Source: an uncultured Gammaproteobacteria bacterium | GTDB lineage: Bacteria > Patescibacteriota > Patescibacteriia > Magasanikbacterales > GWA2-37-8 | Direction of reading: 5' to 3' | Assembly: GCA_964482695.1 (NCBI GenBank) | Contig: CAYZYP010000002.1 | Coordinates: 46,962-110,961, forward strand | DNA: 64,000 nt | Part shown: positions 1-64,000 of the stretch, in pieces | Layout: the number at the start of each line of letters is the position of its first letter | Numbering within the stretch: the stretch's first letter is position 1 | Notes under the pieces: generated by a model | Databases searched by the model: none | What the model saw: the letters and a program-made list of their open reading frames with translations, nothing else | Told to the model about the DNA's origin: nothing | Program-made: the position numbers and the translations under genes

Positions 1-1129
1 TCTAGAACGAACATTAGTTGTTTTAAATGGTTATGCCGATGTTTTCCAAATAGATACTTTTTGGCCATTAATTCAAAAAATAGAAGAGATATCCGGACGC
101 GAATATATAGAAAATATAGAAGTTACCAAATCAATGCGTATTATTGCCGACCATTTGCGTACAGCGACGATGATTATGGGCGATGACAAGGGTGTCGCTC
201 CTAGCAATGTTGATCAGGGATATGTTGTTCGCCGTTTAATTCGCCGCGCCATTCGCCAAGCTCATAATCTGGGGGTTAAAGAAAATTTTTGTACGCGAAT
301 TGTTGAAGAAGTAATTAAAATTTTTAAAGATGTTTATCCAGAAGTTGAACGAAACAAAGAATTTATATTAACAGAAATGGCAAAAGAAGAAAGTAAATTT
401 AGGAATACGTTAGAAAAGGGGTTAAAAATTTTTACCAAAGGAGTAGGAAGTAAAGAGTGGAAAACAGCAGTGCCAAATAAAGATGTTTTTGACCTGTATC
501 AAAGTTATGGATTTCCAATAGAAATGACAATTGAATTAGCAAAAGAAAGCGATTTAACAATTGACGTGGCAGGTTTTAACGAAGAAATGAAAAAACACCA
601 AGAACTTTCTCGTGTTGGCGCGGAACAAAAGTTTAAGGGTGGTTTGGCAGATGATACCGAAATGTCAAAAAAATATCATACTGCCACGCATTTACTGCAT
701 GCGGCTTTACGACAAGTTTTGGGTAAACATGTTGAACAAAAGGGGAGTAATATTACTGTCGAAAGATTGCGTTTTGATTTTTCTCATCCACAGAAAATGA
801 CAGCCGAAGAAAAAAAACAGGTAGAAGATTTGGTAAATCAGGCTATTGAACATAATTATTCAGTTAATTGCGCCGAAATGACAGTTTTAGAAGCCAAAGA
901 CAAAGGCGCCATTGGCTTGTTTGAAGATAAATACGGTAGCAAAGTAAAAGTTTATACAGTAGGCGAAGAAAATAATCATTCAGAAGCGCGCGCTGGTTCT
1001 TTAACTTTTAGTAAAGAAATTTGCGGCGGTCCGCATGTTGAAAATACCGGAGTTTTAGGGAAATTTAGAATTATAAAAGAAGAGGCCTCTAGCGCGGGAG
1101 TGAGAAGAATAAAAGCAATGTTAATTTAG
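1..1129 (+). CDS. alaS: Alanyl-tRNA synthetase, C-terminal part (second/editing domain); 5' end lies outside the window
   Basis: The frame stays open from position 2 and reads LERTLVVLNGYADVF...; it carries the HxxxH editing motifs (HTATHLLHAAL) and CGGPHV, ending at a TAA. The ORF track starts at an internal Met at 134. Confidence 0.85.
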   Translation, partial: LERTLVVLNGYADVFQIDTFWPLIQKIEEISGREYIENIEVTKSMRIIADHLRTATMIMGDDKGVAPSNVDQGYVVRRLIRRAIRQAHNLGVKENFCTRIVEEVIKIFKDVYPEVERNKEFILTEMAKEESKFRNTLEKGLKIFTKGVGSKEWKTAVPNKDVFDLYQSYGFPIEMTIELAKESDLTIDVAGFNEEMKKHQELSRVGAEQKFKGGLADDTEMSKKYHTATHLLHAALRQVLGKHVEQKGSNITVERLRFDFSHPQKMTAEEKKQVEDLVNQAIEHNYSVNCAEMTVLEAKDKGAIGLFEDKYGSKVKVYTVGEENNHSEARAGSLTFSKEICGGPHVENTGVLGKFRIIKEEASSAGVRRIKAMLI

Positions 1130-1131
1130 TT

Positions 1132-1521
1132 ATGAATTTTAAAACTCAATTTATTCGTTATTTTATCACCGGTCTAAGCGGCACTGTTTTAGATATTGGC
1201 TCACTTTACATTTTTAAAAGCTTGTTAGGCTGGCGCGCGGTTATCGCCGTAATGATTAATCAATTATTAGTTATCGCCTATGTCTTTACTCTTAACAAGT
1301 ATTGGTCTTTCAAAGCTAATGGTGGTATAACTCATAAACAGTTTATTCGTTTTGTTTTGGTTATGGGGATGAACTACATCATTGCTGTAAGCTGGATATG
1401 GTTTTGGCACGAATTATTTGGTTATAATTATTTAATAGCCAGATTAGTAAATATTATTTTAGCGGTTAGTTGGAATTTTTTATTGTATAGGTATTGGGTG
1501 TATGCTACCCCTCAAAAATAG
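1132..1521 (+). CDS. GtrA-family small membrane protein (polysaccharide synthesis-associated)
   Basis: 129 aa with 4 predicted TM helices and a GtrA-like N-terminus (FIRYFITGLSGTVLDIG). Confidence 0.6.
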   Translation: MNFKTQFIRYFITGLSGTVLDIGSLYIFKSLLGWRAVIAVMINQLLVIAYVFTLNKYWSFKANGGITHKQFIRFVLVMGMNYIIAVSWIWFWHELFGYNYLIARLVNIILAVSWNFLLYRYWVYATPQK

Positions 1522-1605
1522 CTTGTGCATAAAATGCAAAAACACTCTTGACGAATATAGTATTTTATATTATTATATTACTCAGTCTTTTTAATCAATT
1601 AAAAA

Positions 1606-1824
1606 ATGGCTAAAAATAAAGATACCATCGAGTTCAAAGGAAGCGTTACAGAGTTACTGCCAGCCGGTACTTTTAGGGTCAGCTTGGAAAGTGGACAAAT
1701 GATAATAGCTCATTTGTCAGGCAAAATGAGAATGAATAAAATAAGGCTGGGGGTAGGAGATACTGTAAAAGTAGAAATGACCCCTTACGATTTAACAAAA
1801 GGGAGAATAATTTATCGTTTTTAA
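1606..1824 (+). CDS. infA: Translation initiation factor IF-1
   Basis: 72 aa S1-like protein; [13 protein letters not shown]...[36 protein letters not shown] is a canonical IF-1 sequence. Confidence 0.95.
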
Positions 1825-1835
1825 ATAGTCACTTT

Positions 1836-1912
1836 AAATATCAACCGGTGCGGTGTAGCTTGGCTAGAAGATTGCTGAGCGTTGATATCGCGGCACAAGG
1901 TTGATATTTTTT
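1836..1912 (+). promoter_or_regulatory. Structured leader/attenuator-like hairpin between infA and rpmJ
   Basis: AAATATCAACC appears inverted at the left and GGTTGATAT appears twice as a direct repeat on the right; the last copy is followed by TTTTTT, giving alternative pairings. Confidence 0.25.
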
Positions 1913-1959
1913 CTTTAAAAAATTATATTTAAATAAGTTATAAATTCATTTGCTCTATT

Positions 1960-2073
1960 ATGAAAGTAAGAGCTTCTGTTAAAAAAATTTGTAAAGATTG
2001 CAAATCACTTCGCCGCAAAGGCCGAGTAGTTGTGCGTTGCAAAAAAACAAAACACAATCAAAGACAAGGATAG
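1960..2073 (+). CDS. rpmJ: 50S ribosomal protein L36
   Basis: 37-aa [40 protein letters not shown] found by hand; it is below the ORF-track size cutoff. Zinc-ribbon L36 signature. Confidence 0.9.
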
Positions 2074-2117
2074 AACCACTAATTTTTTCACGAATTTACA
2101 CAAATTATTACAATATT

Positions 2118-2504
2118 ATGAGAGTTTCAGGCATAAACATTCCTAAAGAAAAAAGAATCGTTGTGTCCCTACCTTATTTATATGGTATCGGGTCTGTTTT
2201 GGCTAAAAAGATTTTACAAAAGGCTGGCATCGACGAAAACACACGAACAAAAAATCTTACTCGCGAAGAAGAAGATAAAATACGTTTGATAGTAGAAAAA
2301 GAATACAAAACAGAAGGCGATTTAAAGCGTGAAATAATGGCCAATGTTAAACGTTTAAAAGAAATTAAATGCTATCGTGGCGTGCGACACATGAAACACC
2401 TGCCTGTTCGCGGGCAAAGAACTAAAACAAATAGCCGTACGGTACGCGGTAATACGCGCAAAACCATGGGAAGCGGTCGCAGGCCATCGGCACAAAAAAC
2501 ATAA
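2118..2504 (+). CDS. rpsM: 30S ribosomal protein S13
   Basis: The internal Met MRVSGINIPKEKRIVVSLPYLYGIG... is the S13 start; the ORF-track N-terminal extension from 1998 overlaps rpmJ in another frame. Confidence 0.92.
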   Translation: MRVSGINIPKEKRIVVSLPYLYGIGSVLAKKILQKAGIDENTRTKNLTREEEDKIRLIVEKEYKTEGDLKREIMANVKRLKEIKCYRGVRHMKHLPVRGQRTKTNSRTVRGNTRKTMGSGRRPSAQKT

Positions 2505-2515
2505 AATTTTTAAAT

Positions 2516-2959
2516 ATGTCAGACAAAATCAAACAACCTAATGTCGAAGAAACAAAACCTGTTAAAACAGCCGTTGTCGCGGTAAATAAAAAGAAAAAAA
2601 AGACAGGTAGACAAGTAGCGCATGGAAACGCTTATATACAAGCTACTTATAATAATACTATAATCACCCTGGCCGATTTAAATGGCGAAGTTTTGTGCTG
2701 GTCTTCCGCGGGAAAAGTTGGCTTTAAAGGCCCTAAAAAAGCTACTCCTTACGCTGCCAGCATGGTAGTAAAGGATATGGCTGTAAAAATAGCGGATCTT
2801 GGCTTAAAAGATGTTCATGTATATGTCAAAGGTATTGGTGGTGGTAGAGAAGGTGCCATAAGAGCTTTAAATACTAATGGACTAAATGTTTTAACTGTCA
2901 GCGATGTTACGCCAATTCCACACAATGGTTGTCGCCCGCCTAAAAAGAGACGCGTATAA
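2516..2959 (+). CDS. rpsK: 30S ribosomal protein S11
   Basis: Contains GNAYIQATYNNTIITLADLNGEVLCWSSAG...TPYAA, typical of S11. Confidence 0.95.
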   Translation: MSDKIKQPNVEETKPVKTAVVAVNKKKKKTGRQVAHGNAYIQATYNNTIITLADLNGEVLCWSSAGKVGFKGPKKATPYAASMVVKDMAVKIADLGLKDVHVYVKGIGGGREGAIRALNTNGLNVLTVSDVTPIPHNGCRPPKKRRV

Positions 2960-3001
2960 AATAAGATTTAATTTTTATTGTAATGTAATATTATATATAT
3001 T

Positions 3002-3637
3002 ATGCAGAAAAAGAAGATGAATAGACAATGCGCCATATGTCGACGTGCCGGAGAAAAACTTTTTTTGAAAGGAGAAAAGTGCCAAGGGCCAAAATGTTTG
3101 CTTTTAAAAAGAAATTTTATTCCAGGGCAACATGGTAACAAAAGAAAACATGCCAAACTTTCTGTTTATGGCAAGCAACTAGCCGAAAAGCGCAAAGTAC
3201 AAAAAATTTACGGTTTACGAGAGCGTCAATTTGCCAATTATGTCAAAGAAGCCGCCACTAAAAAAGGCAATACAGGCGAGTATTTATTAAATTTCTTAGA
3301 AGCTAGATTAGATAATGTTGTTTATAGAATAGGATTAGCGTCGTCTCGCCGTATGGCTAGACAAATAACTAACCATGGCCTAATCGCTGTTAATGGCAAA
3401 AAATTAGATGTTCCTTCATATCGTGTTAGAGTTGGCGATATAATAACTGTCAAAGAAACCGCTAAACAAAAAACTTTGTTTAATAAAATTTCCGAAAAAT
3501 TGGCAAAAATAGAAGCAACCAGCTGGTTGGCAGTAGACGCCAAGCAGGTTTCCGCGAAAATGTTAAATGTACCATCGGTTGAAACACCAAGTTTTGATAT
3601 AAAATTGGTAATTGAGTTCTACTCAAGAAAATTGTAA
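3002..3637 (+). CDS. rpsD: 30S ribosomal protein S4 (N-terminal Cys4 zinc-ribbon form)
   Basis: Zinc-ribbon motif CAICRR...CQGPKC followed by NFIPGQHG. The start could alternatively be the Met at 3017. Confidence 0.93.
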   Translation: MQKKKMNRQCAICRRAGEKLFLKGEKCQGPKCLLLKRNFIPGQHGNKRKHAKLSVYGKQLAEKRKVQKIYGLRERQFANYVKEAATKKGNTGEYLLNFLEARLDNVVYRIGLASSRRMARQITNHGLIAVNGKKLDVPSYRVRVGDIITVKETAKQKTLFNKISEKLAKIEATSWLAVDAKQVSAKMLNVPSVETPSFDIKLVIEFYSRKL

Positions 3638-3716
3638 TTTTAATAACTAAATATTGAAATATTATATATTGCGTAAATAGCGTGATATACAATATTTGAT
3701 ATTTAATATTTATTTT

Positions 3717-4559
3717 ATGGAAAATTTATTGCTTCCTTCTAAAGTAGAATATGATCCCGGAGAAACCGAAAATGTCGGAAATATAGTTATTTCTCCTTGT
3801 TATTTTGGCTATGGCGCCACTTTGGGGAATGCTTTGCGCCGAGTGTTATTATCTTCTTTGCCCGGAGCAGCGGTAGAAGCTTTTAGAATAAAAGGCGTTG
3901 CTCATGAATTTACCGCGATAGATGGCGTAAAAGAAGACATGATACAAATTATTTTAAATTTAAAACAATTAGCTGTAAAAGTTTATACCGACGAACCATT
4001 GATTTTAAAAATTAATAAAAAAGGCAAAGGAGCGGTTACCGCCAAAGATATAGAGGCTAATGCAGATATGGAAATAGCGAATAAAGATTTATTAATTGCC
4101 ACCTTAACTTCTGATCGCAATTTTGAAATGGAAATTATAGTTGGCCGTGGCCGTGGTTTTAAACCAGCCGAAGAAAAAGATAAAAAAGATTTTGCTTTAG
4201 GCACTGTGGTGATAGATTCTATTTATAATCCTGTTAAAGATATTGGTTATTCTATAGAATACACTCGTGTCGGTGATATTACTAACTACGAACGGCTTTT
4301 GGTGCGTATTGAAACCAACGGCACTGTTACTCCGCTAGAAGCAGCCAAAGAAGCGACCAAAATATTAACAGATCATTTAAATGTTATTGCCAAAAATACA
4401 GGTACTTTTGAAGAAACTAATTTAAATTCAGAAAATGAAGTAGAAACTGTTGCTCAGCCAGAAAAAACCAGCGAAGAAGTAACAGAAGAAACTAACGAAG
4501 ATGAAGAAGCAAATAATAAAGCTAAGAAAAAAAATAATAAAGCTAAGAAAAAAACTTAA
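3717..4559 (+). CDS. rpoA: DNA-directed RNA polymerase alpha subunit, NTD only, with a low-complexity acidic/Lys-rich tail and no alpha-CTD
   Basis: NIVISPCYFGYGATLGNALRRVLLSSLPGAAV is the alpha-NTD signature. The protein ends about 235 aa into the NTD and continues as ...EETNEDEEANNKAKKKNNKAKKKT. Start chosen at MENLLLP; the ORF track gives 3696. Confidence 0.9.
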   Translation: MENLLLPSKVEYDPGETENVGNIVISPCYFGYGATLGNALRRVLLSSLPGAAVEAFRIKGVAHEFTAIDGVKEDMIQIILNLKQLAVKVYTDEPLILKINKKGKGAVTAKDIEANADMEIANKDLLIATLTSDRNFEMEIIVGRGRGFKPAEEKDKKDFALGTVVIDSIYNPVKDIGYSIEYTRVGDITNYERLLVRIETNGTVTPLEAAKEATKILTDHLNVIAKNTGTFEETNLNSENEVETVAQPEKTSEEVTEETNEDEEANNKAKKKNNKAKKKT

Positions 4560-4585
4560 ATATTATCCCGGTTTTTTAAAAAAAT

Positions 4586-4936
4586 ATGAGACACCAAAAG
4601 AAAAAGGTTACTTTGGACAGAAACAAAAGCGCTCGACGCGCGTTGTTGGCGAATTTAGTCGCCAGCCTTGTTTTTCATGAAAAAATTTCCACCACCAAAG
4701 CCAAAGCCAAAGCCCTGCAATCTTTGGTGGAAAAATTGATTACCAAAGCCAAAGAGCAAACTTTGGCCAGTCGCCGAGAAATAAGTAAAACTGTCTATAC
4801 AGAAAATATCATCAAAAAATTATTAGAAGTTATTGGTCCTCGTTACAAAGATAGACATGGAGGGTATACCAGAATTATTAATTTAGGTTATCGTAAAAAT
4901 GATAACGCGGAAAAAGTTCTTATAGAATTTGTTTAA
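4586..4936 (+). CDS. rplQ: 50S ribosomal protein L17
   Basis: Reads MRHQKKKVTLDRNKSARRALLANLV...FHEKISTTKAKAK, typical of L17. Confidence 0.92.
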   Translation: MRHQKKKVTLDRNKSARRALLANLVASLVFHEKISTTKAKAKALQSLVEKLITKAKEQTLASRREISKTVYTENIIKKLLEVIGPRYKDRHGGYTRIINLGYRKNDNAEKVLIEFV

Positions 4937-4946
4937 TTAAAGATTT

Positions 4947-5309
4947 ATGATTAGTAATAAAAAAATAAAAGGAAAATACACTTTGGATGCTGTCGGAGAA
5001 AGCGTGGGCAGGTTAGCTACCAAAATAGCTATGATTTTAATGGGGAAAAACAGCCCTCATTTTACGCCTAATTTAGATAATAAAAACAAAGTTATTATCA
5101 CTAACGTAGATAAAATAAAATTTTCCGGCAAGAAATTAGATAAAAAAGTTTACAAACATCATAGTATGCACCCGGGTGGTTTAAAAATTGTCCCTGCCAA
5201 AAAGGTAATGCAAAGTGATCCTAAAAAGGTTGTTTTAAAAGCAGTTTCTAAAATGTTGCCTAAAAATAAGTTACGCACCGCGCGTTTATTAAGAATTTCT
5301 TTTAAATAA
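4947..5309 (+). CDS. rplM: 50S ribosomal protein L13
   Basis: Contains GRLATKIAMILMGKNSPHFTPNLD..VIITNVDKI. Confidence 0.9.
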   Translation: MISNKKIKGKYTLDAVGESVGRLATKIAMILMGKNSPHFTPNLDNKNKVIITNVDKIKFSGKKLDKKVYKHHSMHPGGLKIVPAKKVMQSDPKKVVLKAVSKMLPKNKLRTARLLRISFK

Positions 5310-5314
5310 AACTT

Positions 5315-5722
5315 ATGACTAATACAGTGATTCAGTCAGAAAAAAAACAGGTAGTCGGCCGACGTAAAACAGCAGCCGCTAGAATTAGAATTAAACCAGG
5401 AACAGGGGAAATAATCGTTAATAATAAAGATTGGAAAAAGTATTTTCCTTCTTCAGAATATCAAACTATTATTTTATCGCCTTTACAAAGCGTTGGAAAA
5501 CTAAAGTCTTTTGATTTTAGCGTCAAAGTAGCAGGTGGTGGCATGAAAGGGCAGGCAGAAGCCCTGCAATTAGGAATTTCCAGAGCCTTGGCTAGTTATG
5601 ACGAAGAACTTAAAAAGACTTTAAAATCTTTGGGGTATTTAACACGCGATCCAAGAGCCAAAGAAAGAAAAAAGCCAGGGCTTAAACGCGCCAGACGCGC
5701 ACCGCAATGGTCCAAACGTTAA
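5315..5722 (+). CDS. rpsI: 30S ribosomal protein S9
   Basis: Contains GRRKTAAARIRIKPGTGEIIVN... and the C-terminal KKPGLKRARRAPQWSKR. Confidence 0.95.
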   Translation: MTNTVIQSEKKQVVGRRKTAAARIRIKPGTGEIIVNNKDWKKYFPSSEYQTIILSPLQSVGKLKSFDFSVKVAGGGMKGQAEALQLGISRALASYDEELKKTLKSLGYLTRDPRAKERKKPGLKRARRAPQWSKR

Positions 5723-5733
5723 ACTTACGTAGC

Positions 5734-5760
5734 AAAGCCTCTAATAAAAGAGGCTTTTTA
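5734..5760 (+). terminator. Rho-independent terminator after rplM-rpsI
   Basis: AAAGCCTC-taataaaa-GAGGCTTT followed by TTTA. Confidence 0.6.
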
Positions 5761-5794
5761 AATTCTTGTTTTTGTTGTCTTTTTAGAGTAAAAT

Positions 5795-7234
5795 ATGTTT
5801 ATGTCTTACTCTGTCGCGCAAAATACATCTTTTTTAACAGTGGCTTCGATTTTACAAAAAATCATTTCTTTTTTTTATTTCGTTTTAATTGCGCGAATCA
5901 TTGGCGTAGAAAGTATTAGCCAATATTTTTTGGCGATTACTTTTTCTTTAATTTTTATAGTTTTCGCTGATTTTGGCTTATCTTCTATTTTAGTTCGTGA
6001 AAGCGCGCGGTATCCCGAAAATACCGAAAGATATTTAAATACTGTTTTATCCACCAAAGTTATTTTCAACCTGTTAACCTATATTTTTTTGCTGGCTACT
6101 GTTAATTTTTTAAATTATTCCGCAGGCACTAAACATTTGATTTATTTAGCTGGCATAACAATGTTTTTCGATAATTTGCACAGCGCTTTTTACGCTGTTT
6201 TTCGCGCGCGAAAGAATCTAATATTCGAATCTATCGGTATAGCTTGTTCGCAAGCTATTACTTTGGTTATTGGCGCTGTTTCTTTGCTAATGGGTTGGCC
6301 TTTATTTATGCTTATCCTTGCTTTTACAATCCCAAGTTGTTTAAATATTTTATATGTCGCCTATTTTGCCGCTAAAAAATTCAAGCTTCGTTATTATTTT
6401 ATTTTTGATTTTAAAATTATTAAAACTTTTTTAATTATGGCTTGGCCGTTTGCTTTAGCGGCGATAATCGGTCGTTTTTACGCTTATAGTGATTCACTGC
6501 TAATGTCCAAAATATTATCAGTTGCCGAACTAGGTTGGTGGAGCGTAGCTTATAAAATTAGCACTGCTTTTCAGTTTGTTCCTGTGGCGCTAGCCGCCAG
6601 TGTTTATCCAGTTTTTAGCAGTCTTTATTTACAGGATAAATTATTGATTAATCAATTATTTGAAAAAACCAGCCGTTATTTATTTTTTATTGTTTTTCCA
6701 ATTGTTTTCGGAATTTTTGTTTTAGCCAAGCCGGCTATTTTGTGGTTATATGGCGAGCAATTTTTACCAGCTGTCTTTCCGCTACAGCTACTGATGATTT
6801 CCTTGATTTTTACTTTTTTAATTTTTATCAACGGTGCTTTGCTTAATGCTATTGATAAACAAAAAATTCAGACAAGCATTACTGCTGGCGCGTTGTTTTT
6901 AAGCATTGTTTTAAATCTTATTTTTTTGCCACGCTTACAGATAGACGGCGCGGCTATTGTCGCTCTATTTACTAATTGTTTATTATTTATTATTGGCTAT
7001 ATCTTTGTAAAATCATATCTAGCTTTGAATTTAAAAAATACATTAGGGTATTTTAACCAAACTTTTTGGCCAGCGCTTATTATGGCTGTCGCGGTATATT
7101 TTTTAGTGGAGAAGATTCATTTTTTATTTACTATTCCAATTGGCGGTGCGATTTATCTGGGTTTGGTATTTTTGCTTGGCGGCATTGATCGAGAGTTGGT
7201 TGTAAGGATAAAAACTAAAATAATAAATAAATAA
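5795..7234 (+). CDS. Polysaccharide/oligosaccharide flippase (Wzx/MurJ-like MOP superfamily), about 12-14 TM
   Basis: 479-aa polytopic membrane protein whose composition and TM layout are typical of the PST family, sitting directly upstream of the GT genes. Confidence 0.65.
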   Translation: MFMSYSVAQNTSFLTVASILQKIISFFYFVLIARIIGVESISQYFLAITFSLIFIVFADFGLSSILVRESARYPENTERYLNTVLSTKVIFNLLTYIFLLATVNFLNYSAGTKHLIYLAGITMFFDNLHSAFYAVFRARKNLIFESIGIACSQAITLVIGAVSLLMGWPLFMLILAFTIPSCLNILYVAYFAAKKFKLRYYFIFDFKIIKTFLIMAWPFALAAIIGRFYAYSDSLLMSKILSVAELGWWSVAYKISTAFQFVPVALAASVYPVFSSLYLQDKLLINQLFEKTSRYLFFIVFPIVFGIFVLAKPAILWLYGEQFLPAVFPLQLLMISLIFTFLIFINGALLNAIDKQKIQTSITAGALFLSIVLNLIFLPRLQIDGAAIVALFTNCLLFIIGYIFVKSYLALNLKNTLGYFNQTFWPALIMAVAVYFLVEKIHFLFTIPIGGAIYLGLVFLLGGIDRELVVRIKTKIINK

Positions 7235-7247
7235 AAATATGAAATTC

Positions 7248-7281
7248 AGATGTTCAAATATATTTGAACATCTGAATTGCG
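7248..7281. repeat. Perfect 34-bp palindrome (17-bp arms, no spacer) between the flippase and GT4 genes
   Basis: ATTCAGATGTTCAAATAT|ATATTTGAACATCTGAAT; no T-run follows, so it is an operator-like or cruciform site rather than a classic terminator. Confidence 0.5.
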
Positions 7282-7299
7282 CTAAAATTAAAAATAGTT

Positions 7300-8412
7300 A
7301 TGAAAACTTTAATTATTACCCTAGAATACCCTCCGCAAATCGGCGGCATTGCTTCATATATATATAACGCGGCGAGTCATTGGCCAGACAATGACCTGCT
7401 CATTTATGCGCCCAAGACAAAACCCACATACGATGAAAATAGTAAGTGGAGAGTAATACGAAAAAAGCCATATTTTACCTTTTTCTGGCCGCATTGGTTA
7501 CGCTTACTATGGCAAATTTGGCGAATAGTTATAAAAGAGCACGTAGAGATAATCCACGTACACCATGTTTTACCTGTTGGTTATGTCGCTTATATTATAA
7601 AAAAAATAAATAAAATTCCTTATTATGTTTTTTTTCATGGCACAGATTTAGAAAAAGCCACTAAAAGTAGATGGAAAAAAAGAATGGCTAAAAAAATTTG
7701 CTTTGCGGCTGATAAAATTATAGTTAACAGCGTTTTTTTGCAAAATAAATTTAAAGATAAGTTTGAAGATTTAAACAAAGAAGTCGTAGTGGTAAATCCA
7801 GGACCCAATGAATTATTTTTAGAGACAATAGCAAATGAAGAAATTAAAAAAATAAAAGCCCAATTAGCCCTAGAAGGCAAAAAGGTAATTATTACAGTAG
7901 CTAGGCTAGCCGAAGCCAAAGGTTATCCACGTTTAATTCATGTTTTACCTGTGATACTTAAAAAAATACCCAATTTAGTTTGGCTGATTATTGGCGATGG
8001 GCCAAAAAAGAAATTGATATTGGATTTAATTCAAAAAAAATCTTTGCAAAATGTAGTTAGATATTTAGGTGAAATAGAGCCAAAATTATTGCCAAAATAT
8101 TATCAAGTTGCCGATCTCTTTGTTTTGCTTTCTCATCCTGATATAGAAGCCGAAGAAGGCTGGGGCACGGTATTTTTGGAAGCGGCCGCTAGCGGATTGC
8201 CGGTTGTGGCTGGAAACGCCGGCGGTGTTAGCGAAACTGTTGAAAATTTAGTTACCGGCCTAATGGTAGATGCTAGTCACGAAGAAGGCGTCGTAAACGC
8301 TGTTGTTGAACTATTGCGCAACGAACAGTATGCCAAACAAATGGGAAAAAAAGGCAAAGAAAGAGTAATAAAAGAGTTTGCCTGGGAAAAACAGATAAAA
8401 AAGATTTTATAA
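7300..8412 (+). CDS. Glycosyltransferase family 4 (GT-B fold)
   Basis: C-terminal EAAASGLPVVAGNAGGVSETVENLVTGLMVD matches the GT1/GT4 E-x7-E region. Confidence 0.85.
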   Translation: MKTLIITLEYPPQIGGIASYIYNAASHWPDNDLLIYAPKTKPTYDENSKWRVIRKKPYFTFFWPHWLRLLWQIWRIVIKEHVEIIHVHHVLPVGYVAYIIKKINKIPYYVFFHGTDLEKATKSRWKKRMAKKICFAADKIIVNSVFLQNKFKDKFEDLNKEVVVVNPGPNELFLETIANEEIKKIKAQLALEGKKVIITVARLAEAKGYPRLIHVLPVILKKIPNLVWLIIGDGPKKKLILDLIQKKSLQNVVRYLGEIEPKLLPKYYQVADLFVLLSHPDIEAEEGWGTVFLEAAASGLPVVAGNAGGVSETVENLVTGLMVDASHEEGVVNAVVELLRNEQYAKQMGKKGKERVIKEFAWEKQIKKIL

Positions 8413-8449
8413 TTAGAATCTGGCGTAACGCATTAACAAAATATTTTTT

Positions 8450-9202
8450 ATGATCAGCATTATTATTCCGGTTTATAACCATGCCCACATCTTGGAACGC
8501 AGTTTATGTTCGGTTTGCGCGCAAACCTATCGGCCGCTTGAAGTGATTATTGTAAATGATGGCAGTACGGATAATTTTGAAAAGGTAATGAGCAAGATAA
8601 TTATGAAGAATATGGAGAGAGGAATAAATAATGAAATAAAAATCAAGGTGATAAATCAAGAAAATAAAGGGGCAAGCGCGGCTAGAAATAGGGGATTTAA
8701 AGAGGCTACAGGTAAGTATGTAATTTTTTGGGACGCGGATACAATCGCCCAGCCAAAAATGCTAGAAAAAATGTTAAATGCTTTACAAAATAATCCATCG
8801 GCTAGTTATGCTTATAGTCAATTTAAATTTGGTTGGAAAAAAATAAAAAGTCATGAATTTGACCCTGATTTACTTAAAAAAATAAATTATATTGATGCCA
8901 CTTCTTTGATTAGAAAAAAAGATTACGTAGAATGTTTTTCCGCCAAAGCCGGACCAGCCTTGGGCTGGGATGAATCACTAAAACGTTTTCAAGACTGGGA
9001 TTTGTGGCTAACAATGTTAGAAAAAAATAAAACAGGCGTTTTTGTGCCCGAAGTTTTATTTAAAAAAATAGTTAGTGGCCGCAAGGGGATTAGCAATTGG
9101 CTGCCCAGTTTTGTTTATAAATTGCCGTGGAAAGGTAAAAAAGTTTTAGAATATGAGCAAACCAAAGAAATAATTTTTAAAAAGCATTTAGACGGCGCAT
9201 AA
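8450..9202 (+). CDS. Glycosyltransferase family 2
   Basis: IIIPVYN....VIIVNDGSTD and DADT resemble the GT2 DXD region. Confidence 0.85.
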   Translation: MISIIIPVYNHAHILERSLCSVCAQTYRPLEVIIVNDGSTDNFEKVMSKIIMKNMERGINNEIKIKVINQENKGASAARNRGFKEATGKYVIFWDADTIAQPKMLEKMLNALQNNPSASYAYSQFKFGWKKIKSHEFDPDLLKKINYIDATSLIRKKDYVECFSAKAGPALGWDESLKRFQDWDLWLTMLEKNKTGVFVPEVLFKKIVSGRKGISNWLPSFVYKLPWKGKKVLEYEQTKEIIFKKHLDGA

Positions 9203-9260
9203 ACATTCTTTTTCGCGCTGCGGACTTCGCCGCGACTGCGAAAAAGAATGTTTATGCGCC
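9194..9260. terminator. Bidirectional palindrome shared by the converging GT2 and ligase-like genes
   Basis: 23-bp arms GGCGCATAAACATTCTTTTTCGC / GCGAAAAAGAATGTTTATGCGCC around a 21-nt GC-rich loop. Each arm also encodes the terminal Gly-Ala-stop of one of the two genes. Confidence 0.55.
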
Positions 9261-10706
9261 TTTTAAGTCGTAACTAATTTTAGTCATTATTGCCGTTAGT
9301 AGAATAATTCCCAAAACATGAAATAAAGCCGGTGAAGTGAGATTGATAATCAAAAGAGAAATAAGCATTGCTAAAATATATCTTTTATTTTTAATCCTAT
9401 ATTTTTTTAATATTAAAAATAAAAGATTAAAAATAAAAGATAACCAAATCAAAAATCCAACCATTCCCATTTCATCAATTATTTCCAAATACCCCCAGTC
9501 AAATTGAGTAGTGGTGATTTCTTTCTTAACGACTGGGCTATAGACAGTAACCGTGTCTCCCAAACCATTTCCCCAAAGTGGTTTTTGTTTTATTTTCTCC
9601 CAAATTTTTGGCAGTAGCATCATTCTTGATAGGGAGCTTTTTTCTATTGAAGGCGAGGCAATACTGCCAATTCGTAAGCCTAATAATTCCCAACCAAAAC
9701 TTTGTCCTCGGCTGGCGGCTAAATGAATAGATGAGAAAATTAAGATAAAAATAAAAATAGAACCAAGAGAATAAATAAGCCAGCGTTTCCAATATTGACG
9801 ACTAAATAAAAATAATAATCCGATCAAATAGGCTAGAATGTAAATACGAGTGAGGTTGAGAGAGAAAATGATAAGTAAAGACAAGATAATAAAATGATAA
9901 AATATTTTATCATTTTTGTCATCCCGAGCCACAGCGAGGGATCTCTGTCCGTTCACATAAGTATAGTTGGTATTTGTAGACAGAGATTCCTCGCTTCGCT
10001 CGGAATGACAGTCCTGTCTTGCAACTATTTGATAAATAAAATACAACAACACCGGCACTAACAACAAATGTTCATTAACTACCATCCGGTAAAAATTATT
10101 ATTTAAGTCAGTTATTTTGCCGCCAACAATATTTCTAAACCAATGATAATAGCTATCTTGCAACACTAAAATGTCAGAAGAATAGCTAATAAAAGTCAGT
10201 AAAACAAAAATTACATTGCCGATAATAGCCGCGCCGAGCATGGCAAAAGCCGTTTGTTTGAATTTTTCCGAATGCCATAACTCACATAAAGGAAAATAAT
10301 ACAAAAAGAAAAAATAGGGGATAGCGTCGGCAAAAATTTGGTGTGGATTATGGCCAGCATAATAACCAAGAGTAGAAGAAATAAAAACGATTAATAAAAT
10401 AGCTGAAAAAAGATAACAGATGATCTTGCTGTCTTTAAAAATTGTTTTGTATTTTTTATTATTTATTATCTGTATTGTATAAATTATTAATGAACAAATT
10501 AACAATAACGTTCTTAATGATGTCGAGTTAATGCTAAAAACCCCGCCCGCCCCGCCCAAAATAATTTCACCGGCAATAATATACCAACCACGTTCGTCTT
10601 TTTTTAAAAGTAAGTAAACAGTTGTGGCGAGTATAATAAAAGATAGAAAATAATTTATATACGACATTTCCGGGCTAAAAAAATACGAAAAAAGACGTGT
10701 GAACAC
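9252..10706 (-). CDS. O-antigen ligase/polymerase-like (Wzy_C-type) polytopic membrane protein carrying an in-frame palindromic-element insertion
   Basis: 484 aa, many TM helices, with a periplasmic-loop motif ...WGNGLGDT... resembling Wzy_C. The segment QDCHSERSEESLSTNTNYTYVNGQRSLAVARDDKNDK is encoded by repeat copy A. Confidence 0.55.
   Translation of the reverse strand: MFTRLFSYFFSPEMSYINYFLSFIILATTVYLLLKKDERGWYIIAGEIILGGAGGVFSINSTSLRTLLLICSLIIYTIQIINNKKYKTIFKDSKIICYLFSAILLIVFISSTLGYYAGHNPHQIFADAIPYFFFLYYFPLCELWHSEKFKQTAFAMLGAAIIGNVIFVLLTFISYSSDILVLQDSYYHWFRNIVGGKITDLNNNFYRMVVNEHLLLVPVLLYFIYQIVARQDCHSERSEESLSTNTNYTYVNGQRSLAVARDDKNDKIFYHFIILSLLIIFSLNLTRIYILAYLIGLLFLFSRQYWKRWLIYSLGSIFIFILIFSSIHLAASRGQSFGWELLGLRIGSIASPSIEKSSLSRMMLLPKIWEKIKQKPLWGNGLGDTVTVYSPVVKKEITTTQFDWGYLEIIDEMGMVGFLIWLSFIFNLLFLILKKYRIKNKRYILAMLISLLIINLTSPALFHVLGIILLTAIMTKISYDLKGA
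9918..10011. repeat. RPE-like palindromic element, copy A (full), in-frame inside the ligase-like CDS
   Basis: Left arm GTCATCCCGAGCCACAGCGAGGGATCTCTGTC, ~30-nt loop, right arm GACAGAGATTCCTCGCTTCGCTCGGAATGAC; homologous to the copies at 26855 and 11441. Confidence 0.8.
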
Positions 10707-10749
10707 GTAAATAAGAAAAAAATAAAATATGTTATATTTACTTATTATA

Positions 10750-11685
10750 TTATAATTTAAAATTATTAAGCTGCTTGTACCCGTTTATAAAATCCTTTGC
10801 TTTCATTGGCTTTTTTCCTTCCATTTGTAATTCTAAAATTTCTATACAGCCGCTATTACAACCGATAAAAATCTTTTCATCTTTATAAACCACTATCTTG
10901 TTTTCTATTTTTGCCTCGGATGGTTTGATTCTTAACAATTTTAATCTTTGATTTTTTACCTCTATATATATTCCCGGCCAAGGCGTTAACCCCCTGTATT
11001 GATTATAAATTTCCTGGGCTGTTTTATTAAAATCAACCAAGCCGTCTTCGCGCTTCAATATCTTGCAAAATGTAGCTTTTTTGTCATCTTGTGGTTTGGG
11101 GGAAATCTTACCGTCTACATAGGCTGGAATAGTGTTTAAAAGCATTTCAGAGGCCATTTTAGCGGCTTTAGCGTGTAAAGTGGTATAAGTGTCATCTGGC
11201 TCAATATTAAGCGTTTTTTGCGCCAAAATCGGCCCATGATCCATTTTTGCGTCAATGAGCATTATACTAACTCCGGTCTGGCTTTCACCATTTATTAAAA
11301 CCGATTGAATAGGCGATGGGCCGCGATATAAGGGGAGTAGAGAAGGATGAATATTGATAGACCCATGTTTGGGAATGTCTATTATATTTTGTGGAATAAG
11401 TAAGCCATAATCTACCACAATGTTTAAATCAATTTTTTTTGTCATCCCGAGGAGGTTCGCACCGACGAGGGATCTCTGTAATTTTTCCGGTTGCTCTATT
11501 TGCAAACCATGTTTTTGAGCCAAAAGTTTTACTGGTGGCAGTTGCAACTCTTGTTTACGCCCAACCGGCTTATCTGGTTGGGTAATAACTAGTTCAACCT
11601 TAACCAAAGGATTATTTATTAACCCTTGTAAAATCACAGTCGCGAAATCACCAGTACCAAAAAAGATGATGCTTATTTTTGTCAT
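10750..11685 (-). CDS. fmt: Methionyl-tRNA formyltransferase, with a short in-frame insertion from a half palindromic element
   Basis: Contains IIFFGTGDFA, HGSINIHPSLLPLYRGPSPIQ and the C-terminal domain. QRSLVGANLLGMTKK in the interdomain linker is encoded by repeat copy B. Confidence 0.92.
   Translation of the reverse strand: MTKISIIFFGTGDFATVILQGLINNPLVKVELVITQPDKPVGRKQELQLPPVKLLAQKHGLQIEQPEKLQRSLVGANLLGMTKKIDLNIVVDYGLLIPQNIIDIPKHGSINIHPSLLPLYRGPSPIQSVLINGESQTGVSIMLIDAKMDHGPILAQKTLNIEPDDTYTTLHAKAAKMASEMLLNTIPAYVDGKISPKPQDDKKATFCKILKREDGLVDFNKTAQEIYNQYRGLTPWPGIYIEVKNQRLKLLRIKPSEAKIENKIVVYKDEKIFIGCNSGCIEILELQMEGKKPMKAKDFINGYKQLNNFKL
11441..11479. repeat. RPE-like palindromic element, copy B (solo left arm) inside fmt
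   Basis: GTCATCCCGAGGAGGTTCGCACCGACGAGGGATCTCTGT is near-identical to the left arm of copy C; no right arm follows. Confidence 0.75.
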
Positions 11686-11752
11686 ATTTTTTAATATTTA
11701 TCAGGGCGGGACATTTCCCGCCCCTACAATTATATCATGTGAATAAAAATAT

Positions 11753-11781
11753 TGACAATTATCGGTTTCAAAGGTATCTTT
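11753..11781 (+). promoter_or_regulatory. Sigma70-like promoter at the left edge of the GC-rich island
   Basis: TTGACA, 17-nt spacer, TATCTT, followed by GGAGGTG (Shine-Dalgarno) and a GTG start. Confidence 0.35.
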
Positions 11782-11808
11782 TACCCAACCAACAACTGGA
11801 GGTGTGAA

Positions 11809-12192
11809 GTGAATAAAAAGCCTGTGTTAGTAGATTGGAAAGAGGCGTACGTAGAGCATGGGGGGCTACTTGTAGTCCCTATCCGCTCCGGAGATGGGAT
11901 GTACCTCGGGGAGCTTCGACTCCAGATGCACGAGAGGAGAACTTCTACCTCGCAGTCGCAACACTGGCATGGGAACATGGATGCCGGCGGCATCTGTATC
12001 ACCCCCGACGAGGAGGCTGCCCGCCGAGCAGCCACCCCGGACTCTGTGCGGCGGGAGGTTGGCCAGTTCGACCCTCCCACCCCCCCTACCATCAGCCCCA
12101 AGGTCGAGGACGCCCTCGACGCCGATCTGGCAAACGGTCCCACGCTTGAGGCCGTACCCTCCGGCCTCAAAGGCGATCCCAGCGGGATCTAG
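11809..12192 (+). CDS. Hypothetical protein encoded in a GC-rich (about 65%) foreign-looking island; no recognisable family
   Basis: GTG start 7 nt after GGAGG. The frame has strongly G/C-biased third positions (GC3) in its distal two-thirds, whereas the overlapping ORFs on both strands lack this. Product: VNKKPVLVDWKEAYVEHGGLLVVPIRSGDGMYLGELRLQMHE...GDPSGI. Confidence 0.45.
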   Translation: MNKKPVLVDWKEAYVEHGGLLVVPIRSGDGMYLGELRLQMHERRTSTSQSQHWHGNMDAGGICITPDEEAARRAATPDSVRREVGQFDPPTPPTISPKVEDALDADLANGPTLEAVPSGLKGDPSGI

Positions 12193-12307
12193 CCCCCCCC
12201 TCCGCTCCCACCCCCACGGTGAGAGCGCGCCCTTCGACTCTCACTAACCATAAATTTTAAAATAATTTAAAGTTTATGGCTAAGAGTCGAAGAAAAAAAG
12301 TTAAAAT

Positions 12308-12340
12308 AAAATATCCCGACGAGAAGTCGGGATATTTTTA
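12308..12340. terminator. Hairpin with flanking A/T runs (bidirectional terminator-like)
   Basis: AAATATCCCGAC-gagaa-GTCGGGATATTTTT. Confidence 0.55.
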
Positions 12341-12349
12341 ATTTTAGTC

Positions 12350-12457
12350 TTTACGCGTCACGCCAGCGGAAAACACTTTTTGAGCGTTCCCGACTTGTTC
12401 GGGACGATTCAAAAAGTTTTTTCCGCTGGCGCAAGGAATAACATTTACGCGTATTTT
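12350..12457. repeat. Long-hairpin repeat family, copy a (conserved tail abuts the def stop codon)
   Basis: Left CTTTACGCGTCACGCCAGCGGAAAACACTTTTTGA, inner hairpin, right TCAAAAAGTTTTTTCCGCTGGCGCAAGGAATAACATTTACGCGTATTTTT. Confidence 0.7.
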
Positions 12458-12458
12458 T

Positions 12459-12950
12459 CTATGCCTCTTTTTTTTCTATCTTTTGCAATTCCTTTGCCTT
12501 CTCAATAAACAAAATTCCATTCAAATGATCCACCTCGTGCTGAATAACTCGCGCCAAAATATCACTGGCTTTAAATTTTATCACCTCGCCATTTTTATTT
12601 AACGCTTCTATTTTTATTTTTTTATACCGCTTAACCTTGCCCCAAATTTCCGGCACTGACAAACACCCTTCCACATCCCATTCTTTAAGTAACGACGCCC
12701 GTTTCCATTTCGGATTTACCAAAACTAAATCTTCTTTTTTTTCTAACGTATAAATTTTTGCGATCACGCAAATAGCCACCGCTTGCCCCACTTGCGTTGC
12801 CGCCAACCCTGCGCCATCGGCTTTTAACATTGTTTCTATCATATTCTTAATCAAACGCTGTGTTTTCTTAACCAAAATTTCCTCTTTGGTGAGAGGTTTG
12901 GTTTTGGTATGGAGAATTGGATTAGGAGTGGTTATTATTGGCAGTAACAT
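12459..12950 (-). CDS. def: Peptide deformylase
   Basis: Motifs GAGLAATQVGQ, EGCLSVP and QHEVDHLNG. Confidence 0.95.
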   Translation of the reverse strand: MLLPIITTPNPILHTKTKPLTKEEILVKKTQRLIKNMIETMLKADGAGLAATQVGQAVAICVIAKIYTLEKKEDLVLVNPKWKRASLLKEWDVEGCLSVPEIWGKVKRYKKIKIEALNKNGEVIKFKASDILARVIQHEVDHLNGILFIEKAKELQKIEKKEA

Positions 12951-12968
12951 AAATAATAAATTAAGTTA

Positions 12969-13138
12969 GCCAACGGAAATTAGGTACTAAATTTCTGTCG
13001 GCAATGGAAGCCCTCGGGAGGGCGACTGAGCGAACTCATAAACCGAGATTTTTTGATTGACGTTGAAGCGAAGGAGTCTTGCCGACAGAAATTTAGTACC
13101 TAATTTCCGTTGGCGCGATGGATATAATTTACGCGCGC
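12969..13138. repeat. Long-hairpin repeat family, copy b (34-bp perfect stem, 74-nt loop, conserved tail)
   Basis: Stem CCAACGGAAATTAGGTACTAAATTTCTGTCGGCAA / TTGCCGACAGAAATTTAGTACCTAATTTCCGTTGG, then tail CGCGATGGATATAATTTACGCGCGC. Confidence 0.7.
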
Positions 13139-13153
13139 TTCTTTGCGAAAACT

Positions 13154-15076
13154 TTACAATTGCAACACTTCATTTGGATTAGGGTCAACCTTCCAATATT
13201 CCGGCACCCCAGAAAGCAACATCTTCACGTCACTTTTATAATTATCATACCTGATTTTTGCCAAAATCACCAGCCAATATTTACCCCCATAAAATTCCGG
13301 CGTGGTTTCCAAAGGACCAGATAATTTAATACCAGATTCGTTTTTTGTCAATTCAGACAATGTTTTAAAAACTTGACCAGCTTCATTTTCAACAACCTGT
13401 TTATTTACGTGGCCATAAAGCAATTTTAACAAAAAACGAAAAGGTGGATAGCCCAATATTTGTCGCCCTTTTAATTCTTGCTCATAAAATTTAAGTGGAC
13501 TACTTAAGGCGGTAAAAACCAAATGGTCAGGATGACTGGTTTGAATTAATAATTCAGCCTGTTTATTTAGTTTGTATTTAGCGTCGCGTAAATTATACCA
13601 CAAATTTTCATTTATTTTGTATTCCGGCACGAAGAGCGAAGTGTCCGCATCCAAAAAAACCATTAATTTTACCTTTTCCCAATCAACAAACGGCCAGGCC
13701 AGTTGCGTGCCAATAATTATTTTATTTCTATCATCACTAGTATTTTTATAAGCCATATCTTTCTGATCGCTATCTATCCGTACTACTTGCGTGTTATTTT
13801 TACCAACCATTAATTTCCTTATTTGATTTTCGGCCAGTTGCGTGCCTGCCCCCAGCATGTTCATGTTTATACCATGACATTTTTCACAATTTCTAGCCAT
13901 AAATTGTTTGTGACCGCAATAATGACAGCGCAAATTATTGTCGTTGTGAAACGTTAAAAGCAAATCACATTTAGGACATTTTAAAACTTGCCCACAATCA
14001 CGACAGCCAACATAGCCAGAAGCGCCTCTTCTGTTGAGAAAAACAAAAATGTCGCCATTTTTTACTTGTAAAATTTTTTCTGTTAATTTATTGCTAAAAC
14101 AACCATAATTGCCATAATGACGCTCGTCGCGCATGTCTATAATATTTATGTCTTGTTTTTTTTCTTTTTCTAAATTTGATTTAAATTTATTGATTGACTG
14201 TTGATTTAAAGTAGAAAGATTTGTAGATAAATATATTTTTTTCTTGGCAAAAAAATATGTTTCCACGCTTGGCGTGTGAGTTAATAAATGCAAAGTGGCG
14301 TTATGCTGTTTGGCCAAAAATAAAGCCGCGTCTCTGGTTTGATACCGTGGGGTCATATCCCAGCTTTTATAATTTGGATTAGATTCGTCCGTTAAAAAAA
14401 TATTTTCTAAATTATGCCACGGTAAAAATAACGCCCGACGCGTGCCAATTATTATTTTTTCACCTTCGTAAATTTGCCACCATTTTTTAAAAAGTTCTTT
14501 AGGGCTTAATTGACTAGAAATTATAATTGCTTTTTTTAACAAAGATTTTGGCAATTTATTTATGCTTTTTAATTCCGGAACTAAAATTAAATTTTGTTCT
14601 TTAACAGCTAAATTTTTTTTTAAATAATCATCCCGTTGTTTTTCTGTTTGATAAATAAAAAGCCTGGGTTTGGCCGTAAAAACAGCTTGTTTCAAGCTTT
14701 TGTTATTTTTAAATTTTAGTTCTAAACTGGCCAATTTCTTTTTTTGCAACGGCGGTAAATTTTCTTTAAGTAAAAATCCCAAAGAAGTGTGGTAAAATTC
14801 TGCCAAATCATTTAAAAAATTAATTTGCGGTAAAGATAATAGGGGACCAGAAAAAATAATTTTGCTAATTGATTTTGTTTTCTTCAATGCTTGTTCTGTA
14901 AAATTTTCTTTTTGTTTTACGGCGGCTATAACGCCAAAAATTTCCTTATTGCGGAAAGGAACAGCTGTTAACTGCCCAACCTTAATACTATCCGCTAATT
15001 CATCCGGCACCAAATAATCCAGCAATGATAAATAACGCGGCATGCGGCGAGGTAAAATAATTTTAGCGATAACCAT
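13154..15076 (-). CDS. priA: Primosomal protein N' (PriA)-like with intact Cys4x2 zinc-binding domain but degenerate Walker A/DEAH motifs
   Basis: Zinc-binding CRDCGQ..CPKC...CHYCGH...CEKC, plus PriA-specific FLNRRG and LDADTSLFVPEY. The Walker A position reads IYQTEKQRDDYL (no GxGKT) and the DExH position reads LTDESN. Confidence 0.7.
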   Translation of the reverse strand: MVIAKIILPRRMPRYLSLLDYLVPDELADSIKVGQLTAVPFRNKEIFGVIAAVKQKENFTEQALKKTKSISKIIFSGPLLSLPQINFLNDLAEFYHTSLGFLLKENLPPLQKKKLASLELKFKNNKSLKQAVFTAKPRLFIYQTEKQRDDYLKKNLAVKEQNLILVPELKSINKLPKSLLKKAIIISSQLSPKELFKKWWQIYEGEKIIIGTRRALFLPWHNLENIFLTDESNPNYKSWDMTPRYQTRDAALFLAKQHNATLHLLTHTPSVETYFFAKKKIYLSTNLSTLNQQSINKFKSNLEKEKKQDINIIDMRDERHYGNYGCFSNKLTEKILQVKNGDIFVFLNRRGASGYVGCRDCGQVLKCPKCDLLLTFHNDNNLRCHYCGHKQFMARNCEKCHGINMNMLGAGTQLAENQIRKLMVGKNNTQVVRIDSDQKDMAYKNTSDDRNKIIIGTQLAWPFVDWEKVKLMVFLDADTSLFVPEYKINENLWYNLRDAKYKLNKQAELLIQTSHPDHLVFTALSSPLKFYEQELKGRQILGYPPFRFLLKLLYGHVNKQVVENEAGQVFKTLSELTKNESGIKLSGPLETTPEFYGGKYWLVILAKIRYDNYKSDVKMLLSGVPEYWKVDPNPNEVLQL

Positions 15077-15145
15077 AAAAATAAAAATCCTAAACTCTAA
15101 ATCCTAAACAAATTTTAATTTAGGCAAGGTTTAGGATTTAAGAAA

Positions 15146-15940
15146 TTAGCTCAAAACAAAATTTGCTACCAAGTATCCTACGCCAAAAGGCGCTTCGTAC
15201 GAGTACTGCTTGTAGGTAAAATCAACATTACGCAAGATTCCCATAAGTATTAGTAAAGATCGAAAACCACATTCCGCGGCTTCTTCGACGAATTTTTTAT
15301 CCAAACGCAACATGCCGGCGGCGTTATTGTTGGCCAAAAGTTCTTGGATCTTGGCGTCAAATTCTGGGCCAGCTGGAGAAAAACCTGCTGGCGCGTCGGT
15401 CTGTAAAGCATGCGACAAATCGCCAGAAGCTATTACCGCCACTCTTTTATTAGATTCCGTTAAGCATTCTTTTAACATATAGCCGAAACCAAGATGCGTT
15501 TTCCAATCTAAATTACAAAAGCCAATTGGAATAATAGCTATTTGTGGCAAATGTTTGGCCAAGTAGTACAATGGTACTGCCGCGCCATGATCTAAATTTT
15601 GCTCGCTTATCATGGCGGCTGGAAAACTTTGGTCCCTGGTGCACTCTCTAATTTTTGAGGTTAAATTCATTTCTCCTTTAAATTTTATTCTGGTTGCTAA
15701 ATCACCGAATTCTTTTAGGTCTGTTTCATATTCAGAGAAATTATTAATTGTAAACGCGTCGTTAAAATAACTACCATGAGGCGAAATAATCAAAATAATT
15801 TCCGGGCGGCTCAAATACAAATCTTCTTCTAGTTGTTCCAAAGCTTGTTTTGTTTGCTCTACCTTTTTTACAGCTTCTTTACCTATGGTTGGGATAAGAA
15901 GCGGCGGGTGGGGGACAAAAGACGCAAAAACTAAAGACAT
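15146..15940 (-). CDS. LigB/class III extradiol dioxygenase-family (MEMO1/AmmeMemo-like) protein
   Basis: N-terminal FASFVPHPPLLIP...SPHGSYF pattern and a size of 264 aa. Confidence 0.45.
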   Translation of the reverse strand: MSLVFASFVPHPPLLIPTIGKEAVKKVEQTKQALEQLEEDLYLSRPEIILIISPHGSYFNDAFTINNFSEYETDLKEFGDLATRIKFKGEMNLTSKIRECTRDQSFPAAMISEQNLDHGAAVPLYYLAKHLPQIAIIPIGFCNLDWKTHLGFGYMLKECLTESNKRVAVIASGDLSHALQTDAPAGFSPAGPEFDAKIQELLANNNAAGMLRLDKKFVEEAAECGFRSLLILMGILRNVDFTYKQYSYEAPFGVGYLVANFVLS

Positions 15941-15954
15941 ATTGTTAGTTATAA

Positions 15955-18171
15955 TTATTTAGTTCCAGCGATTGTTAAATCTTGGGTAGAAATCCATTTG
16001 GCAATTTTATCCGGTTCAACAAAGCGATTGTTATAATCTGAATTACCCATAGTAATTACTACGTATTTTTTATTGTCACTCGTGCTTTTAATTAATAAGA
16101 ATAAAACCGCGCCAGCTTCTTCGGTATAACCAGTTTTGCTAGAAATAATTTCGTAATTACTATTATTAAAGGCTAGGCTATTGGTATTTTTAATCGAAAA
16201 ATAGTGTCCATTTGATGTGCCAAAATCATGTCTTTGTTTCCCCAGAATATTTTTAACATCAAAACTTTTTTCTAAAGAATAAGTAAATAATTTTAGTAAA
16301 TCACGCGGAGTGGAAACATTTTTTTCGCTCAGTCCGCTTACATCATCAAGAGAACTGTTAGAGGCGCCCCACTCTTTGAATCGTTGGTTGATTTTTTCTA
16401 CCAACTGCTTTTCTGTTAATCCAGTGGTTTGCACGGCTAGACGAGCGACGTTATTGTAAGATCCGATAAGCATAGTGTTTAAAACGTCTTTGTTGGTAAT
16501 TTTTGTGCCATCAGTTATCGCCAAACTATAACCTTCGGCGCCGTATTTTTTAGAGTCATAAACACTGGTTTTATTTTGATCAAAACCTTGTTGCAAAATT
16601 TCAAAGCCAACAAAAGTTTTAGTAAACGAAGCTATCGGTCTTTTGGTGTCAATATTTTTACCGGCGATTACTTTGCCGCTTGGATATTCGGCTACTATAT
16701 AAGCTGGCATATTAGTGCCGTATAAATCTTTAACACCAGTGGCCGCGTCACCCAAAAAAGCGTATTGAGTTTTGTTTAAATCAGTAACATCGATGCCACC
16801 AGAATAATAAATCGACTCGCCGTTTAAAATGGTCATGATAGCCGTAGAATCAACAGAAATTACGTTTTCTTTTTTATAACCCATGGCTAAAAAAGTTTTT
16901 TCATCGGCGAATTTTCTTTTTTTACCATCTTCCATGACATAAATATTGTTACTATCTTTGCTTTTAAATAAAGTACCGTCTTTAAATTGCAATGGGGAGT
17001 CAGCTAGTTTAAATTTGTTCAAATCGGCCAAAACATGCTTTTCAATTGTCAAAGTTTTGTAATCTGTTTGTACAATACCTTTGTCGGTAATAGAATAAGC
17101 AACACTATTTTTAATTAAATAATAAGAGTTGTTGTAATCAGTAATTTGATAAATAATTCCCTGGGGAGCGTACTCGACTTCGGTAATGGTAGAACCAATG
17201 GCTAAGCCGATTAAATCATTTTCATTAACAGTAATTATTTCTTCTGGGTTATAACCAATTTTTTTAACAACCGTGTCCGAAGCAAAAGGTCTTAAAGTAT
17301 CATAATCTAATAAATAGGTCGCCTTGGCTGTTTTAAGAAGCGAATAATTAGGAAAAGTTATGTCTGCTCCTAATTTATAATTAGACAATTCAGCGTCAGT
17401 AACAGTAATAATCATTTTGGGATCAGCGCGAGAGATTAAAACTGATTGGTTTTTAAATTTGCGGCGAGTGTTGTTTTGCACCAACCAAACATCGCTAGAC
17501 GAAGCTGATTTAAGCAAAGTGCCATTTGGGTAGCTTATTTGGAACCATTCTTGCCAAATTTTCCAAAAATTTTCATTGCCGTGTAAGTGGGGAGTATAGG
17601 TATACAAAAAGGCTGTTGCCCAACTTTTTGGTATAACAGATTGGCCGTCTATAACCGTTTCTTGATCTTTTTTCTTAACTATCGAAGAGCTTTGATTGTC
17701 GTAATACCAACGCATAAGCCCAGCGGAATTATCTACTTGTTTGCCAAAGCCTTTATATTTTTCTAGTTTTGGGTCGCTGGTATCACAACTGTCGCAAACA
17801 GCATAGCCTGTGGCCCAATCAAGCTGTTTGGCTTCTGGGGTTGGGTCGGTAATCAAACTCTGTTCTTTTTGCAAAGTAACTAATAAATATTTAGGGTTAA
17901 TGTTGTAGTTTTTAGAAGCGTCATAAATAATATCAGCAGCTGTTTTAGGTAATCCTTTGTAATCAACCGTAACATAATTGCTTAAATAGCTATTTTTATT
18001 ATGTAAAAAAGCGCTGATATCATTTCGCGACCAACTATTACAATCTTGAATTTCTTCGTCGGAAACAATAAAGTGCGGGTCAAAGGTAGTGGCGGCTAGA
18101 GTGGTGAAAGGAGAAAATAAAAAAGAAGTTATAATAAAGACATTAAAAATATGGAAAGTTTGTTTTTTCAT
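15955..18171 (-). CDS. Secreted D-alanyl-D-alanine carboxypeptidase (peptidase S11/PBP5-like) with a large N-terminal extension
   Basis: Signal peptide, then SFTK (SxxK), SYN (SxN) and KTG motifs in the C-terminal ~300 aa. Confidence 0.7.
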   Translation of the reverse strand: MKKQTFHIFNVFIITSFLFSPFTTLAATTFDPHFIVSDEEIQDCNSWSRNDISAFLHNKNSYLSNYVTVDYKGLPKTAADIIYDASKNYNINPKYLLVTLQKEQSLITDPTPEAKQLDWATGYAVCDSCDTSDPKLEKYKGFGKQVDNSAGLMRWYYDNQSSSIVKKKDQETVIDGQSVIPKSWATAFLYTYTPHLHGNENFWKIWQEWFQISYPNGTLLKSASSSDVWLVQNNTRRKFKNQSVLISRADPKMIITVTDAELSNYKLGADITFPNYSLLKTAKATYLLDYDTLRPFASDTVVKKIGYNPEEIITVNENDLIGLAIGSTITEVEYAPQGIIYQITDYNNSYYLIKNSVAYSITDKGIVQTDYKTLTIEKHVLADLNKFKLADSPLQFKDGTLFKSKDSNNIYVMEDGKKRKFADEKTFLAMGYKKENVISVDSTAIMTILNGESIYYSGGIDVTDLNKTQYAFLGDAATGVKDLYGTNMPAYIVAEYPSGKVIAGKNIDTKRPIASFTKTFVGFEILQQGFDQNKTSVYDSKKYGAEGYSLAITDGTKITNKDVLNTMLIGSYNNVARLAVQTTGLTEKQLVEKINQRFKEWGASNSSLDDVSGLSEKNVSTPRDLLKLFTYSLEKSFDVKNILGKQRHDFGTSNGHYFSIKNTNSLAFNNSNYEIISSKTGYTEEAGAVLFLLIKSTSDNKKYVVITMGNSDYNNRFVEPDKIAKWISTQDLTIAGTK

Positions 18172-18258
18172 AATGATTTGTTAGTTATTACTTTTAATAT
18201 ATTATAACATATTAAATTAAAAGCACCAATTGAAAGAGGGTTATCCACAGCCTTTCTC

Positions 18259-18289
18259 TTGACACCACCACCATAGGTGGAGGTATAAT
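18259..18289 (+). promoter_or_regulatory. csoR promoter with a candidate operator (CCACC-ATA-GGTGG) between the -35 and -10
   Basis: TTGACA at 18259-18264, TATAAT at 18284-18289, and an inverted repeat at 18268-18280 inside the spacer. Confidence 0.5.
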
Positions 18290-18343
18290 AGAAACAGATA
18301 ATTAAAAATATCAAACAATTAATTATTTAATTATAATCTCAAT

Positions 18344-18619
18344 ATGTTGGAACCATATACAGCCAAAGTCAAATTAAATCTAAAGAAAGTGCAGGGGCAA
18401 ATTAATCTGGTAAATAAGATGATCGAAGAAAAAAGATATTGTGTTGATGTGGCTCAACAGGTAAACGCGGCCATTGGTATTTTAAAACAAACTAATAATA
18501 TTATTTTGGAAAGCCATTTAAATACTTGCGCTACCAGTAAATTAAACTCAAAAAAAGCCGGTGAACGTGAAGAATTTGTCAAAGAATTGATACAGACTTT
18601 TAATGTGGCGGGGAAATAA
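18344..18619 (+). CDS. csoR: CsoR/RcnR-family metal-sensing transcriptional repressor
   Basis: 91 aa with the C...H...C ligand pattern (YCVDV....HLNTC). Confidence 0.8.
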   Translation: MLEPYTAKVKLNLKKVQGQINLVNKMIEEKRYCVDVAQQVNAAIGILKQTNNIILESHLNTCATSKLNSKKAGEREEFVKELIQTFNVAGK

Positions 18620-18650
18620 TATAAAAATAATTTATCATTATACATATACA

Positions 18651-18790
18651 TTCTCAGCATTAAATTATTTTTAGACACATCAATTTTGCCCAGCGGCAAA
18701 ATTAACTTAAGTGCTCGGCAAAAATCCCGACTAACGTCGGGACCATGCATTTTTGCCTCGCAAACTCTAAAAATAATTTAATGCTGAGAA
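18651..18790. repeat. Nested-palindrome structured repeat, copy 1 (about 96-nt conserved core inside a locus-specific 22-bp inverted repeat)
   Basis: Outer arms TTCTCAGCATTAAATTATTTTT / AAAAATAATTTAATGCTGAGAA. The core TAGACACATCAATTTTGCCCAGCGGCAAAATTAACTTAAGTGCTCGGCAAAAATCCCGACTAACGTCGGGACCATGCATTTTTGCCTCGCAAACTCT contains two sub-hairpins. Confidence 0.8.
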
Positions 18791-18808
18791 TGTAATTAAA
18801 CAAAAAAT

Positions 18809-20254
18809 ATGCAAAAACGAACAATTTTTATCAACGGCATGCACTGCGCGTCCTGCGAACTTTTAATAGAAAATAATCTTAAAAAAATAAATGGAGTTAA
18901 AGAAGTTAAAATTAGCCACAAAACAGGACAGGCAGAGATAAGTTTTACAGGAGATGTTTTAGCAGACAGTGATGTTTTACAAGCGGTAAAAGACGCTGGT
19001 TACGATATTGGCTCGGTTAATAAATTATCATTCTTTTCTAAAGACATAAAAGATTATAAAAATTTATTAATAGCGGCTTTAATTATATTAATCGGCTATT
19101 TAACCGCTAAATGGTTTGGTTTGTTTGAACTTAATGTAAACACTTCATCTGATGGCTTGTTTATTTCTTTATTAGTTGGTTTGGTGGCCGGCATTTCTAC
19201 CTGCATGGCTTTGGTTGGCGGGCTGGTGTTGGCTTTGTCAGCCAGGCACGCCGAAATCCACCCCGAAGCAACGTCGATGCAAAAATTTCGACCGCATTTA
19301 TTTTTTAATCTTGGTCGGATTGTCGGTTTTGGTTTGTTGGGCGGTTTAATCGGCTTAATTGGTTCAACTGTAAAATTTTCTACCAACACGTTGGCCATGA
19401 TGACAATAATAATTGGGTTAGTGATGATTTTTTTAGGTTTAAAGTTAGTAGAAATATTTCCTTTTTTAAAAAATAAAACAATTTCATTGCCAAAAAGCAT
19501 TTCTAAATTTTTTGGTTTTAAAAGCGAGCAGAAAGAATACAGTCATAAGGGGGCGTTTGTTACTGGTGTACTGACATTTTTTTTACCCTGTGGCTTTACG
19601 CAAGCGATGCAATTATACGCTGTAAGCACTGGTAGTTTTGGGCGTGGAGCGCTAATTATGTTTTTATTCGCCTTAGGCACCGCGCCCGGACTATTGGGCA
19701 TTGGGGGAGTTAGTTCTTTATTTAAAGGTCAACGTAAAAGATTATTTTTTGCTACTGCCGGCGTGTTGGTAATTTTATTTGGGATTTATAACATCACTAA
19801 TGCCAGCAAGCTTATTGCTATAAACAATGTCCCTAAAACTAATAATACAAACAATATTATTTCAAATGGAAAAACACAAGAAGTTAAAATGACCCAAAAA
19901 GCCAATGGCTACGCGCCAAATGTATTTACCGTGAAAAAGGGCGTGCCGATAAAATGGATTATTACTTCGGAAACAACATTTTCTTGCGCCAGCTATATTG
20001 CCATGCCAAAATATGGTATTAGCCAATCGCTTAAAAAAGGCGAGAATATTATCACCTTTACCCCAACAGAAATCGGTGAAATTCCATTTTCTTGTTCAAT
20101 GGGCATGTATACCGGGAAATTTATCGTGGTGGATAATGATTCTGCTGTTTCCGCGCCAACTACTGACAAAAGTTTGTCTTCTGGCGGCGGCTGTAGAATG
20201 ACGAGTAGCGGCGGGGGTTGTGGTGGCTGTGGTGGGATAGTAAAGAATAATTAA
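18809..20254 (+). CDS. HMA-domain membrane protein (putative Cu chaperone/permease) with a C-terminal cupredoxin-like domain and a Gly/Cys-rich tail
   Basis: N-terminal MHCASCE heavy-metal-associated motif, about 8 TM helices, a beta-rich C-terminal domain, and a tail [20 protein letters not shown]. Confidence 0.6.
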
Positions 20255-20265
20255 AATTTAATAAT

Positions 20266-22611
20266 ATGTCTGCTAAATTATACTTACAAATTCAAGGCAT
20301 GCATTGCGCGTCGTGCGCTCGCTTGGTGGAAAATGGTTTAAAAAAGATAGCTGGTGTTAACGAAGTAAATGTTAATTTTTCCACCGAAAAAGCAAAGGTC
20401 ATTTTTGATGAAAATAAAACTAATATCACAAAATTAATAGAAGCTGTAAAAAAAGCTGGCTATAAAGCTGCTGTTAATGAACCAGGAGATCAAGACGCGG
20501 AACAACAAAGAAAACAGCAAGAAATTAAAATAATAAAAAATAATTTTCTTTTAAGCGCTTTTTTTAGTTTGCCAATGTTGTATTTCATGCTGTTGGATTT
20601 TTTTATTTTTTTACCCGGCAATGAATTTATAATGCCATTTATGGGTATTATTTCTTTAATTCTTGCCACCCCCATACAATTTATCATTGGCGCTGGTTTT
20701 TATCGGGGTCTGTGGAGCGGTTTAAAGATGAAAACTTTTAACATGGATAGTTTAATCGCCATTGGCACCAGCACGGCGTTTATTTATAGTTTAATTCAAT
20801 TTATAATTTACGTCATAAATAACGGGAGTGTGTTCGGTTTGAACGGAGAAAAAATTCCCGACTTATATTTTGAAACAGCGGCGTTTTTAATTACTTTCGT
20901 GATTTTGGGCAAATGGCTAGAAGCAAAAGCCAAAGGGCGTACTTCGGAAGCGATTAAAAAATTAATGGGTTTACAGCCAAAAACCGCGCGCGTTATAAAA
21001 AATAACGCGACAATGGACGTGCCAATTGAACAGGTTCAAGTCGGCGATACTATTGTTGTCAGGCCGGGCGAAAAAATTCCGGTTGACGGCGAAATTACCA
21101 AAGGTAACTCGTCTGTTGACGAATCAATGTTGACCGGCGAAAGTATTCCGGTGGAAAAAAATATTGGCGATAAAGTAGTTGGCGCGACGATAAATAAGCA
21201 CGGCAGTTTTGAATTTAAAGCCACCAAAGTCGGCAGTGAAACCGCTTTGGCGCAAATTGTTCGTTTGATAGAAGAAGCCCAAGGGTCAAAAGCGCCCATC
21301 CAAGCTTTTGCTGATAAAATTTCCGCCTATTTTGTGCCAACAGTCATTGGCTTGGCAATTCTTACTTTTATAATTTGGTTTTTTATACTAAGCGCTGGTT
21401 TTGCCTTTAGTATTATGGCGTTTACGGCCGTGATAGTTATTGCTTGCCCCTGCGCCCTGGGATTGGCCACACCAACCGCTATAATGGTAGGTACTGGTAA
21501 AGGAGCAGAATACGGGGTGTTGATTAAAGGCGGTGAACCATTAGAGGCAGCTTGTAAAATAAAAGCGATTGTTTTTGATAAAACAGGCACTTTGACCAAA
21601 GGAGAGCCGGAAGTGACTGATATTGTTGGCTTAGCGGAAAGTGACGAAGAAGAAATTATTAGTATTGCCGCAAGTTTAGAAAAATTATCAGAGCATCCTT
21701 TAGCCGAAGCAATTGTCAAATACGCGACAGAAGAATCAATTGTTTTAGAAGAGGCAGATAACTTTAAAGCTATTCCCGGTCATGGCGTGGAAGCGATTAT
21801 CAATGGCCAAAAATATTATTTTGGTAATAGAAAATTGATGACCGATATTGTGAATTTAGATGTCAGTAAGACAGAGAGAAAAATTCGTAAACTGGAAGAA
21901 GGTGGAAAAACTACCATGATACTATCTTCTGATAAAGAAATTCTCGGGTTAATCGCGGTGGCCGATACTTTGAAAGAAAGTACAGTGGAAGCGGTTCAGC
22001 AATTGCAAAAACGTGGGTTAGAAGTTTATATGATAACCGGTGATAATCGCCGCACAGCCGAAGCTATTGCTAAACAAGTTGGTATAAAAAATGTTTTAGC
22101 CGAAGTTTTGCCAGAAGATAAGGCGAATGAGATAAAAAAAATACAAGGCATGGGCGTGAGAGTAGCGATGGTGGGGGATGGAATTAACGACGCGCCAGCA
22201 TTGGCGCAAGCTGATTTGGGTATTGCTATGGGCGGGGGCACTGATGTGGCGATGGAAACCGGCGGCATTGTCATTATTAAAAATGATTTGCGCGATGTCC
22301 TCACCGCTATTAAACTAAGCCGCGAGACAATGGGGAAAATTAAACAAAATATGTTTTTTGCTTTGTTCTATAATGTTATTGGCATCCCCATTGCCGCGCG
22401 CGTTTTTGTTGGTTTGGGCTTAATTTTAAAGCCAGAACTAGCCGGACTAGCTATGGCCATGAGCTCTATTTCTGTTGTCAGTAATTCTTTGTTACTGCGC
22501 CGTTTTCACCCGCGTAAAAAAAATTATTTTTCAATTATCGCGCCAATTATTATGGGTGTGATTTTTTTGATATTGTTTGTTGTATTCGCCAAGTGGAGCG
22601 CGAAAGTATAA
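20266..22611 (+). CDS. copA: Copper-translocating P1B-type ATPase
   Basis: MHCASCA (HMA), CPC, DKTGTLT and GDGINDAP motifs. Confidence 0.95.
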
Positions 22612-23002
22612 TTATATTAAAAAATTTTACAGATAATATTTTTTTGTGGATAACTTCCATTGACCAAGAATAACTTTTCATCTAAACTATCTTTAGTTCT
22701 TTCAAATATATCAAGAGCGGTGCGAGGGAATCGGCCCGACAACCACCCAGCAACCCCCAAAGCGGGGGTGCTAATTCCGAACCCTAAATACAGGGAAAGA
22801 TAAGTTTTGTCTTGTCTACCCGCCTCTGGCGGAGACAAGGCAAAAAACGCTTTTTTAAAAAGGCCTTTTACTCTTTCTTTGTGATATATTTAGGGTAAAG
22901 GGCTTTTTTGTTTTATTATGTAAAAATTGTATTTCCATTCATAGACGGTTTAAGAATTAAAACAATTTAATTTTTAAACCGTCTATGACGGAAGGAGAAG
23001 AA

Positions 23003-23155
23003 ATGAAAAAAAAGGATAAAAAAAAATCCCCGCCCACACCCCCGCCTCTTTCACGAGAAAAATTAGAGGAGTTGGCCAATGCTGGCCAACTCCGTCCTTC
23101 TTTTTTCTGCGATTCGCGCATGGCCAAAGTAGCGGCCAACAACGCGGGTCGTTAG
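23003..23155 (+). CDS. Small hypothetical protein (50 aa), Pro/Lys-rich N-terminus
   Basis: Strong Shine-Dalgarno AAGGAG 5 nt upstream of the ATG, which is unusual here, and a 14-bp hairpin immediately before it. An antisense ORF (22957..23142) overlaps. Confidence 0.3.
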   Translation: MKKKDKKKSPPTPPPLSREKLEELANAGQLRPSFFCDSRMAKVAANNAGR

Positions 23156-23771
23156 CCACCGAGGCAATTCCCTCCCCATGGGTCGACCTCGGTGGCGACC
23201 CAATCCCTTTTCAAAAAATCATAAACTTAAAATTACATAAAAACACCCCGACTAAGTCAGAGTGTTTTTAAATTTTGCTTTCCAGTCAGTGAATATTTTT
23301 TGCAACATTGTTATCCCCGCGAAAGTGGGGGATCCAGAATAGTTGTAAAAAATACAGGGGACTGGAACGCAGTACCCATTTGGTTTTTTTTGGCGCGGAA
23401 CGCGCCTAAGAGAGGAGATTATTGCTCGGCAACCTCGATTCCGGGGTCGCTGAGATTATACCCGGAGAGTTGGAGGCTGCCCGGGTAGCGGAAGATGAGG
23501 CGGTCATAGGAGTACCACCTCGATGCTGAATTTTTGTGCGGGCGTGCTAGAATTTCCTTGTTTCTCGCCCGTTTTTCAGTAGAAGGCGTCCGTATTCCAC
23601 CGAAGAAAAAAATGGTGGTTTTTTTTCCATCTTTTTCCAGTGTTGCGTTCAACATGTTTTTTGCCATCGCTTCTTCCTTTCTTGTAACGTGGTTGTACGA
23701 CCAGAATTGGATGAAAGAATACCAAAGAGAGAGAGTTGTCAAGAAAAAGCGATGCTGATATAATTACTCAC

Positions 23772-24914
23772 ATGAATCTAATAATCCACCCAGACGAACT
23801 ATTTCTTAAAGGCGCTAATCAGCGCTTGTTTTACGATCAATTAATTAATAATTTAAAGCAAATATTTAAACAAATAAAAGTTGAAAGAACAGAAAGCGGT
23901 TTGTGGGTAGAAAATTTTGAAGAAAATAAACTAAGTCAATTAGCCAAAGTTCCTGGTATTTCCAATTTCGCGGTAGGGGAGAGAGGGGGAAATGGAGTGG
24001 AGGAAATAAAGAAAAATGTTTTAAATTTATTGAAACAAATGTCTCGGGATGACAAAGATGCTGTAACTTTTCGCGTTACTACCACTCGTTCCTATAAAGG
24101 TTACCCACTATCTTCCAAACAGCTAGACATAGAAATTGGCGATTTTGTGCGACAAAAATACGGTTGGCAAGTTAATTTAAAAAATTACGATTTAAACATC
24201 TCTGTTAATATTGGCAAAGAGAATGCCACAGTCTATTCAAATCCAATTGAAGGTGCTGGCGGCCTGCCAACTGGTGTTTCTGGCAAAATGCTTTGTCTTT
24301 TGTCCGGTGGCATAGACAGCCCGGTGGCGGCCTATAAAATGATGACTAGGGGCGCGGAAGTAGGTTTGATTCATTTTCAAAATCAAACCTCGGTTACAGA
24401 CGAAGTGAGCGAGAAAATTTTTGATTTAGCCAAAATATTATCTTTATACCAGTCTAAAATTAAAATTTTCATTATTCCTTTTGCTGATCTTCAAAAACAA
24501 GTAGTGATGAGTATTCCGGCCGAATATCGCATGCTTGTAACACGTCGCTTATTTTTTAAAATAGCCGAAAATATTGCCAAAAACAATAATTACCAAGCAC
24601 TAATAACTGGCGATAGCCTTGGTCAAGTGGCTTCACAAACAGTAGAAAACCTAACTGTTACCAGCCAAGCGGTGGAAATGTTAAAATTTTCACCATTGAT
24701 TGGTGCTAATAAAAAAGATATAATGGAGATGGCAAAACAAATCGGCACTTACGAAATATCTACCAGGCCATACGAAGATTGTTGCAGTTTATTTGTCGCC
24801 AAACATCCACAAACCAGAGCAAAAATAAATGACGTTTTAAAACTAGAAAAAAATCTATCTTTGCCGGATCTTGACAAAACAACCTTTAAATCATACTATA
24901 TTAGTAATAATTAG
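23772..24914 (+). CDS. thiI: tRNA 4-thiouridine(8) synthase / thiamine sulfur-carrier adenylyltransferase ThiI
   Basis: THUMP-like N-terminus and PP-loop SGGIDSP. Start chosen at MNLIIHPDELFLKG; the ORF track gives 23736. Confidence 0.88.
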   Translation: MNLIIHPDELFLKGANQRLFYDQLINNLKQIFKQIKVERTESGLWVENFEENKLSQLAKVPGISNFAVGERGGNGVEEIKKNVLNLLKQMSRDDKDAVTFRVTTTRSYKGYPLSSKQLDIEIGDFVRQKYGWQVNLKNYDLNISVNIGKENATVYSNPIEGAGGLPTGVSGKMLCLLSGGIDSPVAAYKMMTRGAEVGLIHFQNQTSVTDEVSEKIFDLAKILSLYQSKIKIFIIPFADLQKQVVMSIPAEYRMLVTRRLFFKIAENIAKNNNYQALITGDSLGQVASQTVENLTVTSQAVEMLKFSPLIGANKKDIMEMAKQIGTYEISTRPYEDCCSLFVAKHPQTRAKINDVLKLEKNLSLPDLDKTTFKSYYISNN

Positions 24915-24943
24915 TTTTTATTAGCCGGCTATTTACCAAAATT

Positions 24944-25537
24944 ATGCTCAACGAAATAGTCTTTGACATTGAAACACAAAATACTTTTGCCGAAGTAGGA
25001 AATGATTTTAAAAAATTTCGCGTCTCGGTTGTTTCTATATATAGCTATGCCACCGATAGTTACCAAAGCTTTGTTGAAAATGAAATTGGTAAATTATGGC
25101 CTATTTTAGAAAAAGCCGATCGTTTAATAGGCTACAATAGCGAACATTTTGATTTGCCAATTTTAAATAATTATTATCCGGGCGATCTTTTAAAATTACC
25201 CCACCTAGATTTAATGAAGCAAATAAAAGAAGGTGCTGGTATGCGTTTAAAATTAAGCGATGTGGCCGAGGCGACTTTGGATAATATTAGTAAAAGCGCT
25301 AATGGCTTGCAGGCAATTGTTTGGTGGCGCGAAGGAAAGATAGCAGAAATAAAAAAATACTGCGAGCAAGATGTAAATGTTACCAAAGCTCTTTATGAAT
25401 TTGGCCGGCAAAATAAACAATTGTTTTATAAATCATTAACAGGAGAAATTTTACCATTCGCGGTAAATTTTGATTTACCAGCCGTTTCAATTAATGTCAG
25501 TGGAACAAAAAATATAAATTTAACATTGCCTTTTTAA
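24944..25537 (+). CDS. DEDD-family 3'-5' exonuclease (RNase H-like fold)
   Basis: Exo I FDIET, Exo II YNSEHFDLP and Exo III YCEQD motifs. Confidence 0.6.
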   Translation: MLNEIVFDIETQNTFAEVGNDFKKFRVSVVSIYSYATDSYQSFVENEIGKLWPILEKADRLIGYNSEHFDLPILNNYYPGDLLKLPHLDLMKQIKEGAGMRLKLSDVAEATLDNISKSANGLQAIVWWREGKIAEIKKYCEQDVNVTKALYEFGRQNKQLFYKSLTGEILPFAVNFDLPAVSINVSGTKNINLTLPF

Positions 25538-25539
25538 AT

Positions 25540-25926
25540 ATGTTTACCTTTCGTCGTGAAACCGATTACGCTATTCAATTTATAATATTTTTAGCAAAAT
25601 GTAAGAAATGTTTTTGCAGTTTAAAAGAATTTGCTGAAAAAGAAAATATTTCTTTCTTTTTTATGCAAAAGATAGCGCGTCGGTTGCAAGCAGGTAAAAT
25701 AATAGAAGCTGGCAAAGGCGTAAAAGGAGGTTATCGTTTGCGAATTAAAAAAATAAATTTAAAAGAAATAGTTGAAGTAATAGAAGGAAAAATAGGCTTA
25801 TTGCCTTGTTTAAAACAGACGAACTTTTGTTGCGCTAAACAAGGAAAAAATTGTGAATTAAAAAATATAATAAACAAATTAAACAAAGATTTTTGCCAAA
25901 AAATACAGGCAATTAAAATAGTTTAA
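25540..25926 (+). CDS. Rrf2-family transcriptional regulator (IscR-like)
   Basis: Winged-helix pattern SLKEFAEKENIS...GKGVKGGYRL, immediately upstream of iscS-iscU. Confidence 0.7.
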   Translation: MFTFRRETDYAIQFIIFLAKCKKCFCSLKEFAEKENISFFFMQKIARRLQAGKIIEAGKGVKGGYRLRIKKINLKEIVEVIEGKIGLLPCLKQTNFCCAKQGKNCELKNIINKLNKDFCQKIQAIKIV

Positions 25927-25946
25927 TAATTACGAAATAAGTAATT

Positions 25947-27305
25947 ATGCTACCAAAACCTAAAAAAATTCGTCAAATTTATTTAGACCACGCCGCAACT
26001 ACCTACACAGAGAAAGAAGTGCTTGATGCCATGTTGCCCTATTTTAACCAAAAATACGGCAACCCATCTTCTTTATACAATACAGGCAGAGAAGCCAACG
26101 GAGAGATAAATAATGCCAGACGAATGGTAGCGCGCATAATCCATGCTTTACCAGAAAATATTATTTTTACTGGTAGTGGCACAGAATCCGATAACCTGGC
26201 AATTTACGGTATTGCCCGCGCCCACGAACAAAAAGGCAAACATATTATTTCTTCCCCCATAGAGCATCACGCTGTGCTGTATCCGCTAGAAGATTTGAAA
26301 AAACAAGGTTGGGAAATTACTTACACAAAGGTGGATAAAAAAGGTTTTGTTGATGCTAAAGAAATTATCAAAAATATTAAAAAAGATACTGTTTTAATTA
26401 CAGTAATGTACGCCAACAATGAAATAGGCACCATAGAATCAATAGCCGAAATCGGCCGGGAAATTTTAAAAATTCGTAAACAAAATAATTCGCCGTATCC
26501 TTATTTTCATACCGATGCTTGTCAGGCAGCCGGCTACTGCGATTTGGATGTCGAGAAACTACACGTAGATTTGATGACAATCAATGGCAGTAAAATTTAC
26601 GGCCCAAAGGGGGTTGGCATGTTGTATCTGCGACGTGGTGTTAAAATTAAACCGCTGATATTGGGTGGCTCGCAAGAAAAGAAATTGCGCGCTGGCACGG
26701 AAAATGTGCCCGGTATAGTGGGGTTTGCCAAAGCTTTTGAAATGGCGCAAAAGAATAGAGAAAAAGAAAGCGCGCGAGTCGCTGGTTTACGAGATTATCT
26801 TTGGCAAAGGATTGAAAAAGAAATTTCAGACGTTCGTCTCAACGGCCCAGTTTTGTCATCCCGAGGAGGTTCGCACCGACGAGGGATCTCTGTCCCGTCG
26901 GACAGTAGGCGACCAGACAGAGATTCCTCACCCTGCGATGGGTTCGGAATGACAAAAACGGATTTTCGTGAATTCTGCAATGACAGTGAACGACTACCTA
27001 ATAATCTCAACGTCACATTCATGAACGTGGAAGGTGAAGCCATGCTCCTATATTTAGATGAATATGGTGTGATGTGTTCCACCGGTTCGGCCTGCACTTC
27101 GGATTCACTAGATCCATCACATGTCTTAACTGCTATCGGATTACCATACGAATACGCTCATGGAAGTTTGCGTTTTAGTTTAGGAAAACGCAACACCAAA
27201 CAAGATATTGATTATTTGATGAAATATTTGCCAAAAATAGTAGAGACTTTGCGCGAAATGTCGCCAGTGAATATGGGGGTTAAAAAACATGCTAAATACA
27301 AATAA
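25947..27305 (+). CDS. iscS: Cysteine desulfurase (IscS/NifS class I) carrying a ~46-aa in-frame insertion from a palindromic element
   Basis: PLP-Lys region SGSKIYGPKG and the active-site loop SGSACTS. The segment VLSSRGGSHRRGISVPSDSRRPDRDSSPCDGFGMTKTDFREFCNDS is inserted between LNGP and ERLPNNLNVTF. Confidence 0.9.
   Translation: MLPKPKKIRQIYLDHAATTYTEKEVLDAMLPYFNQKYGNPSSLYNTGREANGEINNARRMVARIIHALPENIIFTGSGTESDNLAIYGIARAHEQKGKHIISSPIEHHAVLYPLEDLKKQGWEITYTKVDKKGFVDAKEIIKNIKKDTVLITVMYANNEIGTIESIAEIGREILKIRKQNNSPYPYFHTDACQAAGYCDLDVEKLHVDLMTINGSKIYGPKGVGMLYLRRGVKIKPLILGGSQEKKLRAGTENVPGIVGFAKAFEMAQKNREKESARVAGLRDYLWQRIEKEISDVRLNGPVLSSRGGSHRRGISVPSDSRRPDRDSSPCDGFGMTKTDFREFCNDSERLPNNLNVTFMNVEGEAMLLYLDEYGVMCSTGSACTSDSLDPSHVLTAIGLPYEYAHGSLRFSLGKRNTKQDIDYLMKYLPKIVETLREMSPVNMGVKKHAKYK
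26855..26953. repeat. RPE-like palindromic element, copy C (full), in-frame inside iscS
   Basis: Left arm GTCATCCCGAGGAGGTTCGCACCGACGAGGGATCTCTGTC, loop, right arm GACAGAGATTCCTCACCCTGCGATGGGTTCGGAATGAC. Confidence 0.85.
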
Positions 27306-27350
27306 TAACTTTAGAATTTACGCGTTTTACCTTGTCATTCTGAACTTCCT

Positions 27351-28034
27351 TTGAATATGAAACAAAAATCAACTAAAAAGAAAAATTTATCTAAGCCAGT
27401 AGATATTCGCTCGACCGACGGTGGCGGCTGGTTGTATTCTAGTATTGTCAAAGATCATTTTTTTAATCCGCGCAAATTCATGCAATACGACGAGGAAGAA
27501 AAGTTCAAATATAATGGAATGGGTCGGGTTGGTTCGCCGGCTTGTGGCGATGAAATGGTGATGTGGCTAAAAATAGATCCAAAGACAGAAAAAATAAATG
27601 ACTGTCGTTGGCGGACTTTTGGCTGTGGTTCGGCGATTGCTTCTACTTCTGTTTTAGCAGAAATGCTGACAGAAAAAGGCGGTATGAAAATAACAAACGC
27701 CATTAAATTGCGCCCGCAAGATATTTTAAAACGTTTAGGCGGTTTACCGGATCGCAAAATTCATTGTTCTGTTTTGGGCGACAAAGCCTTACAAGCGGCA
27801 GTTAACGATTATTTTAGAAGTTCCAATCAGCATAGTAGAATTATCACCGCTGGCGCGAAAATTATTGATAAAGTTTTAAATATTACCGATCATGATATAG
27901 AAGAAGCCGTTTTAGAAGGCGCCAAAACTTTGGAAGATGTACAAAAAAAATTAAAAGTTGGAGTAGGGGATAAAGAGGCTATCCCGGAAATTGAAGAATT
28001 AATAAAATTCTATAGTGAAAAATACTATAGATAA
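27351..28034 (+). CDS. iscU: Fe-S cluster assembly scaffold IscU/NifU-like with N- and C-terminal extensions
   Basis: Motifs GSPACGD, FGCGSAIAS and HCSVLG. Confidence 0.85.
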   Translation: MNMKQKSTKKKNLSKPVDIRSTDGGGWLYSSIVKDHFFNPRKFMQYDEEEKFKYNGMGRVGSPACGDEMVMWLKIDPKTEKINDCRWRTFGCGSAIASTSVLAEMLTEKGGMKITNAIKLRPQDILKRLGGLPDRKIHCSVLGDKALQAAVNDYFRSSNQHSRIITAGAKIIDKVLNITDHDIEEAVLEGAKTLEDVQKKLKVGVGDKEAIPEIEELIKFYSEKYYR

Positions 28035-28066
28035 TAATATTGTTTATTTAATTATTTGTAATTTTT

Positions 28067-28246
28067 ATGACTTTAAAAATAGACTCGGAAAAATGCATCG
28101 GCTGTGGTACTTGCGTGGCATTGGCGTCAAATACTTTTAAAATGAATGATGATGGCAAAGCGGAAATTATTAATGAAACAGGCGATGAGGCGGAAACAGT
28201 TAAAATGGCAGCTGATTCCTGCCCAACACAAGCGATAATTTTATAG
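28067..28246 (+). CDS. fdx: Small 4Fe-4S ferredoxin (59 aa)
   Basis: CIGCGTCV...CP motif; hand-called ORF below the ORF-track cutoff, at the end of the isc operon. Confidence 0.75.
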   Translation: MTLKIDSEKCIGCGTCVALASNTFKMNDDGKAEIINETGDEAETVKMAADSCPTQAIIL

Positions 28247-28274
28247 GGTTGATACCCGTTATATATTTTATCTA

Positions 28275-28302
28275 AAAAGGGCTTTTTGTTTGCCCTTTTT
28301 TG
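28275..28302 (+). terminator. Rho-independent terminator after the ferredoxin gene
   Basis: AAAAGGGC-tttttgttt-GCCCTTTTTT; it overlaps the ORF-track start of the next gene, so the true rsmI start is internal. Confidence 0.6.
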
Positions 28303-28328
28303 TTATTTCTGTTAAAATAATCACTGCT

Positions 28329-28994
28329 ATGGATAGTGGAAAATTATTTATTGTCGCCACTCCTATTGGAAATTTAGGCGACATCACTTTACGAGCCTTA
28401 GAAACCTTGAAAACGGTTGATTTTATTTTATGCGAAGATACCAGAGTAACCAAAAATTTATTAGATCATTTTCAAATTAAAAAACCATTAATAAGCTACC
28501 ACCAACATAGCGACGCTAGAAAAGTTAACGAAATTAAAGATATCTTGAGTCAAGGAAAAAATTTAGCTTTGGTAACAGACGCGGGCACTCCTGGGATAAG
28601 CGACCCGGGAAACCAATTAATTTATGATTTAAGATTTAAGATTTTAGATTTAGAAATTATACCAATACCTGGCGCAAGTGCAATAATCGCTGCCCTTTCT
28701 ATCTCTGGTTTTCCGACTGACAAATTTATCTTTATGGGTTTCCCGCCGCATAAAAATAAGCGACAAAAATTTTTTAAAGAAGTGGCGGAAAATAAATACA
28801 CAACCGTTTTCTACGAATCAAATCACAGGATTAAAAAATGTTTAAATGAATTAATGCTTGTTTTGCCCACAGATCAAAAAATTGTTGTCTGTCGTGAATT
28901 AACCAAAAAATTCGAAAGTATTTATCGAGGAACAATTGAAGAAATTTTAAAAATGGCTATAAAAGAAAAAGGGGAGTTTGTAGTAATAATTTAA
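28329..28994 (+). CDS. rsmI: 16S rRNA (cytidine1402-2'-O)-methyltransferase
   Basis: Contains LFIVATPIGNLGDITLRALETLKTVDFILCEDTR. Confidence 0.88.
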   Translation: MDSGKLFIVATPIGNLGDITLRALETLKTVDFILCEDTRVTKNLLDHFQIKKPLISYHQHSDARKVNEIKDILSQGKNLALVTDAGTPGISDPGNQLIYDLRFKILDLEIIPIPGASAIIAALSISGFPTDKFIFMGFPPHKNKRQKFFKEVAENKYTTVFYESNHRIKKCLNELMLVLPTDQKIVVCRELTKKFESIYRGTIEEILKMAIKEKGEFVVII

Positions 28995-29015
28995 TGGAAA
29001 ATAAATTTAGACATT

Positions 29016-30557
29016 ATGAAGCAAAAATTCTACCTCACCACCGCCATTCCATACGCTAACGCTGATCCGCATATTGGTTTTGCTTTAGAAATTTTGTACG
29101 CCGACGTGATGGCTAGGTATCAAAGGTTAATTGGCAAAGATGTCTATTTTCTCACTGGCACAGATGAACACGGTCAGAAAATGTATAAAACTGCCAAAGA
29201 AAATGGCCGGCCAGTAGAAGAATTTGCCGCCGAAAAATCAGCCATGTATTTAAATTTAGCAGACCAGTGGAACATAACTAACGATGATTTTATTCGTACG
29301 ACCGAAACGCGGCATATGGAACGTGCGCAAAAATTTTGGCAAGTGGCGCTTGAAAATGAAGATATTTATAAAAAAGAATACGAAGGACTGTATTGTGTTG
29401 GTTGTGAATCATTTAAAACAGAAAAAGATTTAATAGACGGCAAATGCCCGGATCACAACAAAGAGCCAGAAGAATTAAAAGAAGAAAATTATTTTTTTAA
29501 ACTTTCTAAGTATCAGCCACGATTATTAGATTTATTTGAAAATAAACCTGATTTTGTTTTTCCAAAGTCGCGCTTTAACGAAATGTATAATATTTTACGT
29601 CAAGGATTAGAAGACATTAGTATTTCACGCTCCAAAGAAAAATTGCCTTGGGGCATACCGGTCCCAGGCGATAATACGCAGGTAATGTATGTTTGGTTTG
29701 ACGCTTTAACAAATTATATCACCGCGCTTGGCTATGGCTCTGATGACGAAAAAAATTTAAAAAAATATTGGCCGGCAGATGCGCATATAATTGGTAAAGA
29801 AATTAACCGTTTTCATTCTCTACTTTGGCCGGCGATGCTCATGTCCGCTGGTGTGGAATTACCAAAACAAATAGCTGTTCATGGTTGGATAACAGTTGAT
29901 GGGCAAAAAATGAGCAAAACAATTGGCAATGTTATTAGTCCTCTTGAATTAATTGAACAATATCCATTAGAAGCTGTGCGTTATTTTTTCATGCGAGAAA
30001 TACCATTTGACAATGATGGTGATTTTTCCTACACAAAATTTGTCGCGCGATATAACGCTGATCTGGCAAACGGTTTGGGTAATTTAACCAATCGTATTTT
30101 AGTAATGATTGAAAAATATTGTGATAAAACCGTGCCAGAAGTAAAAAATATTCATCATGAAATGATCGATAAGTTAAGTAATGAAATTTGGCCCCAATAT
30201 AATACTGCCATGGAAAAATTTAGCTTTAATCACGCTTTGGAACAAGTTTGGAAGTTAATTACTTATTGTGACCAAATTATTACTGATAAAAAGCCTTGGG
30301 AATTATACAAACAAGGCAAAACCAATGAACTAAACGACCTTTTGCACCATCTGGCCGAGGCCTTGCGTCATATTGCTGTTATGGTCTGGCCAACAATGCC
30401 GGAAACAGCGGAAAAAATACTGGCTCAACTTGGTTTAGAAGTGTCAAAAGAATTAAGCAAACCGCTTTCAGAATTACAAAATTGGGTGCAGTTAATGGTT
30501 GGTAATAAAATAAATAAAGGTGAACCGTTGTTTCCGCGTTTAATTGAAAAGTTATAA
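29016..30557 (+). CDS. metG: Methionyl-tRNA synthetase (short form lacking the C-terminal tRNA-binding domain)
   Basis: HIGH-like PHIGF, KMSKT, and a CxxC...CP zinc knuckle. Confidence 0.95.
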   Translation: MKQKFYLTTAIPYANADPHIGFALEILYADVMARYQRLIGKDVYFLTGTDEHGQKMYKTAKENGRPVEEFAAEKSAMYLNLADQWNITNDDFIRTTETRHMERAQKFWQVALENEDIYKKEYEGLYCVGCESFKTEKDLIDGKCPDHNKEPEELKEENYFFKLSKYQPRLLDLFENKPDFVFPKSRFNEMYNILRQGLEDISISRSKEKLPWGIPVPGDNTQVMYVWFDALTNYITALGYGSDDEKNLKKYWPADAHIIGKEINRFHSLLWPAMLMSAGVELPKQIAVHGWITVDGQKMSKTIGNVISPLELIEQYPLEAVRYFFMREIPFDNDGDFSYTKFVARYNADLANGLGNLTNRILVMIEKYCDKTVPEVKNIHHEMIDKLSNEIWPQYNTAMEKFSFNHALEQVWKLITYCDQIITDKKPWELYKQGKTNELNDLLHHLAEALRHIAVMVWPTMPETAEKILAQLGLEVSKELSKPLSELQNWVQLMVGNKINKGEPLFPRLIEKL

Positions 30558-30562
30558 GGTGC

Positions 30563-30608
30563 TTCTTTTTTCGCTGACGCAAGGAATATAATTTTACTCG
30601 TATTTTTT
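30563..30608. repeat. Long-hairpin repeat family, copy d (solo conserved tail only)
   Basis: TTTTTTCGCTGACGCAAGGAATATAATTTTACTCGTATTTTTT matches the tail of copy a at about 85% identity. Confidence 0.6.
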
Positions 30609-30625
30609 AATTTTTAACTAACTCT

Positions 30626-31150
30626 ATGTCTTTCTTTGACATCTGCCTTCTGATAATTGTCGGGGGGTTTGGTTTGTTTGGTCTATGGTTTGGTTTAATT
30701 CATACTATAGGATCCTTGCTGGGAACTTTAGTTGGCTTATATTTAGCCGCGCGTTTTTATGAACCAATGGCCAATTGGTTAATGAATCTTACGGGTTGGA
30801 GTGGCAACTTTTCCAAAGTATTAATGTTTATCATCGTTTTTGTTATAATAACGCGTTTAGTTGGTTTTATTTTTTGGTTAATTGGCAAAATTTTAGGTAT
30901 TGTTACTAAGTTGCCATTCGTTAGCGGCTTAAATCATTTTTTGGGTTTAATTTTTGGTTTATTTGAAGGGGTTATTATAGTTGGTGTTAGTCTGTATTTT
31001 ATTGTTCGATTTCCAGTCGGTGTAAAATTTATGACCGCCCTGTCTATTTCTAAAATCGCTCCTTATATAGTCAAGCCGGTCAACACGCTCGCTCCACTTA
31101 TTCCAGACGCGATTAAATTTTTACAAAGTACGGTAAAAAGCATCGTTTAA
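30626..31150 (+). CDS. cvpA: CvpA-family membrane protein
   Basis: 4 TM helices with a CvpA-like N-terminal pattern. Confidence 0.6.
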   Translation: MSFFDICLLIIVGGFGLFGLWFGLIHTIGSLLGTLVGLYLAARFYEPMANWLMNLTGWSGNFSKVLMFIIVFVIITRLVGFIFWLIGKILGIVTKLPFVSGLNHFLGLIFGLFEGVIIVGVSLYFIVRFPVGVKFMTALSISKIAPYIVKPVNTLAPLIPDAIKFLQSTVKSIV

Positions 31151-31162
31151 TTCTTAAAAGTT

Positions 31163-31996
31163 ATGTTTGATACCCACTGCCATATTCAATTCAACGGTTT
31201 TAAAAATGATTACGAACAAATTATCAAAAAATGTATAGAAAAAGATTGTACTATGTTTGCGGTTGGCACGCAAAAAGACACAAGTAAGAAAGCGGCAGAG
31301 TTCGCGCAAAAATATGATAATATCTATGCCATTGTTGGATTACATCCAATTCATTCCAGCTCTACCGAAGTAGATGAAGAAGAAATCAGTTTTGTGTCGC
31401 GCGAAGAAGAATTTGATTATCAATATTATAAAAATTTAGCCAGTCAGCCGAAAGTGGTGGGAATTGGGGAGTGTGGAATTGAATTATTTCATCTGCCAAA
31501 AAACAAAAATAAAAATGAAATATTAGAAAAACAAAAGAAAAGTTTTTTAGCACAAATAAAATTAGCGTTAGAGTTAAATTTGCCAATGAGTATTCATGTG
31601 CGCGACGCCTATCAAGAAGTAATAGAGATATTGGAAAAGGAAAAAATTAATGGCGTGATTCATTGTTATACCGGCAATTGGCCGACCGCCCAAAATTTTT
31701 TAGATTTGGGGCTTTATTTGGGTTTTACCGGAGTAGTAACATTTCCACCCAAAAAAACCGATCCTCAACCTCAATATGATTTGCTTGAAGTCATAAAAAA
31801 TTGTCCCGCAAACAAAATACTGGTAGAAACTGACGCACCATACCTCGCGCCCCAGGCGTATCGCGGACAAAGATGCGAACCGTGGATGGTGGAAGAAGTT
31901 ATTAAAAAAATAGCGGAAATTAAAAATATAAATTTTAAAGAAATGCTAGAAATAACAAAAAATAACACAAAAAAATTATTCACAAAAATCCCTTGA
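31163..31996 (+). CDS. tatD: TatD-family metal-dependent hydrolase/DNase
   Basis: Motifs FDTHCH, GECG and VETDAPYL. Confidence 0.9.
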   Translation: MFDTHCHIQFNGFKNDYEQIIKKCIEKDCTMFAVGTQKDTSKKAAEFAQKYDNIYAIVGLHPIHSSSTEVDEEEISFVSREEEFDYQYYKNLASQPKVVGIGECGIELFHLPKNKNKNEILEKQKKSFLAQIKLALELNLPMSIHVRDAYQEVIEILEKEKINGVIHCYTGNWPTAQNFLDLGLYLGFTGVVTFPPKKTDPQPQYDLLEVIKNCPANKILVETDAPYLAPQAYRGQRCEPWMVEEVIKKIAEIKNINFKEMLEITKNNTKKLFTKIP

Positions 31997-32073
31997 CCAA
32001 TTCAATTTTATATTGTAAAATAATGCCTGCCCGCAGAGCTACGCTCAGATTTGTAGGCGGGCCACTTTAAAAT

Positions 32074-32343
32074 ATGTTGGAAAACATGTCTCCCAAAACG
32101 ACTGACAGACAATACTATTTATTTGCTTTGCGAATAATTGGTGATTTTGGGGCTAGCATCGCTGTACCGATAGTTATTTTTGTTTTAGCAGGGCAATACT
32201 TAGATGAAAAATATCAAAAATCTCCGTTTTTCACCATTTCAGCTTTTATGATATCAGCCTTAATTTCCGCGAAAATAATACATAAAAAAGCTAAACGTTA
32301 CGGAGCGGAATACCAAAAAATGGTTGATAATGAAAAGAAATAA
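32074..32343 (+). CDS. AtpZ/AtpI-like small membrane protein preceding the atp operon
   Basis: 89 aa with 2 TM helices, positioned immediately upstream of atpB. Confidence 0.5.
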   Translation: MLENMSPKTTDRQYYLFALRIIGDFGASIAVPIVIFVLAGQYLDEKYQKSPFFTISAFMISALISAKIIHKKAKRYGAEYQKMVDNEKK

Positions 32344-32346
32344 ACT

Positions 32347-33117
32347 ATGCACATTCCTACACTGGCGCCAGAAATTTTGTTTGAACTAGGGGGATTTCCA
32401 ATAACCAACACCATGGTCAATGTTTGGTTGGCAATTGTCATTTTTTTAATCTTTGGTTTAATAATCAGAAAAAAAGCGGCCGTGCGGCCAGGAAAATTAC
32501 AAAATGCCTCAGAATTTTTTCTAGATGGACTCATGGGCTATTTTGATCAAGTTACCGGAGACCATAAAAAAACTTTGCGTTTTTTACCACTTGTTGGTTC
32601 GGTCTTCTTTTTTATTTTACTTTCTAACTGGCTAGGCTTACTTCCTGGCACAGGCAGTATAACTTTTGGCGGCAAGATGTTACTACGACCAGCCAATACC
32701 GATTTAAATTTAACAGCTGCCATGGCTATTGTTTCGGTTTTAGCTTCACATTTATTTGGGCTATTTACTGTTGGAATTTTTACGCATCTAAATAAATTTA
32801 TACAAATAGGTACTTTTGTCAAAAGTTTTCGCAAAGGCCCGGTGGCAATACTCACGGCTGTTATTGAATTAGCGGTTGGCGCGATTGAAATAGTAAGTGA
32901 GATGGCCAAAGTAGTTTCTCTTTCACTAAGGTTATTTGGTAATATTTTTGCCGGCGAAGTTTTAATTACAGTTATCAGTAGCTTGGTAGGTTTAATAGTA
33001 CCAACGCCATTTATGTTATTAGAATTATTGGTTGGAATTATCCAAGCAAGTGTTTTTGCTATATTAACATTGGTATATTTGACAATCCTAACAACCAAAC
33101 CACAGACGGAACACTAA
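32347..33117 (+). CDS. atpB: F0F1 ATP synthase subunit a
   Basis: LSLRLFGNIFAGE contains the essential Arg. Confidence 0.95.
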   Translation: MHIPTLAPEILFELGGFPITNTMVNVWLAIVIFLIFGLIIRKKAAVRPGKLQNASEFFLDGLMGYFDQVTGDHKKTLRFLPLVGSVFFFILLSNWLGLLPGTGSITFGGKMLLRPANTDLNLTAAMAIVSVLASHLFGLFTVGIFTHLNKFIQIGTFVKSFRKGPVAILTAVIELAVGAIEIVSEMAKVVSLSLRLFGNIFAGEVLITVISSLVGLIVPTPFMLLELLVGIIQASVFAILTLVYLTILTTKPQTEH

Positions 33118-33122
33118 TCAAA

Positions 33123-33285
33123 CTTTTACGGTGCACCAACGAACAATATATCTTTTTTAGAAAAAAAGTAGTCGGAAAACTTTTTGCCGTAGTGAAACGT
33201 AGGCAAAAAGGCAAACGGATAACTGCTTTTTTTCTAAAAAAGATATATTGTTCGTTGGTGCGATGAATTACGTTTACGCATATTC
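33123..33285. repeat. Long-hairpin repeat family, copy c (35-bp perfect stem plus conserved tail) between atpB and atpE
   Basis: Stem CACCAACGAACAATATATCTTTTTTAGAAAAAAAG / rc, then tail CGATGAATTACGTTTACGCATATTC; the left flank CTTTTACGGTG resembles copy a. Confidence 0.7.
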
Positions 33286-33385
33286 TTTACAAAAAAATTT
33301 TATAATTTAATTAAGGACATGATACTGGCGAAGTAAAACATACCCCCTCTTCGTCTCCAGTAACATATCCAAGAAAGGTAATAAT

Positions 33386-33607
33386 ATGGAACACGAATCA
33401 ATCGTGACAATCGTCAAAGGTTTAACCATGGCCTTGGGAGGCTTTTTCCCGGCAATGGCTATCGGCAGATTAGTGGCCAAAGCTATGGAAAGTATCGGCC
33501 GCAACCCAGAATCAGCTGGAAAATTATTCGTCCCAATGTTACTTGGCGCCGCTTTTGCCGAAGCTATCGCTATTTACGCTCTAGTAGTTGTGTTTACTTT
33601 AAAATAG
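33386..33607 (+). CDS. atpE: F0F1 ATP synthase subunit c
   Basis: Two-TM hairpin with the conserved carboxylate region AFAEAIAIYALVV. Confidence 0.95.
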   Translation: MEHESIVTIVKGLTMALGGFFPAMAIGRLVAKAMESIGRNPESAGKLFVPMLLGAAFAEAIAIYALVVVFTLK

Positions 33608-33668
33608 TTTGATCCATACTAGGTCATCTTTGTTGGCCTAGTATAACTAAATTAGTTTAAATAAATTT

Positions 33669-34235
33669 ATGCTTATAGATATCGTTCACGCCTCCGAGAC
33701 TGTGGCGACCCATGCCGTAGAAGGTGCTGTAAAAAATGAGAATGTTTTAGCGTCTTTAGGTATAAATAGTACAATGTTTATTTTTCAATTAATAAACTTT
33801 GCTATTGTCGCATTGATATTATGGTTCTTGGTTTTAAAACCACTAACTAAAAAGATGGCCGAAAGACAGTCTTTGATAGAAGATGGTTTAAAAAATGCCG
33901 AAGAAGTAAAGAAAAATTTGCATAAAAGCGAACAAAAATATCAAGAAAAAGTAGACGAAGCCAAAGCAGAAGCTGGCAAAATAATCGCTAAATCACAAGT
34001 AGATGCTTTAGATGCCACTAACAAAACAAAAGAAAAGGCCAAGCAAGAAATAGAATTGCTGGTTGACCAAGCAAAACGAAATATTAAAATTGAAAAGCAA
34101 GAAATGATTAGCGAAGTTAAAAAAGAAGCCGCTAATTTAGTAACTATTGCTTTAGAAAAAATATTAAATGAAAAAATTGATGAAAAAAAAGATAAACAAT
34201 TAATAGAAGATAGTTTAAAAAAAATTAAAATATAA
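33669..34235 (+). CDS. atpF: F0F1 ATP synthase subunit b
   Basis: One N-terminal TM helix plus a long charged coiled coil. Confidence 0.85.
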   Translation: MLIDIVHASETVATHAVEGAVKNENVLASLGINSTMFIFQLINFAIVALILWFLVLKPLTKKMAERQSLIEDGLKNAEEVKKNLHKSEQKYQEKVDEAKAEAGKIIAKSQVDALDATNKTKEKAKQEIELLVDQAKRNIKIEKQEMISEVKKEAANLVTIALEKILNEKIDEKKDKQLIEDSLKKIKI

Positions 34236-34266
34236 AAATGTGAAAGGTGGTTAGAAACGCAAAATT

Positions 34267-34674
34267 TTGCGTCTGTACAAAATTATGAAAAAAAATAGCA
34301 ACAAACAACTAGCAATTTCATTCTTTAAAGCCACCAAAGAAATTAAGGGCGATGATTTAGAAAAAATAATTAAAAATTTTATTATTTTATTATCTAAAGA
34401 ACATAAATTAAAACAAATCAATAATATAATCACCGAGTTTATAAAATATGCCAAAAAACAAGAGGGGATAATAGATGTTGAGGTTATTACCGCGCGCGAT
34501 ATGAGTGATCCTATGATTAACAAAATACAAACAGCGTTAGGGCAAAAAATCGAAGCAGTAAAAAAGACAGATGGCAGTTTACTTGGTGGATTAGTAATAA
34601 AAACAGAAAATGTAATTTTAGACGCTAGTTTAAAAACACAGCTAAAAAAAGTAAAAGAAGCCATGGAAAGTTAA
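34267..34674 (+). CDS. atpH: F0F1 ATP synthase subunit delta (OSCP), short
   Basis: C-terminal LGGLVIKTENVILDASLKTQL consensus; assigned from its position between atpF and atpA. Confidence 0.8.
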   Translation: MRLYKIMKKNSNKQLAISFFKATKEIKGDDLEKIIKNFIILLSKEHKLKQINNIITEFIKYAKKQEGIIDVEVITARDMSDPMINKIQTALGQKIEAVKKTDGSLLGGLVIKTENVILDASLKTQLKKVKEAMES

Positions 34675-34749
34675 AAATATTAAATATTATATACTGTTTA
34701 TTATACGCTTTGATATGATATCCATTATATAATATCTAATACTTAAAAT

Positions 34750-36243
34750 ATGTCTGTAAATTCAATCGTCGAACAATTAAAAAAGAATATTGCCGCGTTT
34801 GAAAAAAACGTGCAAGTAGAAGAAGTGGGTAAAGTAGTAGAAGTAGGAGATGGTATTGCCAGAATGAGCGGCCTAACAAAATGTCAGGCCAGCGAAATGT
34901 TAGAATTTCCCAACAATGTTTATGGGGTAGCTTTGAATTTAGAAGAAGAAACAGTTGGCGCTGTTTTACTAGGTGAATACGAACATATCAAAGAAGGCGA
35001 TATTGTAAAACGCACCGGAAGAGTATTGTCTGTGCCAGTAGGCGAAGAATTGATAGGTAGGGTTGTTAATCCATTAGGTCAAGCTATTGATGGTGGCAAA
35101 GAAATAAAATCAACTAAGTTTTATCCTGTAGAAAAAATAGCTCCTGGAGTAATGAAGCGCCAACCAGTAACCCAACCTGTGCAAACAGGTATTAAAGCGA
35201 TTGACGCCATGATCCCAATTGGTCGCGGTCAACGCGAACTAATAATTGGCGATCGCCAAACAGGCAAAACAGCGGTAGCTATAGATACTATTATCAATCA
35301 AAAAGGCAAAGACATGATTTGTGTTTATGTCGCTATTGGCCAAAAAGAATCAAAAATAGCTCGCATCGTAGCCAAACTAAAAGAAGCGGGCGCTATGGAT
35401 TACACCATAGTTGTTGTAGCCGGAGCTTCGCAACCAGCTTCTCTATCTTATATGGCTCCTTACGCTGGAGTAGCTATGGCGGAATATTTCATGGATAAGG
35501 GCAAAGACGCTCTAATTATTTATGATGATTTATCTAAACAAGCTTGGGCTTATAGAGAAATTTCGTTACTACTTCGCCGCCCACCTGGCCGCGAAGCATA
35601 TCCTGGTGATGTTTTTTATTTGCACTCTAGATTATTAGAACGAGCTTGTCGCAGGAACAAAGAATCGGGTGGTGGCTCTATTACAGCGTTACCTATTATA
35701 GAAACTCAGGCTAGCGATGTAACTGCTTATATCCCTACCAATGTAATTTCTATTACCGATGGCCAAATTTTTTTAGAAACAGATCTGTTTTACCGTGGCA
35801 TTCGCCCGGCTTTAAACGTTGGTATCTCTGTTTCTCGTGTTGGTGGCGCGGCGCAAATAAAACCAATGAAAAAAGTAGCTGGTAAATTAAAATTAAACAT
35901 GGCTCAATTTCGCGAACTAGAAGCTTTCGCTCAGTTTGCTAGTGATTTGGATCCAGAAACAAAAAAACAAATTAATTTAGGCCAACGTTTGGTAGAAATT
36001 TTAAAACAACCACAATATCAGCCAATGTCCGTAGCTAATCAAGTAGCGATTATTTTTGCAGTTTCTAATGGTTTTGCCGACGATATAGCTGTTAAAGATA
36101 TTAGCGATTGGGAAATAAAATTTCATGAATTTATCAATAAAAAACCGGCGCTTTTAGAAAAGATAGAGAGTGGAGATTGGGATGAAAAAATAGAAAATGA
36201 ATTAAAAAATGTTTGTGATGAATTTATCAAATCTACTAAATAG
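34750..36243 (+). CDS. atpA: F0F1 ATP synthase subunit alpha
   Basis: Walker A GDRQTGKT and the alpha signature regions. Confidence 0.97.
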
Positions 36244-36262
36244 AACGTGCTAATATTTAATT

Positions 36263-37234
36263 ATGGCAATTAATACCAAGGCAATTAAACGACGCACAAA
36301 ATCAGTTTCCAGCACTAAAAAAATCACCAAGGCGATGGAAATGGTGGCTGCGGCAAAAATGAGAAAGGCTGTTTCTGCTGCTTTGGATACTCGCGCCTAC
36401 GCTACGGTGGCTTGGAATTTGTTAGTAAATTTATCAAAAACACAAAAAGCTATCTTACCTCTTTTAGATGTCCGATCGGTTAAACGTTTATTGGTAATTT
36501 TAGTAACTTCCAACAGGGGATTATGCGGTAGTTTTAATAGTAATATAATTAAAAAAACAGCTGAACAAATGCAAAACCCTATAAATATTAGCAAACAAAG
36601 AATAGCTAATAAAAATGTTGAACCTGCTGAAAAAATAGAAATAGATGTTATTGGTATTGGTAAAAAAGGCGCTGACTTTGCCAAAAAAATGAAGTATAAT
36701 TTAGTCGCCTCATTTAGTGAATTTACCGACACTCCTAGTCTTAAAGACATTTTGCCGATAAGTAAAATAATAATCAACGATTACGAAACAAAAAAATACG
36801 ATAAAATTGTTATTGCTTATACTGATTTTAAATCCACTATCAATCAAGTAGCAAAATTAAGACAAGTTTTACCAATATCAGAACAAGATTTAGAAAAAAT
36901 GATCAAAGAAATCGGCAAAGACGAAGCAGACGCCGTTTCTGTCGCCGAAGAAAAAAATAAAAGCCAATTAGAATTAAATAATTATCTTTTTGAACCAAAT
37001 AAAATTGATGTCTTAAAAATTATTTTACCACGCTTGGTTGAAACACAGATTTTTCAAGCTGTTTTAGAGTCTTCGGCCAGTGAACACAGCGCGCGTATGA
37101 TAGCCATGAGAAATGCTAGCGATGCTGCCGAAGATATGGTTAAAGAATTAAATTTAAATTTTAATAAAGCTCGCCAAGCTGGTATAACACAAGAAATTGC
37201 CGAAATAGCTGGCGGGGCGGCCGCTTTAGGATAG
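36263..37234 (+). CDS. atpG: F0F1 ATP synthase subunit gamma
   Basis: Conserved N- and C-terminal helices (ITQEIAEI). Confidence 0.92.
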   Translation: MAINTKAIKRRTKSVSSTKKITKAMEMVAAAKMRKAVSAALDTRAYATVAWNLLVNLSKTQKAILPLLDVRSVKRLLVILVTSNRGLCGSFNSNIIKKTAEQMQNPINISKQRIANKNVEPAEKIEIDVIGIGKKGADFAKKMKYNLVASFSEFTDTPSLKDILPISKIIINDYETKKYDKIVIAYTDFKSTINQVAKLRQVLPISEQDLEKMIKEIGKDEADAVSVAEEKNKSQLELNNYLFEPNKIDVLKIILPRLVETQIFQAVLESSASEHSARMIAMRNASDAAEDMVKELNLNFNKARQAGITQEIAEIAGGAAALG

Positions 37235-37306
37235 ATAATAAAGATTAAAAATTAATCTCGATAATTAATATTTAATCTTTTATATTTAATATCTAAATAT
37301 TTTTAA

Positions 37307-38680
<1,374 letters not shown>

Positions 38681-38689
38681 ATTTACTCT

Positions 38690-39103
38690 ATGAAGCTAAA
38701 AATAGTTACTCCGGAAAAAACAACTTACGAAAACGAAATTTTTCAAGTTTCCATACCTACCACAACAGGTGAAATTACGATCCTCCCACACCATATTTCT
38801 TTGGTAACTGTTTTGATAGCTGGAGAATTGAAGATAAAAGATAGTAGCGGCGAACAGTTTATCGCCGTGGCCGGTGGTTTTGTAGAAATACGTTCTAACG
38901 ACGAAATAATTATTTTAGCCGATAACGCTGAACGCGCAGAAGACATAGATATTCAACGTGCCGAAGAAGCTAGAAAAAGAGCCGAGGAACAAATGAAACA
39001 AACTAAAATTTCCGAAGATATCGACTTTGCTAAATTACAGGCTATAATAGACAGAGAAGTAAACAGGGTAAGGATAGCCAAAAAATATCGTAAACTCCCA
39101 TAA
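38690..39103 (+). CDS. atpC: F0F1 ATP synthase subunit epsilon
   Basis: Size, position, and a beta-sandwich N-terminus plus helical C-terminus. Confidence 0.88.
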   Translation: MKLKIVTPEKTTYENEIFQVSIPTTTGEITILPHHISLVTVLIAGELKIKDSSGEQFIAVAGGFVEIRSNDEIIILADNAERAEDIDIQRAEEARKRAEEQMKQTKISEDIDFAKLQAIIDREVNRVRIAKKYRKLP

Positions 39104-39145
39104 TTTTTAATGGGGTTTAATATCGTTTATTTTTAATTTTAATAT

Positions 39146-39277
39146 ATGGCCAATTGCTCTAATTGTGAAATGCCAATGGAAAACGAGAGCGAACAATGCT
39201 CTTGTAATAACGAACTTTGCTTTCATTGTTGCGAATGTGATACAGATTGTGAATGTGCTTGCTCTGAAAAAGAATAA
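39146..39277 (+). CDS. Cysteine-rich acidic 43-aa peptide (11 Cys), possible metal-binding or RiPP-like
   Basis: MANCSNCEMPMENESEQCSCNNELCFHCCECDTDCECACSEKE; it lies 40 nt after atpC and is followed by a strong terminator. Hand-called. Confidence 0.45.
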   Translation: MANCSNCEMPMENESEQCSCNNELCFHCCECDTDCECACSEKE

Positions 39278-39299
39278 TTAAAACAGCAGAAAAGTATAT

Positions 39300-39327
39300 A
39301 ACCCCGACCAGTTCGGGGTTATTTTTT
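39300..39327 (+). terminator. Rho-independent terminator closing the atp operon and small ORF
   Basis: AACCCCGA-ccag-TTCGGGGTT followed by ATTTTTT. Confidence 0.8.
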
Positions 39328-39336
39328 GTTTGTTAA

Positions 39337-39484
39337 TAGACATTCATATTTATCTATTACTAGACACATAGATTTTGCCCAGCGGCAAAATCTATTCAAG
39401 TGCTCGACAAAAATTTTTTCCTTCGGGAAAAAACCATGCATTTTTGCCTCGCAAGCTCTAATAATAGATGAATATGAATGTCTA
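39337..39484. repeat. Nested-palindrome structured repeat, copy 2
   Basis: Outer arms TAGACATTCATATTTATCTATTA / TAATAGATGAATATGAATGTCTA around the core TAGACACATAGATTTTGCCCAGCGGCAAAATCTATTCAAGTGCTCGACAAAAATTTTTTCCTTCGGGAAAAAACCATGCATTTTTGCCTCGCAAGCTCT. Confidence 0.8.
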
Positions 39485-39555
39485 CTCTAATTTATGTAAC
39501 AAAATAGCAATTTTTTCGTCTACTATGGTAAGCCTTAACAAGGAAAAGGCATTTT

Positions 39556-41319
39556 TTGTTTAATTTTGTTATGAAATATAATACAAAACTGACATTTAAG
39601 ATATTTTGGCAACACGCTTTAAAGTATAAATTAGCGATGATTGTCATTTTTTTATCTGTTACCACTGGCGCGGCTTTTGGCGTCAGCACCCCGTATTTTT
39701 ATAAGAAATTTTTTGATGCCTTAACAAATAATGGCACTAAGGGCGACTTGCTGCATGTTTTGTTTTTCATCTTTTTAACCATGACTGGCGAATGGTTTTT
39801 TTGGCGTATTGCCGCTTTTGTCAACGCTTATTTTCAAACAAAAATGATGGGTGATTTGGCTGTTACCTGCTTTAAATACCTTCACAAACACTCTTTTGGC
39901 TTTTTTAATAATAACTTTGTTGGCTCTTTGGTAAAAAGAGTTAACCGTTTTTATCGCGCTTTTGAAGGTATTGCCGATCGCTTTACTTGGGATTTATTGC
40001 CAATCCTCACTAACATTATACTTATTATCATCATTCTCGCTAAAAGAAGTGTCTACCTTGGTTTGGCCATAATTGTCTGGATAATAATTTATTGCGTAAT
40101 TAATTATCTATTTACTATTTATAAATTAAAGTATGATGTTGAAAGAAGTAAGTGGGATAGCAAAGTAACCGGTGTTTTAGCCGACACCATCACCAATAAT
40201 TCAAACATCAAACTTTTTGTTGGTTATAACAGAGAGGTTAAAAACTTTGCTGGCGTCACAGAAAAATTAAACCGTTTAAGAAAATTTACCTGGGATCTGT
40301 CTAATATTTTTGAAGGTTTCCAGGTTATGTTTATGATTGCCTTGGAAATTGGTATTTTTTATATTGCCATAAATTTATGGTTTAAAAAAGCATTAACCAT
40401 CGGCGATTTTGTTCTTATTCAATCATATATTTTAACAATTTTCATGAAATTGTGGGATTTTGGTCGTGTTGTTAGAAATTTTTATGAAAATTTAGCTGAT
40501 GCCGAAGAAATGACCGAGGTTTTAAACACCCCGCATGGAATAACAGATGTTAAAAATGCCAAAAAATTACTTGTTAAAGAGGGTGGCATAAAATTTAATA
40601 AAGTAAATTTTTTTTACCATCAAACCAGGCCGGTGTTTGAAAATTTTAATTTAAATATTATCCCTCGTGAAAAAATCGCTTTAGTTGGCCCGTCTGGAGC
40701 TGGCAAAACCACTATAGTTAAATTGCTGTTGCGCATGCACGATGTAAGTCAAGGGGAAATAGTTGTTGATGGACAAAATATTGCCAAAGTTACTCAAGAA
40801 AGTTTGTGGCAAAATATTTCTATGGTGCCGCAAGATCCAATTCTTTTCCATCGTTCACTATTGGAAAATATTCGCTATGGCAAACCAGACGCAAATGACA
40901 AAGAAGTATTTAAAGCCGCGAAATTAGCTCACTGTCATGAATTTATTTCTGAATTTCCTGATGGTTATGAGACAAAAGTAGGGGAGCGCGGTATTAAATT
41001 ATCTGGTGGCGAACGTCAACGTGTGGCTATAGCGCGCGCTATTTTACGTAACGCGCCAATTTTGGTGTTAGACGAAGCCACCTCTAGTCTGGACTCGGAA
41101 TCCGAATCGCTTATCCAAGATGCTTTGGATGTATTAATGAAAAATAAAACTGTCATTGTTATAGCTCATCGTTTGTCTACTATTATGAAAGTAGATAGGA
41201 TACTTGTCGTGGCTGCTGGTGGAATTCTAGAACAAGGCACTCACACCGAACTACTAGCCAAAAAAGATGGCCTATACCAAAAATTGTGGAAAATTCAGGC
41301 TGGAGGATTTATTAGATAA
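39556..41319 (+). CDS. ABC transporter permease/ATPase fusion (type I exporter, MsbA/lipid-A-exporter-like)
   Basis: 6 TM helices followed by an NBD with GPSGAGKTT, LSGGERQR and LVLDEATS. Confidence 0.9.
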   Translation: MFNFVMKYNTKLTFKIFWQHALKYKLAMIVIFLSVTTGAAFGVSTPYFYKKFFDALTNNGTKGDLLHVLFFIFLTMTGEWFFWRIAAFVNAYFQTKMMGDLAVTCFKYLHKHSFGFFNNNFVGSLVKRVNRFYRAFEGIADRFTWDLLPILTNIILIIIILAKRSVYLGLAIIVWIIIYCVINYLFTIYKLKYDVERSKWDSKVTGVLADTITNNSNIKLFVGYNREVKNFAGVTEKLNRLRKFTWDLSNIFEGFQVMFMIALEIGIFYIAINLWFKKALTIGDFVLIQSYILTIFMKLWDFGRVVRNFYENLADAEEMTEVLNTPHGITDVKNAKKLLVKEGGIKFNKVNFFYHQTRPVFENFNLNIIPREKIALVGPSGAGKTTIVKLLLRMHDVSQGEIVVDGQNIAKVTQESLWQNISMVPQDPILFHRSLLENIRYGKPDANDKEVFKAAKLAHCHEFISEFPDGYETKVGERGIKLSGGERQRVAIARAILRNAPILVLDEATSSLDSESESLIQDALDVLMKNKTVIVIAHRLSTIMKVDRILVVAAGGILEQGTHTELLAKKDGLYQKLWKIQAGGFIR

Positions 41320-41355
41320 ATTTTATTGTAAAACTTTTTATATTAAGTTATAATA

Positions 41356-41381
41356 AAAACACTCTACAATAGAGTGTTTTT
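41356..41381 (+). terminator. Rho-independent terminator
   Basis: AAAACACTCTA-caa-TAGAGTGTTTTT. Confidence 0.75.
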
Positions 41382-41401
41382 ATGTATTTGAGTGTATTTA
41401 T

Positions 41402-41878
41402 ATGATTAAATGTAAATTTGAAAATGGAAATTCGGCTAATTTACGCCACGTAACAATAGACGCGATAGCAATTAAAGATAATAAAATTCTTTTAGTTAGA
41501 CGAGCTAAAGGCAAACTTCTAGAGGGTGGCAAATACGCCCTTCCGGGCGGCCATTTAGATAGAGAAGAAAATACTCAACAAGGTATTTTACGAGAATTAC
41601 GTGAAGAAACTGGTTACGAAGGAAAAATAATTTCACTTTTTAGGATTATTGATAAGCCCGACAGAAAAGGAGAAGATAGACAAAATGTTGATTTTATCTA
41701 TCTAGTTGAAGCTGGTGAGCAGACATCCCAGCCAGATGACGAAAGTTCGGAGGTAAAGTGGTTTAATTTAAATAATTTACCCGATGAAAGTAGCATAGCT
41801 TTTGATCATTTTGAAACTATCCAATTATTTTTAAAGTATCAGAAAGAAAAAATAAAACTACCAATTTTACACTTATAA
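41402..41878 (+). CDS. NUDIX hydrolase
   Basis: Nudix box GGHLDREENTQQGILRELREETGY. Confidence 0.85.
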   Translation: MIKCKFENGNSANLRHVTIDAIAIKDNKILLVRRAKGKLLEGGKYALPGGHLDREENTQQGILRELREETGYEGKIISLFRIIDKPDRKGEDRQNVDFIYLVEAGEQTSQPDDESSEVKWFNLNNLPDESSIAFDHFETIQLFLKYQKEKIKLPILHL

Positions 41879-41922
41879 ATAAGGAAGCCTCGGCGCGCAA
41901 TGTAAAGCGACGCCGAGGCAAT

Positions 41923-41994
41923 ACGGGGCAAGAGGATTCGAACCTCCGACTGTGGGTTGTCAACCCACCACTCTGCCAACTGAGTTATGCCCCG
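41923..41994 (-). tRNA. tRNA-Val (anticodon GAC)
   Basis: Hand-folded cloverleaf: acceptor CGGGGCA/TGCCCCG, D stem ACTC/GAGT, anticodon stem GTGGG/CCCAC with loop TTGACAA, T arm GGAGG-TTCGAAT-CCTCT. CCA is not encoded. Confidence 0.8.
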
Positions 41995-42000
41995 AAATAA

Positions 42001-42073
42001 AGCGGGAAGCTGGATTTGAACCAGCGACATCGAGTTTAAAAACTCGCGCTCTGCCATGCTGAGCTATTCCCGC
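42001..42073 (-). tRNA. tRNA with glycine-type acceptor stem and U73 discriminator but a noncanonical anticodon loop (CGAG-TTTTTAAA-CTCG); identity uncertain
   Basis: Hand-folded: acceptor GCGGGAA/TTCCCGC plus discriminator T (identical to the E. coli tRNA-Gly acceptor), D arm GCTC-AGCATGGCA-GAGC, T arm GCTGG-TTCAAAT-CCAGC. The anticodon arm folds only as a 5-bp stem with a 6-nt loop, or a 4-bp stem with an 8-nt loop. Confidence 0.6.
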
Positions 42074-42120
42074 CTAACATAAAAATTTATATCATTTTTT
42101 AGTGATCTAGTCAAGCATCT

Positions 42121-45063
42121 ATGCGTGAATTAAATTCACATCAAAAACAAGCTGTTGAATATACCAAAGGCCCGTTAATTATTGTCGCTGGCGCGGGAAC
42201 TGGCAAAACTACCGTTATTACCAACAAAGTCGCTTATCTAATAGAAAAAAAACTGGCCCTGCCAGAAGAAATTTTGGTATTGGCGTTTAATGATAAAGCG
42301 GCCGAAGAAATAGTCGCGCGAGTAGATGAAAAACTTGATTTAGGTTACGTAGAATTACAAATTTCTACTTTTCACGCTTTTTGCCAAAAAATTTTAGAAC
42401 AATACGGACTAGAAATTGGTTTAAGCAACCAATTCAAAATATTAACTCAAACAGACGCTTGGATTTTAATACGACAAAATTTAGATAAGTTTAATCTTGA
42501 TTATTATCGCCCACTGGGCAATCCAACTCGCCATATTCACGAATTAATAAAACACTTTTCCAAATGCAAAGACGAACTTATTACCCCGCAAGAATACTTA
42601 GACTACGCCGAAAATTTAGAATTAGATAAAGATGACAACAATACAGAAGACAAAAGCAGGATTACAGAAATAGCTAACGCTTTTCATACTTACAATCAAT
42701 TATTATTAGATAACAACGCTTTGGATTTTGGAGATTTAATTCAATATGCCGTAATTCTTCTAGAAAAAAGAAAAAATGTGTCTAAACAATTACAAAATAG
42801 ATTTAAATATATTTTGGTTGATGAATTTCAAGATGTTAACTGGGCGCAGTATCAATTAGTAAGGTTTTTGGTTAATAATCAGTCACAATTAACGGTTGTG
42901 GGCGATGATGATCAATCAATTTATGCCTTTCGCGGGGCATCGGTCTCAAATATCATGCGCTTTAAAGATGATTTTCTCAAAGCCAAAGAAATAGTATTAA
43001 CAGAAAACTATCGTTCGGGGCAAAAAATCTTAGACACAGCTTATCAGTCAATACAAAATAATAACCCCGATAGGCTAGAAGCAAAACTGAAAATAGATAA
43101 AAAACTTAAATCCGCGTTAAAAATCAATAGCGAAGTTATTTATATCCACAAAACGACTCTGGACGATGAAACACGAGCGGTTGTAGAAGAAATAGGCAGA
43201 TTAAAAATAATAAACAAAGAAACAACTTGGGATGATTTTGCTATTCTAGTTAGAGCTAATAGCCATGCGCAACCTTTTATCAATATTTTAGAAGCCAAGG
43301 GTATTTCATACGAATTTTTAGCTTCTAGCGGATTATACCGCCAGCCGATTGTTTTAGATTGTTTAAATTTTTTCAAATTATTAAATAGTTATCACGAATC
43401 CACTGCTATTTATAGGCTACTTCGTTTACCATTTTTAAACTTTAAAGAAAATGATTTGCAAAAAATAACTTACAACGCTAAACGAAAAAGTATTTCCTAT
43501 TACGAGACAATAAAACGAGCGACAGAATTTAATTTGTCTCCAGATGGTCTAAAAATTTGTGATAAACTAATCGGTTTAATCCACGATGGGCTAAAAAACG
43601 CCCGTTTCAATAAGCCACACCGAGTATTGTACGAATTTTTAGAACAATCAGGATATTTAAAATATCTAGCTCATGAAGAAAACAAAAATAACAGAGAAGT
43701 TACTAGACAAATATACCAATTAACTCAGTTTTTTAATTATTTAAAAAAATACGAAGAAACGACTCCGGACGCGCATATTACTGATTTTATGATTCATTAC
43801 AATGATTTGGCTGAATCTGGCGATGAAGGCAATCTCTACCAACCTGTTGATACGCCGGATTCGGTTAATATTATAACCGTGCACAAAGCAAAAGGTTTGG
43901 AATTTAAATATGTTTTTGTTGTTAATTTAGTAGAAGACAGATTTCCAGCTCGCAAAAGGGGAGAGGGGATAGAAATGCCAGCTCCGCTTATTAAAGAACA
44001 ATTGCCAGAAGGTGATAGCCGCTTACAAGAAGAAAGAAGATTGTTCTATGTCGCCTTGACTCGCGCTAAAGAAAAATTATATTTAACCAGCGCCAGTGAT
44101 TATGGCGGAGTTAAAACTAAAAAAATTAGCAGATTTCTAGATGAATTGGGATATAAAATTATTAATTCTTTGCCGGAAAAAACAAACGAAATATTGATTA
44201 ATCAAAAAAACAAAAATTCTAACAATGACAATAATAAAGAAGGACTGGAATATTCCGTTCCAACCAATTTTTCTTTTTCACAAATCAAATCTTATAATAC
44301 CTGCCCTTATCAATACAAGCTGGGAAATATTATCAAGTTGCCCATAAAAGAAACTCATTATTTCAGTTTTGGTAATACGATGCATAATACTTTGCAAGAA
44401 TTTTATAAACGAATACAAATATTAAACAGCGCGCGACAAAACAGTTTGTTTGATTCGGTAGGGACAAGTCGCGAGATGTCTCCGTCTAATAATATTAATA
44501 TACCAGATTTAAAAGAATTATTATCTATTTACGAAGAAAAATGGCTAGATGAATGGTATTTAAACAAACAGCAACGTGAAAAATATTTTGCTGATGGTAA
44601 AAAAATGTTAACAGAATTTTATAATAGCCAAAAAAACAGCTGGACGATTCCTATAGTTTTAGAAGGGGGATTTAAAATAAAGATAAAAAATTATTTAATA
44701 AACGGGCGGATTGATAGAATAGATAAATTAGAAAAAGGCACCCTACACATTATTGATTACAAAACAGGAGCCAGCAAAGAAACCGCAGTTGGTGATGAAA
44801 AAGATCAGTTGCTGTTATATCAATTAGCTGTTTCTAGCTTGCCACAATATACTAATATTGGCTTACCGGAAAAATTAACTCTTTATTATCTAAAAGACAA
44901 TTTACAAACTAATTTTATAGGCAAAGACAAAGAAATAGAAAAATTGCAGAATAAAATAGCAACTACTATTGATAAAATTCAAGCAAAAGATTTTATGCCT
45001 ACTCCAGAAAAATTTACTTGTAAGAATTGCCATTTTAAAGATATTTGCGAATCTAGAATGTAA
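42121..45063 (+). CDS. UvrD/AddA-family ATP-dependent helicase fused to a C-terminal RecB/Cas4-like PD-(D/E)xK nuclease domain with a Cys cluster
   Basis: Walker A GAGTGKTT, the UvrD motif set, C-terminal ...IIDYKTG... and CKNCHFKDIC. Confidence 0.85.
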   Translation: MRELNSHQKQAVEYTKGPLIIVAGAGTGKTTVITNKVAYLIEKKLALPEEILVLAFNDKAAEEIVARVDEKLDLGYVELQISTFHAFCQKILEQYGLEIGLSNQFKILTQTDAWILIRQNLDKFNLDYYRPLGNPTRHIHELIKHFSKCKDELITPQEYLDYAENLELDKDDNNTEDKSRITEIANAFHTYNQLLLDNNALDFGDLIQYAVILLEKRKNVSKQLQNRFKYILVDEFQDVNWAQYQLVRFLVNNQSQLTVVGDDDQSIYAFRGASVSNIMRFKDDFLKAKEIVLTENYRSGQKILDTAYQSIQNNNPDRLEAKLKIDKKLKSALKINSEVIYIHKTTLDDETRAVVEEIGRLKIINKETTWDDFAILVRANSHAQPFINILEAKGISYEFLASSGLYRQPIVLDCLNFFKLLNSYHESTAIYRLLRLPFLNFKENDLQKITYNAKRKSISYYETIKRATEFNLSPDGLKICDKLIGLIHDGLKNARFNKPHRVLYEFLEQSGYLKYLAHEENKNNREVTRQIYQLTQFFNYLKKYEETTPDAHITDFMIHYNDLAESGDEGNLYQPVDTPDSVNIITVHKAKGLEFKYVFVVNLVEDRFPARKRGEGIEMPAPLIKEQLPEGDSRLQEERRLFYVALTRAKEKLYLTSASDYGGVKTKKISRFLDELGYKIINSLPEKTNEILINQKNKNSNNDNNKEGLEYSVPTNFSFSQIKSYNTCPYQYKLGNIIKLPIKETHYFSFGNTMHNTLQEFYKRIQILNSARQNSLFDSVGTSREMSPSNNINIPDLKELLSIYEEKWLDEWYLNKQQREKYFADGKKMLTEFYNSQKNSWTIPIVLEGGFKIKIKNYLINGRIDRIDKLEKGTLHIIDYKTGASKETAVGDEKDQLLLYQLAVSSLPQYTNIGLPEKLTLYYLKDNLQTNFIGKDKEIEKLQNKIATTIDKIQAKDFMPTPEKFTCKNCHFKDICESRM

Positions 45064-45077
45064 AATTAAAGACCCCT

Positions 45078-45368
45078 ATGCAAAATTTAGCCGAGATTTT
45101 CAAAAAACACAAAAACACTTCTCCTTTATGGCGAGGGGTTAATGCCTCTTTGATTGTAGAAGAAGCAAACAAAATATTAATAGAACTATTCGGCAAAGAA
45201 GCGTTAAAATATGCTAACGCTGTTTATTGTAAAAATAATATTTTAACCTTTGCCTGCCTTAGCTCTACTTTTGCTCAAGAAATAAAACTAAATAAAAATT
45301 TAATCATACTCAAAATAAACAAAAAATTTGGTTTAAACACTATTTTAAATATAAAATATTTGGCTTAA
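45078..45368 (+). CDS. DUF721/DciA-like small protein
   Basis: 96 aa with the pattern NILTFACLSSTFAQEIKLNKNLIILKINKKFG, typical of DUF721. Confidence 0.5.
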   Translation: MQNLAEIFKKHKNTSPLWRGVNASLIVEEANKILIELFGKEALKYANAVYCKNNILTFACLSSTFAQEIKLNKNLIILKINKKFGLNTILNIKYLA

Positions 45369-45452
45369 ATTAGCCACGTCTTGCCAAAAATAGTAAAAAA
45401 GTATACTATTAAGGTTATAAAGTTATATAATTTTTAAGGTTTATAAGATTTT

Positions 45453-45884
45453 TTGCATTATTTTATAACTTTTAACTTTAAATTACAAATTATGACCCTT
45501 CGCCAATACTTAATACTGATGACCATAGGGACTACCTTGTGTTGGCTAGCATGGTTTTTTGTTGTCAGTAGTGTCAACCCACTAGAAACAGGCTTTTGGG
45601 GTATAGCTTTCTTTTATATTAGTCTTTTTCTGGCTTTTACAGGAACATTTTCTGTTATCGGTTTTTTGATTCGCCATCATTTTGTTAAAAATGATATGAT
45701 AATTTTTCATCATGTTAGACATACCTTTAGACAAGGAATTCTTGTTTCTTCTTTGTTTATAATTGCTTTAATATTGTTGCAACAAAAATTATTAACTTGG
45801 TGGAATGGTATAATTTTAGTTATTTTATTCGTAATTTTAGAAAGTATAATTTTTGCCAACAGAAAATACAAAAACTATGTTTGA
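45453..45884 (+). CDS. Hypothetical membrane protein (4 TM)
   Basis: Hydrophobic segments only; no recognisable motif. Confidence 0.4.
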   Translation: MHYFITFNFKLQIMTLRQYLILMTIGTTLCWLAWFFVVSSVNPLETGFWGIAFFYISLFLAFTGTFSVIGFLIRHHFVKNDMIIFHHVRHTFRQGILVSSLFIIALILLQQKLLTWWNGIILVILFVILESIIFANRKYKNYV

Positions 45885-46929
45885 TAAATTTTTTAATAAA
45901 TTTAGGAAAGATTTAAGTATTGATTTAGGTACGGCAAATACTTTGGTTTACGTCAAAGGACGCGGTATTGTTATTAATGAACCAAGCGTGGTCGCGGTAA
46001 ATACTAGAACCGAACAAATTTTAGCAGTTGGCAGCGAAGCCAAAGAAATGTTGGGAAAAACCCCGCCACACATAGTTACCACCAGACCGTTGGTCAATGG
46101 AATCATTTCTGATTTTGAGATAACAGAAAAGATGTTGCGTTATTTTATAGACAAAGTACGAGAAGAAAGCTCTACTTTTCTCTCTCGCCCACGAGTAATA
46201 ATCGGCGCTCCCCTAGACATAACAGAGGTAGAACGAAAAGCTGTCCAAGATGCCGCCTTAAACGCTGGAGCCAAAGAGGTATGGATAATAGAAGAGCCCA
46301 TGGCAGCTGCCATTGGGGCTAGGATGCCTATTCGTGAGCCAGTTGGTAATTTTATAGTAGAAATTGGCGGAGGCACCTGTGAGATAGCAGTAATTTCTTT
46401 AAGCGGAATAGTAACTTGGCGGTCGTTACCAATTGCTGGTGACGAATTAAATCGCAACATTATTCAATATGCTCGCGATGTCTTTAATTTACTGTTAGGA
46501 GAAAAACAAGCAGAAGAAATAAAAATAAAAATTGGTTCGGCTATAGAGCAAAAAGAACACAAACAATTTCCCATGCGTGGACGAGATTTGATTTCCGGCT
46601 TGCCAAAAGAAATAATGATAAATGACACGCAAGTACGTGAAGCTATTAGTAAATCTTTAAAAATTATAGTTGACAACATCAAGCAAACTTTGGAAATAAC
46701 CCCGCCAGAATTAGTAGCCGATATCCACGAGCGGGGTATTCTAGTATCTGGTGGCGGCGCCTTGTTGCGTGACATAGATGAATTAATCGCCAAAACCACT
46801 CAAATTCCAGTTCGCATAGCCGACGATCCATTAACATCTGTTGTTAGGGGCGGAGGAATATTGTTAGATGAACCAGAGTTATTGCAAGAAATTATAATTA
46901 AACCGGATGATAAAACAATATTTAATTAA
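45877..46929 (+). CDS. mreB: Rod shape-determining protein MreB
   Basis: DLGTANTLVYV and the actin-fold phosphate motifs. Start chosen at MFDKFFNKFRKDLSIDLGTANT. Confidence 0.93.
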   Translation: MFDKFFNKFRKDLSIDLGTANTLVYVKGRGIVINEPSVVAVNTRTEQILAVGSEAKEMLGKTPPHIVTTRPLVNGIISDFEITEKMLRYFIDKVREESSTFLSRPRVIIGAPLDITEVERKAVQDAALNAGAKEVWIIEEPMAAAIGARMPIREPVGNFIVEIGGGTCEIAVISLSGIVTWRSLPIAGDELNRNIIQYARDVFNLLLGEKQAEEIKIKIGSAIEQKEHKQFPMRGRDLISGLPKEIMINDTQVREAISKSLKIIVDNIKQTLEITPPELVADIHERGILVSGGGALLRDIDELIAKTTQIPVRIADDPLTSVVRGGGILLDEPELLQEIIIKPDDKTIFN

Positions 46930-46971
46930 AAAATTAACGCAGTTACTTTAACATAAGTGTTAATTTAATCT

Positions 46972-47784
46972 ATGGTGGCAACTAATTTAAAAATTAAAAG
47001 AAAGATCATTTTATTCCTAGGAGCAATTATAATGCTCATTTTTTTTCATTACTTGGGCTGGCTGGGTTGGCTGGAAAAAACAACCCGTAATTTATTTATA
47101 CCAATTTCAAAAACAACCCTGGAATGGCGAATCGTTATGAGTGATAAATATAACTCTTTTAAAAAAAGACAGGATTTAAGCAATTTATATTCTCAATGTT
47201 TAGAAAAGAACAAAACAGTAGATGAACAAAAAAGTAAAATTTCTGTTCTTTTGGAAGAAAACGATAAATTAAAAAAAATAGTCAATTGGCAAAGTAAAAC
47301 AAAATTATCAATTGTCAGCGCCAAAGTTGTCGGTAAGGGGGCGAATGAATTAGAAAAGACAATCATTATTGATATTGATGAAAAACAACAAATAAAAATC
47401 GGCCAACCAGTAATTGTTGGCGAGGGTATTTTGATAGGCAAAATAATTAAAATAGAAAATGGCGCTTCGATAGTTAGGCTTATAAATGATAACAAAAGCA
47501 AGGTAGTGGCCACTATTTTAAACAAAGATAAAAGTTTGGGGGTTGTTGAAGGCGGTTATGGTTTAAGCGTCAGGATGAACTTTATTCCTCGCAACGAGAC
47601 AATACTAATAGGCGATCAGGTAATAACCTCTGGTTTGGAAGAAAATATACCGCGTGGATTAGTTATAGGCGAAGTTGTGGTGGCTGAAAACGAATCCTAT
47701 CAACCTTTTCAACAAGCCATTTTAACGCCAGCCACAGACTTGTCCAAAATCACTGTCGTTAGCGTTATCTTATCTAGCAAATAA
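46972..47784 (+). CDS. mreC: Rod shape-determining protein MreC
   Basis: N-terminal TM helix, coiled coil, and C-terminal beta domains (IGQPVIVGEGILIGKI...). Confidence 0.85.
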   Translation: MVATNLKIKRKIILFLGAIIMLIFFHYLGWLGWLEKTTRNLFIPISKTTLEWRIVMSDKYNSFKKRQDLSNLYSQCLEKNKTVDEQKSKISVLLEENDKLKKIVNWQSKTKLSIVSAKVVGKGANELEKTIIIDIDEKQQIKIGQPVIVGEGILIGKIIKIENGASIVRLINDNKSKVVATILNKDKSLGVVEGGYGLSVRMNFIPRNETILIGDQVITSGLEENIPRGLVIGEVVVAENESYQPFQQAILTPATDLSKITVVSVILSSK

Positions 47785-47807
47785 CACAAAATCATTTTAA
47801 CAGATGT

Positions 47808-48338
47808 ATGTTTTTTAAATATTGCCGGTCGCTACTATTAATAATAAGTTTATTTTTAGTTCATCTGGTTGCTATCAATTTTTTACCCGTGCCAATTAAT
47901 AAAATTAATTTAATATTTTTATTTCTTCTTTGGCAAATAATTTATAAAAATAAACTACTTATTGGATACTCTTTGATTTTTGCCTCCTTGTTAGAATTAT
48001 TTAGCAGTACACCTTTTGGCGTAAATCTCGTAATTTATCCCGCTAGTTTATTGATCATATACTGGTTTTCGAAAAATATCCTTACCAACCGGTCGTTTTT
48101 TACCATTATTATTATCACCGCTCTGGGTACGGTTATTTTCAAATTAATTTTTTATTTTTCTCTTGTAATTTTAAATATTTTTATCCCTTCTTTATTTGCT
48201 TTAAATCAAGAAATCTTTATATTAGCCGGCTGGGAAGTCTTGTTTAACAGCCTTTTTTCCGCGATAATTTATTTGATAAATTACAATATCTTAAAAAATT
48301 TAAACCCCACATTTCTTAAAATAAACAAAAGGTTTTGA
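47808..48338 (+). CDS. mreD: Rod shape-determining protein MreD (by position and topology)
   Basis: 176-aa polytopic membrane protein lying between mreC and mrdA. Confidence 0.5.
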   Translation: MFFKYCRSLLLIISLFLVHLVAINFLPVPINKINLIFLFLLWQIIYKNKLLIGYSLIFASLLELFSSTPFGVNLVIYPASLLIIYWFSKNILTNRSFFTIIIITALGTVIFKLIFYFSLVILNIFIPSLFALNQEIFILAGWEVLFNSLFSAIIYLINYNILKNLNPTFLKINKRF

Positions 48339-50317
48339 ATCGTATTATGGCAAGCAATAAAGGTCTATTTGAAATTCAAAAAGAAGATATCTCTGACAGT
48401 GATTTAAACGGTAAATATAATCTAACTTGGGTAGAGGAGTCTTTTACCATATCAGATAATAATAAAAAACAAAAAATCGGTAATAGTTACTTAGGTACTA
48501 GTATTAAAAAGAAAAAAATTGTTATTTTAGCTTTTTTTATTTTTATTTGCGTAATGATAATTTTGGGAAGACTGATATATTTACAAATTATTAAAGGAAA
48601 TTTTTATTATACTTTAGCAGAAAATAATCGCATCCGTTTAAATCCCATTGCGGCTGAAAGAGGAATTATTTATGACCGTAACCATAAAAGTTTGTTACAA
48701 AACGTACCAAATTTTTCTTTAAATCTGATACCGCAAAATCTACCAACCGATGAAAACAAAAGACAAGAAATTATCAAACAAGTAGTGGCCGCCGGTAATA
48801 TAGAAGAAAAACAGATCTACGAATTATTAAACAAATACGGTTCGTACAGTTACGCTTCGTTAATATTAAAAGAAAACCTTGATTACGACTCTGCTCTTAA
48901 GCTATATATCAAAAACGCTGAATTACCAGGAATAACTATTTCCAAAGGTAGTAAAAGAAAATATTTAATAAGCAACAACGGAACAAGCACTTTAAGTTTG
49001 TCGCATATTTTAGGTTATGTTAGTAAACTCAATGAACAAGAATACGCTGATTTAAAAAATAACGGTTATTTATTGTTTGACAATATTGGTAAAACTGGTT
49101 TAGAAAAAATATATGAAAAAGAATTGCGTGGAATATATGGCCAACAAAAAATAGAAGTAGACGCTAAAGGTAGAGAAACAAATATATTAGCCGAGGATAG
49201 CCCCATACCAGGAAATAATTTAATTTTAAGTTTAGATTTAGAAGCGCAAACAAAAATGGAACAGTTGATAAAAGAAGCTCTGAATAAAAAAAATAAACAA
49301 CGAGCCGCGGCCATAGCTTTAAACCCGCAAGATGGTTCTATCTTAGCTCTTGTTTCTTGGCCTGCTTTTGACAACAATGATTTTGCCGGTGGTATTGAAC
49401 AAAAAAAATATGAGGATTATTTAAATGATATAGACAACCCTTTATTTAACCGTGCAATTAGCGGTACTTACCCTTCTGGATCCACTATTAAATTAATTTT
49501 AGTAGCTGCTGCTTTGCAAGAAAAAATAATAACACCACAAACTGTTTTTCTTAGTGTCGGCGGTTTAAGTGTGGGGACATGGTTTTTTAAAGATTGGCAA
49601 GCTGGCGGCCACGGTATTACTAACGCGACCAAAGCAATAGCCTGGTCGGTAAACACCTTTTTTTATTATATTGGCGGCGGCTATGAAAATTTTGTCGGCT
49701 TGGGTGTAGATAAAATAAGCCAATACATGCGCTATTTTAATTTAGCTAAAAAAACCGGCATTGATTTACCAGGAGAAGAAACTGGGTTTATACCTAGTAA
49801 AACTTGGAAAGAAAATGTTAAAAAAGAACAATGGTACGTAGGTGATACTTATAATCTTTCTATCGGCCAAGGCGATCTTTTGGTAACCCCTTTGCAAGTA
49901 GCAGCTTGGACATCAACAATCGCTAATAATGGAAAAAATATTCAACCCCATTTGGTGGAAAAAATTGAAAATTCTCTTAATTTAAAAACAACAAAAATTA
50001 AATACAACGAAACAACTGTCCCTATAGACTATAAAAATATTTTTGTTGTCCAACAAGGAATGCGGGAATGCGTCACTGGTGGCAGTTGTCAACAATTACA
50101 ATATTTACCTTTTGCCAGCGCTGGCAAAACAGGTACGGCGCAGTGGAATAACAATAATAAACAAAATCATGCTTGGTTTACTGCTTTTGCCCCTTTTAAT
50201 AATCCGCAAATAGTAGTAACTGTTCTAGTAGAAGAAGGAGAAGAGGGGGCTAGCGTCGCCATGCCTGTTGCTTATGAATTTCTAAAATGGTGGGGAGAAA
50301 AATATAAAATTAAATAA
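48335..50317 (+). CDS. mrdA: Penicillin-binding protein 2 (elongasome transpeptidase)
   Basis: N-terminal TM helix, dimerisation domain, and SGSTIKL (SxxK), SVN and KTGTA motifs. Confidence 0.92.
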   Translation: MNRIMASNKGLFEIQKEDISDSDLNGKYNLTWVEESFTISDNNKKQKIGNSYLGTSIKKKKIVILAFFIFICVMIILGRLIYLQIIKGNFYYTLAENNRIRLNPIAAERGIIYDRNHKSLLQNVPNFSLNLIPQNLPTDENKRQEIIKQVVAAGNIEEKQIYELLNKYGSYSYASLILKENLDYDSALKLYIKNAELPGITISKGSKRKYLISNNGTSTLSLSHILGYVSKLNEQEYADLKNNGYLLFDNIGKTGLEKIYEKELRGIYGQQKIEVDAKGRETNILAEDSPIPGNNLILSLDLEAQTKMEQLIKEALNKKNKQRAAAIALNPQDGSILALVSWPAFDNNDFAGGIEQKKYEDYLNDIDNPLFNRAISGTYPSGSTIKLILVAAALQEKIITPQTVFLSVGGLSVGTWFFKDWQAGGHGITNATKAIAWSVNTFFYYIGGGYENFVGLGVDKISQYMRYFNLAKKTGIDLPGEETGFIPSKTWKENVKKEQWYVGDTYNLSIGQGDLLVTPLQVAAWTSTIANNGKNIQPHLVEKIENSLNLKTTKIKYNETTVPIDYKNIFVVQQGMRECVTGGSCQQLQYLPFASAGKTGTAQWNNNNKQNHAWFTAFAPFNNPQIVVTVLVEEGEEGASVAMPVAYEFLKWWGEKYKIK

Positions 50318-50345
50318 TTGACATTTAAAAAAACCATGGTATACT
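50318..50345 (+). promoter_or_regulatory. Near-consensus sigma70 promoter upstream of greA
   Basis: TTGACA, 16-nt spacer, TATACT. Confidence 0.5.
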
Positions 50346-50443
50346 AATTGGCATAAGAAAAGAAAAAAACTAGAAAATTATTTGTGGCTAATATCTGTTA
50401 AATTTTTTTGGATATCTTTTTTATATTATTAATATTTATTTTT

Positions 50444-50917
50444 ATGTCCGATGACAAAGTACAGTATCTTACTCCCAATGGCTATGAAAAAATCAAAGCT
50501 GAATACGACGAGCTGAAAAACAATAAAATACCAGAAATCGCCAACAAAATAGATGAGGCCAAACAACAAGGCGATTTGTCAGAAAACGCGGAATATCATC
50601 AAGCCAAAGAAGAAATGGCTTGGGCTCAGGGCAGATTAATAGAATTAGACTATATTTTAAATAACGCGCAAGTCTTTAAAACCTCAAATAATAACAAAAA
50701 CGCGGTCGTCGTGGGTTGTACTGTCAAATTTAAGAACAAAAATAAGCAAATTAAAGAATATACTATAGTTGGTCCACAAGAAGCGGACCCAATCAAAGGT
50801 AGAATTTCAAATGAATCACCGTTGGGCGAATCATTTCTCGGACAAAAAGTAGGTGACGTAATAAAGGTAAATACCCCGCTCGGAGAACAAATTTACGAAA
50901 TTTTAGAAATAAATTAA
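50444..50917 (+). CDS. greA: Transcription elongation factor GreA
   Basis: Coiled-coil N-terminus with LSENAEYHQAKEE and an FKBP-like C-terminus. Start chosen at MSDDKVQYLT. Confidence 0.9.
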   Translation: MSDDKVQYLTPNGYEKIKAEYDELKNNKIPEIANKIDEAKQQGDLSENAEYHQAKEEMAWAQGRLIELDYILNNAQVFKTSNNNKNAVVVGCTVKFKNKNKQIKEYTIVGPQEADPIKGRISNESPLGESFLGQKVGDVIKVNTPLGEQIYEILEIN

Positions 50918-50936
50918 TTTAACAAACTACGTGCTA

Positions 50937-50967
50937 GCCCCCATAATTTACTTTATGGGGGTTTTTG
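50937..50967 (+). terminator. Rho-independent terminator after greA
   Basis: GCCCCCAT-aatttactttat-GGGGGTTTTT. Confidence 0.8.
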
Positions 50968-50993
50968 ACGAAAGAGACAAATTAGGCTATAAT
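50965..50993 (+). promoter_or_regulatory. Sigma70-like promoter upstream of lysS
   Basis: TTGACG, 17-nt spacer, TATAAT. Confidence 0.5.
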
Positions 50994-51083
50994 TGCATAT
51001 GATAATCGAAAATAAAGAACGATAAACCCTAACTAGGCAATTTTTTGGGGTTAACACCATTTATAATTAATAATAAAATTTTT

Positions 51084-52538
51084 ATGACAACCCTAGATGA
51101 AGAACAGGTGCGACAAGAAAAAATTAAAAATTTTTTGTCAGCAGGCATATATCCTTACCCAGCGAAAAGCAATCGCTTACAAACTACTGCCGAAGCTTTA
51201 AAAATAGGCGAAAATCAGTCTGTTGTTTTAGTTGGCCGGCTAATATCAAAAAGAGAGATGGGGAAACTTTGTTTTAGTCATCTTAAAGATCAATTTGGAA
51301 AAATACAGTTAGCTTTTTCAGAAAAAGAATTAGGTAAAGACAAATTTAAATTTTTTATCAAAAATTTTGATGTCGGTGATTTCGTTCAAGTCAGCGGAAA
51401 TATCTTTGTAACTCATAAAGGCGAGACCTCTGTTTTGACAAAAGAATATAATATCTTAACAAAAACGTGTTTGCCATTACCAGAAAAATTTCATGGCTTG
51501 TCTGACATAGAAATCCGTTACCGCCAACGTTATTTGGATTTATTAGCTAACGAGGAAAGCCTTAAAATAGCCTACTTGCGCAGTAATTTAATCAAAGAAA
51601 TCAGAAAATATTTTGATTGCAAAAATTTTTATGAAGTAGAAACACCGATATTACAAACCCTATATGGGGGCGCTTTAGCCAAGCCTTTTGTTACCCATCA
51701 CAATGCTTTGGATATCACATTATACCTACGTATCGCCCCAGAATTATATTTAAAACGTTTAATAGTTGGCGGCTTTGAAAAAGTTTATGAAATTGCTCGT
51801 TGTTTTAGAAATGAAGGAATAGACAATAATCATAACCCCGAATTTACCCAAATTGAATTTTATTGGGCATACGCTAATTACAACGATTTAATGAATTTCG
51901 TAGAAGACTTTTTACCAGCTATTATCAAAGCCGTTGATTTACCTCTTAAATTTAAAGTTGGCGACAAAGAAGTTGATTTTACGCCACCTTACCCACGCAT
52001 AACAATGCGTGAGATAATTAAAAAATACGCCAAAATAGACATAGAAGATTTTCCTGATCAGGAATCTATCTACCAAAAAGCACTCGGGCTTCATATCGAA
52101 GGTGTTCTAAAAAATGATGGTCGGGGGAAAATAATTGATGAAATTTACAAAACTTACGCTCGTCCGCATATTGTTAATCCAATTTTCATGATCGATCATC
52201 CAGTAGAACTTTCGCCACTTGCCAAACAAAGGCAGGACGACCCTCGATACGTAGAACGAGTGCAATTGTTATGTGTTGGTGGCAACGAACTATGTAATGG
52301 TTTTTCAGAATTAAACGATCCTATTGAGCAAGAAAATCGTTTTAAAGAACAAGAAAGGTTGCAAGAAGCTGGCGACGATGAAAGCATGCCGTATGATGAA
52401 GATTTTGTTACTGCTTTAAAGCATGGAATGCCACCAACCGCTGGATTGGGTATGGGTATAGATAGGCTAGTAAAATTGCTAACAGATTCAGAAAATTTAA
52501 AAGAAGTTATTTTATTTCCAACATTAAAACCAAATTGA
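51084..52538 (+). CDS. lysS: Lysyl-tRNA synthetase (class II)
   Basis: OB-fold N-terminus and class II motifs (FRNEG, GGNELCNGFSE, GLGMGIDR). Confidence 0.95.
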   Translation: MTTLDEEQVRQEKIKNFLSAGIYPYPAKSNRLQTTAEALKIGENQSVVLVGRLISKREMGKLCFSHLKDQFGKIQLAFSEKELGKDKFKFFIKNFDVGDFVQVSGNIFVTHKGETSVLTKEYNILTKTCLPLPEKFHGLSDIEIRYRQRYLDLLANEESLKIAYLRSNLIKEIRKYFDCKNFYEVETPILQTLYGGALAKPFVTHHNALDITLYLRIAPELYLKRLIVGGFEKVYEIARCFRNEGIDNNHNPEFTQIEFYWAYANYNDLMNFVEDFLPAIIKAVDLPLKFKVGDKEVDFTPPYPRITMREIIKKYAKIDIEDFPDQESIYQKALGLHIEGVLKNDGRGKIIDEIYKTYARPHIVNPIFMIDHPVELSPLAKQRQDDPRYVERVQLLCVGGNELCNGFSELNDPIEQENRFKEQERLQEAGDDESMPYDEDFVTALKHGMPPTAGLGMGIDRLVKLLTDSENLKEVILFPTLKPN

Positions 52539-52541
52539 TAC

Positions 52542-52937
52542 ATGAAGAAAGTAATTGTTTTCGGGACATTTGATATTTTACACCCCGGCCATATCCACAT
52601 GTTAAAAGAAGCTAGGGAGTATGGTGATTTTTTGATAGTTGTAGTAGCGCGCGACGACATAGTTTGTGAAATTAAAGGTAAGAAACCAACAAACAACGAG
52701 GATAAACGATTTGAAAATATACAAAAAACTAATCTCGCGGATAAGGTCAGGCTAGGCTGTCTAGATGATAAATATAAAGCGATCGCCGAAGAAAAACCAA
52801 ATGTTATAGCTTTGGGTTACGACCAAAGGGCTTTTGTTGACAAACTCAGCGAGGTTGTTGAAGATGAAGTACAGATAGTAAAGCTAAGTCCATACCTGCC
52901 AGAAAAATATAAAAGTTCTAAATTAAACCAATCTTAG
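52542..52937 (+). CDS. Cytidylyltransferase-like nucleotidyltransferase (TagD/RfaE-II/RibL-like)
   Basis: GTFDILHPGHI (HxGH motif); 131 aa. Confidence 0.65.
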   Translation: MKKVIVFGTFDILHPGHIHMLKEAREYGDFLIVVVARDDIVCEIKGKKPTNNEDKRFENIQKTNLADKVRLGCLDDKYKAIAEEKPNVIALGYDQRAFVDKLSEVVEDEVQIVKLSPYLPEKYKSSKLNQS

Positions 52938-52950
52938 GTCTGTAAAATTT

Positions 52951-53976
52951 ATGAAAAAAATTCTGATCGCCACGACTAACCTAGGAAAATTTCAAGAAAT
53001 AGCCAGCGAACTGTCTGATTTACCTTTTACTTTTTTATCATTAAACGAGCTTGATAAAAAAATTGCTACTCCACCAGAAGACGAGCCTACTATAGAAGGT
53101 AATGCTGTTTTAAAAGCTAAATATTACGGTAAAAAAACAGGTCTTTTAACTATTGCTGATGATGGTGGTCTTTTTATTAAGGCGCTAAACAATTGGCCAG
53201 GAGTAATTACAGCTCGCGTAGCTAAAAATGATACTGAAAGAAAAAAAATAGTTCTTAAAAAAATGAAAATGAAAAAAAATAGAACCGCGATTTTTAAAGC
53301 AGTTTTGGCAGCTTACGACCCACAAAACGATAACCTATTTATTGCCAGCGGAGAAACTAAAGGAACTATTTTAACAAAATCAGTTAAAAAAATAAAAACC
53401 GGCTTTGCTTATGATCCTATCTTTTACGTAACTAGCGCTAAAAAAGCTTATGCCGAAATGACACTACCAGAAAAAAATAAATTAAGTCATCGTGGTAAAG
53501 CTTTGATAAAAATCAAACTTTTTTTAATAAAACAACACAGTTTTAGACAATTATTGGTTTCCATTGCTATTATTGTAAAAGATAGAAAAATGCTTATGAC
53601 TTTACGGCGTGATCATAGACCAGAGTTTGATAAAAAATGGGAATTTCCTGGCGGGGGAGTAGATAATGGCGAAAATTTAGAACAAGCTTTAAGAAGAGAG
53701 GTAAGAGAAGAAACTGGCTATAATATAAAAATTTTAGAAAAGCTCCCGGACCCCTGGACCGCTATAAGTAAAAAGGGGGATTACCAGGTTTTTGTGTTTA
53801 TTTATATTTGCAAAGTAACGAGTGGTAAATTTAAAACTTCTGACACAGAAACTATCGACCATGGATGGTTCACTGTTTCACAAGCCCTTAAAAAAAATCT
53901 AATGCCCTTGAACAAAAAAAGTATTCAAAGCAAAGATACAATGAAAATTTTAAAAAAATACATTAAACATAAATAA
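52951..53976 (+). CDS. Fusion of a non-canonical purine NTP pyrophosphatase (RdgB/Ham1) with a C-terminal NUDIX hydrolase domain
   Basis: N-terminal ATTNLGKFQEI...GFAYDPIF...SHRG (Ham1), then the Nudix box GGGVDNGENLEQALRREVREETGY. Confidence 0.85.
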   Translation: MKKILIATTNLGKFQEIASELSDLPFTFLSLNELDKKIATPPEDEPTIEGNAVLKAKYYGKKTGLLTIADDGGLFIKALNNWPGVITARVAKNDTERKKIVLKKMKMKKNRTAIFKAVLAAYDPQNDNLFIASGETKGTILTKSVKKIKTGFAYDPIFYVTSAKKAYAEMTLPEKNKLSHRGKALIKIKLFLIKQHSFRQLLVSIAIIVKDRKMLMTLRRDHRPEFDKKWEFPGGGVDNGENLEQALRREVREETGYNIKILEKLPDPWTAISKKGDYQVFVFIYICKVTSGKFKTSDTETIDHGWFTVSQALKKNLMPLNKKSIQSKDTMKILKKYIKHK

Positions 53977-53985
53977 CTAAATTAT

Positions 53986-55245
53986 ATGCTTGATATTAAA
54001 TTTATTAGAGAAAATAAAGACGCCGTATTACTAAATTGTAAAAATAGGAAAATCAAGGTGGATTTGGATACTCTTTTGGAAGCAGACGACGAACGAAAAA
54101 AATTAGTCCAAAAAATAGACGACTTACGGGCCGCACGCAAACAAAAATCAAAACAAAAACCTAACGAAGATGATATTAAGCTGGTAAGAAAATTAGGAGA
54201 TGAAATTCAACAATTAGAAAAATTGCTTTTAAAAAAAGAAGATGAGGTAAAGGAATTGTTATACCAAGTGCCAAACATGACTCATCCAGAAAGCCCGATT
54301 GGGGATGAAGAAAATTTTAAAACGATTTACACCAATAAAGAATCAACCCTATTTTCCTTTGTTCCAAAAGACCACGAACAATTAATGACAGCACTTGATT
54401 TGATAGACTTTGAGCGCGGAGCAAAAGTAGCGGGAGCAAAATTTTACTTTTTTAAAAACCAGATGGTAAGGCTTAATCAGGCATTAATCAACTACGGTTT
54501 AGATATTGCCGCTAAATACGATTATAAATTAATGGAAACGCCCGATTTAGCCAATCAAACCACCATGAGTGGCAGTGGCTTTAACCCGCGTGGTGAAGAA
54601 AAACAAACATATGAAATTAAAAGTGACAACCTTGATTTAATCGGCACGGCTGAAATAAATATTTTAGGCTATCACGCTGACGAAATTTTGGACTTTAAAA
54701 ATGGCGCGAAAAAATATGTTGCTTTATCTCATTGTTTTCGCAAAGAAGCTGGTGCCTATGGTAAAGCCAGTAAAGGCCTATATCGAGTCCATCAATTTAC
54801 TAAACTGGAAATGTTTATCTTTTGTCGGCCAGAAGAAAGCGAAAAATTTCATCAGGAATTGTTAGCTATTGAAAAAGAAATAGCTGATGGTTTAGGCTTC
54901 CCATACAAGGTAATTGATATTGCTACTGGTGATTTAGGCGGACCTGCGTACAGAAAATATGATTTGGAGGCATATATGACTATGAAAGGAGATGAAAAAA
55001 AACAAGGTGATTACGGAGAAATTACTAGTGCCAGTAACTGTACCGACTATCAGGCACGACGACTAAATATAAAATACAAAGACGAACAACAGAACACAAA
55101 ATTTGTTCATACCTTAAATGGCACAGCTATAGTTTTGAGCCGTTTCCCAATAGCAATTATAGAAAACAATCAACAGGCTGATGGTAGTATTCTGGTGCCG
55201 GAAGTTTTACAAAAATACTGCGGATTTGATGTAATAAAAAAATAA
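53986..55245 (+). CDS. serS: Seryl-tRNA synthetase
   Basis: N-terminal coiled coil and class II motifs (FRKEAG, GTAE..NGTA). Confidence 0.95.
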   Translation: MLDIKFIRENKDAVLLNCKNRKIKVDLDTLLEADDERKKLVQKIDDLRAARKQKSKQKPNEDDIKLVRKLGDEIQQLEKLLLKKEDEVKELLYQVPNMTHPESPIGDEENFKTIYTNKESTLFSFVPKDHEQLMTALDLIDFERGAKVAGAKFYFFKNQMVRLNQALINYGLDIAAKYDYKLMETPDLANQTTMSGSGFNPRGEEKQTYEIKSDNLDLIGTAEINILGYHADEILDFKNGAKKYVALSHCFRKEAGAYGKASKGLYRVHQFTKLEMFIFCRPEESEKFHQELLAIEKEIADGLGFPYKVIDIATGDLGGPAYRKYDLEAYMTMKGDEKKQGDYGEITSASNCTDYQARRLNIKYKDEQQNTKFVHTLNGTAIVLSRFPIAIIENNQQADGSILVPEVLQKYCGFDVIKK

Positions 55246-55287
55246 ATATAAATTTTTCACTTAATAGCTTATTTACTATTAATTTTT

Positions 55288-56409
55288 ATGTTAACTTGGC
55301 TAGAAATCTCCAAGCAAGCTATAGAACACAACATCAAACAATTCCGGAAATTAGTTGGCGCTAACGTTCTTCTAATGCCGGTCATAAAGTCCAACGCCTA
55401 TGGGCATGGATTTTTTGAAATTGCCAAAATTTGTAATAAAAATAAAGAAGTAGACCGAATTTGCGTAGTCTGTGATGATGAAGCGAACCAACTTTTTTCT
55501 CTTAAAGAAAATTTGAAAAAACCAGTGTTAATTTTAAGTTTCTACGAATTAAATGAAAATAAAATATTAAAGTTAGCCAAAAATAACGTAATTTTTCCTC
55601 TTTATAACGAAAAACAGCTAAATTTTTTAAATCAGGTGGGGGAGATGTTGGGAAAAAAAATAAAAGTTCATCTTAAAATTGATATTGGCACTTCTCGGAT
55701 AGGCGTTTTGCCAAAAAATATTTTAAACTTCACCAGTAAAATATATAAAAATAAATTTATTGAGGTCGAAGGAATATTCGGCCATTTTGCTTCCATAGAA
55801 GAGAATGGGGGAGCGTATACAAAAATTCAATTAAAACTATTTAATGACATTGTTCAAAAAATAGAATCGACCGGAATTAAAATTAAATATAAACACACTA
55901 CTTGTTCCGCGGCCATGATATTGTTTAAAAATAGCTATTTTAACACCGTTAGATTTGGACTTAGCCTATACGGGCTTCACCCTTCTTCTAAAACTATCAA
56001 AAAAATCAATCTCCAGCCAGCTTTATCATGGTTTACTACTATTATTCACCTAAAAACAGTGCCCAAGGGCACAAAAGTAGGCTATGGTTGCACTTATACA
56101 ACTAAAAAGCAAACCAAAATTGCCACCCTGCCGATTGGTTACTGGGATGGGTACGATCGTGGATTTTCTAACAATGCTCATGTGATTATAAACGGCCTTA
56201 AATGTCCTATAATAGGTCGTATAAGCATGAATTTAACAACAGTTGATGTTTCTAGTGTTAATAATATAGAAATAGGCGACAGGGTAATTTTAATTGGCCA
56301 AAGTAAAAAAAATCAAATTACCGCCGATGAACTGGCAAAAAATATCAATACCATAAATTACGAAATAACAACCAGAATCAATCCTCTTTTACCAAGATTG
56401 GTAATATGA
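55288..56409 (+). CDS. alr: Alanine racemase
   Basis: PLP-Lys motif VIKSNAYGHG and an overall alr-like layout. Confidence 0.88.
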   Translation: MLTWLEISKQAIEHNIKQFRKLVGANVLLMPVIKSNAYGHGFFEIAKICNKNKEVDRICVVCDDEANQLFSLKENLKKPVLILSFYELNENKILKLAKNNVIFPLYNEKQLNFLNQVGEMLGKKIKVHLKIDIGTSRIGVLPKNILNFTSKIYKNKFIEVEGIFGHFASIEENGGAYTKIQLKLFNDIVQKIESTGIKIKYKHTTCSAAMILFKNSYFNTVRFGLSLYGLHPSSKTIKKINLQPALSWFTTIIHLKTVPKGTKVGYGCTYTTKKQTKIATLPIGYWDGYDRGFSNNAHVIINGLKCPIIGRISMNLTTVDVSSVNNIEIGDRVILIGQSKKNQITADELAKNINTINYEITTRINPLLPRLVI

Positions 56410-56416
56410 TTTCTTT

Positions 56417-57472
56417 ATGCGCCGTTTTCAATCCACTAATGCTTTTAATAAATACCGCCCTTACCAAAATCCATGGCAACGTTTTTGCAATTTTTGGAAA
56501 AAAAGAAAAAACAAAAAAATTCCCGTTGTCAGAATAATAGAAACTAACAAATTTGGCGGTAATCCGTATAAAAAAAAGGAGGATACAAAAAGAAGACTTA
56601 GTATTGGCGGAAAGATATTTTTTTTATGTGCTATCACTACTGCTTGGTTAGGGCTTTTAATGTATCTACCTTATTTCCAAATCAAACAAATTAAATACAC
56701 TGGCTTAGAAAATATTTCCAAAAATGAATTAGACTCCTATTTAAATGATAATTTTTTTAAATATAGCCGTGTTATACCTTGGAAAAACTACTTTTTAATC
56801 AACAACGATAAAATAGCAAAAAAAATAGAAAATGATTTTCCGGTCTTAAAAATAGAGGTAAAAAAATGTTTCCCCAATAAAATAGAAATAACTTTAATAG
56901 AAAAAATTTCTACGCTTATTTATGATAACGGAAGTAACTATTATTTATTAGATAGTGGGGGAAACGTGATAAAATTTTTAACCAATGTAAGCGCCAGCGA
57001 ATTTAGAATCATTGAAATTGCTGTTTCTAGTACCAAACCAACAACAACTAATTTTGCCGCCAATCTGGCATCTAGTACCACTTCAACCAACAAAATAGTA
57101 ACTTCTTCGTACCACGTGCCAGATTACCAAAAAATTCAAAAACAATTTGGCAAATATCCTTTATTATACGATAAAAGAAATTTAACTATTACCGGCAATC
57201 AATTAAATAATGTTGTGCCAACTATCCATGTAGCTAGTATATTAGATTGGAACAAACAATTGCCAGAAAAGGGGATAGCCCAACCGCTGTATTATGTTTT
57301 AGAAAATATTGGCGCTGGCATAGAAATTGAAACTAATAAACAATGGAATATCTTTTTTCAGCCAAATATTGATTTAACTACTCAGCTGAATCGTTTAAGA
57401 ATAATTTTAAAGGATAATAAACCGTGGCAATACATTGATCTAAGACATGGAGAAAGAGTTTATTGGAAATAA
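56417..57472 (+). CDS. Hypothetical membrane-anchored protein (single N-terminal TM helix; possibly FtsQ/DivIB-like)
   Basis: One TM helix near residue 70 followed by a large extracytoplasmic domain; no definitive motifs. Confidence 0.3.
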   Translation: MRRFQSTNAFNKYRPYQNPWQRFCNFWKKRKNKKIPVVRIIETNKFGGNPYKKKEDTKRRLSIGGKIFFLCAITTAWLGLLMYLPYFQIKQIKYTGLENISKNELDSYLNDNFFKYSRVIPWKNYFLINNDKIAKKIENDFPVLKIEVKKCFPNKIEITLIEKISTLIYDNGSNYYLLDSGGNVIKFLTNVSASEFRIIEIAVSSTKPTTTNFAANLASSTTSTNKIVTSSYHVPDYQKIQKQFGKYPLLYDKRNLTITGNQLNNVVPTIHVASILDWNKQLPEKGIAQPLYYVLENIGAGIEIETNKQWNIFFQPNIDLTTQLNRLRIILKDNKPWQYIDLRHGERVYWK

Positions 57473-57540
57473 AAAGGGGATAAGTATATTTGACCTATTT
57501 CATTGATATTATATAATATAGTTAATGTCGTATAAGATAG

Positions 57541-57663
57541 ATTAAGCGACATAGTATGGTTCTTTTTTATCAAAAAATATACTCTTACTAATAGCTAACC
57601 ATACTGTGTCGCTTAATCTGCCCACGTAAAGCGACATTTTTTAAAATGTCGCTTTACGTGGGC
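57541..57663. promoter_or_regulatory. Two adjacent palindromes sharing the motif AAGCGACA(T/C) directly upstream of the xer gene; candidate dif-like site or operator
   Basis: IR1 ATTAAGCGACATAGTATGGTT...AACCATACTGTGTCGCTTAAT (57541-57617); IR2 is a perfect palindrome GCCCACGTAAAGCGACATTTT TT AAAATGTCGCTTTACGTGGGC (57620-57663). Confidence 0.5.
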
Positions 57664-57705
57664 TATGTGAGCTACAATATATCTTTTATCAATGTGGAAA
57701 ATATT

Positions 57706-58665
57706 ATGCACAAATCAAACCAGCCTATTACTTACCATATTCCTAATTTTTTGGATTTTTGTGAAGTGGAAAAGGGTTTGAGTCCAGTTACCACCAAAAA
57801 CTATCATAATTTCTTAAAGGTGTTCATTAACTGGCTAAAAGAGCAAAAAAAATCGCTTTTAAGGCCTCATGAACTCACTCCAGAGCATATCTGGCAGTAC
57901 CGGCTATATTTATCGCGTAAAAACGATTTAAAAGGCAAATACATCAAAAAAACCACTCAAAACTACTATCTAATAGCTTTGCGCAACATGCTAAACTATT
58001 TTGCTGAAAAAGATATCATTTCTTTGCCTTCGGACAAAATTAAATTACCTAAAATAACTGACAAAGATAAAAAAATAAAATTCTTACGTTTTGATCAATT
58101 AGAAAAATTAATGTCTATGCCAGACACTTCTAAGACCGAGGGTTTGCGTGATCGGGCGATTTTAGAAATCCTCTTCTCTACTGGTATGCGAGTTTCCGAA
58201 CTTACGTCGCTTAATATTAGATCATTTAATATTGAAAATTTAGAAAAAAATAATTTTATTGAACAAGAATTAAGTATTAGTGGCAAAGGTGGTTCTACTA
58301 GAACTATCTATTTTTCCGCAAGTGCTTTAAAGTGGTTGGCACAATACCTTAAAACCAGAAAAGACATGAACACTCCTCTATTTATCAACTATAAAAAAGA
58401 CAAAGACGATGATGAACATCGCCTTACTCCGCGCTCTGTTGAACGGATTGTCAGAAAATATGCCGTTATGGCAGGGCTGCCTGTTGATGCCACTCCGCAC
58501 ACACTTCGCCATAGTTTTGCCACTGATTTATTAGAACACGGCGCGGACGTGCGCTCGGTGCAAGAGCTATTGGGACACAAAAACATCGTTACCACGCAAA
58601 TTTATACTCATGTTACCAATCCTCACTTAAAAGATATTCATAAACGATTTCATAGTGGAACATAA
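57706..58665 (+). CDS. Tyrosine site-specific recombinase (XerC/XerD/XerH-like)
   Basis: N-terminal core-binding domain and catalytic R...HTLRHSFAT...Y region ending ...GHKNIVTTQIYTHV. Start chosen at MHKSNQPITYHIP. Confidence 0.88.
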   Translation: MHKSNQPITYHIPNFLDFCEVEKGLSPVTTKNYHNFLKVFINWLKEQKKSLLRPHELTPEHIWQYRLYLSRKNDLKGKYIKKTTQNYYLIALRNMLNYFAEKDIISLPSDKIKLPKITDKDKKIKFLRFDQLEKLMSMPDTSKTEGLRDRAILEILFSTGMRVSELTSLNIRSFNIENLEKNNFIEQELSISGKGGSTRTIYFSASALKWLAQYLKTRKDMNTPLFINYKKDKDDDEHRLTPRSVERIVRKYAVMAGLPVDATPHTLRHSFATDLLEHGADVRSVQELLGHKNIVTTQIYTHVTNPHLKDIHKRFHSGT

Positions 58666-58695
58666 AAATAAACCCCATATATATGGGGTTTATTT

Positions 58696-59739
58696 TTAAA
58701 ATTTTAAACTCGCTTCTATTATTAAATCCAACATCTTATTAAAACTAATTCCCATTTTTCCAGCTGCTTCTGGCAGTAAACTAACCGCCGTCATACCGGG
58801 AATAGTATTAGTTTCTATCACATAAAAATTACCATCATCAGCCACAAAAATATCTGTTCTAGACATCCCTCTGCAACCCAAAACTTGGTGCGCCTTAACC
58901 GCGATAACTTGCAATTTTTTATTTACAGTTGGCGAAAAATCGGCTGGACAAATATGGGTAGAACCGCCTTCGTCGTATTTTGACTTATAATCATAAAATT
59001 TACCTTTATTGGCGATTATTCTTGTTGGCGGCAAGGCAAAAGGAATGCCGTTTTTTTCTAACACGCCACAAGTCGCTTCTTTGCCTTTAACAAACTTCTG
59101 CGCCATTAGATAAGAAAAATTTTTAAATGTACTTTCTATTATTTTAACCATTTCTTTTTCCGTGTTAACTATAGAAACCCCCACAGCCGAACCTTGATCA
59201 ACTGGCTTAATAACAACTGGAAAACCAATTTTCTTAATAATTTCTTTAATTAATTGTTTTTTATCTTTTAGCCACTCTATTTTTTGAAAATCTATAAAAT
59301 CCGGGGTTAACAAACCGTGCGCTCGATATATTTCCGCGGTTTTGGCTTTATTCATGGCCAAAGCGCTGGCTAACACTCTGGAGCCAGTATAAGGCACGTT
59401 TAAACACTCTAGTAAGCCTTGTAAGCAACCGTCTTCGCCGTAAGTGCCGTGCAAAGCAATAAAAATTAAATCTAATTTTGTAGCGCTTAAATTATAATTA
59501 TCTTGGCTTGTTGTGATGGAAAAACTTTCTTGCTGTTTTTTGTCGCCGTACTTAATTGATTTTAAATCTCCACTATTAAGCAAAATCATTTTACCGTCTT
59601 TGGACATCTCTATTGGAATAATTTCATATTTCTGATTATCTAAATTTTCTGTTACCGCTCTACCGGTAATTAAAGAAATCTCTCGTTCTGCCGAAGGACC
59701 GCCCATCAATACGCCAATACGTAATTTTTGTTTAGACAT
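58696..59739 (-). CDS. ddl: D-alanine--D-alanine ligase
   Basis: ATP-grasp motifs and the conserved EDGCLQGLLE, FPVVIKP and ETNTIPG. Start chosen at MSKQKLRIGVLMGG. Confidence 0.92.
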   Translation of the reverse strand: MSKQKLRIGVLMGGPSAEREISLITGRAVTENLDNQKYEIIPIEMSKDGKMILLNSGDLKSIKYGDKKQQESFSITTSQDNYNLSATKLDLIFIALHGTYGEDGCLQGLLECLNVPYTGSRVLASALAMNKAKTAEIYRAHGLLTPDFIDFQKIEWLKDKKQLIKEIIKKIGFPVVIKPVDQGSAVGVSIVNTEKEMVKIIESTFKNFSYLMAQKFVKGKEATCGVLEKNGIPFALPPTRIIANKGKFYDYKSKYDEGGSTHICPADFSPTVNKKLQVIAVKAHQVLGCRGMSRTDIFVADDGNFYVIETNTIPGMTAVSLLPEAAGKMGISFNKMLDLIIEASLKF

Positions 59740-59862
59740 ATTTTTTCTATATAAACCCTTCCCTGTGACAAAGACCACAGGGTATATAAACTCCTCGGCT
59801 CGGAAAAGCAAACTCGTTTGCTTTTCACTCGCCTGCGTCGCTTATCAACTAAACAGATAATT

Positions 59863-61095
59863 TTATTTCAAATATCCCAATGGATCTACCGGTATGCCAC
59901 TCGCGCGCACTTCAAAGTGTAAATGCGGACCAGTGACAAACGGCCCGGCGCCAACCGTGCCTGGCGTGCCACCGGAATAACCAATAATATCTCCTGTATT
60001 TACATACTGATCAGCGCTAACAGTAATTTTGCTTAAGTGGCCATAAAGAGTGGACAAATTACCAGTGTGTACGATTAAAACATAAGCATAGCAAGAAGCA
60101 GCGGAACATGTTCTGGCGCGCGCTATATAGCCAGAAGCGGCCGCTTGAATAGGCGTACCTTGAGAAGCGCGCAAATCCATACCACTATGCTCAAAAACAT
60201 AGCGATAGGGGTAATCCGGATCGTGAAAATAAGAGGTAATATAATGACTTGGTGTTGGCCAAATTAAAGTGGTTGGACCACTAGTAGAATATTTGTCTTT
60301 TTCCGCTAATTTTTTTTGTACTTCTCTTTCATAACTACGCACTTCGTTTTCTATAGCCTGATACTGTTGCCTTAAACTGCTGACCAAAGTTTTGTATTGC
60401 CATTCCGAAGAAACGGTTTGAGTTAATAAATTTTCTTTAACATTGGTCTGATCGGATAAATTCAATCTTTTTTGTTCTAAATCTGTTTTTAATTTTTCAT
60501 AATCAGCTTTAATTTTGTCTTGCTCGGTTTTTTTGGTTTCTAAATCTGTTTTTGCCAAACGCAAACTTTTTAAAGAACGCCCCAAATCTTGTTGCAAAGT
60601 TTCTAACTGCTGAACTTCGGTATAAAAATCAGAAAAAGTATTGTTAGTTAACATGACTGTTAAATAATTTTTATTCTGTTCGCGGTTAAGATCGCGAATC
60701 ATTTTAGTAATAATTGTTTTTTGACGTTCAATCACTGTTTCTTTTTCTTTAATACTTAATTTTAAAGAATCAATTTCTAATTGTGTTTTTTTAATTTTTT
60801 CTTCTGTTAACAAAATATCTGTTTTAATTTTATCTATATGGTCGCCTAAAATACTTAGTTGGTTTCTTAACGAAGTAGCTTCTAATTGCTTTTGTTTAAT
60901 GCTTTGGTTGTATTTATTAATAGTGTCTTCTAGTTGTTTAATTTTATCTTTTTTTTCGTCTATTTTTTTATTTAAATCGGTAATTTCATCCGCAGTAGTT
61001 GTAGCTGTGGCTGATAAAGGATTAAATACAAAAAAACATTGGGTAAGTAATGTAAAAATTATAACTAGGCTGATAATTTTTGAAAATTTTCGCAT
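59863..61095 (-). CDS. M23/LytM-family metallopeptidase with a long N-terminal coiled coil (EnvC-like)
   Basis: Signal peptide, ~250 aa of coiled coil, then HTGNLSTLYGHLS...GPHLHFEVR. The ORF-track start at 61161 falls inside a repeat; the Met at 61095 precedes the signal peptide. Confidence 0.85.
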   Translation of the reverse strand: MRKFSKIISLVIIFTLLTQCFFVFNPLSATATTTADEITDLNKKIDEKKDKIKQLEDTINKYNQSIKQKQLEATSLRNQLSILGDHIDKIKTDILLTEEKIKKTQLEIDSLKLSIKEKETVIERQKTIITKMIRDLNREQNKNYLTVMLTNNTFSDFYTEVQQLETLQQDLGRSLKSLRLAKTDLETKKTEQDKIKADYEKLKTDLEQKRLNLSDQTNVKENLLTQTVSSEWQYKTLVSSLRQQYQAIENEVRSYEREVQKKLAEKDKYSTSGPTTLIWPTPSHYITSYFHDPDYPYRYVFEHSGMDLRASQGTPIQAAASGYIARARTCSAASCYAYVLIVHTGNLSTLYGHLSKITVSADQYVNTGDIIGYSGGTPGTVGAGPFVTGPHLHFEVRASGIPVDPLGYLK

Positions 61096-61126
61096 AAGTT
61101 TTATAATTTTTATAATTTGTTGATAA

Positions 61127-61259
61127 TATCTTTTTTTGGAGTTTGCGAGGCAAAATTGCACGGCTCCCCGACTCAGTCGGGGAAATTTTGTCGAGCACTT
61201 AAGTCAATTTTGTCGCTGGACAAAATTGACGTGTCTAAAAAAAGATGTTATCAACAAAT
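61127..61259. repeat. Nested-palindrome structured repeat, copy 3 (reverse orientation); the outer right arm overlaps the last codons of gltX
   Basis: Outer arms TTTGTTGATAATATCTTTTTTT / AAAAAAAGATGTTATCAACAAA around the reverse complement of the same ~90-nt core. Confidence 0.8.
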
Positions 61260-62729
61260 ATTAAATTTTTTAACTGCTGATTTTATTCTTCGTAAACTTT
61301 CTTCTTTGCCAAGAACATCGGCTATTTCAAATGGCCCGGGAGATTTTTCTAAACCAGACAAAATTACTCTAAATGGCCACAAAACACTGCCATTATTATA
61401 GCCATTTTCTTTTACCCACTCCCCTATTCGTTTTTTTAGGATATCTTTGTTCCATTCTTTTTCACTAAAACTATCTAGTAAATTTTCTAAAGCTGGTAAA
61501 ATTTCCTTTAATTCGTTAGCAGAACTTTTTTTCCAAATCAATAATTCTGGCTGATAATCCGGCAATTTAAATATAAACTCTATCGCGCTCGGCAATTCGG
61601 ATAAAATCGCTATCCGTTCTCTTTCCAAAGACACTGCTTTGGTTAACAATTCACTTTTTTCAGCTATTTTTTCTAACCATGGCCAAGCTTTTTCTACCAA
61701 TTCGCTATCACTCAACTTCTTGATATATTGTTTATTATACCACGCTAGCTTATCCATGTTAAATATCGCACCAGCTTTGCCCACTTTTTCCAAATCAAAC
61801 TCACTCACCAGCTCTTTTAAAGTAAACAATTCCCTATCATCACCGGGATTCCAACCTAAAAAGGCGACAAAATTAATTAACGCTTCTGGCAAATAACCTT
61901 TTTTAATATAATCTTCTACCGCCACATCGCCTTGACGCTTGCTTAACTTTGATTTATCTGAATTAAGTAGTAGTGGCAGGTGTGCCATTTGAGGAATTTC
62001 CCAACCAAAATATTTGTAAAGCTGAATATGTTTTGGCACGCTTGAAATCCATTCTTCACCGCGAATAATGTGTGATACTTCCATTAGATGATCGTCGACA
62101 ACAACTGCAAGATGATAAGTTGGGTAACCATCCGATTTTAAAATAACTTGATCATCAATTAATTCATTTTTAATTTTTACTTCACCGCGAATCAGATCTT
62201 TAAAAATAGTTTCGCCGGTTTTTGGCATTTTCATTCGCACGACGTATTTTCCACCAGCAGAAATTCTTTTTTTAGCTTCTTCTAAATTTATTTCACGACA
62301 ATGGCCATCATAGCCGGTAGGCAATTTTTTCTTTTGCTGGCGATCACGTAATTCTGTTAATCTTTCGGGAGTACAAAAACAATAATAGGCGTGGCCTTTT
62401 TCTAAAAGCTCGTTAACATATTTTTTATAAATATCTAATCGTTCTGATTGGATGTACGAACCGTTTTCCCCTTCTTGTATTGTTTGGCACTCCCCTGTTG
62501 ACTCATAATCTAATTTTACTCCTTCATCTGGCATGATGCCTGCCCAATAAAGAGATTTTAAAATATTAGTAACACCATCAGCTACAAAACGTTCGCGATC
62601 GGTATCTTCAATTCGTAATAAAAACTTACCACCATTTTTTTTGGCGAATAAATATGAATACAGCGCGGTGCGCAGACCGCCTATGTGCAAGTAACCGGTT
62701 GGGCTGGGGGCAAAACGAGTTTTAATCAT
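61251..62729 (-). CDS. gltX: Glutamyl-tRNA synthetase
   Basis: Motifs RFAPSPTGYLHIGG (HIGH) and KLSKR (KMSKS). Confidence 0.95.
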   Translation of the reverse strand: MIKTRFAPSPTGYLHIGGLRTALYSYLFAKKNGGKFLLRIEDTDRERFVADGVTNILKSLYWAGIMPDEGVKLDYESTGECQTIQEGENGSYIQSERLDIYKKYVNELLEKGHAYYCFCTPERLTELRDRQQKKKLPTGYDGHCREINLEEAKKRISAGGKYVVRMKMPKTGETIFKDLIRGEVKIKNELIDDQVILKSDGYPTYHLAVVVDDHLMEVSHIIRGEEWISSVPKHIQLYKYFGWEIPQMAHLPLLLNSDKSKLSKRQGDVAVEDYIKKGYLPEALINFVAFLGWNPGDDRELFTLKELVSEFDLEKVGKAGAIFNMDKLAWYNKQYIKKLSDSELVEKAWPWLEKIAEKSELLTKAVSLERERIAILSELPSAIEFIFKLPDYQPELLIWKKSSANELKEILPALENLLDSFSEKEWNKDILKKRIGEWVKENGYNNGSVLWPFRVILSGLEKSPGPFEIADVLGKEESLRRIKSAVKKFNIC

Positions 62730-62779
62730 AAATGAATTAAAATCTAAATTCTAACATCGGAATGAGAATTTAGTTTGGT

Positions 62780-63514
62780 TTAGGATTTTATTATTAACAA
62801 CAAAAACTTAAATGTCGCTTTAAAAATCCTCTCTGCTCTTTTTGGTTGTTTTATTAATCTATACATCCATTCTAACCCAATTTTACGTAGCCAGCAAGGC
62901 GCGCGTTTAACAAATCCGGAAATATAATCAAAAGCACCGCCAACACCCATAGCGATTTTAACGCTCGGCATTTTATTCAAATTCTCGTAAATCCATTTTT
63001 CTTGCTTATTGTGGCCAAAAGCGATAAATAAAATGTCTGGCTTAAAACTGTTTATCTTGTATAAAATTTTACTATTTTCCGCTTGATCATAAATTAGTTG
63101 TTGGCTGTTTTTATCTAAAACATAACTCGCGCCTTGGTCATAGCCAACAATTTTAAGTTTGGGAAATTGTTTTTGTAAATTTTCAACTGTTTTTTTAACA
63201 ATTTCATCACTACCCGACCCTAACAAATACACCTCTCTCCCCTCTTTTTCCGCGATTTCACATATTTCCAGCATAAAATCAATGCCGGTAATTCGCTTAC
63301 ACCCAGAAACCAAAGCTAATCCAAACCCATCGCATAAATTTAGATCACCACTATTTAATACTTCCTTAAAATATTCATCTTTTCGCGCGTCTACCAGCAT
63401 TTCCGGATTAGGTGTAAATATTTTATATTGCTTATCGGAATTTAAAAATTCAAGCACTTTATTTTTTGCTTCTATTATGTTTGGTTCACTTATTTTAACT
63501 CCCAAGTAACCCAT
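62780..63514 (-). CDS. WecB/TagA/CpsF-family glycosyltransferase (GT26)
   Basis: Contains CDGFGL.., ...QEKW... and MGVGGAFDY. Confidence 0.85.
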   Translation of the reverse strand: MGYLGVKISEPNIIEAKNKVLEFLNSDKQYKIFTPNPEMLVDARKDEYFKEVLNSGDLNLCDGFGLALVSGCKRITGIDFMLEICEIAEKEGREVYLLGSGSDEIVKKTVENLQKQFPKLKIVGYDQGASYVLDKNSQQLIYDQAENSKILYKINSFKPDILFIAFGHNKQEKWIYENLNKMPSVKIAMGVGGAFDYISGFVKRAPCWLRKIGLEWMYRLIKQPKRAERIFKATFKFLLLIIKS

Positions 63515-63525
63515 ATTTTAAACCA

Positions 63526-63981
63526 TTAATTTTTCTGGCCCGCGAGTTCTTTAATATATAATCTATTAGACATTGACGCCAATTCTCCAGCTAAATACTG
63601 CTTATGTTTTATTCTTTCTATTAATTTTTCTTCTAAACCATGCATTTCTTTTAAACGTTTTTCAGTTAAACTAAACATTTTATCAAAATACCCTACTTTT
63701 TTTATTTCAAATAACGCTATCTCATCTTTTAATTTCGTTAATTTTTGATGTAAGACCTCAATTTCTCTTCTTAATCTATATACTTTACTCGTTATCTGAT
63801 CAGAATTATAATCACCTGCTTTAACCTTTGCTATTACATCATCTTCTAAGGCGTATTCTGATTCTCTGTTTAATGGCGCCACACCCTCTATTCTTTCAAA
63901 CGGCAAACCTGTTATTATTACCGTTTCATTTAAATCAGCTGGCAAACCTTCTGCTTGTTTAGTTTGAAAACCTTCATACAT
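63526..63981 (-). CDS. Hypothetical coiled-coil protein
   Basis: 151 aa, complete within the window (an upstream in-frame stop is present); no recognisable family. Confidence 0.35.
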   Translation of the reverse strand: MYEGFQTKQAEGLPADLNETVIITGLPFERIEGVAPLNRESEYALEDDVIAKVKAGDYNSDQITSKVYRLRREIEVLHQKLTKLKDEIALFEIKKVGYFDKMFSLTEKRLKEMHGLEEKLIERIKHKQYLAGELASMSNRLYIKELAGQKN

Positions 63982-64000
63982 ATAAAATATTTTTTAAATT

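Follow-up and report, generated by a model that had tools for sequence, protein, structure and literature searches.

Few gene pairs are as well conserved across bacteria as def, encoding peptide deformylase, and fmt, encoding methionyl-tRNA formyltransferase. In the 64-kb window analysed here (the whole stretch of 64,000 nucleotides), which appears to come from an AT-rich, Magasanikbacteria-like Patescibacterium from groundwater, both genes lie on the minus strand and are intact and full-length according to Pfam (fmt, 10750-11685, PF00551 and PF02911; def, 12459-12950, PF01327), in a neighbourhood that also holds priA and Wzy_C/cell-envelope genes. A 43-bp in-frame repeat is present inside fmt. 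The two genes are separated by a spacer of 773 bp (11686-12458), in agreement with the roughly 770 bp given in a first-pass annotation of this DNA, and a tRNA/tmRNA scan found none at the spacer. In more than 20 relatives (including L002-L005, L009-L012, L019, L047, L048 and L051-L053) the def-fmt gap is mostly 2-100 bp, so the spacer is an insertion relative to these genomes, as the earlier comment that def and fmt are normally adjacent had led one to expect. The closest relative has a tight def-fmt junction; its fmt is 61% identical, and no fmt above this identity was found in the genome and metagenome collections. Across the CPR genomes examined, the def-fmt spacer varies.

The spacer harbors an ORF on the plus strand (11809-12192), oriented against the flanking genes, that starts with GTG and encodes 127 residues followed by a stop; the ORF and its start were correctly called in the first-pass annotation, but its length of 128 aa was not. 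Facing the ORF is a promoter-like TTGACA-N17-TATCTT (11752-11780, plus strand), which had been described before and matches the consensus at 10 of 12 positions. The GGAGGTG Shine-Dalgarno-like motif that had also been pointed out is present on the plus strand (11798-11804), but it is placed 4 nt, not 7 nt, before the GTG. By a crude start-calling script, GGAGG was found upstream of 0 of 57 long native ORFs and a weak 4-mer upstream of 4 of the 57, consistent with the earlier remark that native genes here mostly do without a Shine-Dalgarno. A second promoter-like sequence, TTGTCA-N18-TATAAT with an extended TG (11729-11758, minus strand, 11/12 consensus positions), faces fmt, with its -10 box at 11734-11729. 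The two promoters are thus arranged back to back, the minus-strand -35 hexamer overlapping the plus-strand -35 by 5 bp. If the minus-strand promoter is used, the GC-rich hairpin GGGCGGGA-CATT-TCCCGCCC noticed in the first-pass annotation (11704-11723, minus strand, 8-bp stem, 4-nt loop) would sit right at the start of the fmt leader, where it could serve as an mRNA 5' stabiliser.

Three further inverted repeats separate the ORF from def. The first is a long imperfect hairpin (12229-12296) with a 10-bp GC-rich outer stem and an AT-rich inner stem, detected by inverted-repeat search and folding. It had been called terminator-like, and the imperfect inverted repeat is indeed there, but it lacks a plus-strand T-run, and the canonical terminator is instead the second hairpin (12308-12338), which has a 13-bp stem and T-runs on both strands. 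This bidirectional, intrinsic-terminator-like structure would end the ORF and def transcripts alike. The third is a palindromic element (12361-12431) with 33-nt arms that are 85% complementary, the ends of which (TTCCGYTGGCG) are common to another element at 12969-13114, downstream of priA. The genome carries families of palindromic repeats and is rich in such elements. The promoters and the terminator are assigned by consensus matches in the sequence. With a predicted terminator after def and a new predicted 11/12, TG-extended promoter upstream of fmt, the earlier suggestion that def is uncoupled from fmt is plausible. The companion suggestion of antisense read-through is not borne out, as the ORF points away from fmt, and its transcript would meet two hairpins and the bidirectional terminator before reaching def.

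Most of the ORF lies in a GC-rich core (11840-12245) with 65.5% GC and peaks of 72-76%, in a window that has 35% GC overall. A value of about 65% had been assigned to the larger span 11703-12296; it holds for this 0.4-kb core but not for that span, which has 55.6%. The core is the strongest tetranucleotide outlier in the 64-kb window, and the GC island at the spacer is the sole one. GC1, GC2 and GC3 are 0.69-0.71, 0.48-0.51 and 0.70 (0.73 in the core) for the ORF, and 0.43, 0.32 and 0.30 for 48 native ORFs that served as reference, corresponding to z-scores of +4.9, +4.0 and +9.8, and to a codon-adaptation z of -8. On both counts for which the first-pass annotation had wanted numbers, tetranucleotides and GC3, the segment is therefore foreign in composition. 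The strong GC3 bias described there is real in that GC3 is raised, but so is GC1. The recent acquisition from a high-GC donor that had been proposed is conjectural: protein searches in every frame turned up no homologue, and for a fresh import of this kind the correlations among GC1, GC2 and GC3 would lead one to expect from this GC1 a GC3 higher than the one seen. The GC content climbs by degrees along the ORF, starting at its 5' end, and breaks sharply at the 3' edge near 12245, and because of the gradual climb, the 5' end of the ORF may be native and the gene chimeric.

The sharp break near 12245 is also what might be expected of the chimeric or contaminated assembly that had been proposed, with the island stemming from an organism of high GC. 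A short independent MEGAHIT contig (L046, from SRR2177951) stops at 12246, and all copies come from groundwater metagenomes that possibly share reads. Nevertheless, this contig matches the window over 10799-12246 with one mismatch, in fmt, and a JGI contig matches it over 4750-17685 with two mismatches, both outside the island. The window and these two contigs thus agree across this region with 0-2 mismatches, none of them inside the island; the three known island copies are identical across it. The junctions are reproduced by L046 and L001 (both junctions or the left one, depending on the assembly), so that the same junctions come from three assemblies or assemblers. Moreover, the core is set amid ordered AT-rich signals and starts within the ORF in a GC gradient, and an analogous island is found in an unrelated dataset (L007, see below). 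An artefact of assembly or contamination is, accordingly, extremely improbable.

That the ORF is a coding sequence is indicated by a 3-base periodicity in its frame, with GC in the core of 0.71, 0.51 and 0.73 at the three codon positions, lowest at the second (permutation P = 0.0006). The loss of codon-position GC bias upon recalculation, which had been put forward as an argument against coding, did not occur. Chance long ORFs are expected in 65% GC DNA, and four overlap at the core: the ORF and, as previously counted, three others (104-129 aa). Four β strands are predicted in residues ~6-39 of the product, and residues 45-127 are acidic (pI 4.4), rich in Pro, Ala, Gly and Asp, and predicted with low confidence. 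A single-sequence AlphaFold model has a mean pLDDT of 57.9 (~82 for residues 11-40, <55 for the remainder), leaving two-thirds at low confidence. We interpret the product as a small protein with an accessory or interaction role, in which a modelled β-rich domain is followed by an acidic, low-confidence tail.

No relatives of this product were identified. Pfam, PHROGs, NCBIfam and PADLOC contain no match for the ORF, the three alternative ORFs or an N-terminal fragment, consistent with the earlier statement that the product has no recognisable motif. A PDB sequence search with the product was negative, and a Foldseek search of the PDB with the ORF model gave no match with E < 0.4. In a word-indexed search of 5.8 billion proteins the product matched itself alone. 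An exhaustive phmmer run against 1.84 billion representative proteins returned three tandem-repeat proteins, which were rejected as spurious because their E-values are inflated by 4-34 repeated stretches. The concatenated alternative frames of the ORF region yielded no protein homologue, and nothing matching the island was found in phage and plasmid DNA, by tblastn, or in viral contigs. A "GxxVVPI" motif suggested the small β DNA-binding domain of AbrB/MazE (SpoVT-AbrB); this identity was rejected, there being no match to PF04014 or any other Pfam family at E ≤ 10 for the N-terminal fragment, nor a sequence or fold match in the PDB.

The ORF also contains five perfect hairpins with stems of 6-9 bp and loops of 3-7 nt (11980-11994, 12015-12033, 12103-12120, 12146-12170 and 12175-12189). 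Far fewer are expected (P ≤ 0.0005) from dinucleotide shuffles (0.76), codon shuffles (0.74) or synonymous shuffles that hold the protein sequence fixed (0.85), and no other such cluster exists in the 64-kb window. Synonymous sites thus form hairpins beyond the needs of the protein, which points to a nucleotide-level constraint or a mutational process, an unusual signature in either case, and weakens a purely protein-coding reading of the segment. Two other features were not counted as evidence: codon-aligned mirror palindromes make up four of the five hairpins, but also ~49% of those in codon-shuffled controls, and a 9-bp helix in the minimum free energy (MFE) structure (11860-11868 with 12191-12199) is estimated to be at chance level.

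The hairpins raise the possibility that the functional product is not a protein but a structured GC-rich RNA of ~0.5 kb, or the DNA hairpins themselves, with the frame open only through the scarcity of stops in GC-rich sequence. The transcript from the promoter at 11752 would then form one stable stem-loop after another. In AT-rich genomes, structured RNAs classically stand out as GC-rich islands, more hairpins follow the cluster up to 12431, and the tail predicted with low confidence is encoded where the hairpins lie. The MFE of the core has a z-score of -2.1 on the plus strand and -2.5 on the minus strand, reaching about -4.3 when the flanking hairpin is added, although such values are modest for an RNA of 390 nt. 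Rfam gathering thresholds gave no match in the region when applied to the whole window, and Rfam 15 at E ≤ 10 on 11600-12500 gave weak chance matches on AT-rich hairpins and none within 11760-12219. The stems are perfect Watson-Crick palindromes with G-U pairs almost absent, and for this reason neither the strand nor selection at the RNA level can be inferred from them. No homologues were found in which covariation could be seen. Furthermore, codon periodicity fits the ORF frame, and the Shine-Dalgarno and start codon are correctly spaced from the promoter. An RNA or DNA-hairpin product therefore appears unlikely, if still a serious contender.

The same palindromes, perfect and un-RNA-like in a genome rich in palindromic elements, could alternatively have arisen by template-switch "perfection" of quasi-palindromes in captured foreign DNA that has no function, taken up, for example, through competence and joined by illegitimate integration, and carrying a fortuitous ORF. 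The core is an orphan in all frames, several ORFs overlap in it, and the tail is predicted with low confidence, as such a fragment would have it. Conversely, promoter, Shine-Dalgarno, start and terminator surround one frame, which is also the periodic one, and the putative fmt promoter and leader hairpin at the locus look compensatory. A streamlined CPR genome would, in addition, be expected to purge junk DNA of 0.4 kb that splits an essential operon. We thus regard a functionless fragment as very improbable.

A second case bears on whether the site itself is special. In L007 (Magasanikiibacteriota nzgw347), whose fmt protein is 51% identical to that of the window, a GC-rich orphan ORF occupies the same spacer in the same orientation, behind TTGACA-N17-TATACT. 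Its GC3 is 0.93, with ~0.40 in neighbouring genes, while GC1 and GC2 resemble those of host genes, an odd combination for an ordinary import. No homologue of the L007 ORF was found, and its structural model was of too low a quality to be of use. The spacer could, on this basis, be occupied by an old, lineage-specific and very fast-evolving antisense gene, or be a site-specific landing pad, where selection or the mode of capture keeps GC high, rather than bear the trace of a single foreign import: two Magasanikbacteria each have a 370-400-bp GC-rich orphan ORF there, antisense to def and fmt and behind a TTGACA-N17 promoter, and the spacer differs from one CPR genome to another. Yet the two proteins are dissimilar (BLASTP nothing at E ≤ 100), the islands share no DNA-level similarity, and most relatives sampled, the nearest one included, keep a tight junction. 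Recombinases, attC-like cores and terminal repeats were looked for and none were found. There are two cases only, and relatives do not fall into clear groups in the fmt identity matrix. An ancient antisense gene or landing pad is, for these reasons, rather improbable. A bolder conjecture, which we hold to be quite improbable, is that, in Magasanikbacteria, unrelated GC-rich orphans land recurrently in the def-fmt spacer, in a single orientation and behind a promoter close to consensus, and that the product in the window is a structured RNA or that of a dual RNA/protein gene. If such a recurrent site exists, it would reveal an unrecognised process of site-specific capture or gene birth in CPR bacteria, possibly involving DNA from GC-rich hosts.

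Among known systems, the closest in layout are the phage "morons", autonomous cassettes of promoter, ORF and terminator between the genes of operons. The island similarly has a small ORF with its own predicted promoter and terminator and a divergent composition, between genes that are adjacent in relatives. Unlike morons, it has no prophage context, being flanked by def, fmt, priA and cell-envelope genes (a PHROG/phage search at the locus gave no match), and its ORF is oriented against the flanking operon. Integron gene cassettes also combine a small orphan ORF with a following imperfect palindrome, here of 68 nt, but the island has its own promoter, no array, and no integrase among the neighbours examined. 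A regular-expression search of both strands of 11686-12458 found no RYYYAAC...GTTRRRY pair, and this absence of paired attC cores speaks against a cassette. REP/BIME and Rickettsia-palindromic-element-like repeats likewise consist of GC-rich hairpins clustered intergenically at gene ends; the five hairpins of the island, however, are unrelated in sequence, and neither the window nor any of 102 related loci contains the core a second time. The lack of a second copy also speaks against an IS element or MITE, as does the finding that only short inverted repeats, estimated to be at chance level, flank the core; an 11-nt inverted repeat (11839-11849 with 12460-12470) is likewise estimated to be at chance level. 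Structured ncRNA genes such as RNase P RNA, tmRNA and the large Rfam ncRNAs resemble the island as GC islands of a few hundred nt in AT-rich genomes with excess hairpins and their own promoter and terminator, but differ in that the island lacks an Rfam match, has codon periodicity and a ribosome-binding site, and forms perfect stems with almost no G-U pairs. Finally, the horizontally acquired ORFans and islets of Patescibacteria (PMC12455944), a study whose nzgw MAG series includes L007, resemble the island in their atypical GC and tetranucleotides, in being missing from relatives and in belonging to CPR hosts from groundwater. The island differs from them as a single gene of 0.4-0.8 kb with no donor, mobility gene, tRNA or repeat boundary. 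Most transfers reported there run between Patescibacteria (PMC12455944), and the +30-point GC excess of the island is far above what we would expect of such transfers.

Taken together, the reading we favour, with roughly even confidence, is a true insertion into an operon in which def and fmt were ancestrally close together, with a foreign GC-rich core, most likely horizontal, that forms an independently transcribed orphan cassette. Foreign composition and absence from the same locus in relatives are both observed, and the argument for a foreign origin rests on these two, because searches in all frames turned up neither a donor nor a homologue. The core was most likely acquired from an unsampled, GC-richer source; horizontal transfer, genomic islands and competence genes are known in groundwater Patescibacteria (PMC12455944), and Saccharibacteria have been shown to be naturally competent (PMC10633639). 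It would form the bulk of a self-contained, moron-like unit on the opposite strand, consisting of a putative sigma-70-type promoter, a strong ribosome-binding site, the 127-aa ORF, hairpins and a bidirectional terminator. Transcription of def would halt at the shared terminator, and fmt would be re-expressed from the new near-consensus promoter back to back with that of the ORF. As their -35 hexamers overlap, competition between these promoters for RNA polymerase is probable. A stabilising 5' hairpin would open the fmt mRNA, and the hairpin-rich 3' two-thirds of the ORF mRNA probably acts as RNA too, in stability or in protection from 3' exonucleases.

If the recurrence in L007 holds, it would suggest that episymbiotic bacteria have a hot spot for GC-rich DNA, or a mechanism that captures such DNA, and might also hint at their hosts. 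In the window itself, a foreign single-gene cassette seems to have split the operon and rewired it, a case that bears on how streamlined CPR genomes tolerate insertions and compensate for them.

In the window, fmt (10750-11685) and def (12459-12950) lie on the minus strand, both intact by Pfam, with a Pfam-assigned priA upstream of def. The def stop is separated from the fmt start by a spacer of 773 bp, in agreement with the separation of about 770 bp claimed in the first-pass annotation. The best species-level fmt matches are Patescibacteria, mostly labelled Magasanikbacteria, at no more than 61% identity. Among 102 fetched loci encoding fmt relatives, most of those with def upstream of fmt have a gap of 2-100 bp, including the closest relatives (22 bp in L002, 6 bp in L003, 99 bp in L004, 16 bp in L005, 2 bp in L019 and L047, 27 bp in L048). 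The spacer feature is thus real and is an insertion. Some other CPR genomes hold inserted genes at this position. In L006, L008, L014, L054 and L065 these are same-strand genes of ordinary composition, which look like a TauE/SafE-like membrane protein and ORFs resembling DEDD exonucleases; in L056 the insert is an antisense ORF of zinc-ribbon type with normal GC. The def-fmt spacer is therefore variable across the CPR radiation.

The suspicion that the GC-rich island in this spacer reflects a chimeric or contaminated assembly is not borne out. A JGI groundwater metagenome contig (3300009296, Ga0103681_1000063, 82.9 kb) crosses both island junctions and matches the window over 12.9 kb with 2 mismatches, at 10541 and 10549, and an ENA contig (L046, a MEGAHIT assembly of run SRR2177951) equals window 10799-12246 with one mismatch, at 11641 in fmt. 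Database entries from JGI, ENA and NCBI assemblies give three identical copies of the island ORF product. Since the same junctions occur in three assemblies, though their read sets are possibly not independent, a chimera is unlikely, and we regard an assembly artefact of any kind as highly improbable.

The GC content of the window is 35.0%, and no 400-nt bin outside the island goes beyond 46%. In a fine profile, the core of the island (11840-12245) has 65.5% GC, with maxima of 72-76% at 12000-12125, a gradual climb on the 5' side and an abrupt fall at about 12245; the earlier figure of about 65% therefore holds for the core and not for the entire flagged span, 11703-12296, which has 55.6%. The top four tetranucleotide outlier windows all fall in the island. 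Its plus-strand ORF (127 aa, 11809-12192) has GC1/2/3 of 0.69/0.48/0.70 versus 0.43/0.32/0.30 in 48 long native ORFs (z = +4.9/+4.0/+9.8), and measured against host usage it has a codon-adaptation index of 0.40 versus 0.70±0.04, so that the island is compositionally atypical.

The signals first described on its 5' side, a GC-rich hairpin (11704-11723), a plus-strand TTGACA-N17-TATCTT promoter match facing the ORF (11752-11780) and a GGAGGTG Shine-Dalgarno motif before a GTG start at 11809, were all recovered. In a crude survey of the whole window with equally crude start calling, GGAGG preceded 0/57 long ORFs and a weak 4-mer preceded 4/57; such a motif is thus an exception in this genome, and native genes apparently do without Shine-Dalgarno sequences, as had been proposed. 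A second consensus match, TTGTCA-N18-TATAAT (11/12, with a TG extension), faces fmt on the minus strand at 11758-11729. The -35 hexamers of the two promoters share 5 bp, and competition between them would therefore be expected. The ORF is followed on the plus strand by a C-rich tract and a hairpin at 12204-12228. The long inverted repeat at 12229-12296, previously called terminator-like, was confirmed but lacks a T-run; the canonical terminator, which does have T-runs, on both strands, lies at 12308-12338. A plus-strand transcript of about 0.55 kb would run from the promoter through the Shine-Dalgarno motif, ORF, C-rich tract and hairpins to this terminator.

Judging from these consensus matches, the locus looks rewired. 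Transcription of def would pass the palindromic element 3' of the gene (12431-12361, minus strand) and end at the terminator common to the ORF unit, fmt would be independently promoted, and the ORF would converge on def without overlap. If transcription started about 7 nt past the fmt-facing -10, the fmt leader would open with the GGGCGGGA/TCCCGCCC hairpin, a plausible stabiliser in that position.

Coding is supported by the 3-base periodicity of the core (0.71/0.51/0.73, GC lowest at codon position 2 in the ORF frame; P=0.0006), by the correctly placed Shine-Dalgarno motif and start, and by a single-sequence AlphaFold model that predicts four β-strands in residues 6-39 (pLDDT ~82 for residues 11-40). 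It is weakened by the tail (residues 45-127), which is acidic (pI 4.4), rich in Pro/Ala/Gly/Asp and modeled at low confidence, by an ORF length that chance alone would be expected to yield at 65% GC (it is overlapped by three more ORFs, 104-129 aa long, as first noted), and by strict orphan status. In a search of 5.8 billion proteins, the ORF matches itself only. Its alternative frames have no homologue, Foldseek with the model returned no significant match, and Pfam, PHROGs, NCBIfam, PADLOC, PDB, phages, plasmids and viral contigs yielded none, consistent with the earlier view of a product without a recognisable motif. Tandem-repeat proteins from an exhaustive search of 1.84 billion representatives were rejected as relatives for inflated E-values. 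The suggestion that the N-domain is AbrB/MazE-like was unsupported by Pfam, PDB or fold tests. Captured DNA without function, which the points weakening coding would suit and the periodicity would not, is quite unlikely.

The ORF contains five perfect hairpins at 11980-12189, with stems of 6-9 bp and loops of 3-7 nt, versus 0.76 expected by dinucleotide shuffle, 0.74 by codon shuffle and 0.85 with the protein fixed and synonymous codons permuted (P<=0.0005 for these comparisons). Together with the downstream hairpins, they form the sole such cluster in 64 kb. As perfect palindromes, the stems reveal no strand; they may act at the RNA level, by stabilising the mRNA or as an RNA gene, or may be mutational in origin, as quasi-palindromes that were perfected. 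The cluster speaks for a structured RNA or DNA element, a reading we consider possible though doubtful: the folding energies of the core are modest (MFE z = -2.1 plus strand, -2.5 minus strand), and the hairpin region has no Rfam match, which speaks against a known RNA family.

A positional twin occurs in Magasanikiibacteriota nzgw347 (L007; locus GC 45%), whose 537-bp def-fmt spacer has a core (3510-3880) of ~63% GC with a 103-aa ORF antisense to def and fmt. This ORF has GC1/2/3 of 0.53/0.42/0.93 versus 0.53/0.39/0.43 in adjacent fmt, a TTGACA-N17-TATACT promoter upstream (11/12, TG) and, by eye, a GC-rich hairpin on its 3' side. It is an orphan in homology search, unrelated to the window ORF and without hairpin excess. 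The two fmt proteins are only 51% identical, and no clear groups emerge from the matrix of fmt identities; ancestral presence with losses and independent insertion at a hot spot are inseparable here. The recurrence favors a hot spot particular to the lineage, or a resident gene that evolves fast; the short gaps of the closest relatives weigh against this account, which is unlikely overall. The nzgw347 contig also has a second GC-rich ORF fragment (6601-6818) adjoining a 100-N scaffold gap. A Daviesbacteria locus (L034, 5560-6000, with metagenome copies; also L084, L086, L089) carries, at a different location, a GC-rich island of ~450 nt (~60% versus 43% for the locus). The island has no Rfam match and includes a 61-aa ORF preceded by a GGGAGGA motif; it may be an RNA not yet described or a further orphan ORF.

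Other repeats were observed in the window. Palindromic elements directly downstream of def (12361-12431) and priA (12969-13114, with perfect 36-bp arms) have common TTCCGYTGGCG ends and a similar 3' flank, and look like a REP/MITE-like family; a second family (18659-18782 and 39348-39473, 82-88% identical) contains the palindrome TTTTGCCCAGCGGCAAAAT. A 43-bp GC-rich repeat, TTTTGTCATCCCGAGGAGGTTCGCACCGACGAGGGATCTCTGT, occurs in identical form at two places, in-frame in fmt (11437-11479) and inside a cysteine-desulfurase-like ORF (26851-26893 in 25947..27305), resembling Rickettsia-palindromic-element insertions into essential genes, and an O-antigen-ligase-like ORF (9252..10706) has a similar-looking 'CHSERSEESL' insert. 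A SAM-I riboswitch (22705-22806, plus; 55.6 bits) exceeds the gathering score, and a minus-strand tRNA at 42000-42074 (Rfam 59.9 bits), adjoining tRNA-Val, is given by ARAGORN as 'tRNA-???' with the anticodon (tt) unread.

The cassette resembles a moron or single-gene HGT islet in having a promoter and a terminator of its own, in its atypical composition and in being absent from relatives, but it differs in lacking phage context, donor or mobility signature. It does not qualify as an integron cassette, for want of attC cores, or as an IS/MITE, on repeats and copy number. The best reading, which we hold at about even odds, is that a cassette with an orphan ORF, acquired horizontally and transcribed on its own, split def from fmt, with compensatory rewiring of fmt. 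The clustered hairpins and the recurrence at this position are the parts that merit pursuit. HGT, genomic islands and competence genes are documented in groundwater Patescibacteria (PMC12455944), and natural competence has been demonstrated experimentally in Saccharibacteria (PMC10633639), indicating that acquisition of foreign DNA is ordinary for Patescibacteria.

Follow-up and report, generated by a model that had tools for sequence, protein, structure and literature searches.

The DNA analysed here, a stretch of 64 kb (the window), comes from a Magasanikbacteria-like Patescibacterium of the Candidate Phyla Radiation (CPR). The GC content of the genome is about 35%. Four copies of a hairpin repeat, termed a to d, were present at the positions given by the initial annotation. 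Copies a and b lie on either side of def, the gene for peptide deformylase (12459-12950, minus strand). Copy a (12350-12458, plus strand) is located between the def stop codon (12459-12461) and a canonical bidirectional intrinsic terminator (12308-12338), which it adjoins. The left motif TTTACGCGTCAC (12350-12361) leads into an imperfect stem with arms of 33 nt (12361-12393 and 12399-12431; 85% complementary). The hairpin as a whole (12361-12431) consists of 13 bp, a C.T mismatch, 9 bp and an apical CCCGA/TCGGG hairpin, and the tail CAAGGAATAACATTTACGCGTATTTTT (12432-12458) runs up to the stop codon of def. Copy b (12969-13159, plus strand) lies between priA (13154-15076, minus strand) and def. 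Its arms of 36 nt (12969-13004 and 13079-13114) are 100% complementary and enclose a loop of 74 nt that contains a small GC hairpin. The tail GCGATGGATATAATTTACGCGCG (13115-13137) continues into an extension, CTTCTTTGCGAAAACTTTACAA (13138-13159), which overlaps the priA stop codon (13154-13156). The C-termini of Def and PriA are of normal length when compared with relatives.

Copy c (33118-33305, plus strand) is situated between atpB (ATP synthase subunit a, 32347-33117, plus strand) and atpE (subunit c, 33386-33607, plus strand). The left motif TCAAACTTTTACGGT (33118-33132) is followed by arms of 40 nt (33133-33172 and 33222-33261) which are complementary at 98%, with 36 bp perfectly paired, by the tail GATGAATTACGTTTACGCATA and by the extension TTCTTTACAAAAAAATTTTATAA. 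Copy d (30566-30608, plus strand) is a 5'-truncated copy of the a-type, i.e. a 3' fragment consisting of the last ~13 nt of the 3' arm, TTTTTTCGCTGAC, and the tail GCAAGGAATATAATTTTACTCGTATTTTTT. It begins 9 nt beyond the stop codon of metG (30555-30557). Further copies were not found in ~9 kb beyond each edge of the window. Long perfect stems had been ascribed to the group; this description fits b and c and does not fit a.

The units measure 110-220 nt, with hairpins of 66-146 nt, and are built from four to five parts: a left motif, a hairpin with a conserved base, a variable interior and an asymmetric 3' tail. The left motif consists of TTTAC and a further 5-7 nt up to the hairpin. The outer 8-11 bp of the stem, GCCARSGG/CCSYTGGC, are common to all copies, and the hairpin interior varies by subfamily. 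The tail of ~25-45 nt (consensus GCRAKGRATAWMATTTACGCG) is common to all four window copies; the extension past it, CTTCTTTGCKAAAAMTTTACAA, is found only in b, c and a copy outside the window (f, see below). The arms of the hairpin are themselves inverted repeats, with conserved sequence running 25-45 nt past the 3' arm. An asymmetric tail outside of the inverted repeat is unlike a classical MITE, which is bounded by terminal inverted repeats (TIRs).

Is the common tail real? Local alignments of a-b, a-c and b-c scored 6-8 standard deviations (z) above shuffled sequences. An nhmmer profile of the tail run against the 64-kb window matched a, b, c and d only, all on the plus strand. The sharing of a 3' tail, as noticed in the initial annotation, was borne out. 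With the two copies from outside the window included, pairwise z-values were 6-49, except for b-e (z 4.8) and for c-e, whose alignment (z 0) had no significance versus shuffles. Leave-one-out tail profiles regained a, b and f, and not c, d and e, among the eight best matches listed.

Further copies and conservation of the stem

Two more members bring the known copies to six. Copy e, a hairpin with tail, follows ndk on L083, another contig of the same metagenome. Its layout is that of copy a, between stop codon and terminator. Copy f was found on L055, from another metagenome, between the gene for an 80-aa membrane protein and a methyltransferase gene. Only f carries an outer inverted repeat of 10 bp, AGTTTGTAAA/TTTACAAACT. 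It had been stated beforehand that a tail motif confined to a 20-kb stretch would weaken the case for a family. With e on a second contig and f in a second metagenome the family extends beyond this stretch.

The collections were scanned with a degenerate 22-nt pattern of the tail, GYGCRAKGRATWWMRTTTACGC. In the metagenome collection, which apparently is without this organism's own contigs, one further true copy was detected, namely f. Among 185,579 representative genomes, again a collection apparently without contigs of this organism, there was no true copy; matches in genome contigs fell in a conserved gene of Campylobacter or at isolated sites expected by chance, and so did the other matches in the metagenome collection. 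Given the apparent lack of this organism's contigs, both scans are weak evidence in either direction. Viral contigs contained no match to the tail pattern and none to the pattern of a second repeat family (family 2), and blastn searches of phage records with copy b and with a family-2 copy returned nothing. L045/L063 and L016 were considered as additional members and rejected because the matches are in coding sequence (L016 within infB). Rfam covariance models had no match to the copies at the gathering score; at E <= 5 only sub-threshold matches to microRNA precursors and a rimP leader overlapped a and b. A full-text literature search found no account of such repeats in CPR bacteria. Similarity between the present family and family 2 was not significant, with the exception of copy a versus family-2 copy 2 (z = 4, reached by 1 of 200 shuffles). 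A nested family-2-like insertion as explanation of the interior of c was discarded, as the resemblance (ATCTTTTTTAGA) is of low complexity.

Copies a, d, e and f can be aligned through the entire hairpin and tail and have one common stem. The interiors of b and c had no second copy in the ~230 kb compared. The earlier view that the stems are unrelated in sequence therefore applies to the interiors of b and c; it fails for the outer 8-11 bp and for a, d, e and f, which share the whole stem. We then compared the 22-pair stem of a with that of e and f. Five double compensatory changes and no one-sided change separate them. A pyrimidine-pyrimidine mismatch at pair 13 is kept in a, e and f. The pattern was reached by only 4 of 500 shuffles, and in controls with slid registers 39-55% of the positions were paired versus 95.5% in the true stem register. 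The stems of e and f are identical while their loops and tails differ, which does not support the proposal of rapidly evolving interiors.

Folded as DNA, the hairpins were far more stable than shuffled sequences (z = -8.9 to -14.7). Wobble pairs are nearly absent: among ~120 stem pairs there is one T.G in c and possibly one G.T in a. Hence both DNA strands fold equally well. On its own the tail can at best adopt a weak fold of 8 bp, two of them G.U. Local formation of the stems by inverted duplication of flanking DNA was rejected because the same stem is present in a/d and e/f at different loci.

Insertion sites, orientation and transcription

The spacer between priA and def measures 203 nt here versus 5 and 3 nt in syntenic relatives. 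The spacer between def and fmt is 773 nt here versus 2 nt or an overlap. The site of f comprises 165 nt in L055 versus 11, 1 and 17 nt in L083, L085 and L086; the L083 orthologue of the 80-aa protein is 88% identical and the f site is empty there. In L085 and L086 a plain terminator follows ndk, and no element is present. The priA-def, def-fmt, ndk-terminator and f sites of syntenic relatives are tight and empty, therefore the elements are lineage-specific insertions. At the loci of five relatives from four lineages (~100 kb) there was no tail match below E = 1, nor did the same relatives have perfect stems of this family, at 16 bp (L075-L079) or 14 bp (L085, L086). The stem of a and d occupies loci other than those of e and f, i.e. 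non-orthologous sites in at least two organisms. With such short spacers in relatives, the copies do behave as insertions, as a mobile-type reading had implied. The units were inserted into tiny spacers after stop codons, either inside operons (priA-def, atpB-atpE, metG-cvpA) or between a stop codon and a terminator (def, ndk).

A clear target-site duplication was not found at the copies. Candidates are TATTTTT (12333-12339 and 12452-12458) for a and, judged against the empty L083 site, ATAA on either side of f; both are weak and in AT-rich DNA. Strain polymorphism was absent, all four assemblies of this strain being identical, and look-ups with AtpE and Def returned the same strain only.

Copies b, c, d and f are between co-directional genes, and a and e precede the terminator of the respective gene. 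Because a, b, c, e and f thus lie within operons or upstream of a terminator, their transcription is plausible, in agreement with the initial annotation, which had presumed it for c. The orientation with respect to transcription is mixed, tail-first in a, b, e and f and hairpin-first in c and d (4 versus 2), and it is also mixed with respect to GC skew. A replication-strand rule for orientation is contradicted by copy e, which is inverted relative to c and d by GC skew and gene direction. Do the hairpins act as intrinsic terminators? This was rejected. A T-run after the stems is missing, canonical terminators distinct from the family hairpins follow a and e, and the terminator scan picked 12308-12338 and not the hairpins of the family. 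At copy c no terminator-like site was found. A promoter in the tail was likewise dismissed: the TATAAT-like TAnnnT lacks a consistent -35 partner and a promoter scan found none in any tail.

Nature of the repeats and alternative readings

A conserved frame around a hairpin, recurring in a true repeat family whose copies share tail and stem base, was correctly recognized in the initial annotation. Of its interpretation the repeat family, the insertions and the paired stem changes stand, whereas attC sites (see below) and rapidly evolving interiors do not. With moderate confidence we regard the units as intergenic hairpin repeats of the MITE/ERIC/REP type, non-autonomous and lineage-restricted, in a small groundwater bacterium of the CPR. 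They look like selfish MITE/REP-type repeats; the sequence is novel, the kind is already known.

Similar to ERIC/IRU elements, the units are imperfect-palindrome repeats of ~100-200 nt which reside in presumably transcribed operon spacers in either orientation and occur as size variants due to internal indels. ERIC/IRU elements have no linked transposase and their RNA hairpins can alter mRNA decay. Different from ERIC, there is no sequence similarity, the asymmetric tail lies outside of the palindrome, the stems of b and c are perfect over 36 bp, the host is a Patescibacterium and six copies have been seen. Correia elements of Neisseria (NEMIS/CREE) are also short and non-autonomous, give rise to a long mRNA hairpin and are located near genes and within operons; processing by RNase III is documented. 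Yet a Correia element is terminated by defined 26-bp TIRs, duplicates TA and carries an IHF site, whereas here a clear target-site duplication is absent, the tail is outside of the inverted repeat and the stem sequence differs by subfamily. REP/BIME/REPIN sequences are extragenic palindromes at 3' ends of genes or between cistrons in both orientations. As in the present units, the stem has a conserved mismatch, the arms evolve by compensatory change and the sequences may influence mRNA stability. REPs, however, measure 20-40 nt and begin with a GTAG head; they number in the tens to hundreds, nearly identical to one another, and accompany a RAYT gene. The present hairpins have 66-146 nt, the six copies are diverged, GTCAC, AATTC or GTTA precedes the stem in place of GTAG, and ~110 kb contained no RAYT.

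The units would be co-transcribed with host genes and fold into long RNA hairpins, which may be tolerated or, at most, serve as RNase III-type processing or stability sites. Their spread may depend on a protein supplied in trans. No transposase or other mobilising protein was found in ~110 kb (the window plus L072, L080 and L083) covered by gene tables and Pfam scans. Complementarity of the arms may be kept because the hairpin is what the mobilising protein or the cell recognises. Alternatively, it could be due to template-switch correction from arm to arm. Such correction of quasipalindromes is a known mutational process. The perfect 36-bp stems of b and c would reflect divergence of subfamilies, youth or both, and not locally generated palindromes.

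CPR genomes are small and packed, with 0-5 nt between these genes in relatives. Nevertheless, repeats of 110-220 nt have invaded essential operons (ATP synthase and priA-def-fmt) without destroying them. They constitute a natural test of how cells of this kind handle operons that contain long double-stranded RNA or cruciform-prone DNA.

A different possibility is that the units serve the host as cis-acting RNA. By guiding RNase III-type cleavage or stopping 3' exonucleases, the stems would set the stabilities of individual cistrons, e.g. of atpB versus atpE. Correia and ERIC elements act as such sites. Five of the six copies are inside transcription units, the stems are highly stable and kept by compensatory change, and priA and def, tightly coupled in relatives, were separated by the insertions and yet retained. 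We still consider this role unlikely. Both orientations are found, relatives run the same operons without any such element, copy d is broken, and an RNA helix under selection would normally contain more G.U pairs. Moreover, a cis-RNA role is compatible with a selfish origin and leaves the spread of the units unexplained.

The units might also be substrates of a single-strand recombinase, either an IS200/IS605-type Y1 HUH enzyme or a RAYT acting on REP-like hairpins, with hairpin and mismatch as the binding site and the flanking TTTAC motifs as cleavage or target sites. To this we assign a small chance. The mismatch at pair 13 is conserved while adjoining pairs covary, the scarcity of wobble pairs lets either DNA strand fold equally, and the four window copies are all on the plus strand. 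In a, c and f TTTAC precedes the hairpin by 5-7 nt; b lacks it there, and e has TTAAT. All copies have the motif again 13 nt 3' of the hairpin (TTTAG in e), and another one follows ~24 nt later in b and f and 13 nt later in c, each time in the same direction. IS608 inserts 3' of TTAC. Against these points, TTTACG is frequent (37 + 20 sites in 64 kb), the stems of b and c are perfect and lack the mismatch, each unit has a single hairpin and no distinct left-end and right-end hairpins, and a Y1/HUH gene was absent from the gene tables and Pfam scans of ~110 kb. Copy e is opposite to c and d, which speaks against a replication-strand rule as seen for IS608. PATEs, which derive from IS200/IS605, are small, non-coding, defined by hairpins and not by TIRs and without an obvious target-site duplication, as are the present units; a TTAC-like motif 5' of the hairpin, another trait of PATEs, is present in a, c and f. 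PATEs, though, have two different subterminal hairpins and co-occur with tnpA/tnpB, whereas here one hairpin, no replication-strand bias and no tnpA/tnpB in ~110 kb were observed. Discovery of a dedicated recombinase would turn the family into a compact model of hairpin-directed mobility.

More speculatively, and with a rather slim chance of being correct, the mismatched hairpin with its two to three direct TTTACs may be the DNA substrate of an unrecognised single-strand system of the CPR, HUH/Y1-like or other. It would move single-hairpin units into spacers after stop codons, and the arms would be kept by templated arm-to-arm copying. If so, highly reduced genomes would harbour a minimal mobile element of a new kind.

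It is highly improbable that the units are folded-strand sites of a tyrosine recombinase, either integron attC-like or other, possibly Xer-dependent. Like attC sites, they have a conserved outer frame, a variable palindromic interior and variable length. The outer stems of b and c, CCAAC...GTTGG, resemble the AAC/GTT core of attC R''/R', and the window contains a tyrosine recombinase gene (57646-58665). We examined the stem base for the boxes R'' (RYYYAAC) and R' (GTTRRRY). The AAC/GTT triplets that define attC vary within the family; a has CCAGC/GCTGG, e and f have CCAAG/CTTGG. Extrahelical bases are absent in b and c. The copies are single, in housekeeping operons (priA-def, atp, metG) and after ndk, without cassette arrays. 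The only tyrosine recombinase of the window is XerC/D-like (~230 bits) and no integron integrase; the integron-integrase model scored 102 bits versus a cutoff of 265 and covered the catalytic C-terminus only. The attC analogy of the initial annotation was therefore abandoned. The tail was also considered as a dif/Xer site and rejected, as it has no significant similarity to the palindrome adjoining the xer gene.

That the resemblance is chance among AT-rich terminators or an assembly artefact can scarcely be credited: the genome is AT-rich and an infB coding segment of an unrelated MAG also scores with the tail profile, but perfect 36-bp inverted repeats are far beyond chance, pairwise z-values reach 49, two more copies with hairpin and tail are on other contigs, and the stems lack the T-run of terminators. 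Three assemblies (one from JGI and two from ENA, based on different runs) agree in every base of copy b. Only the JGI contig spans the c hairpin in full, and it represents two further similar places; contigs from ENA and Logan start inside the 3' arm. With b identical across assemblies and the hairpin of c read in the JGI contig, an artefact of assembly is unlikely. The hairpins do coincide with breaks of metagenome contigs, as those of other assemblies end within the arms of b and c.

Hairpin-plus-tail repeats in the window

Def homologues and neighbouring genes assign the window (GC ~35%) to a Patescibacterium which is related closely to Candidatus Magasanikbacteria and comes from groundwater metagenomes. 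The initial annotation had described a family of long hairpins with a common 3' tail, and its four sites, here family 1, were confirmed in place. All are on the plus strand: copy a (12350-12458), flanked by the def stop codon and a bidirectional terminator of canonical type (12308-12338), copy b (12969-13159) between priA and def, copy d (30566-30608) between metG and a Colicin_V-family (cvpA-type) gene, and copy c (33118-33305) between atpB and atpE. The common tail is real: within the window a tail profile matched these four sites only, all on the plus strand. Whole-unit pairwise local alignments of a-b, a-c and b-c gave z = 6-8.

Long perfect stems had been claimed for the family as a whole. 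This held for copies b and c. In b, arms of 36 nt (12969-13004 / 13079-13114) are 100% complementary and enclose a loop of 74 nt; in c, arms of 40 nt (33133-33172 / 33222-33261) are complementary at 98%, 36 nt of them perfectly. It did not hold for copy a, whose 33-nt arms are 85% complementary and fold into two helices of 13 and 9 bp, separated by a 1x1 mismatch, beneath a small apical hairpin. Copy d consists of ~13 nt closing an a-type 3' arm, followed by the tail. As DNA the hairpins fold with z = -8.9 to -14.7 compared with dinucleotide shuffles.

Copy b has one and the same sequence in three assemblies, one from JGI and two from ENA (different runs). The full hairpin of copy c was read in the JGI contig only, and this contig represents two further similar places. 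Because b agrees across assemblies and c was read in the JGI contig, an assembly artefact is unlikely. Contigs from independent assemblies of the same strain (L004, L070, L071, L002) break off within hairpin arms, i.e. at window position 12998 in copy b (L004), at 33260 and 33232 in copy c (L070 and L071), and at 22950 in another hairpin (22939-22988). The metagenome assemblies appear to be fragmented by these inverted repeats.

Further copies, insertion sites and stem covariation

Databases were scanned with a degenerate 22-nt tail pattern. It retrieved no true family-1 copy from 185,579 representative genomes and one from the metagenome collection, copy f on contig L055 (1,084 nt, 37% GC). 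Its layout is GCCAAGGG, a 22-bp stem, CCCTTGGC, then GCAATGAATAACATTTACGC, then AAACTTCTTTGCTAAAAATTTACAA. A search with the 80-aa protein beside copy f led to L083, a 33.8-kb contig (35% GC) from the same JGI metagenome as that of the window. On it lies the sixth copy, e, preceded by the ndk stop codon and followed by a terminator, which is the layout of copy a. The stems of e and f are identical including a T.C mismatch; loops and tails are different. The hairpin-linked motif therefore occurs also outside the 20-kb stretch in which it was noticed, which upholds its status as a family.

The spacer between priA and def measures 203 nt in this lineage and 5 and 3 nt in syntenic relatives (Def 63% identical); that between def and fmt measures 773 nt as against 2 nt or an overlap. 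The C-termini of PriA and Def are normal despite the insertions. The site of copy f spans 165 nt in L055 and 1 and 17 nt in the relatives' contigs L085 and L086; L083, with 11 nt between the two genes, represents an empty site. Downstream of ndk, where L083 has copy e and then the terminator, L085 and L086 have a plain terminator. Tail matches below E = 1 were absent from the relatives' loci (~100 kb in total), and scans of these loci for perfect stems (at least 16 bp for L075-L079, 14 bp for L085 and L086) yielded only three hairpins, all unrelated to family 1. The diverged repeats of family 1 have been inserted between genes, at sites that are not orthologous, in two or more related organisms.

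The stem base GCCARSGG / CCSYTGGC and the tail GCRAKGRATAWMATTTACGCG are common to all copies, and the extension CTTCTTTGCKAAAAMTTTACAA to b, c and f. Copies a and e have the left motif GCGTCAC, c the related GGTGCAC; CAA(A)CTTTT(TT)AC flanks both c and f on the left. TTTAC in direct orientation follows the hairpin at 13 nt in all copies (TTTAG in e) and, in a, c and f, also precedes it by 5-7 nt. Past the downstream motif, an extra TTTAC follows after ~24 nt in b and f and after 13 nt in c; copy e has a tandem GGCGTRCCTATAA instead.

Compensatory rather than random stem changes were evident when the 22-pair stem of copy a was compared with that of e/f: five changes were double and compensatory, none was one-sided. 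All three have a mismatch at pair 13, which is C.T in a and T.C in e and f. This pattern was reached by 4 of 500 shuffles, and slid controls were 39-55% paired. The family-1 hairpin is structurally conserved. Wobble pairs are nearly absent among ~120 stem pairs; therefore, both DNA strands fold equally well. That the stems are different and unrelated was only partly right, since they group into subfamilies that share their base; b and c do have interiors that are unique within the ~230 kb compared.

Nature of family 1

On balance we regard family 1 as a MITE/ERIC/REP-like repeat, a reading we consider fairly probable. ERIC/IRU and Correia elements are nearest in workings: these too are palindromic repeats within operons, occur in either orientation and in size variants, and form an RNA hairpin; with REPs, family 1 has a conserved stem mismatch in common. 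As for classical MITE features, the hairpin arms are inverted repeats, and 25-45 nt of conserved sequence extend past the 3' arm; the candidate target-site duplications (TATTTTT around a, ATAA around f) are weak. The units would be non-autonomous, relying on a protein from another locus to move or copy them. They would be co-transcribed and fold as long RNA hairpins, which the cell may tolerate or use as processing or stability sites. The perfect arms might stem from hairpin recognition or from arm-to-arm template-switch correction of quasipalindromes, an established mutational mechanism. That the units primarily serve the host as RNA elements is compatible with such a repeat, and we hold it to be unlikely. 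Rfam contained no family at gathering score; at E <= 5, overlapping matches were sub-threshold only (microRNA-precursor and rimP-leader models).

Similarly improbable is a specific recombinase system acting on single-strand hairpins. Family 1 failed the defining features, where testable, of attC sites, REP/RAYT and IS200/IS605 PATEs. The proposed analogy to attC was dismissed: the AAC/GTT core is not conserved, cassette arrays are absent, and the window has a single tyrosine recombinase (57646-58665), which is XerC/D-like by score and reaches 102 bits with the integron-integrase model (cutoff 265). Transposase, HUH or DDE domains were absent from gene tables and Pfam scans of the window, L072, L080 and L083.

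Other identities were rejected: a terminator (no T-run after the stems; separate terminators follow a and e), a promoter cassette (tails without consistent promoter), a Xer site (tails not significantly similar to the palindrome next to xer) and a strand-ruled element. Neither transcription nor GC skew sets the orientation: the tail comes first in a, b, e and f and the hairpin in c and d, and with respect to GC skew e is inverted compared with c and d. As far as Rfam and literature searches show, the family-1 sequence is undescribed; the type of element is familiar. Worth noting is that family 1 sits within essential operons of a CPR bacterium with a streamlined genome, that stems of 36 bp can be perfect and that a mismatch is conserved.

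Other hairpins and repeats

A separate hairpin family, family 2, has copies at 18647-18794 (+), 39337-39484 (+) and 61101-61273 (-), all three co-oriented with neighbouring genes. Its conserved interior (~90 nt) consists of CAC, a 12-bp hairpin ATTTTGCC-CAGC-GGCAAAAT, then AAGTGCTCGRCAAAA, a small GC hairpin, and TTTTGCCTCGCAA. It is closed by an outer stem of 28-40 nt which varies by copy and always ends in TAGA/TCTA. Of 50 pairs predicted by RNAalifold, 18 show compensatory changes. Family 2 was not significantly similar to family 1 and had no match in Rfam or in phage or viral contigs.

Two coding genes (26851-26958 and 11437-11479) carry a third repeat (TTTTGTCATCCCGAGGAGGTTCGCACCGACGAGGGATCTCTGT...), and 43 nt of it are 100% identical between them. 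A palindromic copy of ~108 nt, ending in GGAATGACAAAA, lies in frame in a cysteine desulfurase and adds ~36 aa (...GFGMTKT...); a half copy is in frame in fmt (...LGMTKK...). This recalls the Rickettsia palindromic elements, which are ORF insertions. Between convergent genes, a hairpin at 9188-9266 has 29-nt arms with 93% complementarity (23 bp perfect), which weakly resemble the family-1 tail (GCGAAAAAGAATGTTTATGCGCC; nhmmer matches weak only, E about 5).

Relatives have def next to fmt; here a ~450-nt island (11750-12300) of about 60% GC (genome 35%) lies between the two. It has a promoter-like TTGACA-17-TATCTT at 11752, the terminator 12308-12338 and, at its end, another long hairpin (about 12229-12292); its fold has z = -4.3 on either strand. 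A 127/146-aa ORF had no Pfam match and no homologue besides itself among 5.8 billion proteins. The island could be an orphan gene or a structured RNA of unknown type. The window further contains an ordinary SAM riboswitch (22705-22806) and two tRNA genes (41923-42073). Past its right end, JGI contig L072 (Ga0103681_1002957, 1-1900) has genes of archaeal type (Ribosomal_L21e and a weak RNA_pol_Rpb4 match) beside a bacterial clpB and may be chimeric.

Two loopless perfect 36-bp palindromes are located at 7243-7278 and 58663-58698. The latter is probably a bidirectional terminator because it reaches from one stop codon, that of the xer-like gene, to another, that of the convergent ddl. Directly upstream of the XerC/D-like gene (57646-58665), overlapping its called start, is an inverted repeat of 21 bp, perfect and with 2 nt between its arms (57620-57663; GCCCACGTAAAGCGACATTTT TT AAAATGTCGCTTTACGTGGGC); a neighbouring 23-nt inverted repeat (57539-57619) has the motif AAGCGACAT in common with it. 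Cumulative GC skew turns over nearby, at about 56-58 kb. The xer-linked inverted repeat is a candidate dif site beside its single Xer recombinase, as in XerS/difSL.

Follow-up and report, generated by a model that had tools for sequence, protein, structure and literature searches.

Copy-specific inverted repeats around a structured non-coding module in a CPR genome: what looks like a lineage-specific insertion element of unusual kind

Introduction

Extragenic palindromes can serve as landing sites for small mobile modules. In Pseudomonas putida, REP palindromes are entered by insertion sequences and by ssr9, a solo small-RNA module of ISPpu9 (IS110 family) (PMC12288879, PMC1525189). The element described here is like ssr9 and ISPpu9 in geometry, as a small structured non-coding module present in few solo copies lies inside an extragenic palindrome whose halves flank it as inverted repeats, and like ssr9 the module would depend on an enzyme encoded elsewhere. 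However, the REP targets of ssr9 form one family recognised by sequence, whereas here every palindrome is unique and no IS110-type transposase was seen in the window (the whole stretch of 64 kb that was analysed) and its flanks of ~19 kb. The geometry would fit an IS110-type module moved by a DEDD transposase into a defined position of a palindrome, as the core is exactly on the symmetry axis, but no empty palindrome was found at an orthologous site.

A second likeness is with the MITE-like repeats Correia/CREE, ERIC, RUP/BOX and bcr1-type, which (reviews PMC2229807, PMC3184786) are intergenic, non-coding, multi-copy and lineage-restricted sequences of 100-170 nt with stable hairpins that are often co-transcribed, a description that suits the present element too. 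These repeats carry identical terminal inverted repeats and usually a fixed target duplication, whereas our copies share 4-5 terminal bases and their long repeats are copy-specific. A classical MITE was rejected, as the terminal repeats common to the copies comprise only TAGA/TCTA (4-5 bp) and the arms of 22-26 bp are unrelated.

Integron attC sites are likewise imperfect palindromes of locus-specific sequence at gene ends, and they work as a folded single strand with strand preference. Their architecture is however the inverse of the present one: in attC, conserved R''/R' boxes on the outside enclose a variable centre, whereas here the centre is conserved and the arms vary, with no cassette array and no IntI. 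An attC site (RYYYAAC / GTTRRRY outer sites, arrayed by intI) was rejected on this architecture and on the neighbours, which are housekeeping genes in conserved synteny. Apart from these, IS200/IS605-derived elements and REP/REPIN-RAYT systems resemble the element in being small, in having hairpins near both ends without terminal inverted repeats and in the likely recognition of a single-strand fold, but they do not acquire inverted flanks, and the sequence examined here holds no Y1 transposase or RAYT and no REP tagged with GTAG/CGTC. A REP/REPIN was rejected on the same grounds, the arms being unique and without a shared GTAG or CGTC tag, and no Y1/RAYT gene lying in the sequence examined.

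The arms can also be compared with the products of quasi-palindrome template-switch mutagenesis, which perfects imperfect inverted repeats and can extend arm identity (PMC7202029, PMC3820800, PMC8604942). Such a DNA-level process would give perfect Watson-Crick, locus-unique arms like those seen here, but the known events concern few bases and have not been described as building arms of 22-26 bp round an inserted module. Overall, the element resembles small structured intergenic repeats and palindrome-targeted insertions most, and it is a member of no named family.

Mobile and repetitive DNA of the CPR/Patescibacteria is almost uncharacterised. Perfect but copy-specific palindromic flanks break the recognition rules for MITEs, REPs and attC sites, and standard repeat finders would therefore miss the element. 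If the arms were targeted, the element would be an example of structure-directed integration; if they were generated, template switching would build sizeable palindromes in a natural genome.

Three copies with a conserved core and copy-specific arms

The window comes from a groundwater organism, a Candidatus Magasanikbacteria (Patescibacteria/CPR). By reading the sequence directly and aligning it, we confirmed three copies of a non-coding module of ~100 bases in this genome, all at the loci where an earlier note on this DNA had reported them. The copies, with their arms and cores, are as follows (positions are those of the window).

18647-18794, minus strand (better-folding strand): copy 1, whole element (arms and core)
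18647-18671, no strand: copy 1, copy-specific arm, pairing 25/25 with 18770-18794 (29/29 including the common TAGA/TCTA)
18770-18794, no strand: copy 1, opposite copy-specific arm
18672-18769, minus strand: copy 1, conserved core; the plus strand reads TAGACAC...CTCTA
39337-39484, minus strand: copy 2, whole element
39337-39360, no strand: copy 2, copy-specific arm, partner 39461-39484; the 28-nt arms are 93% complementary
39461-39484, no strand: copy 2, opposite copy-specific arm
39361-39460, minus strand: copy 2, conserved core; tip hairpin replaced by UUUUUUCC-CGAA-GGAAAAAA
61115-61259, plus strand: copy 3, whole element, in opposite orientation to copies 1 and 2
61115-61136, no strand: copy 3, copy-specific arm, partner 61238-61259; stem 24/26 including the common 4 bp
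61238-61259, no strand: copy 3, opposite copy-specific arm, coding the final three codons of GltX (N-I-C-stop)
61137-61237, plus strand: copy 3, conserved core

The core measures 98-101 nt, and identity between copies is 82-89% outside one variable hairpin; on the strand used by the earlier note it starts 5' TAGACAC and ends 3' GCCTCGCAA(A/G)CTC(T/C)A. The inverted repeat around it is perfect in copy 1 (18647-18675/18766-18794; 29 nt, 100%, 29/29 pairs) and nearly so in copy 2 (39337-39364/39457-39484; 28 nt, 93%, 26/28 pairs). For copy 3 the repeat search returned 61101-61140/61234-61273 (40 nt, 83%), which was trimmed by our own scan to a solid repeat at 61115-61140/61234-61259 with 24/26 pairs. 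The innermost 4 bp of the stem, TAGA/TCTA (TGGA/TCTA in copy 3), are common to the copies, and the copy-specific stem has a length of 25 bp in copy 1, 24-26 bp in copy 2 and 22 bp in copy 3.

With up to 3 mismatches allowed, each arm matched its own locus only in the window, where shuffles expect 0.00 matches, and the arms of different copies showed no similarity to each other beyond that of shuffled sequence (p > 0.5); the claim that the arms are unique to each locus is thereby borne out. Unique and mutually unrelated arms of 22-26 nt are spacer-like in length, and they could be read as guides or spacers that were acquired and are kept in hairpin form, the core acting as a handle and the duplex of 22-26 bp being processed to small guides against foreign DNA. 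This reading can hardly be credited, as no arm has an exact match in IMG/VR or an approximate one elsewhere in the window or in related loci, the copies are dispersed between housekeeping genes and not arrayed, there is no associated nuclease gene, and one arm is part of the gltX reading frame.

As independent assemblies (JGI 3300009296, ENA ERZ909575 and ERZ909578, Logan SRR5855239) are base-for-base identical across all copies, the copies are not an assembly artefact. A covariance model scored the three copies at 118-123 bits and the next best site in the unfiltered window at only 15 bits, so there are no degenerate extra copies there. The elements and the other long palindromes of the genome fall at contig breaks in several assemblies of the organism. 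A GltX-AtpG fusion protein (P0002) was considered as a rearrangement and rejected as an assembly chimera, its breakpoint lying inside gltX rather than at the element.

Predicted fold and covariation

The whole elements have folding energies of -54 to -77 kcal/mol (z -8.9 to -14.9 against dinucleotide shuffles), and the predicted fold is a three-way junction with the same architecture in 3/3 copies. Its long closing stem P1 would be made of the arms and of TTAGA/TCTAA, the 4-5 bp that belong to the module. P2 consists, in order, of 3 bp, a symmetric tandem GA/GA internal loop, a helix of 7-9 bp (GGCAAAAAU/AUUUUUGCC), a 7-nt bulge (AUGCAUG, with UUGCACG in copy 3) and the tip hairpin, and P3 is a 12-bp hairpin with the conserved tetraloop GCUG (CAGC on the opposite strand). 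The junction strands measure 3, 5 and 3 nt. In copy 1 the two inner helices are placed as follows.

18679-18706: copy 1, P3 hairpin of 12 bp, loop GCUG/CAGC
18712-18762: copy 1, P2, including the tandem GA/GA internal loop, the AUGCAUG bulge and, at 18726-18741, the variable tip hairpin

Standard pairs occupy 99.1% of the cells in the three-sequence alignment. In ten pairs both partners have changed, where column shuffles give 3.9 +/- 1.5 such pairs (0/500 shuffles reach ten), and pairing falls to 36-55% when the registers are slid by 1-3 columns. Outside P1 and the tip hairpin the copies diverge pairwise at 8, 8 and 13 of 73 columns. Within the conserved helices of P2 and P3, 11/48 paired columns vary, against 3/25 unpaired ones, and every varying pair is kept; compensatory changes are present in both helices and zero pairs are broken on one strand. 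Such a pattern marks a fold on which selection acts, with loops and junctions that appear to be sequence-constrained, as judged from three sequences, and it supports the selection on secondary structure that had been proposed earlier. Two details of the earlier description have to be changed. The second hairpin had been taken to be wholly different in each copy, but CCCGAC/GTCGGG is common to copies 1 and 3, the hairpin being replaced in copy 2 alone, and the loop of the first hairpin is CAGC instead of CAGCG.

Distribution and coding potential

Searches of Rfam gave nothing at gathering thresholds at the three loci, and at E <= 10 the best score was 20 bits where the thresholds stand at 43-122, and ribozyme families did not appear among the hits. 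With the covariance model, no copy was found in 1.28 Mb covering 80 gltX loci of related CPR genomes, where the best hit (21.8 bits) was a lone hairpin, and no further copy was found in the ~19 kb flanking the window in other assemblies. The exact core pattern had 0 matches among 185,579 GTDB species representatives and two isolated hairpin matches only in IMG/VR. In JGI metagenome contigs it had 4 matches, all due to chance and all in coding DNA rich in G+C; as the JGI contig of the window itself was not returned, this search has little say on close relatives. BLAST of the core against phage and plasmid collections returned nothing. As the closest GTDB genome has only 73% GltX identity, the absence is one from sampled relatives at genus-plus distance and not one of being 'unique on Earth'. 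The earlier note had considered an expressed small RNA and called for a covariance-model search; that no further copy was found partly counts against a widely conserved small RNA, and the three copies are still real.

On the strand antisense to the neighbouring genes, GAGG-N5-ATG opens frames of 98, 16 and 81 codons with ~25 residues in common, and copy 2 has a stop. A protein-coding small gene was rejected, as no frame is conserved across the copies and 18 frame translations were unmatched in 5.8 billion predicted proteins. Searched as an antisense-frame peptide alignment and as the 18 translations concatenated, the same proteins also held no spurious ORFs lying over other copies. Besides, no transposase, reverse transcriptase or HUH gene was found by Pfam in the 64 kb and the ~19 kb flanks. 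A tyrosine recombinase was considered as the enzyme of the element and rejected, being single-copy and resident in a fixed context.

Insertion between gltX and the M23 peptidase gene

The M23 peptidase gene directly follows gltX in about 18/23 of the closest gltX loci, with a spacer of 20-60 nt that carries a TGnTATAAT box ~6 nt before the ATG and in most relatives has no palindrome. The closest relative (Logan SRR22387810, 84% GltX identity) reads ...ATT ATA AAA TTA TAA CCAATT ATG C..., with a 6-nt spacer and neither arms nor core at this junction. Compared with this relative, gltX of the window runs three extra codons (N-I-C-stop) into the arm, and the sequence just past the other arm of copy 3 (ATTATAAAAATTATAAAACTTATGCG) can be aligned with the end of gltX, the spacer and the ATG of this relative (p about 0.003, with random segments of the window as background). 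About 145-160 nt have been added at the junction in this lineage, and every population assembly carries the element. As the short spacers of the relatives lack both arms and core, the two together are a lineage-specific insertion and not an invaded old terminator; by this comparison the element at copy 3 is clearly an insertion, arms included.

Of the earlier proposal of insertion into pre-existing palindromes such as terminators, the insertion therefore stands, on the short spacers of the relatives, and the terminators do not, as there is no T-run and copy 2 lies behind a separate atp terminator. The arms were rejected as intrinsic terminators, forming no terminator-like site on either strand and having no T-run after them; a scan for terminators after any copy found none on either strand, and the only terminator-like match within an element is the tip hairpin of copy 3. 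The comparison for empty target sites that had been proposed gave no palindrome without a core, the relatives at the copy 3 site having neither arms nor core, and related loci of the relatives held no counterpart of any arm, approximate matching included. That a palindrome pre-existed at the insertion sites is therefore a matter of inference.

At the junctions, copy 3 has a possible direct repeat of 12-15 nt (10/12, p about 0.04), for which the alignment to the 84% relative (p about 0.003) also speaks, and some of the native junction may thus be present twice, once on either side. As the repeat of copy 1 is only weak (7/8 to 8/10, p about 0.07) and copy 2 has none, duplication of the target could not be established. 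A TA where core and arm meet fits all copies, an uninformative match in AT-rich DNA.

Gene context and strand

According to Pfam, copy 1 lies between CsoR (stop 18619) and a HMA/cupredoxin gene (ATG 18809) which is followed by a P-type ATPase, copy 2 between AtpC, which has its own terminator, and an ABC transporter, and copy 3 between GltX and an M23 peptidase. Copy 1 ends 14 nt short of the following start codon and shows no obvious promoter. Copy 2 is situated 14 nt 3' of the canonical atp operon terminator (39298-39322) and 86 nt 5' of the ABC transporter gene (39571). At copy 3 the gltX stop (61253-61251, minus strand) falls within the arm, and the M23 peptidase ATG (61095) is 19 nt past the other arm. 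The siting at gene ends that had been reported holds in all three contexts, with the correction that gltX stops within the arm of copy 3. Short spacers between co-directional housekeeping genes have received the module at least three times, and the orientation of the copies relative to the flanking genes is the same in 3/3, an agreement with a chance probability of 0.25. GC skew in the window tracks gene orientation, and replication therefore cannot be parted from transcription bias in the orientation of the element.

Of the two strands, the one antisense to the neighbouring genes has the more stable fold, by 8-16 kcal/mol in 3/3 copies. All nine non-Watson-Crick pairs of the core are G-U on this strand and A-C on the gene-sense strand (9 vs 0), and a conservative count of internal mismatches over the whole element, 6-7 vs 1, also favours it; the tandem G-A loop is readable there as well. 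The wobble bias has a two-sided p of about 0.07-0.12 on independent events, and as the structure was derived on the antisense strand it is partly a bias of the derivation. These features are suggestive of the antisense strand being the relevant one; the earlier note had drawn the other strand, whose reverse complement folds better and takes the wobble pairs as G-U. Promoter-like sites were found just outside two of the copies, one of them as follows.

61080-61107, plus strand: weakly supported promoter-like site TTGAAA-16-TATAAT (11/12), directed into copy 3 on its better-folding strand

Its counterpart at copy 1 (18834-18806, minus strand) matches 9/12, and a hexamer scan found none at copy 2. 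The better folding of this strand, the G-U wobble pairs and G-A loop read on it, the sites just outside the arms of copies 3 and 1, and loops and junctions that are invariant while the stems vary would all suit paralogous genes for trans-acting small RNAs of ~145 nt, transcribed antisense to the neighbours, in which the junction would bind a protein and the stem would merely be double-stranded for stability or RNase III. On the sequence evidence such genes are decidedly unlikely. One would expect a multi-copy functional RNA to be kept across the genus at least, but there is no homologue in 80 related genomes or in Rfam; the promoter-like site is missing at copy 2, and a terminator at all copies; the wobble pairs are few and carry the bias of derivation just described; and gradual compensation cannot randomise 25 bp and yet keep 29/29 pairs together with a core identity of 82-89%.

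As gltX ends inside the arm of copy 3, the gene-sense strand is certainly transcribed there, and it probably is at copy 1 also, within the gene string from csoR to copper export. Transcription of this strand, the common orientation of the copies and the position of copy 1 in a likely csoR to copper-export operon, so close before a start codon and with no obvious promoter, favour a role of the copies as cis-acting parts of the flanking mRNAs. They would then be long hairpins for RNase III processing or 3'-end protection, comparable to co-transcribed REP/BIME or Correia sequences, and this role would be the reason for their retention. We consider it highly unlikely as the explanation of the element: ten core cells are mismatched as A-C on the sense strand, its folding is weaker by the same 8-16 kcal/mol, copy 2 lies behind a terminator, and the agreement in orientation would be met by chance as often as stated above. 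A plain hairpin would moreover suffice for such a role, which leaves the conserved three-way junction unexplained. A cis mRNA-processing role as a consequence of the element is plausible. As a side effect, transcripts across a copy would carry, between cistrons, 25 bp or more of double-stranded RNA stem, at which RNase III or an effect on stability would be likely to act, and stems of 25 bp put into operons in this way (csoR/copper export, atp operon end, gltX) may affect expression.

Palindromes of the genome and the origin of the arms

We also looked for hairpins without a core, defined by arms of at least 17 nt, pairing of at least 90% and a loop of at most 10 nt. Six were present in the 64 kb, or 9.4 per 100 kb vs 1.5 per 100 kb in GC-matched relatives (about six-fold), and 30 first-order Markov simulations gave zero. 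Their arm lengths of 17-28 nt bracket the 22-26 nt of the occupied arms, and several of these palindromes share a T-run/A-run apex with copies 1 and 3. Two of the six, at 7241-7280 and 58663-58698, are loopless perfect palindromes. For inverted repeats whose arms reach 20 nt or more and whose loop is 30-200 nt, the count is 6 in the 64 kb vs 19 in 1.28 Mb of relatives. With or without a core, long perfect palindromes thus set this genome apart as a feature of its lineage. Besides the three copies, the second class includes two long inverted repeats with apical regions that are unrelated to the core and unmatched in Rfam.

12969-13114: other long inverted repeat, 36/36 pairs, 74-nt apical region
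33133-33261: other long inverted repeat, 39/40 pairs, 49-nt apical region

With a core that is 82-89% identical between copies and arms that are unrelated yet pair by Watson-Crick rules almost perfectly, ordinary compensatory evolution cannot account for the divergence of the arms, and they were therefore either pre-existing or templated at the DNA level. Being perfectly Watson-Crick, unrelated between copies and absent from relatives, the arms of 22-26 bp would be DNA-level palindromes and not evolved RNA helices. The element as a whole has the look of an unusual insertion element confined to this lineage, with three copies too few to fix the mechanism; the finding is real and unusual, and is currently limited by the three copies and by having no close relative.

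The account that we tentatively favour, short of calling it probable, is that of a non-autonomous, lineage-restricted, non-coding structured module which integrates at the symmetry centre of AT-rich palindromes, its mobility being suggested by the distribution of the copies. Integration would take place at the exact centre, possibly at a central TA or a T-run/A-run apex, and the palindrome halves would then extend the 4-5-bp closing stem of the module (TTAGA/TCTAA) continuously. The fold, as RNA or as single-stranded DNA, would most likely be the recognition surface for whatever copies or moves the module, and the P2 tip hairpin would be freely replaceable. In favour of this account are the exactly symmetric core/arm boundary, the abundance of coreless palindromes with the same range of arm lengths and a T-run/A-run apex, and the precedent of insertion sequences and a solo small-RNA module in REP palindromes (PMC12288879, PMC1525189). 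No reading frame is conserved, and the copies score 118-123 bits while at most 15-22 bits are reached elsewhere, as this account would have it. Set against it are the number of copies, only three with none further in about 83 kb of the organism or elsewhere, and the lack of an empty site; as relatives at the copy 3 site are without a palindrome, one must have arisen there first. Genes for a transposase, a reverse transcriptase or a HUH enzyme are also lacking from the window and the ~19 kb flanks, target-site duplication is inconsistent across the copies, and the repeats at 12969-13114 and 33133-33261, with their unrelated apices, are unexplained by a single palindrome-seeking module.

These same palindromes bear on a different origin of the arms, in which the module would be mobile alike but the arms would be made during or after insertion. 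Here the closing stem would nucleate a hairpin of the nascent strand, and intramolecular template switching would copy the flank in inverted orientation, adding 20-25 bp. Arms of 29/29 Watson-Crick pairs in copy 1, with no strand-specific wobble bias, are a signature of the DNA level, and the process would also yield the other long perfect palindromes of the genome (36/36, 39/40 and the loopless 7241-7280 and 58663-58698), whose roughly six-fold excess is lineage-specific. Extension and homogenisation of inverted-repeat arms are documented (PMC7202029, PMC3820800, PMC8604942). The relatives at the copy 3 site have neither arm, as would be expected, and the outer half of the downstream arm of copy 3 is alignable to the relative's native junction (ATTATCAACAAATTAT vs ATTATAACCAATTAT), but the sequence is of low complexity and the alignment ambiguous. 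We nevertheless regard this origin as rather unlikely, since documented quasi-palindrome events fix few bases, with no precedent found for 22-26 bp at three loci, no arm is demonstrable as ancestral flank, and the spread of the core would still need a separate explanation.

Both origins could be accommodated in a wider proposal, about which we are doubtful, that the copies represent an undescribed kind of insertion element, so far of one CPR lineage. Its integration would be coupled to a perfect inverted repeat unique to each copy, either through recognition of a palindrome centre or through a stem that the element makes itself by inverted copying of the flank, with a three-way junction of RNA or single-stranded DNA as its core.

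Several sequence similarities among the palindromes were considered and set aside. The 3' flank common to the repeats at 12969-13114 and 33133-33261 (GCGATG..TTTACGC) was not significant by BLAST, and ATCTTTTTTAGA, apparently common to an arm of the 33133 repeat and to copy 3, is made of words frequent in the genome. TTTTGCC/GGCAAAA was rejected as a special motif, being common across the whole window. One of the coreless hairpins, at 9379-9442, sits inside a Wzy-type gene.

Long palindromes and inverted repeats

The window holds a number of long palindromes that lack the core, with arms of 17-28 nt, two of these being perfect and without a loop. Per unit of sequence they are about six times as frequent as in GC-matched relatives, and Markov simulations run as a control for such palindromes produced none.

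7241-7280, coreless long palindrome
9379-9442, coreless long palindrome, inside a Wzy-type gene
22939-22988, coreless long palindrome
37240-37280, coreless long palindrome
57620-57663, coreless long palindrome
58663-58698, coreless long palindrome, containing the stop codons of the two convergent genes
12969-13114, inverted repeat with perfect 36/36 bp arms and a 74-nt structured apical region
33133-33261, inverted repeat with 39/40 bp arms and a 49-nt apical region
22705-22806, SAM riboswitch (55.6 bits)
41923-42073, minus strand, two adjacent tRNA genes

The repeat at 12969-13114 is flanked on both sides by minus-strand genes, and its predicted folding energy is -75 to -78 kcal/mol whichever strand is taken. 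It has no relation to the core found in the three-copy element, and an Rfam search gave no match for it. The repeat at 33133-33261 lies within the atp operon with atpB and atpE on either side, and its apical region holds the hairpin CTTTTTGCC...GGCAAAAAG. As the ENA and Logan contigs L008 and L009 begin inside its 3' arm, this repeat breaks assemblies. The SAM riboswitch is followed, about 130 nt on, by a 23-bp hairpin.

Tyrosine recombinase region

Two adjoining long hairpins and then a single-copy Xer-like tyrosine recombinase gene were observed at 57539-57663 and 57706-58665, and AAGCGACA occurs four times in the two hairpins. Both GC skew and gene orientation flip at ~57-58.7 kb, and several assemblies break at ~57.43 kb. 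A terminus or dif-like region is one possibility here, an autoregulatory site another.

Reading frames opening inside the core

The conserved bulge of the core carries GAGG-N5-ATG on the antisense strand, where the ATG is replaced by TTG in copy 3.

18750-18454, minus strand, frame of 98 codons opening at GAGG-N5-ATG and extending beyond the element
61156-61398, plus strand, frame of 81 codons opening at GAGG-N5-TTG and extending beyond the element

The corresponding frame of copy 2 stops after 16 codons. These frames are not conserved as protein across the three copies and were called as genes in none of the assemblies.

Comparison of the gltX site

In related Magasanikbacteria (loci L010-L044, e.g. 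L011:11468-11495), a TGnTATAAT box directly follows the gltX stop and the M23 peptidase start lies ~6 nt further, an arrangement that suggests leaderless transcripts. Downstream of gltX, L021 and L044 share a long imperfect hairpin of a different kind (TAGAAC..GTTCTA), and L026 carries an AT-rich 24-bp hairpin. Two JGI contigs look like assembly chimeras, namely L090:1-1900 (Ga0103681_1002957), which past ClpB carries archaeal-type genes (ribosomal L21e, Rpb4), and L107:1857-2584 (Ga0103682_10042682), where an unrelated ATP synthase gamma ORF is joined to 82% of the window GltX with the break at window position 61527.

What the first reader, a model, noticed from the sequence alone, without database searches (positions are those of the whole stretch)
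22640..23760. A 1.1-kb ORF-poor, GC-elevated region between copA and thiI with multiple stable hairpins and a Shine-Dalgarno-bearing 50-aa ORF
In an otherwise gene-packed window this stretch has no ORF over 107 aa and no conserved protein motif on either strand. It is richer in G+C than its surroundings and contains several well-formed hairpins. One is a GNRA-tetraloop hairpin, TCCCCGC-GAAA-GTGGGGA (23315-23333). Another is a 14-bp stem right in front of a 50-aa ORF (23003-23155) that carries a strong AAGGAG Shine-Dalgarno, which native genes here mostly lack. A further GC-rich stem-loop with a U-run, CGGGCG-N21-CGCCCGTTTTT (~23538-23576), lies about 200 nt upstream of thiI. A segment GGGGTCGCTGAGATTATACCC (23445-23465) carries the CUGAGA...ACCC core reminiscent of the THI-box, but the 3' half of the TPP riboswitch consensus is not recognisable. 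The region may hold an uncharacterised cis-regulatory RNA or sRNA, and/or a decayed foreign insertion.
Basis: partly seen in the sequence, partly recalled or inferred. Interest (0 to 1): 0.5.

Follow-up and report, generated by a model that had tools for sequence, protein, structure and literature searches.

The report
SAM riboswitch controlling a tiny gene
The "empty" DNA between copA and thiI in this candidate-phyla-radiation (CPR) bacterium starts with a standard SAM-sensing riboswitch that appears to switch a conserved 50-amino-acid gene of unknown function, followed by about 530 bases of hairpin-rich DNA found only in this lineage.

Summary
The hairpins, the 50-aa ORF with an AAGGAG ribosome-binding site (SD) and the lack of long ORFs are all real. 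Folding is unusually stable: z -3.5 to -11, against a window mean of -0.7. A SAM-I (S-box) riboswitch lies at 22705-22806 (+), scoring 55.6 bits against Rfam's threshold of 44.4. It has a promoter and a terminator/antiterminator platform.

The only homologous locus found, L089, comes from a related CPR genome. It has the same layout after copA: SAM-I aptamer (59.7 bits), terminator, long hairpin, SD, 48-aa ORF, then a hairpin with identical stems. P3 carries two compensatory pair changes. The ORF's last 26 codons differ mostly at third positions (pS 0.70, pN 0.13), so it codes for protein. That protein family has two members among about 15 billion proteins.

Homology ends at 23210. The remaining ~530 nt match no Rfam, Pfam or protein family, and the only DNA resemblance is a 37-nt hairpin motif. 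The proposed THI-box is not supported. thiI has its own conserved promoter at 23736-23764.

Verdict: a known riboswitch class controlling a new, tiny, unexplained gene, plus an unexplained spacer. Moderate interest.

The parts
22660..22688 (+). Candidate sigma-70 promoter of the riboswitch unit (TTGACC, 17 nt, TAAACT)
   Evidence: Consensus scan. The -35 TTGAC is conserved at the same place in L089 (alignment A1). No terminator-like hairpin lies between the copA stop at 22611 and this promoter, so copA read-through could also enter the riboswitch. That last point is inference.
22705..22806 (+). SAM-I (S-box) riboswitch aptamer: P1 22705-12/22799-806, P2 22717-48, P3 22749-72, P4 22776-98, pseudoknot 22731-34/22777-80
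   Evidence: Rfam RF00162: 55.6 bits against gathering score 44.4, E 4e-10, model positions 1-108 of 108. The L089 orthologue scores 59.7 bits. Outside P1, the differences from L089 are two compensatory pairs in P3 plus unpaired internal-loop positions.
22806..22844 (+). Hairpin 1 of the expression platform
   Evidence: -23.7 kcal/mol here and -15.6 kcal/mol in L089. The sequence has diverged but the structure is kept. No U-run follows it directly.
22857..22913 (+). Terminator hairpin 2 (core GCCUUUUACUCU / AGGGUAAAGGGC, then U6). Bases 22872-22895 can instead pair with the aptamer's P4/J4-1 strand (22782-22800) as an antiterminator.
   Evidence: Both alternative folds come out of RNAfold. All 19 antiterminator pairs are identical in L089. 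The terminator stem has one U-A to C-G double change, two one-sided changes that keep pairing, and one pair lost in L089.
22939..22988 (+). Long AT-rich hairpin just upstream of the ribosome-binding site
   Evidence: -32.4 kcal/mol, z about -8. L089 has a hairpin of the same size and energy (-32.5) at the same place, with an unrelated sequence. Function unknown.
22992..22997 (+). Shine-Dalgarno AAGGAG, 5 nt before the ATG
   Evidence: Read from the sequence. L089 has GAGGAGG at the same spacing.
23003..23155 (+). Small protein gene, 50 aa: MKKKDKKKSPPTPPPLSREKLEELANAGQLRPSFFCDSRMAKVAANNAGR
   Evidence: One real homologue among 1.84 billion cluster representatives: P0124, 48 aa, 62% identity, E 1e-8, encoded at the same position in L089. 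Last 26 codons: differences by codon position 4/4/13, pS 0.70, pN 0.13. The length difference is 6 nt. No Pfam, NCBIfam or PDB match. AF2 mean pLDDT 69, three short helices.
23146..23201 (+). Conserved 3' hairpin that includes the stop codon (GGGUC..GCCACCGAGG, loop, CCUCGGUGGCGACCC), followed by AAUCCCUUUU. Probable end of the transcription unit.
   Evidence: -38 kcal/mol in both genomes. Both stem arms are 100% identical, while the loop differs (22 vs 27 nt). Homology to L089 stops at 23210.
23238..23270 (-). Terminator-like hairpin, better formed on the minus strand
   Evidence: Scan reports 15 pairs plus a U-run on the minus strand. Two G-U pairs on the minus strand are C-A mismatches on the plus strand (read from the sequence).
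23275..23372 (+). Rod-like hairpin of about 95 nt with a GAAA tetraloop (23321-23324)
   Evidence: -41.3 kcal/mol, z -6.0. The core 23309-23345 is 89% identical to L016 1564-1598, which lies between csoR and the next copper-cluster gene in another CPR contig. No other copy turned up in the 88 loci held at the time. Function unknown.
23373..23735 (.). Remaining lineage-specific spacer with several hairpins. It contains the gene-caller ORF82 (23419-23667, minus strand) and the supposed THI-box at 23443-23463.
   Evidence: No Rfam hit at E <= 10 apart from noise. No Pfam hit for any stop-to-stop segment. ORF82 has no homologue, no frame-specific codon signal and AF2 pLDDT 42. No blastn or tblastx match in the fetched loci.
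23736..23764 (+). thiI promoter (TTGTCA, 17 nt, TG-n-TATAAT), ending 7 nt before the thiI ATG at 23772
   Evidence: 11 of 12 consensus match with an extended -10. It is the only part of the region conserved upstream of thiI in the closest ThiI relative, L006.

Best explanation
The 5' half of the region (about 22660-23205) is one self-contained transcription unit.

1. A promoter drives a SAM-I riboswitch.
2. When SAM is bound, the aptamer holds its P4/J4-1 strand. The downstream hairpin at 22857-22909 plus its U-run then forms, and transcription stops.
3. When SAM is scarce, the P4/J4-1 strand (22782-22800) pairs with 22872-22895. This breaks the terminator, and RNA polymerase reads on.
4. The read-through transcript passes a long structured hairpin and reaches a Shine-Dalgarno-led gene for a 50-aa protein. 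The unit ends at a strongly conserved hairpin at 23146-23201.

The small protein is therefore predicted to be made when SAM is low. Its function is unknown.

Shown: aptamer identity, alternative pairings, conservation, coding signature.
Inferred: SAM binding, the off-switch logic, the promoter and the transcript ends.

The 3' half (23210-23735) is not part of this unit. It is lineage-specific, hairpin-rich DNA lying between a terminator and the separate thiI promoter. Most likely it is non-functional or remnant DNA left by rearrangement in a variable genomic slot.
For: - Rfam SAM-I hits above the gathering score in the window (55.6 bits) and in the orthologous locus L089 (59.7 bits).
- Window 21950-23210 aligns to L089 1560-2745 at 73.6% identity.
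- Within that, the aptamer is about 94% identical, with two compensatory pairs in P3. The pseudoknot and P2 are invariant.
- The 19-bp antiterminator and the terminator are both predicted as low-energy folds. Each is the minimum-free-energy fold in one of the two genomes, and all 19 antiterminator pairs are conserved.
- The ORF has a conserved SD, ATG and stop, an in-frame length difference, and pS 0.70 against pN 0.13 over its last 26 codons.
- The pre-SD hairpin is conserved in structure but not in sequence.
- thiI has its own conserved promoter. In L089 the unit is followed by other genes, not thiI.
Against: - Only two genomes carry the unit, so covariation support is thin: three double changes in all.
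- P1 is weak in L089, with about 5 contiguous pairs.
- The promoter's -10 (TAAACT) is poor, and promoter-like sites in the region are not more frequent than in shuffles.
- The regulated product is not a Met/Cys/SAM gene and has no recognisable function. The usual sanity check from genomic context therefore fails.
- A hairpin plus T-run inside the ORF (23068-23093) is flagged as terminator-like. It could stop transcription before the ORF ends.
- There are no expression data.
Confidence: 0.72

Rival explanations
1. The riboswitch controls a non-coding RNA rather than a protein. On this view the '50-aa ORF' region and its perfectly conserved 3' hairpin act as an RNA, in the way B12 riboswitches control EutX/Rli55, or the terminated riboswitch itself acts in trans like Listeria SreA/SreB. 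Those comparisons are from my own knowledge, not tested here.
For: The stems of the 3' hairpin are 100% identical over about 25 nt, although neighbouring synonymous sites are saturated. An ORF-internal hairpin keeps pairing through a T-A to C-G change. This part of the region has the lowest folding z-score, -11.
Against: Differences are concentrated at third codon positions (4/4/13) and dN/dS is about 0.08 in the C-terminal half. The SD, start and stop are conserved, and the indel is a multiple of three. The compensatory change inside the ORF is also synonymous, so it is compatible with coding. A dual-function RNA is not excluded.
Confidence: 0.12
2. The whole stretch is a long SAM-responsive leader of the thiI-iscS-nifU sulfur-transfer operon, or a decayed TPP/THI element in front of thiI.
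For: The riboswitch and thiI are on the same strand. The genes downstream are sulfur-trafficking genes. A CUGAGA...ACCC string lies at 23443-23463.
Against: No TPP hit at E <= 10. Several terminator-like hairpins lie in between. thiI has an 11/12 consensus promoter ending 7 nt before its ATG, conserved in L006. In L089 the same riboswitch-ORF unit is followed by a methyltransferase-like gene and a genuine TPP riboswitch, not thiI. None of the 80 other CopA loci has thiI downstream.
Confidence: 0.04
3. The 3' half (23210-23735) holds a functional element of its own: either an orphan minus-strand gene (ORF82, 23667-23419, with an AAGGAAG SD and the minus-strand terminator at 23270-23238) or a new structured RNA that includes the GAAA-capped rod hairpin.
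For: Gene callers predict ORF82. The layout is tidy: divergent from thiI, convergent with the small ORF, and ending at a terminator that folds better on the minus strand. Folding z is -7.3 on the minus strand and -4.5 on the plus strand over 446 nt. The 37-nt hairpin core recurs in a copper cluster of another CPR contig.
Against: ORF82 has no homologue among 5.8 billion clusters, no Pfam or NCBIfam hit, no frame-specific codon bias and AF2 pLDDT 42. There is no Rfam hit. The closest relative L089 has nothing homologous. With no second sequence, covariation cannot be tested.
Confidence: 0.2
4. The region is inert decayed foreign DNA, and the riboswitch is a relic that no longer regulates anything.
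For: The locus is a variable slot. Synteny PriA-Memo-PeptS11-[variable]-thiI holds in L008 with different cargo. G+C is above the genome mean. No long ORF is present.
Against: Relics do not keep a full-length aptamer above the gathering score in two genomes whose synonymous sites are saturated. Nor do they keep compensatory stem changes, an intact terminator/antiterminator pair, or a downstream ORF under purifying selection. This rival stays plausible for 23210-23735 only.
Confidence: 0.06

Closest known systems
SAM-I / S-box riboswitch (Rfam RF00162), e.g. Bacillus subtilis yitJ and metI leaders
   Same: Four-helix aptamer with the conserved core, a P2-loop/J3-4 pseudoknot, a score above the gathering threshold, and an off-switch design with mutually exclusive terminator and antiterminator.
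   Different: The host is a CPR/Patescibacteria genome. The controlled gene is a 50-aa protein of unknown function rather than a Met/Cys/SAM metabolism or transport gene. The antiterminator is long-range: the P4/J4-1 strand pairs about 75 nt downstream, enclosing an extra hairpin. The unit sits directly behind copA with no terminator in between.
Riboswitch-controlled or riboswitch-derived regulatory RNAs: Listeria SreA/SreB, Enterococcus EutX and Listeria Rli55, and the Clostridium acetobutylicum S-box antisense RNA (Andre et al. 2008, listed in the references of PMC5473149)
   Same: A riboswitch that is not followed by an ordinary metabolic gene. The downstream RNA is highly structured and conserved.
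   Different: Here the downstream segment carries a clear coding signature. No target or antisense partner is evident. Trans action was not testable.
TPP riboswitch / THI-box (RF00059)
   Same: Only a CUGAGA...ACCC string at 23443-23463.
   Different: No covariance-model match at E <= 10. A genuine TPP riboswitch scoring 76.7 bits does exist in the relative L089, but in non-homologous DNA.

Membership tests
SAM-I riboswitch (RF00162) | Covariance-model score at or above Rfam's gathering threshold over the full model | tested here: met
   55.6 bits against 44.4, model positions 1-108 of 108. The orthologue in L089 scores 59.7 bits.
SAM-I riboswitch (RF00162) | P1-P4 four-way junction with base pairing maintained in evolution | tested here: met
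   P2, P3 and P4 are fully paired in both genomes. P3 has two double (compensatory) changes, C-G to U-A. P1 has 7 of 8 pairs here and is weaker in L089. Only two sequences were available.
SAM-I riboswitch (RF00162) | Pseudoknot between the P2 loop and J3/4 | tested here: met
   UCGG (22731-34) is complementary to CCGA (22777-80). It is invariant in L089, so there is no covariation evidence.
SAM-I riboswitch (RF00162) | Expression platform with mutually exclusive terminator and antiterminator | tested here: met
   The terminator is 22857-22909 plus U6. The 19-bp antiterminator is 22782-22800 paired with 22872-22895. Both appear as predicted folds, and all antiterminator pairs are conserved. This is computational only.
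SAM-I riboswitch (RF00162) | Selective binding of S-adenosylmethionine | not testable with these tools
   Requires in-line probing, ITC or equilibrium dialysis.
SAM-I riboswitch (RF00162) | Downstream gene belongs to methionine, cysteine or SAM metabolism or transport (the usual context, not strictly defining) | tested here: not met
   The downstream gene is a 50-aa protein with no Pfam, NCBIfam or PDB match and a single homologue.
TPP riboswitch (RF00059) | Covariance-model match to the THI element | tested here: not met
   No TPP hit on either strand of 22500-23900 at E <= 10. The same search method finds a 76.7-bit TPP riboswitch in L089.
T-box leader, RNase P RNA, tmRNA, tRNA | Covariance-model or ARAGORN match | tested here: not met
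   No such Rfam hits at E <= 10. ARAGORN finds nothing.

The most novel reading that the evidence does not exclude
The 50-aa protein founds a new, very narrowly distributed family of small proteins induced by SAM starvation in CPR bacteria. It sits at the 3' end of the copper-efflux operon, with no terminator between them. Its expression would then combine copper-induced copA read-through with low SAM. Its invariant 3' hairpin would be a second functional RNA or recombination signal that marks the edge of the shared segment.
Probability: 0.3. Interest if true: 0.55.

Novelty: new member of a known kind. Interest (0 to 1): 0.38.

Why it matters
SAM-I riboswitches are textbook elements, so the RNA itself is not new. 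Two things are worth knowing.

First, native riboswitch regulation in CPR/Patescibacteria is barely documented. My full-text searches found no paper describing a native riboswitch there. These ultrasmall, metabolically dependent bacteria must manage an externally supplied methionine/SAM budget.

Second, riboswitch ligands are reliable clues to gene function. A conserved 50-aa protein under SAM control is a concrete, testable lead to an unknown SAM-related function.

The result also corrects annotation. Gene callers placed a spurious 73-aa minus-strand gene over the riboswitch. It also removes a false THI-box lead.

Tried and rejected
- **TPP, T-box, RNase P, tmRNA.** No Rfam hit at E <= 10 and no ARAGORN hit.
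- **thiI leader.** Rejected because thiI has its own conserved promoter.
- **Decayed gene in 23156-23771.**
  - Pfam on all stop-to-stop segments of at least 39 aa gave nothing.
  - tblastx and blastn against the 86 non-window loci held then gave nothing beyond a 37-nt motif.
  - tblastn with the L089 methyltransferase-like protein gave nothing.
  - A concatenated six-frame query to the 5.8-billion-cluster database returned nothing, but it also failed to recover the known self-match P0121. I count that search as inconclusive.
- **ORF82 as a real gene.** No homologues, no codon signal, AF2 pLDDT 42. Unsupported, but not excluded.
- **Riboswitch unit as a general part of the CPR copper cluster.** Rejected. 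Eighty CopA loci at 67-82% identity show no riboswitch-unit homology or small ORF by blastn, nhmmer and tblastn. The 18 closest also have no SAM-I hit by Rfam.
- **Repeat or mobile-element copies inside the window.** None. No tandem repeats of note.
- **Plasmid and phage databases.** No match.
- **Viral-contig scan with the 3' hairpin pattern.** It hit 12 contigs, but all are one high-G+C phage gene in which the string codes for ATEAASADLGGDP. The flanks are unrelated, so I judge this a coincidence. Three further viral scans found nothing.
- **Weak HMMER hits P0123 and P0125.** These are repetitive or low-complexity proteins and were dismissed.
- **Genome-contig scan with ThiI.** It returned only distant Lachnospiraceae loci.
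- **G+C-rich island at 11.7-12.3 kb.** It shares nothing with this region and reads as a protein-coding ORF.

Full report
**Context.** The window comes from a groundwater metagenome contig of a CPR/Patescibacteria bacterium. The identical thiI locus is on JGI Ga0103681_1000063. The nearest ThiI relatives are Magasanikbacteria/Parcubacteria-type proteins at 67% identity or less. The finding lies between copA (20266-22611; P-type ATPase with an HMA domain) and thiI (ATG 23772). The gene order PriA-Memo-peptidase S11-[variable]-thiI-RNase H-like-Rrf2-iscS-nifU is kept in a relative, L008, with different cargo in the variable slot. Here that slot holds a csoR/HMA-DsbD/copA copper cluster plus the finding.

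**Observation.** The structure is more than chance. Five 300-nt windows across the region fold with z between -3.5 and -11.2. Sixty-nine background windows give a mean of -0.66 and sd 1.8. G+C is above that of thiI but similar to copA.

Rfam at gathering thresholds reports a full-length SAM-I riboswitch at 22705-22806 on the plus strand: 55.6 bits against 44.4, E 4e-10. A permissive scan of 22500-23900 on both strands adds only noise, mostly hairpin-like miRNA models hitting the AT-rich hairpin. It gives no TPP, T-box, RNase P or tmRNA match. ARAGORN finds nothing.

**Finding a relative.**
- ThiI-based look-ups gave relatives whose upstream DNA shares only the thiI promoter with the window.
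- Eighty CopA loci at 67-82% identity share nothing with the region apart from one 37-nt motif.
- The key came from the 50-aa ORF. An exhaustive HMMER search of 1.84 billion cluster representatives found one genuine homologue, a 48-aa protein at 62% identity, E 1e-8.
- Its contig, L089, comes from the same sample as the closest ThiI relative L006 and shows the same layout after copA. In order: promoter, SAM-I aptamer (59.7 bits), terminator region, long hairpin, GAGGAGG, 48-aa ORF, hairpin.
- Window 21950-23210 aligns to L089 1560-2745 at 73.6% identity. Homology stops at 23210.

**The riboswitch.** The aptamer is about 94% identical between the two genomes. Outside P1, the differences are two compensatory C-G to U-A pairs in P3 plus unpaired internal-loop positions. 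P2, P4 and the pseudoknot are invariant. Downstream lies a first hairpin (22806-22844) whose sequence has diverged while its structure is kept. A fully conserved segment follows, ACUCUUUCUUUGUG...UAUUUAGGGUA. This segment can pair in two ways.
- With the aptamer's P4/J4-1 strand (22782-22800 with 22872-22895), giving 19 pairs that are all conserved.
- Within a hairpin at 22857-22909 that is followed by U6.

Each alternative is the minimum-free-energy fold in one of the two genomes. The choice also depends on whether the U-run is included in the folded segment. This is the classical S-box logic: SAM locks P4 and P1, the terminator forms, and transcription stops. The logic is inferred from sequence and was not tested.

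**The small gene.** AAGGAG lies 5 nt before the ATG at 23003. The SD, start and stop are conserved in L089, and the length difference is 6 nt. Over the last 26 codons the differences fall 4/4/13 by codon position, with pS 0.70 and pN 0.13. That is the signature of a translated, constrained protein, with the motif GQLRPSFFCD..MAKV.ANNAGR. The family has two members among about 15 billion proteins. It has no Pfam, NCBIfam or PDB match. The AF2 model is low-confidence and helical.

Three RNA features around the gene are also kept.
- A pre-SD hairpin of about -32 kcal/mol is present in both genomes with unrelated sequences.
- An ORF-internal hairpin keeps its pairing through a change that is both compensatory and synonymous.
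- A 3' hairpin (23146-23201) that includes the stop codon has stems 100% identical, while its loop differs in length.

I read the 3' hairpin as the end of the unit. Its sequence-level conservation is stronger than a plain terminator needs, and that remains unexplained.

**The rest (23210-23735).**
- Nothing here is homologous to L089, which instead carries a methyltransferase-like gene and a genuine TPP riboswitch.
- There is no Rfam hit, and no Pfam hit for any reading-frame segment. tblastx and blastn against the fetched loci give nothing except the 37-nt core of the GAAA-capped rod hairpin. That core recurs between csoR and the next gene in L016.
- The gene-caller ORF82 on the minus strand has no homologue, no codon signal and a very poor AF2 model.
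- The hairpin at 23238-23270 is better formed on the minus strand. The rod hairpin is better formed on the plus strand.
- I cannot assign a function. Remnant DNA in a recombination-prone slot is the most economical reading, but an orphan gene or a novel RNA is not excluded.

**thiI.** A TTGTCA, 17 nt, TG-n-TATAAT promoter at 23736-23764 ends 7 nt before the thiI ATG. It is the only segment conserved upstream of thiI in L006. thiI is therefore transcribed on its own, apparently without a leader. It is not controlled from the riboswitch.

**Comparison and verdict.** The RNA meets every computational membership criterion for SAM-I. Only ligand binding could not be tested, and the usual metabolic gene context is absent. 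It is a new member of a known class, found in an under-studied phylum and attached to a new, tiny gene. My literature searches found no report linking SAM riboswitches to copA, or describing native riboswitches in Patescibacteria. Interest is moderate.

Noticed in passing
window 11809-12192 (+): The 'GC-rich island' is a 127-aa ORF at about 62% G+C, with a TTGACA promoter, a GGAGG SD and a GTG start. It has no Rfam or NCBIfam hit and shares no sequence with the finding. It looks like a foreign orphan gene, not an RNA.
   Followed up: partly
window 12315, 12389, 18726, 39303, 61167: Hairpins with the stem CCCGAC-loop-(G)TCGGG occur 5 times, against 0.07 expected. At least three lie in gaps between long ORFs, so they look like a recurrent 'house' terminator. 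23247-23263 is a degenerate copy.
   Followed up: partly
window 18650-18797: Between csoR and the HMA/DsbD gene lies a 26-bp perfect inverted repeat, CATTCTCAGCATTAAATTATTTTTAG...CTAAAAATAATTTAATGCTGAGAATG. It encloses two further hairpins.
   Followed up: no
window 18259-18288: The csoR promoter has a palindrome, CCACC-ACCATA-GGTGG, between TTGACA and TATAAT. This is probably the CsoR-family operator.
   Followed up: no
window 23736-23772: The thiI promoter's -10 ends 7 nt before the ATG, so the thiI mRNA would be leaderless. In L006 the same promoter sits about 37 nt before the start.
   Followed up: partly
L089 3332-3425: A genuine TPP riboswitch (76.7 bits) follows a methyltransferase-like gene that appears to have a hydrophobic N-terminus. 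A terminator and a new gene at the contig end come after it.
   Followed up: partly
window 22617-22838 (-): Public gene calls place a 73-aa minus-strand 'gene' exactly over the SAM riboswitch. This is a spurious annotation.
   Followed up: yes
window 9901-10200, 57601-57900, 9001-9300: These 300-nt windows have unusually low folding z-scores (-7.2, -6.4, -5.7) compared with the rest of the window.
   Followed up: no
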